DNA from: Candidatus Poribacteria bacterium
Lineage (GTDB): Bacteria; Poribacteria; WGA-4E; UBA9662
Length of the DNA stretch: 16,068 nucleotides
NCBI GenBank assembly: GCA_036339735.1
Contig: JAYZAL010000089.1
Location: forward strand, 1 to 16,068
Reading direction: 5' to 3'
Positions 1-16,068 of the stretch are shown piece by piece (within the stretch, counting starts at the first letter, position 1; each line of letters begins with the position of its first letter). Made by a program: the position numbers and the translations under genes. The notes beneath the pieces were generated by a model. It had not been told where the DNA came from. It worked only from the letters and a program-made list of their open reading frames with translations, and ran no database searches.

Positions 1-1
1 T

Positions 2-2461
2 GACAGTAGTGAATTTAATGTGCCAAGGTTAATTATATCAAGTAACGCGCCTGGCAATGGAACAACCATCATCCTAATCAACTTAGAGGTTGGACAGCTA
101 AGTATACCAACTGAAACAAACTTGATGGTGGTGGAAGGATACGTAGAAAAAACCTCAGCTCAGGTTTATGAGAATTTGAGCGTTGGTATTTGGATTGAGA
201 GGGGAATTGAAGTAGATGCCGACGATGACGGACTTGAAGATAGCTGGGAAGAATATCACTTTAATAATGATCTGACATTTACTGATGGAAGTCAGGATTC
301 AGATGGGGACGATCAAGACAACTGGGCCGAATTTCATGGTCGTAGTGATCCCAACGATGCTTCATCTTTACCCAGATACTTCGAGGATGTTCCTGTCAAT
401 AATGATGGATCTTACCGAATGTTACTAGCTAATTTGCCAACCGGGCCTGAGCCAGTACTAGAATTAACATCAATTTGGGATAGCAATTCACCTGTGGTTG
501 CTGCAGGAGATACCATATTTGTTTACTTGGATGATCAAGCAGACAAAGGTAGTGATGAGGAGTCCTACCGAATCACCTCTACGGATATACAGGATAACTT
601 TATACAAATTGATCTAGAAGCCGTTATGACTATCAGTAAGTCAATTCCCATCAAAGGATTCGACGACCCAGTTGTTTTAACCATTACTGATCAAATCGTA
701 GGTCTTAAACAACCACCGAGAATTCAGCAAGTTCGAACGGCTGAGCAAGAGAGAATGGTAACCAAATTACAGATTGGTATACAACAAGGTCAACCTGCAC
801 GACAAATTGAAACAGTACTGAAAATTGAAGTGCCAGGAACTACAAATACTGGTATCGGTGGCATTTTTCATGAAACTCCATTAGGAATTGAAATTCCGTT
901 TGACACTAATAAAGCTGAACCTGTTGATGTTATTGCATTAATTTCAATTGATTCAGTAAATAGGTCCGAAACCGTGGAAATTTTAGAGACTGAGATTATT
1001 GGTAATAAATTGAGGGCACAATTAGCTCATCTCAGTTATGTAGTAACCATGAAAAATACAGCACCCGTTTTTCATGCCAGCCAAGCCAACGAGTCTCTAG
1101 AAGCAATAGGAGCGACCGAAGATATTCAGCTGAGCGCTAGGATGCTGGCTGCTACTGCAGGTAGCGACAGTCAGTTGCTTAACTTGGACGGGATGTTCAG
1201 CGACAGCGACTCTGAAATTGGAGATCAAATGACTTATGAAGCCACTTCAGATAACCCTGAATTGCTCAATGTTGCTGTAGTTGAAGGCGAAGTCATGCAA
1301 TTAATGCTAGAAACTACTGATGACAAGAGTCAGGAGGGAATAGCTGAAATTTCTATCTTAGTTGAGGATACCAATGGTGCAACCAGCCAAGCCTTGATTT
1401 TTTATGTCGATGTTGCTAGTGTTTTGCCTGATCACTGGCAGGATGGAATAGACTTGCAGTTAGGTTTGAACTTATTCTCTTTGCCACTACAACCAATTAA
1501 TCAAATTGGTGAATTAGAACAATGGACAGCAGCAGACCTAGCCGATAAAATTCCTGCTACGGTGATTGTTTCTATGGATAATGGGCAATTTGTTCCTTTT
1601 ATTCCACAAGTAATGAAGAACAATGACGGTTCTTATTTAGATCAAGGCTTCGACCTTGAGGGTGGCAAGGCGTATATTATCAATGTCATGGACGACCTAA
1701 CCCTAACGCTGAACGGCCAACCATGGTCGAATTCGCCGAGTTCTGAAGGTCTTGCCCAACCTCTTAGAAGTACAGAAACAAATTTTGATGATAGTTCAGT
1801 TAGACGTGCACCAAACAGAGTTTTGGCACCTTGGACATTTGTTATCAGTGGAGATTTGATTACCGATTCTGCTTTGAGTTTCGGCTTTGATTTATCTCAG
1901 GTATCCCGTATTGTAGCTGTTGACACACGAACTGGTAAAGAATTAATCGGACAACTAAAAGGCAACCGGTTCCACTTTGTCCTGGCTGATTTAACTATGC
2001 AGCCGGTGGTTATGGATGGGCAATCCTTCGATATCAGGGCCGAAGGTGTAGATGGGAACCTAATTGCAGGCCCCTTCAATTGGCAGCTGAATGCTGACCA
2101 TTTACAGCAAGCATATATTCATCAAGAAATGACGATTGGTGATGTAATCCCCAGTCAAACTCAACTCTTACCCAACTATCCTAATCCGTTTAACCCTGAG
2201 ACTTGGATCCCGTTCGAGTTAGAGCAAGCTAGCAACGTACAGCTGATAATTTTTGACAGCCAAGGACATATTATTAGACAGCTTGATCTAGGACATCAAA
2301 TAGCTGGCCGATACTTGTCCAAAAGTCGAGCGGCTTATTGGGATGGGTATAACAAGTTAGGCGAACAAGTTAGTAGTGGTGTCTATTTCTATACTTTTAT
2401 TGCTGAATCTGAACAGTCGAAATGGTTACCCCAAACTCGAAAGATGGTAATCCTGAAGTAG
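2..2461 (+). CDS. Large multidomain secreted/surface protein with T9SS type A-like (FlgD-Ig) C-terminal domain; 5' truncated by the window edge
   Basis: The frame is open upstream of the GTG at 20 (GAC AGT AGT GAA TTT AAT GTG), so the true start is probably outside the window. Modules: acidic DxDDDG..D.WE...DSDGD...N..E....DP repeat (215-367); ZU5-like segment ending AHLSY (~630-1050); cadherin/Ig-like NTAPVF...FSDSD..D.MTY...ISILVED (~1055-1415); GLNLFSLPL...GQPW domain (1451-1726); PWTFVISG domain (1829-2140); C-terminal LLPNYPNPFNPETWIPF...WDG.N..G..V.SGVYFY...RKMVILK. Confidence 0.85.
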   Translation, partial: DSSEFNVPRLIISSNAPGNGTTIILINLEVGQLSIPTETNLMVVEGYVEKTSAQVYENLSVGIWIERGIEVDADDDGLEDSWEEYHFNNDLTFTDGSQDSDGDDQDNWAEFHGRSDPNDASSLPRYFEDVPVNNDGSYRMLLANLPTGPEPVLELTSIWDSNSPVVAAGDTIFVYLDDQADKGSDEESYRITSTDIQDNFIQIDLEAVMTISKSIPIKGFDDPVVLTITDQIVGLKQPPRIQQVRTAEQERMVTKLQIGIQQGQPARQIETVLKIEVPGTTNTGIGGIFHETPLGIEIPFDTNKAEPVDVIALISIDSVNRSETVEILETEIIGNKLRAQLAHLSYVVTMKNTAPVFHASQANESLEAIGATEDIQLSARMLAATAGSDSQLLNLDGMFSDSDSEIGDQMTYEATSDNPELLNVAVVEGEVMQLMLETTDDKSQEGIAEISILVEDTNGATSQALIFYVDVASVLPDHWQDGIDLQLGLNLFSLPLQPINQIGELEQWTAADLADKIPATVIVSMDNGQFVPFIPQVMKNNDGSYLDQGFDLEGGKAYIINVMDDLTLTLNGQPWSNSPSSEGLAQPLRSTETNFDDSSVRRAPNRVLAPWTFVISGDLITDSALSFGFDLSQVSRIVAVDTRTGKELIGQLKGNRFHFVLADLTMQPVVMDGQSFDIRAEGVDGNLIAGPFNWQLNADHLQQAYIHQEMTIGDVIPSQTQLLPNYPNPFNPETWIPFELEQASNVQLIIFDSQGHIIRQLDLGHQIAGRYLSKSRAAYWDGYNKLGEQVSSGVYFYTFIAESEQSKWLPQTRKMVILK

Positions 2462-2464
2462 GAA

Positions 2465-4213
2465 ATGATGATGGTAAAACGATTGACAATTGGTCTTTTT
2501 GTTACCTTACTGACTATATGGTGTAGTTTGGTCAACGCAGATGAATCACCCGTACACTCTTACACTCGCAGTTTTGAACTCGATCTTGACGTTGGGGTAA
2601 ATATGATTTCTATGCCCTTGAATGTTAATAGAATTCAAAAAGATGGTAGTTGGATGGCTATTTCAGAATCTGCCGGTACAATGGTTGGAGGCTTGAAACT
2701 TCAAGACGGAGAAGTTCTTCGTATGTTAGGGAATATGCCAACCATTCCAATATCTACTGATGCTGAGGTGGAACCGTATTTTTCTTCACCTGCTGCTGAT
2801 AGTCCGCCTACTGAACAGCTTAATGTGAGTGAAATGGTGATCGTGGATATCCATAGAGCGGATAGTATTTTCAATACCATTGGTGCATCAATTTTCGGTA
2901 CTTATGCCTACGATCCGGTCAGTGATCAGCTAATTCCGGTTACTTTCAACTCGGATGATAATACTTCTATTGAGGTCCCAGAGACACCTTCTATTTCAGT
3001 GGCCGAATTGGACCCTCCATTTGCTAACAGGTTAGAGGGAGGCACACTTTTCCTAGATGCAAACAATGGGCAATCTGTCTTGTACGATCCGAATGATACC
3101 GCTAATGATATTTCACGGCCCAACAATGAAAGTGGTGTCAACATTTATCAAGGAACACAAGACTACGTTGTTAATGGGAAAATCACTAGATTTTTTGCTC
3201 ACGAGAGAGGACAAAACACTTTAGTTCCAGTAAAACCAGTGTGGCTTGAGCGAGAAGGCGAAAGCTTAACTGCGAGTCAGTTAGCTGATTCAATGAATAC
3301 GTCTTGGGTAATTCGGTTAGATCAATCGGATGGCCGTTTCAAAGCTTATATTCCTCAAGCGTCAACGGAAGAAATGGATTTCTCACTGGAATCCGGCAAA
3401 GGTTATTTGGTTAATGTAATCGGATCACTAGGAACCTCTACGAAGGTCCGATTGGAAGGAATGCCTTGGGGAACACCGATCTTTGCTGAAGATTCAATTC
3501 CCCTCAATTCAGATGAAGATCTACTTCTACCGGATGAGATAGCAGGAGATGAACCTCCACGGACTTTGGCCGCACCTTCGGTTCAAGAAACAGCCCCTTG
3601 GGCTTTTGTAGTCAGTGGTCATATTGCTGGTATGGTAACAGAACAGACTGAAATTGTTGTAACAAACTTACGAACTGGGGTTTCAACTCCATCGACTGTT
3701 TCAGTTGGTAAATCAACAATAACTAACATAAGTCGGCCCAGTTATACGGCAGTTTTTGTTGATCCGGATCGACAACCATTGGTAAGTTCAGGAGATGTCT
3801 ACCAAGTTACCATCATTGACCCACGAATTGATCCTATCCAACATCAGTTTCGAGTTGAATCAACTCACTTATCAGCAGCTCACTTAACGGCCAATACTCA
3901 ATTGTCGGCGCAGGTGCCACAAATAACACAACTGGGCCAAAACTATCCCAACCCATTTAATCCTGAAACTTGGATACCATTCCAACTGCATCAGTCAGCC
4001 GATGTTTCAGTTACTATTTACAGCGTAGTTGGTACCATGGTTAGGCAAATCTCGGTTGGTTTTCGTTCAGCTGGAAGTTATCAATCAATGGGTCGAGCAG
4101 TCTACTGGGATGGTAGGACTGATTACGGCGAAATGGTTGCCAGTGGTGTTTATTTCTATACTCTTCAGGCTGGAGACTTCACTGCTAACCGGCGGTTGGT
4201 TATTCTCAAGTAA
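2465..4213 (+). CDS. Secreted protein with T9SS type A-like C-terminal domain, sharing a three-domain C-terminal cassette with the upstream gene
   Basis: 582 aa, 3 nt after the upstream stop. Sec-type signal peptide (KRLTIGLFVTLLTIWCSLVNA|DE). C-terminus QNYPNPFNPETWIPFQL...WDGRTDYGEMVASGVYFYTL...RRLVILK. The GVNMISMPL, GKGYLVNV, GMPW and APWAFVVSG motifs match the upstream protein. Confidence 0.87.
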   Translation: MMMVKRLTIGLFVTLLTIWCSLVNADESPVHSYTRSFELDLDVGVNMISMPLNVNRIQKDGSWMAISESAGTMVGGLKLQDGEVLRMLGNMPTIPISTDAEVEPYFSSPAADSPPTEQLNVSEMVIVDIHRADSIFNTIGASIFGTYAYDPVSDQLIPVTFNSDDNTSIEVPETPSISVAELDPPFANRLEGGTLFLDANNGQSVLYDPNDTANDISRPNNESGVNIYQGTQDYVVNGKITRFFAHERGQNTLVPVKPVWLEREGESLTASQLADSMNTSWVIRLDQSDGRFKAYIPQASTEEMDFSLESGKGYLVNVIGSLGTSTKVRLEGMPWGTPIFAEDSIPLNSDEDLLLPDEIAGDEPPRTLAAPSVQETAPWAFVVSGHIAGMVTEQTEIVVTNLRTGVSTPSTVSVGKSTITNISRPSYTAVFVDPDRQPLVSSGDVYQVTIIDPRIDPIQHQFRVESTHLSAAHLTANTQLSAQVPQITQLGQNYPNPFNPETWIPFQLHQSADVSVTIYSVVGTMVRQISVGFRSAGSYQSMGRAVYWDGRTDYGEMVASGVYFYTLQAGDFTANRRLVILK

Positions 4214-4501
4214 TTCTATATTACTTGTTTCTCCTAGCTCTCCGTCATTAACAACAAGCTAGGCCAAACGCCTATCAGCCCAATTCTCAAGAAATATAAA
4301 GACTGCATTCTCAATTAGGTAAGGTTAGTTTCTTTTCCTGAGGTTTATCACCTATTTACTTCTGATTCAGACGAATTTCCGTTGTTTTTTGTCTCTAGCT
4401 TATTATTAATTTAATTAGCTGTGTTGGTGCTATTATCAAAAAATTCTCACTTGATTAAGGAATGTCTTACCCTAAATATCTATAACTTCTAGTGGCTAGA
4501 C

Positions 4502-4530
4502 TTGCCATCACTACAGAATTATATTATGAT
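4502..4530 (+). promoter_or_regulatory. Sigma70-type promoter for the first Gfo/Idh/MocA gene
   Basis: TTGCCA (4502-4507), 17-nt spacer, TATGAT (4525-4530); each box matches consensus at 5/6. Followed by RBS GAGGAG (4552-4557) and ATG at 4564. Confidence 0.7.
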
Positions 4531-4563
4531 GTTTCCATGAATCACAGTGTTGAGGAGAGAAAC

Positions 4564-5817
4564 ATGAGGCAACAAATTCGTTTAGCCATTATTGGCTGTG
4601 GTGGTATGGGGCATCGGCACTTGTCCGGTTTAGCCGAACTGCACCGAGCCGGCTATAATCAGTTACAAATTGTAGCTGCTTGCGATCCAGTGGCTGACAA
4701 CGCCAACTCACTAGCTGATCAAGCCCAAGAATATTTTGGCAATCGGCCAGTGGCAGTTAACGACCTCAGCCAACTAGTCGATTTAGACATTCAAGCCGTA
4801 GATGTAACAGCTACCCCTAAATACCATCACACTATCATACAGGAAACGCTGACGAACGGTTGGCATACCATGGTAGAAAAGCCAATGGGTTTAACAGTAC
4901 GGGCTTGCAATTTGATGAAGAAAGCAGTAAATGATAGTGGATTAATTCTAAGTGTAGCTGAAAATTATAGAAGAGACCCAATCAACCGTCTAGCCAAAGC
5001 GTTATTAGAAGCTAATGTTATCGGTATTCCACGTTTTCTGATTCACCATACTGTTGGTGGAGCTGACCAAATGTTGATTTCGGTTTGGCGACACAAAAAA
5101 AATGAGAGTGGGGTTTTACTGGATGTAGGTGTCCATTACGCAGACATGATGGAATACCTATTAGGAGAAATTGAGTCTGTTTACGCCAAAATTCGTTTGC
5201 ACGAACCAATTCGCCAAAATCGCCAAGCTGGTGCGTCTGACCCAGCTGGTGTTTACGGTAAGTGGCAAAAAGAAATGCCGACAGAATTTGAGGCTACAGC
5301 AGAAGACGCAGCTTACGCTACGTTGCAATTCAAAAGTGGCGCAGTAGGGCAATACATTGAAGATCACGCCGGTCGAGGGGATGGCCTATGGGCTAGACAA
5401 ATTCATGGCTCTTTAGGTTCGATGACTTTACCGGGGGACCGGAGCGGTCGACCTATCCAACTCAACTTACACGGTCAAGGCAAAATTGAGGCAGACCAAG
5501 TTTTGGACTTAGTACCCGATTTTTGCTTGGATCCAATCACTGCCAGCTTATTTGGAAATGATCGTTTGTCGAGCTACCAATTCCCTTTCAATGAGACTGA
5601 TCGTAAACTTTTAGCCTTTGAATATGGTGAATTTGCTCAAGCTATCGCTAATAATGGTAGTGTTGAGGTTGATGTTGATCAAGGTACTCGGTCAGTAGCT
5701 GTCTCTTATGCTATGATGGAATCAAATACACTCAACCGAGCTGTTACCATTGATGAAGTAATCGCTGAAGATGCAGATATTTACCAATCTGAGATCAACC
5801 GTGATCTACAAATTTAA
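4564..5817 (+). CDS. Gfo/Idh/MocA family NAD(P)-dependent oxidoreductase (417 aa)
   Basis: Rossmann motif IRLAIIGCGGMG, EKP motif (VEKPM), catalytic DxGxH (DVGVHYAD). Start moved from 4492 to ATG 4564 because GAGGAG lies 6 nt upstream and the promoter lies inside the longer ORF. Confidence 0.92.
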   Translation: MRQQIRLAIIGCGGMGHRHLSGLAELHRAGYNQLQIVAACDPVADNANSLADQAQEYFGNRPVAVNDLSQLVDLDIQAVDVTATPKYHHTIIQETLTNGWHTMVEKPMGLTVRACNLMKKAVNDSGLILSVAENYRRDPINRLAKALLEANVIGIPRFLIHHTVGGADQMLISVWRHKKNESGVLLDVGVHYADMMEYLLGEIESVYAKIRLHEPIRQNRQAGASDPAGVYGKWQKEMPTEFEATAEDAAYATLQFKSGAVGQYIEDHAGRGDGLWARQIHGSLGSMTLPGDRSGRPIQLNLHGQGKIEADQVLDLVPDFCLDPITASLFGNDRLSSYQFPFNETDRKLLAFEYGEFAQAIANNGSVEVDVDQGTRSVAVSYAMMESNTLNRAVTIDEVIAEDADIYQSEINRDLQI

Positions 5818-6039
5818 TTTACTGATTCGATAAAGTCATCCGTTTTGGTGTCGTATTTTCAAAATTTTAGCTAATTAGACCGGTAAAACTGTTGGTGGGT
5901 GTTTCTGTCAACACTCTGTTTATTGATAAATAACGGACTTCGTGAAGAATACGTAGTTTTGTTTACTAGCATAATTGGGCAAAAATTTTGAATAGCCTCT
6001 CATGTTTGTAACTATGGACAAAGGGATTATTGCGGACTA

Positions 6040-6879
6040 ATGAAACTAGCTTATAGTACCTGGGGTATGCCAACTGTTCCTGCCGATGTGAGTATTCCGT
6101 ACTTGGCACAACTCGGATTTGATGGTATAGAGTTAACTGTCATTCCTGGCTACACGACTGATTTGTCAATGCTGACTTCCCGACAAAGACAGCAAATTCA
6201 GCAACTTCTTCATCAACATCAGTTGACATTGAGTGCTGTTTCAGCTCATACCAGTTTGATGGACCCAGAACCGAAACTCCACCTCGCAAATATGGAGCGA
6301 CTTAAGGCAGCTATTTATTTGGCCGTGGAATTGCAAACAGGCAGCTCACGTCCTGTAGTTAATACTACACCTGGAGGAAGACCGGACCAGTGGTCGGTAG
6401 ACAAACAACAATTGGTTGATCGGTTGGGTGAACTAATCGACTATGCAACTGAGTTCCAAGTTATCATTGCATTAGAGCCACATATTGGAGTGATGATTGA
6501 AACACCACAACAAATTTGCGAACTAATCGAGACAGTCAATTCCCCATATTTAAGAGCTAACTTTGATATCAGTCATTTCGAAATTCTGGGCTTACCTATG
6601 AGTGAAACGATTCCCTTAATGGTTCCCAAAACGGCACATACGCATGTCAAAGATCAACGAGGCCTACACCCAAATTTTGAATTCTTAATACCAGGGGAAG
6701 GCGATTTTGATTATGTGGCTTATTTGCAAACAATGTCAGAATACGGCTATCAAGGCTTTATTACAGTTGAAGTCAGTATGATGGTTCAGCGCCGGACGGA
6801 TTACGATCCTTTGCTAGCAGCAACACAATCTTACTATACGCTGTCACAGGCTTTTGTCGCAGCAAATATTCAAAGGTGA
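6040..6879 (+). CDS. Sugar phosphate isomerase/epimerase (xylose-isomerase-like TIM barrel, AP_endonuc_2 family)
   Basis: LGFDGIEL near the N-terminus; metal-binding pattern ALEPH ... NFDISH ... HTHVKD ... PGEGDFDY ... ITVEV. Confidence 0.9.
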   Translation: MKLAYSTWGMPTVPADVSIPYLAQLGFDGIELTVIPGYTTDLSMLTSRQRQQIQQLLHQHQLTLSAVSAHTSLMDPEPKLHLANMERLKAAIYLAVELQTGSSRPVVNTTPGGRPDQWSVDKQQLVDRLGELIDYATEFQVIIALEPHIGVMIETPQQICELIETVNSPYLRANFDISHFEILGLPMSETIPLMVPKTAHTHVKDQRGLHPNFEFLIPGEGDFDYVAYLQTMSEYGYQGFITVEVSMMVQRRTDYDPLLAATQSYYTLSQAFVAANIQR

Positions 6880-6894
6880 TAGAAAAAAATTAAA

Positions 6895-7728
6895 GTGAAG
6901 ATAGAAAAACAAGACCCAAAGTTACCTTGGAGCCGATCTTATGATCCCGATTTTTTGGTTCAAGAAAATGCTCGAATTATCCGTCTGGTCTGGGAATATT
7001 TAGAGCCACAAACCAAGTTAGAGCAGCAAAACATCGACCGTACAGTAGTCTTTTTCGGATCGGCTCGAACAAAATCCTTGGCTACAGCACAAGCGACACG
7101 AGATCAGTTGCGCCAGAGCTCTACTAATCAATCAGAGTTACAAGCTGCTGAATATCAAGTTTTGATGGCCCAATATTATGAAGATGCCGTCGAAATTGCC
7201 CAGCGATTGGCTGAATGGTCGAAAACCTTACCAACGCCCGATCAATTTGTAGTCTGTTCAGGAGGTGGTCCAGGCATAATGGAAGCTGCTAATAAAGGCA
7301 GTCATTTAGCTGATTCACCGTCAATTGGTCTCAATATTAGCTTGCCTTTCGAACAACAAGCAAACCCCTATGTTTCGCCACAGCTCGATTTCGATTTTCA
7401 CTATTTCTTCATGAGAAAATTATGGTTTGCAGACTTAGCTGAGACAATATTGGTTTTTCCTGGTGGATTTGGTACTTGTGATGAAATGATGGAGATTCTA
7501 ACCTTAGTTCAAACCAGAAAAATTCAGAAAAAAATACCAATTTTAGTTTACGGTAGAGAATACTGGAATGAAGTAATTAATTTCTCAGCCTTTGTCAAGT
7601 GGGGTATGATTAGCGAAAGTGATCTTGACTTGTTTCACTTCGTTGACACACCGGATGAAGCTGTTGATTACATTCAACAAAATATTAGGATGGTCGACTC
7701 GGTAGAAACAGATCCAAATCTGGATTGA
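6895..7728 (+). CDS. LOG family Rossmann-fold protein (TIGR00730-like nucleotide 5'-monophosphate phosphoribohydrolase; often misannotated lysine decarboxylase)
   Basis: VFFGSAR, SGGGPGIMEAANKG, GLNISLPFEQ..NPY, FHYFFMRK and PGGFGTCDE (the PGGxGTxxE signature). GTG start 15 nt after the upstream stop. Confidence 0.92.
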   Translation: MKIEKQDPKLPWSRSYDPDFLVQENARIIRLVWEYLEPQTKLEQQNIDRTVVFFGSARTKSLATAQATRDQLRQSSTNQSELQAAEYQVLMAQYYEDAVEIAQRLAEWSKTLPTPDQFVVCSGGGPGIMEAANKGSHLADSPSIGLNISLPFEQQANPYVSPQLDFDFHYFFMRKLWFADLAETILVFPGGFGTCDEMMEILTLVQTRKIQKKIPILVYGREYWNEVINFSAFVKWGMISESDLDLFHFVDTPDEAVDYIQQNIRMVDSVETDPNLD

Positions 7729-7738
7729 CAGATTTGGA
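7713..7738 (+). other. 10-bp perfect hairpin straddling the LOG stop codon
   Basis: TCCAAATCTG (7713-7722), loop GATTGA, CAGATTTGGA (7729-7738); no U-tract follows. Confidence 0.55.
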
Positions 7739-7931
7739 ACATGACTATCAAATTGAAAAACAGGAAAATTTGTCGATCGCTTAGCTGATTGGCCGCTTGA
7801 ACCTCAAAAACGATCAATCAAACAATAATGTCTGTTTTAATTTATGGATTTGCTTTCTCGCAATTAATGCCAAACAGAATTAACTCTAGAAACAATCGAA
7901 AAGTAAAAATGAGCTGATATCTCTGTTACTG

Positions 7932-7959
7932 TAGTCATTTATTAAGACAACACTATGAT
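7932..7959 (+). promoter_or_regulatory. Possible sigma70-type promoter for the Gfo-cytochrome c-DUF1501 operon
   Basis: TAGTCA (7932-7937), 16-nt spacer, TATGAT (7954-7959). The implied transcription start near 7966 falls just before a long hairpin. Confidence 0.4.
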
Positions 7960-7967
7960 CGAAAATA

Positions 7968-8010
7968 CATACATTTTGGCTAGTTCAAAAGTCTAGCCAA
8001 AAAATGTATG
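7968..8010 (+). promoter_or_regulatory. Long 5'-UTR stem-loop abutting the RBS
   Basis: CATACATTTTGGCTAG (7968-7983) pairs with CTAGCCAAAAAATGTATG (7993-8010): 16 bp with a 2-nt A bulge and a 9-nt loop. It ends at the first G of GAGGAG (8010-8015). Confidence 0.65.
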
Positions 8011-8021
8011 AGGAGAAGAAG

Positions 8022-8987
8022 ATGATGGAAAACTTACGTGTTGGTTTTTTGGGAGCCGGCGGATTTGCCACCCATACCATCTATCCAGCCTTACATTTTG
8101 CTCCAATAGTATTGAAGGCCATCTGCGATGCAGATCTCTCGAGAGCTAATCGAAATGCTACCAAGTTTGGTGGAGGTGCAACTGTATATTCGGACCGGCA
8201 CCAGATGTACAAGAACGAGAATCTAGAAGCCGTTATTATTTCAATGGGCCCAGAGCCACGCTTCCCACTAGTAATGGAGGCGCTAGAAGCAGGCTATCAT
8301 GTTTTTACACCCAAACCGCCGGCAGTTTCATTGTCTGATACTCTCAAATTGGCTGAGGCTGCTAGGTCCAATAATAGAAAATTGATGATCAATTTCCAGC
8401 GCCGCTTCAGCCTGGGTGTACGGTCAGCTTTTGATATTATGAATACTGATGATTTCGGAAAGATTTCGCAAATTTTCTGTTCTTTTTGTAGTGGTCCTTA
8501 TAACACACCTCAGGATTATCTTCTCGATTTTGCTATCCACCATTTTGATTTGATTCGTTATCTTGGTGGTGAAATCAAGACAATAGCAACTTTCCATAAT
8601 CAAATCGATAATAAAGGTAGTTTTGCCGTAGCGGTTGAATTTGAAAGTGGTGCAGTCGGTAACATGCAATTAAATTGTCAAAGATTATGGGCGCGTAATT
8701 ATGATCGAATCGAGATCACCGGTCAAAATCAATACATTGTTCTAGATGGCTTATGGAAGATTGACCACTACACTGAGGAGAAAAATACATTTACGGATAA
8801 TTTTTCTGACCAGCGTAATGGCGAATTGACGGGAGATGGTCTCAGCCTAACCGAATTTGTAACTGCTATTCGTGAAGATCGACAGCCCATTTCCAATATA
8901 GAAGATTGCCTCGAGACGATGCGTCTTTATGATGCTGTTCTCCAGACCCAACAAGGTGGACCAACGATAGTGTCTCTAGAAAAATAG
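8022..8987 (+). CDS. Gfo/Idh/MocA family oxidoreductase (~321 aa)
   Basis: LRVGFLGAGGFA Rossmann motif, HVFTPKPPA (variant of EKP), NFQRRF, DFAIHHFD. Start placed at ATG 8022 (or 8025), downstream of RBS GAGGAG, rather than at 8004. Confidence 0.9.
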   Translation: MMENLRVGFLGAGGFATHTIYPALHFAPIVLKAICDADLSRANRNATKFGGGATVYSDRHQMYKNENLEAVIISMGPEPRFPLVMEALEAGYHVFTPKPPAVSLSDTLKLAEAARSNNRKLMINFQRRFSLGVRSAFDIMNTDDFGKISQIFCSFCSGPYNTPQDYLLDFAIHHFDLIRYLGGEIKTIATFHNQIDNKGSFAVAVEFESGAVGNMQLNCQRLWARNYDRIEITGQNQYIVLDGLWKIDHYTEEKNTFTDNFSDQRNGELTGDGLSLTEFVTAIREDRQPISNIEDCLETMRLYDAVLQTQQGGPTIVSLEK

Positions 8988-8996
8988 AGGGAAATT

Positions 8997-11900
8997 ATGT
9001 CTTCTATTTCCACCATTTTGGTACGTAGACTTGTTCTATTTGTTGGTTGGCTTTGGATTAATAGCTTTCCATGTTTAGCTCAGGAAGTTTCTTTCAACCG
9101 AGATGTATTACCAATTCTGTCGGATAACTGTTTTCAGTGCCATGGCCCTGACCAGAATACACGTCAGGCTGGACTAAGGCTCGACCAAGAGTTGTCGGTT
9201 CTACGTCGAGAAAACCCAATTATTCAGGCTGGAGATGTTGAAAATAGCCAACTGATAGATCGAATTACAACCCCAAACTTGTCCCGGCTGATGCCACCAG
9301 TATCCTCAAAACTGAAACTGAGCCGTCAACAAATCGAAACCTTAAAAAAATGGATCAGTCAGGGCGCCAAGTGGAATGATCACTGGTCTTTCGTTCCACT
9401 GAGCAAACCTGATGTGCCGACTGCCTCCGGTCAGTTTTCGGTTCAAAACGAGATTGACCAGTTTATTCAGCATAGGTTAGCTTTCAATCAGCTAACGCCT
9501 TCCCCTCGGGCTGATAAAGCGACCCTAATACGAAGAGTAACGATGGATTTAACTGGGTTGCCACCAACAGTCGAAGAAATTGATAATTTTCTAGCAAAAA
9601 CATCTGAAGATTCTTATGAAATGTTAGTTGATAATTTGTTGTCTAGTGAAGCACATGCAGAACGATTAACTCTAGACTGGATGGATTTGGCTCGTTATGC
9701 CGACTCTCATGGTATGCACGCCGACGGATGGCGACGGATGTGGCCATGGAGGGATTGGGTAATTTCGGCTTTCCAGCAGAATATGCCGTATGACCAATTT
9801 GTGACGTGGCAATTAGCAGGGGACCTTCTACCTAATGCCAGCCAAGAGCAAATTTTGGCTACCGCTTTTCACCGCAATCACCCAATGACAGCCGAAGGTG
9901 GTGTCATTGATGAGGAATTTCGGCTTTATTATGTTTTCGATCGAGTTGAAACAACATCTACAGCTTTTCTGGGGCTGACCATGAATTGTGCTCGTTGCCA
10001 CGATCACAAATTTGACCCAATAACACAAAAGGAATATTACCAACTGTCGGCTTTCTTTAATAATGTCCGTGAACTTGGAATGACTGGTGATGACGGAAAC
10101 TATGGGCCAGTCTTAGCTTTACCAGAAGAACATGTAGCAAAACAGCTAGATCTACTTGATCAAAAAATACAATTCTTGGACAAGCAGTTGGATCAAGTTG
10201 AGCAACAAGCACAATCTGAATTTGCTAAATTGGATCAGTTGCCTTCTATCAATCCTGAATTCCTAGATACTATGGTGGTAGAGAAGTTCCCGTTGGAAAA
10301 GATTGTTTCCGTTGATGTAGAGGGAAAAATAATACAAGCTGTTGACGGTAATGTGAAGTCTACAGTATCTGTTTCTCCCCAGCCGATAGATGGAATTGAC
10401 GGAAATGCTTTGTGGATTGACGGTGAATATCAACACTTAGCACTCAAAAACGTTGGTGATATAGATGTAGCCAATCCAGTGACAGTTTCTCTCTGGATCA
10501 AACCCACACGGGATAATCAGGTTAAAGATCCATCCCAATTAACCAACCAGACTTTACTAGGAACTTCTGGTGGAAAAAACCAGTATTGGCGCGGTTGGGA
10601 ACTCTATCTTGATCCTCAAGGGCACTTAGCTGTTCGTTTAATTCACAATTTACCCGACAATTTGATCCATGTTCGATCAATTGATCCGATAACTGGAGTA
10701 GATTGGCAGCACGTCACTTGGTCCTACAATGGAATTGGCCAAGCTAGTGGAGTAGGTCTGTTTGTCAATGGTCGACCGATTGATACAGAAATTATTATTG
10801 ACCAACTAACTCGAACCATCTTGCCAGAAAATGGTACCGCCAGAAGCGTCAGGGTAGGACGAAGTTACCGCGGGTTTACTGGTGATTTTGGCATTTATCG
10901 AGGTGGAATGGATGATATTCATTTCTACCAATCATCCTTAACTGAGCTAGAAGTTGCACAGCTGTATGCCTCTTATCAACAAGCCAAAATTGACTACAAT
11001 CCAACAACAGAAAGCCAGTTTCAACACTGGCTGAGTCGAAATCATACTGAATGGCCAGCAAAAATGGCCGAATACCGTGAGCTACAAAAGCAGCGAATCG
11101 AATTGTTCAGCCAAGTAGATTTGGTCATGGTGATGGAAGAAATGGATTCAGTACGACCAACGCACCTACTACATCGTGGCGAATATAACCAACCACGTAA
11201 ATTAGTGGAAATGGGAACCCCCTCTGCTATTGCGGATTTTCCTGACGACTTGCCAAATAATCGGTTAGGTTTAGCCAAGTGGCTATTTGCACCGACCAAT
11301 CCGTTAACAGCCCGAGTGACTGTCAATCGATACTGGCAAATGTTGTTTGGGCATGGACTCGTACGTACACCACATGACTTCGGGATACAGGGCCAAAGGC
11401 CAACGCACCCTCAATTATTGGATTGGTTGGCGATAAAATTTCGAGATTCAGGTTGGAATGTTCGCCATTTACTTAAGTTAATCGTAACCTCAGCCACTTA
11501 CCAGCAATCATCTGGAGTTAATGTCGCGTCAGACCAAACTGATCCAGAAAATCGGCTCCTATGGAGATCCCCCACTTATCGTTGGCCTGCTGAGTTTTTA
11601 CGTGATAACGCTTTAGCTAGTAGTGGAGTTTTGGTAAAACAAGTGGGTGGGCCCAGTGTAAAACCTTACCAGCCTGAAGGGTTATGGATCGAAAAGAACA
11701 ACTTCTCTGCCAAGCTGAGAAATTACCAAATTGATGATGGGGATTCGCTTTACCGTCGGAGCCTGTATACTTTCGTTCGTCGAACCTCACCACCACCTTC
11801 CATGATTACATTAGATGCACCTAATCGTAGCGTTTGTACAGTCAAGCGTGTTATTACCAATACGCCGCTACAGGCTTTAGTAATGATGAACGATCCGCAG

Positions 11901-12215
11901 TTTATCGAGTCAGCCCGAATCCTAGCTGAGCATATCCAGCGGCGGATTTCGTACGGAGATAGTTTATCTAAAGGAATAACAGAAATGTTTCAGCGATTAA
12001 CTGGACACCAGCCGCTCTCTAATCAAATCAAGTTGCTAGAAACTTATTATCAAAACAATTATCAGAAGTTTGTGGCTAACCAATCTTCTGTTCAATCTTT
12101 ATTGGCAGTTGGTGAGTATCCGCTTGACAAAACTTTGCCTGCCACTGAAATAGCAGCGTTGACAGTAGTGGCGAATCTGATTATGAACTACGACGGTTTC
12201 TATATGAAACGGTAA
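8997..12215 (+). CDS. Planctomycete-type cytochrome c protein (PSCyt1 + DUF1549 + LamG-like insert + DUF1553/PSD1)
   Basis: Signal peptide, then VSFNRDVLPILSDNCFQCHGPD (CxxCH 9129-9143); LIRRVTMDLTGLPPT, WMDLARYADS, CARCHDHKFDPI (CxxCH 9987-10001); LamG-like region ~10281-10970 (VSLWIKP, WQHVTWSYNG, GGMDDIHFY); RLGLAKW...NPLTARVTVNRYWQ, HPQLLDWLA, YRRSLYT, TNTPLQAL. Confidence 0.93.
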   Translation: MSSISTILVRRLVLFVGWLWINSFPCLAQEVSFNRDVLPILSDNCFQCHGPDQNTRQAGLRLDQELSVLRRENPIIQAGDVENSQLIDRITTPNLSRLMPPVSSKLKLSRQQIETLKKWISQGAKWNDHWSFVPLSKPDVPTASGQFSVQNEIDQFIQHRLAFNQLTPSPRADKATLIRRVTMDLTGLPPTVEEIDNFLAKTSEDSYEMLVDNLLSSEAHAERLTLDWMDLARYADSHGMHADGWRRMWPWRDWVISAFQQNMPYDQFVTWQLAGDLLPNASQEQILATAFHRNHPMTAEGGVIDEEFRLYYVFDRVETTSTAFLGLTMNCARCHDHKFDPITQKEYYQLSAFFNNVRELGMTGDDGNYGPVLALPEEHVAKQLDLLDQKIQFLDKQLDQVEQQAQSEFAKLDQLPSINPEFLDTMVVEKFPLEKIVSVDVEGKIIQAVDGNVKSTVSVSPQPIDGIDGNALWIDGEYQHLALKNVGDIDVANPVTVSLWIKPTRDNQVKDPSQLTNQTLLGTSGGKNQYWRGWELYLDPQGHLAVRLIHNLPDNLIHVRSIDPITGVDWQHVTWSYNGIGQASGVGLFVNGRPIDTEIIIDQLTRTILPENGTARSVRVGRSYRGFTGDFGIYRGGMDDIHFYQSSLTELEVAQLYASYQQAKIDYNPTTESQFQHWLSRNHTEWPAKMAEYRELQKQRIELFSQVDLVMVMEEMDSVRPTHLLHRGEYNQPRKLVEMGTPSAIADFPDDLPNNRLGLAKWLFAPTNPLTARVTVNRYWQMLFGHGLVRTPHDFGIQGQRPTHPQLLDWLAIKFRDSGWNVRHLLKLIVTSATYQQSSGVNVASDQTDPENRLLWRSPTYRWPAEFLRDNALASSGVLVKQVGGPSVKPYQPEGLWIEKNNFSAKLRNYQIDDGDSLYRRSLYTFVRRTSPPPSMITLDAPNRSVCTVKRVITNTPLQALVMMNDPQFIESARILAEHIQRRISYGDSLSKGITEMFQRLTGHQPLSNQIKLLETYYQNNYQKFVANQSSVQSLLAVGEYPLDKTLPATEIAALTVVANLIMNYDGFYMKR

Positions 12216-12242
12216 CGAAGTGTACAAAAATAAGGAACACGC

Positions 12243-13697
12243 ATGGTAAAACCGAATCCTATCCAATGCCAAAATATTGATCCAAATTACTCTCGTCGAA
12301 AGTTTTTGAACCAAACCTCACTTGGGCTTGGTGCCGTAGCATTTGCTAATTTGGCTAATTCTTCACCAGGTACAGGAGCGTCAAAAACTGGTGTCTTAGG
12401 ACAACCACACACCATGCCGAAAGCCAAAAGAGTAATTTATTTATTCCAAAGTGGCGGACCTTCTCAATTGGAATTATTCGATTATAAATCTAAACTCCTT
12501 AAGCTAAGAGGGCAAGATTTACCAGAATCAGTCCGCAAAGGCCAGCGACTAACCGGTATGACTTCTGGGCAAGCGACATTTCCGTTGACCAGCTCAATTT
12601 TTGATTTTTCACAACATGGTAAGTCTGGAGCTTGGGTTAGTGAGCTACTCCCTCATACTGCTGAGATTGTAGATAAACTCTGTTTTATTAAATCAATGCA
12701 TACCGATGCCATTAATCATGATCCTGCATCGACTTTTATTCAAACAGGATCGCAATTGCCTGGCCGTCCCTCGATTGGTTCTTGGCTGAGTTATGGATTG
12801 GGTAGTAGTAATGAAAATTTACCCAGTTTCGTAGTTTTGGTTACTAAAAATAAGAATGGTCAGCCACTCTATGCTCGGTTATGGGGCAATGGTTTTTTGC
12901 CCTCCCAACATCAGGGAGTTCAGTTTCGAGCTGGGAAAAACCCTGTACTTTACCTCCGTAATCCAGATGGTATTGATAAAGAGGCCCGTCGTCAGCAAAT
13001 GGAATATTTACGGCAATTACAAGAGATTCAATATCAAAAAACCGGTGATGTGGAAGTATTGGAGCGTATGTCCCAATATGAGATGGCTTTTCGTATGCAG
13101 ACCTCGGTACCGAAAGCCACAGACGTCTCAGATGAGCCAGACTCTACTTTTGAAAATTATGGACCTGACTCGAGAGAACCAGGCACTTACGCTGCTAATT
13201 GCTTGTTAGCTCGCCGTTTAATCGAAAGGGGTGTTCGTTTTGTCCAGCTTTATCATCGAGGCTGGGACCATCACGGTGGATTACCTGACAATATTCGCCG
13301 CCAATGTCAAGAAACAGACCAAGCATCCGCAGCTTTGGTCATCGACTTAGAACAACGTGGCTTATTGGACGACACTTTAGTCATCTGGGGTGGTGAATTT
13401 GGCCGTACTTGCTACTCGCAAGGCCGCCTGACTGAAACTAATTATGGGCGAGATCATCACCCGCGTTGTTTTAGTTTATGGATGGCTGGTGGTGGGGTTA
13501 AAGCTGGATATACTCATGGGTCTACTGATGACTTTAGTTATAATATCACTGAAGACCCCGTCCATATTCATGATTTTCAGGCTACCTTGCTCCACTTACT
13601 TGGTATCGATCATCAACAGCTGACCTACAAATTTCAAGGCCGTCGCTATCGGTTAACTGATGTGCACGGCCGTATCGTCCAACAAGTATTAGCCTAG
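12243..13697 (+). CDS. DUF1501 domain protein with Tat signal (partner of the DUF1549/DUF1553 cytochrome)
   Basis: Twin-arginine SRRKFL (12291-12308); AKRVIYLFQSGGPSQLELFDYK, CLLARRLIERGVRFVQL, WDHH, DTLVIWGGEFGRT, GRDHHP, WMAGGGVKAG, RLTDVHG. RBS AAGGA upstream. Confidence 0.93.
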   Translation: MVKPNPIQCQNIDPNYSRRKFLNQTSLGLGAVAFANLANSSPGTGASKTGVLGQPHTMPKAKRVIYLFQSGGPSQLELFDYKSKLLKLRGQDLPESVRKGQRLTGMTSGQATFPLTSSIFDFSQHGKSGAWVSELLPHTAEIVDKLCFIKSMHTDAINHDPASTFIQTGSQLPGRPSIGSWLSYGLGSSNENLPSFVVLVTKNKNGQPLYARLWGNGFLPSQHQGVQFRAGKNPVLYLRNPDGIDKEARRQQMEYLRQLQEIQYQKTGDVEVLERMSQYEMAFRMQTSVPKATDVSDEPDSTFENYGPDSREPGTYAANCLLARRLIERGVRFVQLYHRGWDHHGGLPDNIRRQCQETDQASAALVIDLEQRGLLDDTLVIWGGEFGRTCYSQGRLTETNYGRDHHPRCFSLWMAGGGVKAGYTHGSTDDFSYNITEDPVHIHDFQATLLHLLGIDHQQLTYKFQGRRYRLTDVHGRIVQQVLA

Positions 13698-13788
13698 TTA
13701 CATCGTTTTTTCGCTAAGTAGTAGCAAAATTAAATTTCAAGCATAAAAGACAAATGGTTGAACTATTCATTTGTTCAGATGAAAACAG

Positions 13789-13818
13789 TTGTTAACAAAA
13801 TAAGATTCATGCTAGAAT
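13789..13818 (+). promoter_or_regulatory. Probable promoter (extended -10) with an overlapping palindrome upstream of the LamG pair
   Basis: TG-C-TAGAAT (13810-13818) is an extended -10. TTGTTA (13789-13794) lies 18 nt upstream, inside the perfect palindrome TTGTTAACAA (13789-13798). Confidence 0.5.
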
Positions 13819-13928
13819 ACGAGGCGTTCACGACCTGTTGATTCGTTCGGTTCAGTCTATTGATCGTAGACGGTCGTTGTTCTGTTGTTACTTTCAAATT
13901 AATACCAAATATGATGGAGACTATTTTT

Positions 13929-14687
13929 ATGATCCAAAGATCTAAGATTACCGCCTTTGCTACGATACTGTTGGTTATTTGCGGTATGGTGTCAGTTCAA
14001 GCTGCATTGGACGATAGTGTTGTTTTGTATATTTCATTTGACGGCGGTGAAGCTGCTGATCATTCATCCTACGGCCATGAAGTTGGGGTTACTGGTGCTG
14101 AAATAGGTGCTGGTAAATACGGTAATGGGATTGTTTTGGGCGAAGGTAAATTTCTCGAAGTTCCGGATGATGACAGTTTGGATTTGACCACGGCTCTGTC
14201 TATCAGTATGTGGGCTAAGGTCGCAGCTGGTGGCGAAGGGACTCAGAGCGGTTTAGAAAAGCAACCAGCTTGGCAGGCAGGTGAATACAACTTGGCCGCA
14301 GTCTACGGCGGTGGCGTGTTATTACAAGCTGCCGACTGGCCTGCTGCTTGTGCAGATACAAACGTTACTCCAGAAGGCATAGAAGATGATAACTGGCATC
14401 ATATTGCCGGTACATGGGACGGTAAAGTTATCAAAGTCTACATTGACGGCGTATTAAAAGCGGAGAAAGACTGTGTCGGTGAGATCAAGGTTGGTGATGG
14501 AAACCTGTATATCGGTTCTCGTGGTGGGAAACAGCGTTGGTTGAATGGTTCCTTGGACGAAATCAAAGTCTTCAATAGAGCATTGAGTGCTGATGAAGTT
14601 AAAGCTGATATGGCTAAAACCGCGACTGCGGTTCAAGCTAAATCCAAGTTAGCCGTTTCTTGGGGCAAGATCAAGACTGCCAACTAA
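13929..14687 (+). CDS. Secreted LamG-like jellyroll (concanavalin A-like) protein with short C-terminal W-G-K-I-K tail (252 aa)
   Basis: Start moved to ATG 13929 (GGAG at 13916-13919). Signal peptide ending VQA|A; VVLYISFDG, GKYGNG, DSLDLT..LSISMW, WHHIAGTWDG, LYIG, GSLDEIKVFNRALS; tail AVQAKSKLAVSWGKIKTAN. Confidence 0.9.
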   Translation: MIQRSKITAFATILLVICGMVSVQAALDDSVVLYISFDGGEAADHSSYGHEVGVTGAEIGAGKYGNGIVLGEGKFLEVPDDDSLDLTTALSISMWAKVAAGGEGTQSGLEKQPAWQAGEYNLAAVYGGGVLLQAADWPAACADTNVTPEGIEDDNWHHIAGTWDGKVIKVYIDGVLKAEKDCVGEIKVGDGNLYIGSRGGKQRWLNGSLDEIKVFNRALSADEVKADMAKTATAVQAKSKLAVSWGKIKTAN

Positions 14688-14705
14688 TACCTTGTCTAAA
14701 TGTGT

Positions 14706-14752
14706 ATCGAGTATCGTGCTGTGACAATCAGAATCGTAGTACGATGCTCGAT
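14706..14752 (+). other. 19-bp intergenic RNA stem-loop between the LamG paralogues
   Basis: 14706-14724 pairs with 14734-14752: 15 Watson-Crick and 4 G-U pairs, no mismatches, 9-nt loop, no U-tract. Confidence 0.75.
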
Positions 14753-14814
14753 CAAAGAAACTTGGTCATTTCCTTTCACTTTTCAAAAAAAACAATTTAG
14801 GAGAACAGATCTTA

Positions 14815-15603
14815 GTGGTATTGAGAATTATAAATAAGTCGACACTTGTTGTTTTTTTGTATTTGTTGACAGTTACCCCATTTACATTTGCGGCCGTAGA
14901 TCCAACAATTGTTCTTTATTTACCTTTTGAAGAACAGGAGGGGAAGGTTGCAAAAGATCTATCACAATTTGGACATAAAGCTGAGTTTCGTAAGAAAACG
15001 GCTTGGTCTGGAGATGGTAAACAAGGTGGTTGTATAAAGCTTGGCCTTGGTAATTGGTTAGAAGTAAAAGATCATGATAGCTTAGATTTGACCAATAAGA
15101 TGACGATTATGCTTTGGGCAAAGCTGATGCGGCAAACCGGAGAAGTACAAAGTGGAGTAGAAAAAGAACCCGCATGGCAGGCAGGAGAATATAATCTTTT
15201 ACCTGAGTATGGCGGTGGAATTTTATTACAAGCCAATGATTGGCCTGACGAGTGCGACGATGAAGCGATTGGTGGGCCTCCTATAATTGATAAGAAATGG
15301 CATCACTGCGCGGGAACTTTCGACGGTAAGGTGATAAAAATATACAATGACGGAAAATTAGCTAAAGAATTGCCGTGTAAAGGATCTGTCGAGAAGGGCA
15401 GTGGTAATTTGTATATTGGTTGCCGCGGAGGTAGTGGTCGTTGGATTGACGGTTTCTTAGACGAAATTAAGATGTATAACCGAGTTCTAACTCAAGATGA
15501 GATCGCGGCAGACATGGAAGATTCCATGCACAACTTAGCGGTCTCGCCTAAAGATAAGGTTAGTACTACTTGGGCTTCTCTTAAGAAAGAAATTTTACAT
15601 TAG
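14815..15603 (+). CDS. Secreted LamG-like jellyroll protein, tandem paralogue of the upstream gene
   Basis: AGGAG at 14799-14803 and GTG start. Signal peptide ending TFA|A; VLYLPFEE, DSLDLT..MTIMLW, WHHCAGTFDG, GFLDEIKMYNRVLT; tail AVSPKDKVSTTWASLKKEILH. Confidence 0.9.
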   Translation: MVLRIINKSTLVVFLYLLTVTPFTFAAVDPTIVLYLPFEEQEGKVAKDLSQFGHKAEFRKKTAWSGDGKQGGCIKLGLGNWLEVKDHDSLDLTNKMTIMLWAKLMRQTGEVQSGVEKEPAWQAGEYNLLPEYGGGILLQANDWPDECDDEAIGGPPIIDKKWHHCAGTFDGKVIKIYNDGKLAKELPCKGSVEKGSGNLYIGCRGGSGRWIDGFLDEIKMYNRVLTQDEIAADMEDSMHNLAVSPKDKVSTTWASLKKEILH

Positions 15604-15633
15604 ATCTAAGTTCATCTCTTAGTTTATTCCACT

Positions 15634-15681
15634 AAAGAAGCACTATTCGGTTGGTTAACTTCCTGAATAGTGCTTCTTTTT
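15634..15681 (+). terminator. Intrinsic (Rho-independent) terminator after the LamG pair
   Basis: AAAGAAGCACTATTCGG (15634-15650) pairs with CTGAATAGTGCTTCTTT (15663-15679), one G-U pair, 12-nt loop, ending in TTCTTTTT; 30 nt after the stop. Confidence 0.8.
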
Positions 15682-15797
15682 GTCAAAAATAATTTATAGA
15701 TTGTTTCTACTCGACCCAATTTCTAAATAGGGCGAATTGTTGACGTATTTAATTTCTAGAAAGCTAGTTATTATCAATATGCATAGCTCTGTGCTCC

Positions 15798-16067
15798 ATG
15801 AGGATTACAAGTTATTTTTTGATCATATTTTCTCTATCATTCGCTTCATGCACTGATACGGAAAAACCAACTGTGGATAAACCCAAAATAGACCTGACTC
15901 AAAGTGGTAAAAATTCTGCATCTATATCTGTTTTAGAAGCTTTAAGAGATAGAAATGATGTCAGTTTTGAAAATAAAACGAGGGATTTTCTTACTACAAT
16001 TGATAACGGGTTACTATTTGAAACCAATTACCCCGGTACAGATATTACGTGCGGTCGCGTTTTGAGA
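15798..16067 (+). CDS. Probable lipoprotein, 5' part only (runs off the right edge; absent from the ORF track)
   Basis: ATG 15798 opens 90 stop-free codons: MRITSYFLIIFSLSFASCTDTEKPTVDKPKIDLTQSGKNSASISVLEALRDRNDVSFENKTRDFLTTIDNGLLFETNYPGTDITCGRVLR. Basic residue, hydrophobic stretch and lipobox-like F-A-S-C (Cys18), followed by a polar linker. No clear SD sequence. Confidence 0.7.
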   Translation, partial: MRITSYFLIIFSLSFASCTDTEKPTVDKPKIDLTQSGKNSASISVLEALRDRNDVSFENKTRDFLTTIDNGLLFETNYPGTDITCGRVLR

Positions 16068-16068
16068 T

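Follow-up and report, generated by a model that had tools for sequence, protein, structure and literature searches.

The window, that is, the whole stretch of DNA that was analysed, is the entire 16,068-nucleotide contig JAYZAL010000089.1 of a Candidatus Poribacteria bacterium. It opens with P0001 (positions 2 to 2461, forward strand, frame 2, stop at 2459-2461), an ORF of 819 residues that is open at its 5' end, with the contig beginning at base 1. P0001 represents the C-terminal portion of a large protein that is secreted or surface-exposed; its full-length orthologues P0002 and P0012 have 1089 and 1661 residues, respectively, and carry Ig-like domains of the ASH/HYDIN type together with acidic repeats in their N-terminal part. 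In P0001, acidic Asp-rich repeats of the type DxDxDG...W..F.G.DPND can be read from the sequence at residues 71-125 (212 to 376), and we take them to be probably calcium-binding. NCBIfam NF042425 matches residues 96-143 weakly (E 6.2e-5, 22.7 bits, below the cut-off of 50).

The subject of this study is a module of ZU5/GAIN-B/FIIND-like beta-sandwich type at residues 208-351 (623 to 1054), recognised by a family profile (A3, which matches nucleotides 623-1066 at E 2.7e-35), by AlphaFold and by fold searches. Immediately after it, at 1055 to 1480, comes a putative cadherin-like or bacterial Ig-like domain that starts with the linker N-T-A-P-V-F, whose N and P are invariant in alignment A3. Weak Pfam Big_9 matches (E 0.012 with the segment scanned alone and E 0.1 with the whole protein, both below the cut-off), the latter at residues 393-465, downstream of the module, speak for such a domain there. 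The protein continues with an unassigned domain of about 230 residues (1481 to 2176), recognised by sequence comparison with the next gene, and ends in a C-terminal sorting domain resembling T9SS type A (residues 726-819, 2177 to 2458). The next gene (2465 to 4213, forward strand) encodes a paralogous secreted protein of 582 residues that has the same C-terminal half and sorting tail and is without the ZU5-like module; its product is 32% identical to P0001 over residues 494-819.

The sorting tail of P0001 scores 31.2 bits with PF13860 (cut-off 27) and 18.1 bits with PF18962, below the cut-off of 27. TIGR04183 gives 21.9 bits on the tail (cut-off 23) and 25.3 bits, over the cut-off, in the genome scan, where 42 TIGR04183 matches were found in total. 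The same genome contains two PorU-like ORFs (281 and 273 bits, below the curated cut-off of 420) and a SprA-like ORF of 2176 residues (65 bits, below the curated cut-off of 200). All features of P0001 named here and below lie on the forward strand.

Predicted fold and position of the H-L-S site

Pfam and NCBIfam scans of the whole of P0001 returned nothing on residues 208-350, their matches being the C-terminal tail, the weak Big_9 and a weak Amuc_1099-like repeat. Pfam PF00791 (ZU5) had no match in P0001 at E up to 1, and no ZU5, GPS, Nup98 or other Pfam model was found in 17 members of the module family at E up to 10. A profile search of PDB sequences gave no relevant match (a single irrelevant one at E 0.47), and a feature search of the ESM Atlas returned only unnamed clusters with scores of 0.90 or lower.

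The preliminary description of this DNA had proposed that a beta-rich segment of about 140 residues is a ZU5/GAIN-like module, and had suggested AlphaFold and Foldseek as a way to examine it. An AlphaFold model of residues 208-365 bears out the beta-rich character, with 11 strands and three short helices (H32-36, H39-43 and H78-84), at moderate confidence only (pLDDT 65.5, 40 residues below 50); the model of a paralogue 26% identical to the window copy reached pLDDT 91.2 and pTM 0.84, and has its short helix at H57-60. Both models were compared with 48,161 chains by a fold search other than Foldseek, and with both of them ZU5, GAIN and FIIND chains came out on top. Foldseek, which was run as well, placed the same families, GAIN and ZU5, first, its best-ranked matches being the GAIN domain of BAI3 (E 3.2e-3) and the ZU5 domain of ankyrin (E 5.9e-3), both at a probability of 1.00. 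As modelled, the module has the beta-sandwich fold common to ZU5, subdomain B of GAIN and the ZU5 subdomain of FIIND, and residues 208-351 very likely form a divergent, lineage-restricted module of the ZU5 superfamily. The helical subdomain A is not seen in the models of residues 208-365, the range that they cover, and this range contains neither Cys nor Trp; a Leu stands two positions before the His of the H-L-S site. With no helical subdomain in residues 208-365, no Cys or Trp and no 7TM region, the module resembles a stand-alone ZU5 more closely than it does a GAIN domain.

The site itself, H343-L344-S345, is held in KLRAQLAHLSYVVT (residues 336-349 of the ORF) and is encoded by CAT CTC AGT at nucleotides 1028 to 1036, while GGIFHETPLGIEIPFD (residues 286-301, 857 to 904) starts at nucleotide 857; both positions agree with those first described. 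In both models H-L-S (model residues 136-138) occupies the turn that links the last two strands, at 129-134 and 139-143; the second of these corresponds to SYVVTMK (residues 345-351, 1034 to 1054). Model residue Leu137 pairs with L382 of GPR56 and F1212 of NLRP1, the P1 residues of these cleaved reference chains, and for seven cleaved chains model residue 137 is where the alignment stops, on the last listed residue of the chain (5kvm_A 382, 6x6c_E 1212, 6v55_A 827, 7qu8_A 249, 8vti_A 854, 8hc0_A 566 and 7crv_C 187). P1 was checked in papers for two of the seven, GPR56 being described as cleaved at H381-L382/T383 and the ZU5 subdomain of NLRP1 as ending at F1212 with UPA beginning at S1213; for the other five it is read from the chain ends. 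Conservation, codons, turn position and the aligned cleaved chains together mark H343-L344-S345 as the predicted P2-P1-P1', with L344|S345, between nucleotides 1033 and 1034, as the bond predicted to be cut.

The tripeptide alone means little, because 0.198 occurrences of H-[LF]-[ST] are expected from composition in 819 residues (P(>=1) 0.18; 1 observed). What exceeds chance is the conservation of H-L-S in distant copies together with its structural position. An ordinary Ig-like or cadherin-like domain, whose last strand and N-x-A-P-x-F linker would simply form a domain junction and whose H-L-S would have arisen by chance, could draw on this expected frequency, on the weak Big_9 and Cadherin_5 matches in P0001 and its paralogues, and on the linker KNTAPVF, which in our view resembles cadherin interdomain linkers. 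However, both fold searches are headed by ZU5, GAIN and FIIND rather than by Ig or cadherin chains, the Big_9 match lies downstream of the module, and H-L-S is kept across copies that are 23-33% identical. On these three grounds we rejected the ordinary Ig or cadherin domain, which we regard as very improbable.

Conservation and distribution of the module

The initial proposal hinged on conservation of the His and the Ser, and both are conserved. Among 18 non-identical copies, which are 16-79% identical to the window copy and most of them 23-33%, H is present in 15, L in 17 and S in 16. Alignment A3, which has 14 rows, shows no variation at L137 and S138 and at least 90% conservation at H136; in this family, with identities of only 23-33%, very few other columns are invariant or close to it. 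Six more copies outside alignment A4 also have H-L-S (P0002, P0012, P0007, L003, L007 and L010); L007 was omitted from the alignments because it contains X from N bases and P0007 because it is close to L004, and L003 and L010 were kept out of both A3 and A4 as near-identical to the window copy and to L009. The copies that deviate are P0011 with Q-L-S, L029 with Q-P-G and P0003 with E-L-N, this last tripeptide forming the end of a fragmentary protein whose contig is 3635 bases long. Since it stands at a fragment end, and since a 79%-identical full-length relative (P0012) has H-L-S, P0003 is not strong counter-evidence. The codons of the motif vary synonymously (for Ser, AGT in 7 and AGC in 7 of 14; CAT or CAC for His; CTC, CTG, TTA or TTG for Leu), yet none of the 14 has Gly or Thr in place of the motif Ser, either of which a single base change in the Ser codon would produce. 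Family-wide, the second best conserved motif is the core PL.I.IPF of GGIFHETPLGIEIPFD, in which P293 and P299 are invariant.

All 7 genomes of one family (f1) have the module, which was not found convincingly anywhere else in the 176 genomes of the phylum. Profile A3 gave four marginal matches outside f1 (E 9e-4 to 9e-3) that were not counted; the two that were inspected cover part of the profile and miss its H-L-S end. With residues 126-360 as query, phmmer found 10 proteins at E up to 1e-3 among 1.84 billion representatives, and a search for homologous proteins found 3. In two of the 10 phmmer proteins, P0006 and P0008, the match is confined to the upstream NNDGSY region. A search with A3 among longer proteins yielded 4 among 8000 candidates scored, and with only this number scored, absence elsewhere is weak evidence. 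One paralogue that carries the module has PD40 and FGE-sulfatase domains.

ZU5 domains that Pfam does recognise occur in 24 of the 176 genomes of the phylum. They belong to other families (f3, f4, f9 and f11); the window's own genome has 0 PF00791 matches, and the six other genomes of its family have only 2 marginal ones. Like the window protein, these ZU5 domains are followed by what reads as a FlgD-Ig/T9SS-tail-like domain. They end in N-H-[FL]-[GA]..Y.LM, with G or A at the position of the S and Y-L-S in one of them, and thus, unlike the H-L-S of the module, most are without a nucleophile at P1'. An hhalign comparison of the family (A3) with 10 of these Pfam-positive domains (A5) was collinear over 100 columns but weak (P 0.043, probability 1.2), and it puts the His of H-L-S on the His of NH[FL]G. 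The same alignment bears on one detail of the preliminary description: GGIFHETPLGIEIPFD had been taken for the N-terminal signature strand of ZU5, a reading that was probably out of register, for GGIFHETPLGIEIPFD falls on a central strand. The N-terminal signature, which in the phylum's Pfam-positive domains runs GG..sP.Gv.l.lP.gA, aligns instead with the strand IVGLKQPP (residues 232-239, 695 to 718; model strand E24-29), both in the weak hhalign and in the aligned ranges of the fold searches, and IVGLKQPP is the likely counterpart of its 'v.l.lP' part.

Candidate self-cleavage and its alternatives

Self-cutting is made probable by the ZU5/GAIN-like shape of the module, by the correct placement of H-L-S within it and by the conservation of H-L-S; we estimate the probability that the module cleaves itself at L344|S345 at about 60%. 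In the predicted reaction the hydroxyl of Ser345, activated by His343, would attack the carbonyl of Leu344 in an N-to-O acyl shift, and hydrolysis of the resulting ester would break the chain between L344 and S345. As in FIIND and GAIN, we infer, the new N-terminal strand SYVVTMK would remain inserted in the sandwich, so that the two fragments would stay joined non-covalently. The C-terminal fragment would consist of the cadherin-like domain, the 230-residue domain and the T9SS-type tail, and would be cell-proximal if the tail served here as it does in Bacteroidota, a condition made less certain by the below-cut-off scores of the PorU-like and SprA-like genes. The N-terminal fragment, with the Ig-like ASH/HYDIN-type domains and the acidic repeats, would be the distal part, which might be shed or pulled off.

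Many ZU5 domains, including those of ankyrin, UNC5 and ZO-1, are not known to cleave, and the module could likewise be a ZU5-like sandwich that serves as a structural or binding element, with H-L-S kept for folding geometry only. We regard this as a possible reading with the odds against it. The ZU5 domains in 24 of the 176 phylum genomes keep the N-H-[FL]-[GA] turn without a nucleophile at P1', so a turn of His, a hydrophobic and a small residue can be structural; three members of the module family have, moreover, lost H or S. One GAIN domain has been crystallised uncleaved (8oek), and the 'CxH' motif of the superfamily (Zhang et al.) is absent from the module, as it has no Cys. Purely geometric constraint sits poorly, however, with the retention of the Ser: 16 of the 18 copies have it, when a single base change would give Gly or Thr and when the phylum's other ZU5 domains make do with Gly or Ala. 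Likewise, H, L and S are invariant or nearly so in a family that is 23-33% identical, and the module combines all three residues that the GPS-type reaction requires, at places that match P2-P1-P1' in the structures of cleaved proteins.

It is also conceivable that the exposed turn is recognised and cut by a separate protease, secreted or T9SS-associated, acting in trans, given that T9SS cargo is proteolytically processed in Bacteroidota and that this genome encodes two large PorU-like (C25-type) proteins along with 42 T9SS-type tails. Nothing in the data indicates a trans-acting enzyme, however, and PorU is described as working at the sorting tail rather than in mid-protein (PMC4804311). Since the motif is, in addition, the cis-cleavage motif of the structurally matching families and stands at the same position, we consider cutting in trans the least probable of the readings.

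In animals, autoproteolytic ZU5, GAIN and FIIND domains control the activation of adhesion GPCRs, the firing of inflammasomes and the assembly of the PIDDosome. Sequence analysis has led to the proposal that these domains originated in bacteria (PMC3482391, PMC8195603). Our literature search brought up no bacterial surface protein of the module's type in which the reaction has been demonstrated biochemically. With about 145 residues, no disulfides, one confident model and a complete, correctly placed H-L-S, the module would allow a convenient test of the GPS-type reaction in bacteria. If it is cleaved, this lineage would have large adhesins and surface enzymes made of two pieces that one beta-strand holds together, and their shedding, turnover and proteomic detection would have to be reread; if it is not, it would be another non-catalytic ZU5-like sandwich of local interest only. 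A further and unlikely, if attractive, extension of self-cleavage is that the family represents a bacterial equivalent of the GAIN/Stachel joint found in adhesion GPCRs, that is, a self-cleaved, non-covalent and force-sensitive coupling within the T9SS-type adhesins and the giant surface enzymes of a single Poribacteria-labelled lineage. Were this so, tension could cause the distal part to be dropped, or could expose the SYVVTMK strand as a signal or binding element. The family would then provide the first bacterial member of the ZU5 superfamily with a biochemically demonstrable H-L|S reaction of the GPS type, and would bear on the bacterial origin of the autoproteolytic GAIN, ZU5 and FIIND domains of animals.

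Comparison with known systems

The GPS motif of GAIN domains is Cys/Trp-rich around H-L-[ST], and the motif of PIDD is H-F-S. Compared with the GAIN/GPS regions of adhesion GPCRs and polycystin-1, the module lacks a helical subdomain A within residues 208-365, the modelled range, and has none of the GPS Cys or Trp residues, no 7TM region after it and no detectable sequence similarity. From the ZU5 domains of ankyrin, UNC5 and PIDD and the FIIND of NLRP1 and CARD8 it differs in escaping Pfam PF00791, and in its extracellular, bacterial context, whereas the animal ZU5 and FIIND proteins are cytoplasmic. It is, moreover, followed by a cadherin-like domain instead of a UPA or death domain, and its H-L-S contrasts with the S-F-S of NLRP1, which works with a distal His.

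Among bacteria, ZU5 autopeptidase domains were predicted in large cell-surface proteins in 2012 (PMC3482391), and the module is therefore an instance of an already known kind. As described there by Zhang, Aravind and colleagues, those domains were found with ZU5 profiles, which the module family escapes, and carry a C-terminal CxH thiol motif, whereas the module family has no Cys and presents H-L-S instead; a relative may be listed in Additional File 1 of that paper. The periplasmic domain of RsgI from Clostridium thermocellum belongs to a different protein family, acts in a transmembrane signalling context and is absent from both non-Foldseek fold searches, but it shows, as predicted here for the module, a bacterial, extracytoplasmic autoproteolysis after which the fragments stay associated.

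Setting of the module

P0001, an 819-aa protein, is encoded by a forward-strand frame that stays open from nt 2 until the stop at 2459-2461, and its N-terminus is missing because the window is an entire contig. The coordinates in the preliminary description proved exact: GGIFHETPLGIEIPFD occupies residues 286-301 (from nt 857, forward strand), and His343-Leu344-Ser345 (HLS), which ends the ZU5-like module of residues 208-351, is encoded by CAT CTC AGT at nt 1028-1036 of the same strand. Since 0.198 H-[LF]-[ST] tripeptides are expected in 819 aa and one is present, the tripeptide alone is unremarkable. The main match of P0001 in Pfam and NCBIfam is solely a T9SS-type C-terminal tail (PF13860, 31.2 bits; TIGR04183, 21.9 bits), beside a weak Pfam Big_9 match at residues 393-465. 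The module segment lies outside every known sequence family searched (Pfam, NCBIfam, PDB sequences, ESM Atlas): ZU5, GPS and related Pfam models gave zero matches to 17 family members even at E 10, a profile search of PDB sequences returned nothing relevant, and the ESM Atlas returned unnamed clusters only.

Beyond the module, the linker N-T-A-P-V-F leads into a domain of cadherin-like or Ig-like type, which matches Big_9 at E 0.012 if scanned by itself. A domain of about 230 aa that the next gene shares comes after it (32% identity across residues 494-819, at E 1e-47), and the tail closes the protein. That next gene (582 aa; window 2465-4213, forward strand), directly downstream, is paralogous to the C-terminal half of P0001; it has a signal-peptide-like N-terminus and the same T9SS-type tail, and no ZU5-like module. 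TIGR04183 matches 42 times in the window's genome, which also has two PorU-like ORFs (at 281 and 273 bits, under the 420 cut-off) and a weakly matching SprA-like ORF; from these sequence matches a T9SS-like export route is plausible rather than established. In Bacteroidota, according to two papers (PMC4804311, PMC9143113), cargo loses its type A tail and is linked to anionic LPS.

Upstream of the module, Asp-rich repeats (DADDDGLEDSWEEY..., DSDGDDQDNWAEFHGRSDPND; window 212-376, forward strand, residues 71-125) resemble thrombospondin-type-3 or calcium-binding linkers and weakly match an NCBIfam Amuc_1099-family model (E 6.2e-5, under cut-off). The small domain that follows them (YFEDVPVNNDGSYRMLL...; window 377-620, forward strand, residues 126-207) has no Pfam match and recurs 9-11 times in two giant proteins from the representative library, P0006 (3552 aa) and P0008 (2290 aa). 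Elsewhere on the forward strand, window 4492-8987 encodes two GFO/IDH/MocA oxidoreductases, a xylose-isomerase-like TIM-barrel protein and a LOG-type ('possible lysine decarboxylase') protein, and has the look of an ordinary metabolic cluster of sugar or inositol type. Window 8997-13697 (forward) encodes a PSCyt1-PSCyt2-Laminin_G_3-PSD1 protein (1072 aa) and then a DUF1501 protein (484 aa), a gene pair of the kind typical of Planctomycetes-like genomes, and window 13860-15603 (forward) a tandem pair of small secreted Laminin_G_3 (concanavalin-like) paralogues, 275 and 262 aa long.

Predicted fold and position of the HLS turn

AlphaFold2 models are beta-sandwiches both for the window copy (residues 208-365, 17-row alignment; moderate, pLDDT 65.5, pTM 0.64) and for a 26%-identical paralogue from genome G058 (18-row alignment; confident, pLDDT 91.2, pTM 0.84). 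In both, H, L and S (model residues 136-138) lie in the turn that joins strand 129-134 to the final one, 139-143, where the candidate self-cleaving ZU5/GAIN-like module of the preliminary description would place them. VIA-align, which is independent of Foldseek, was run against 48,161 representative chains. With the window model, CELSR1 GAIN scored 8.8, AnkB ZU5 8.7, BAI3 GAIN 8.5, CD97 8.4, Gpr126 8.3, ankyrin ZU5A-B 7.6, GPR56 and CARD8 7.2 each, NLRP1 FIIND 6.0 and 5.7, and UNC5b 5.3, with ZU5/GAIN/FIIND entries filling 13 of the top 20 rows. With the paralogue model they fill 11 of the top 13, the scores being 9.8 for ankyrin ZU5A-B (138 aligned, rmsd 4.5), 9.6 for AnkB, 9.2 for ZU5-ANK (119 aligned, rmsd 3.0), 9.0 for CD97, 8.9 for CELSR1, 8.7 for CARD8, 8.0 for GPR56, 4.5 for ZO-1 ZU5 and 4.2 for Nup98. 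Foldseek ranks the same families top (BAI3 GAIN 3.2e-3, ankyrin ZU5 5.9e-3, probability 1.00 for both), with no match at E 1e-3 or better. Other families score in the same VIA-align range, namely two axonemal chains (9.0-9.2) and GH66 dextranase sandwiches (about 7). The proposed fold is supported in that ZU5, GAIN and FIIND lead the searches; a ZU5-superfamily fold is very probable, and an ordinary Ig domain is quite unlikely.

Cleaved reference structures carry the N-terminal fragment as its own chain, whose last residue is P1. For seven such chains, the alignment in both VIA-align searches stops at model residue 137 (Leu344) and at the chain's last listed residue: 5kvm_A 382, 6x6c_E 1212, 6v55_A 827, 7qu8_A 249, 8vti_A 854, 8hc0_A 566 and 7crv_C 187. 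The P1 position is confirmed in papers for two of them. Cleavage of GPR56 falls at H381-L382/T383 and is abolished by H381S or T383G (PMC13123842); in NLRP1, the published account places the ZU5 subdomain at F1079-F1212 and UPA from S1213. The remaining five chain ends are presumably P1 residues. As modelled, HLS occupies the same structural position as established cleavage sites.

Conservation and distribution of the family

In phmmer alignments of copies otherwise 26-39% identical, conservation is highest over the stretch HLSY[VIL]x[TSGA]x[KHRSV]N..P. As the self-cleavage claim had anticipated, H and S are conserved in homologues: of 18 non-identical copies, 15 retain the His, 17 the Leu and 16 the Ser. 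Those that deviate are P0011 (Q-L-S), L029 (Q-P-G, in a copy that also has a large insertion) and P0003, whose E-L-N is the final three residues of a fragmentary protein; P0012, full-length and 79% identical to P0003, has A-H-L-S. Six more copies outside this alignment (P0002, P0012, P0007, L003, L007, L010) all carry HLS. The Ser codon in 14 HLS-bearing DNA copies is AGT in 7 and AGC in 7, with synonymous change at the other motif codons (His CAT/CAC; Leu CTC/CTG/TTA/TTG); a single base change would turn AGY into a Gly or a Thr codon, yet these residues are seen in the degenerate copy only.

The module family is small and lineage-restricted. Searching 1.84 billion representatives with residues 126-360 (phmmer, E up to 1e-3) yielded 10 proteins, and word-indexed protein searches for the module 3 and 4. 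Two full-length orthologues are among them: P0002 (1089 aa; NCBI source name 'Candidatus Poribacteria bacterium') and P0012 (1661 aa), whose N-terminal side has Ig domains of ASH/HYDIN type. A single-sequence search of 176 genomes of the phylum matched 7, every one in the window's family, f1; a 14-row profile found 16 places in all 7 f1 genomes (E 4e-46 to 2e-9) and, outside f1 in the same 176, four marginal matches only (E 9e-4 to 9e-3), of which the two inspected cover the profile partially. One open frame in G058 has three copies, spaced about 440 aa. The window's genome has two, the second at residues 1374-1514 of L034, a 3854-aa open frame (G000:C27:2466-14027, reverse strand) that has a hydrophobic N-terminal segment and combines the HLS module with PD40 repeats, Ig-like and cadherin-like domains, and an FGE-sulfatase domain at residues 1863-2100. 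As L034 has no T9SS tail match, module and tail are not obligatorily linked.

Pfam ZU5 (PF00791) is above cut-off in 24 of the 176 genomes, never matches at the module and has zero matches in the window's genome. The Pfam-positive domains end N-H-[FL]-[GA].Y.LM, one with Y-L-S. Aligned by hhalign to ten of them, the family profile is collinear over 100 columns with the HLS His on their His, with poor support (P 0.043, probability 1.2). In this weak alignment the N-terminal signature strand falls on IVGLKQPP (residues 232-239), and its earlier assignment to GGIFHETPLGIEIPFD is probably wrong. Because the His-hydrophobic-small turn is kept in these nucleophile-less relatives, H-L conservation alone is no proof of catalysis, and a non-cleaving ZU5-like module, the main rival, is a possible if tentative reading; Ser retention, specific to the HLS family, is the stronger argument for catalysis.

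In other families of the phylum (L039-L053), the proteins with Pfam-positive ZU5 domains are about 360-440 aa or about 2900 aa long, and the ZU5 domain precedes one judged by sequence reading to be FlgD-Ig/T9SS-tail-like; they would form a second ZU5 family, one that lacks the nucleophile and is joined to the same kind of tail. At residue 123 of the L004 frame (G058:C108), about 550 aa upstream of its HLS module, stands a second motif, ...DVDHFTDFFVATGQ..., which could be another ZU5-like H-F-T site.

Predicted cleavage and known systems

We predict cis-autoproteolysis at L344|S345 with a probability of roughly 0.6. Cleavage would proceed through an N-to-O acyl shift, and the strand SYVVTMK would hold both fragments together afterwards. 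Cleavage in trans at this site is highly improbable. By predicted fold and motif the module belongs to the ZU5 superfamily, and by analogy it is predicted to work like a GPS/GAIN or FIIND joint.

The literature retrieved on ZU5 or GAIN in bacteria, T9SS and adhesins (the supplement of PMC3482391 apart) contained neither a description of the HLS family nor a demonstration of such cleavage in a bacterial adhesin. The kind is already known: Zhang et al. predicted ZU5 autopeptidases in large cell-surface proteins of bacteria and suggested that surface proteins may generally be processed in this way (PMC3482391). The module differs from Pfam ZU5 in failing the PF00791 HMM, and from GAIN domains in having no helical subdomain within the modelled residues 208-365, no Cys/Trp GPS motif and no 7TM; what is new is a family of H-L-S type, free of Cys and restricted to one lineage, in T9SS-type cargo.
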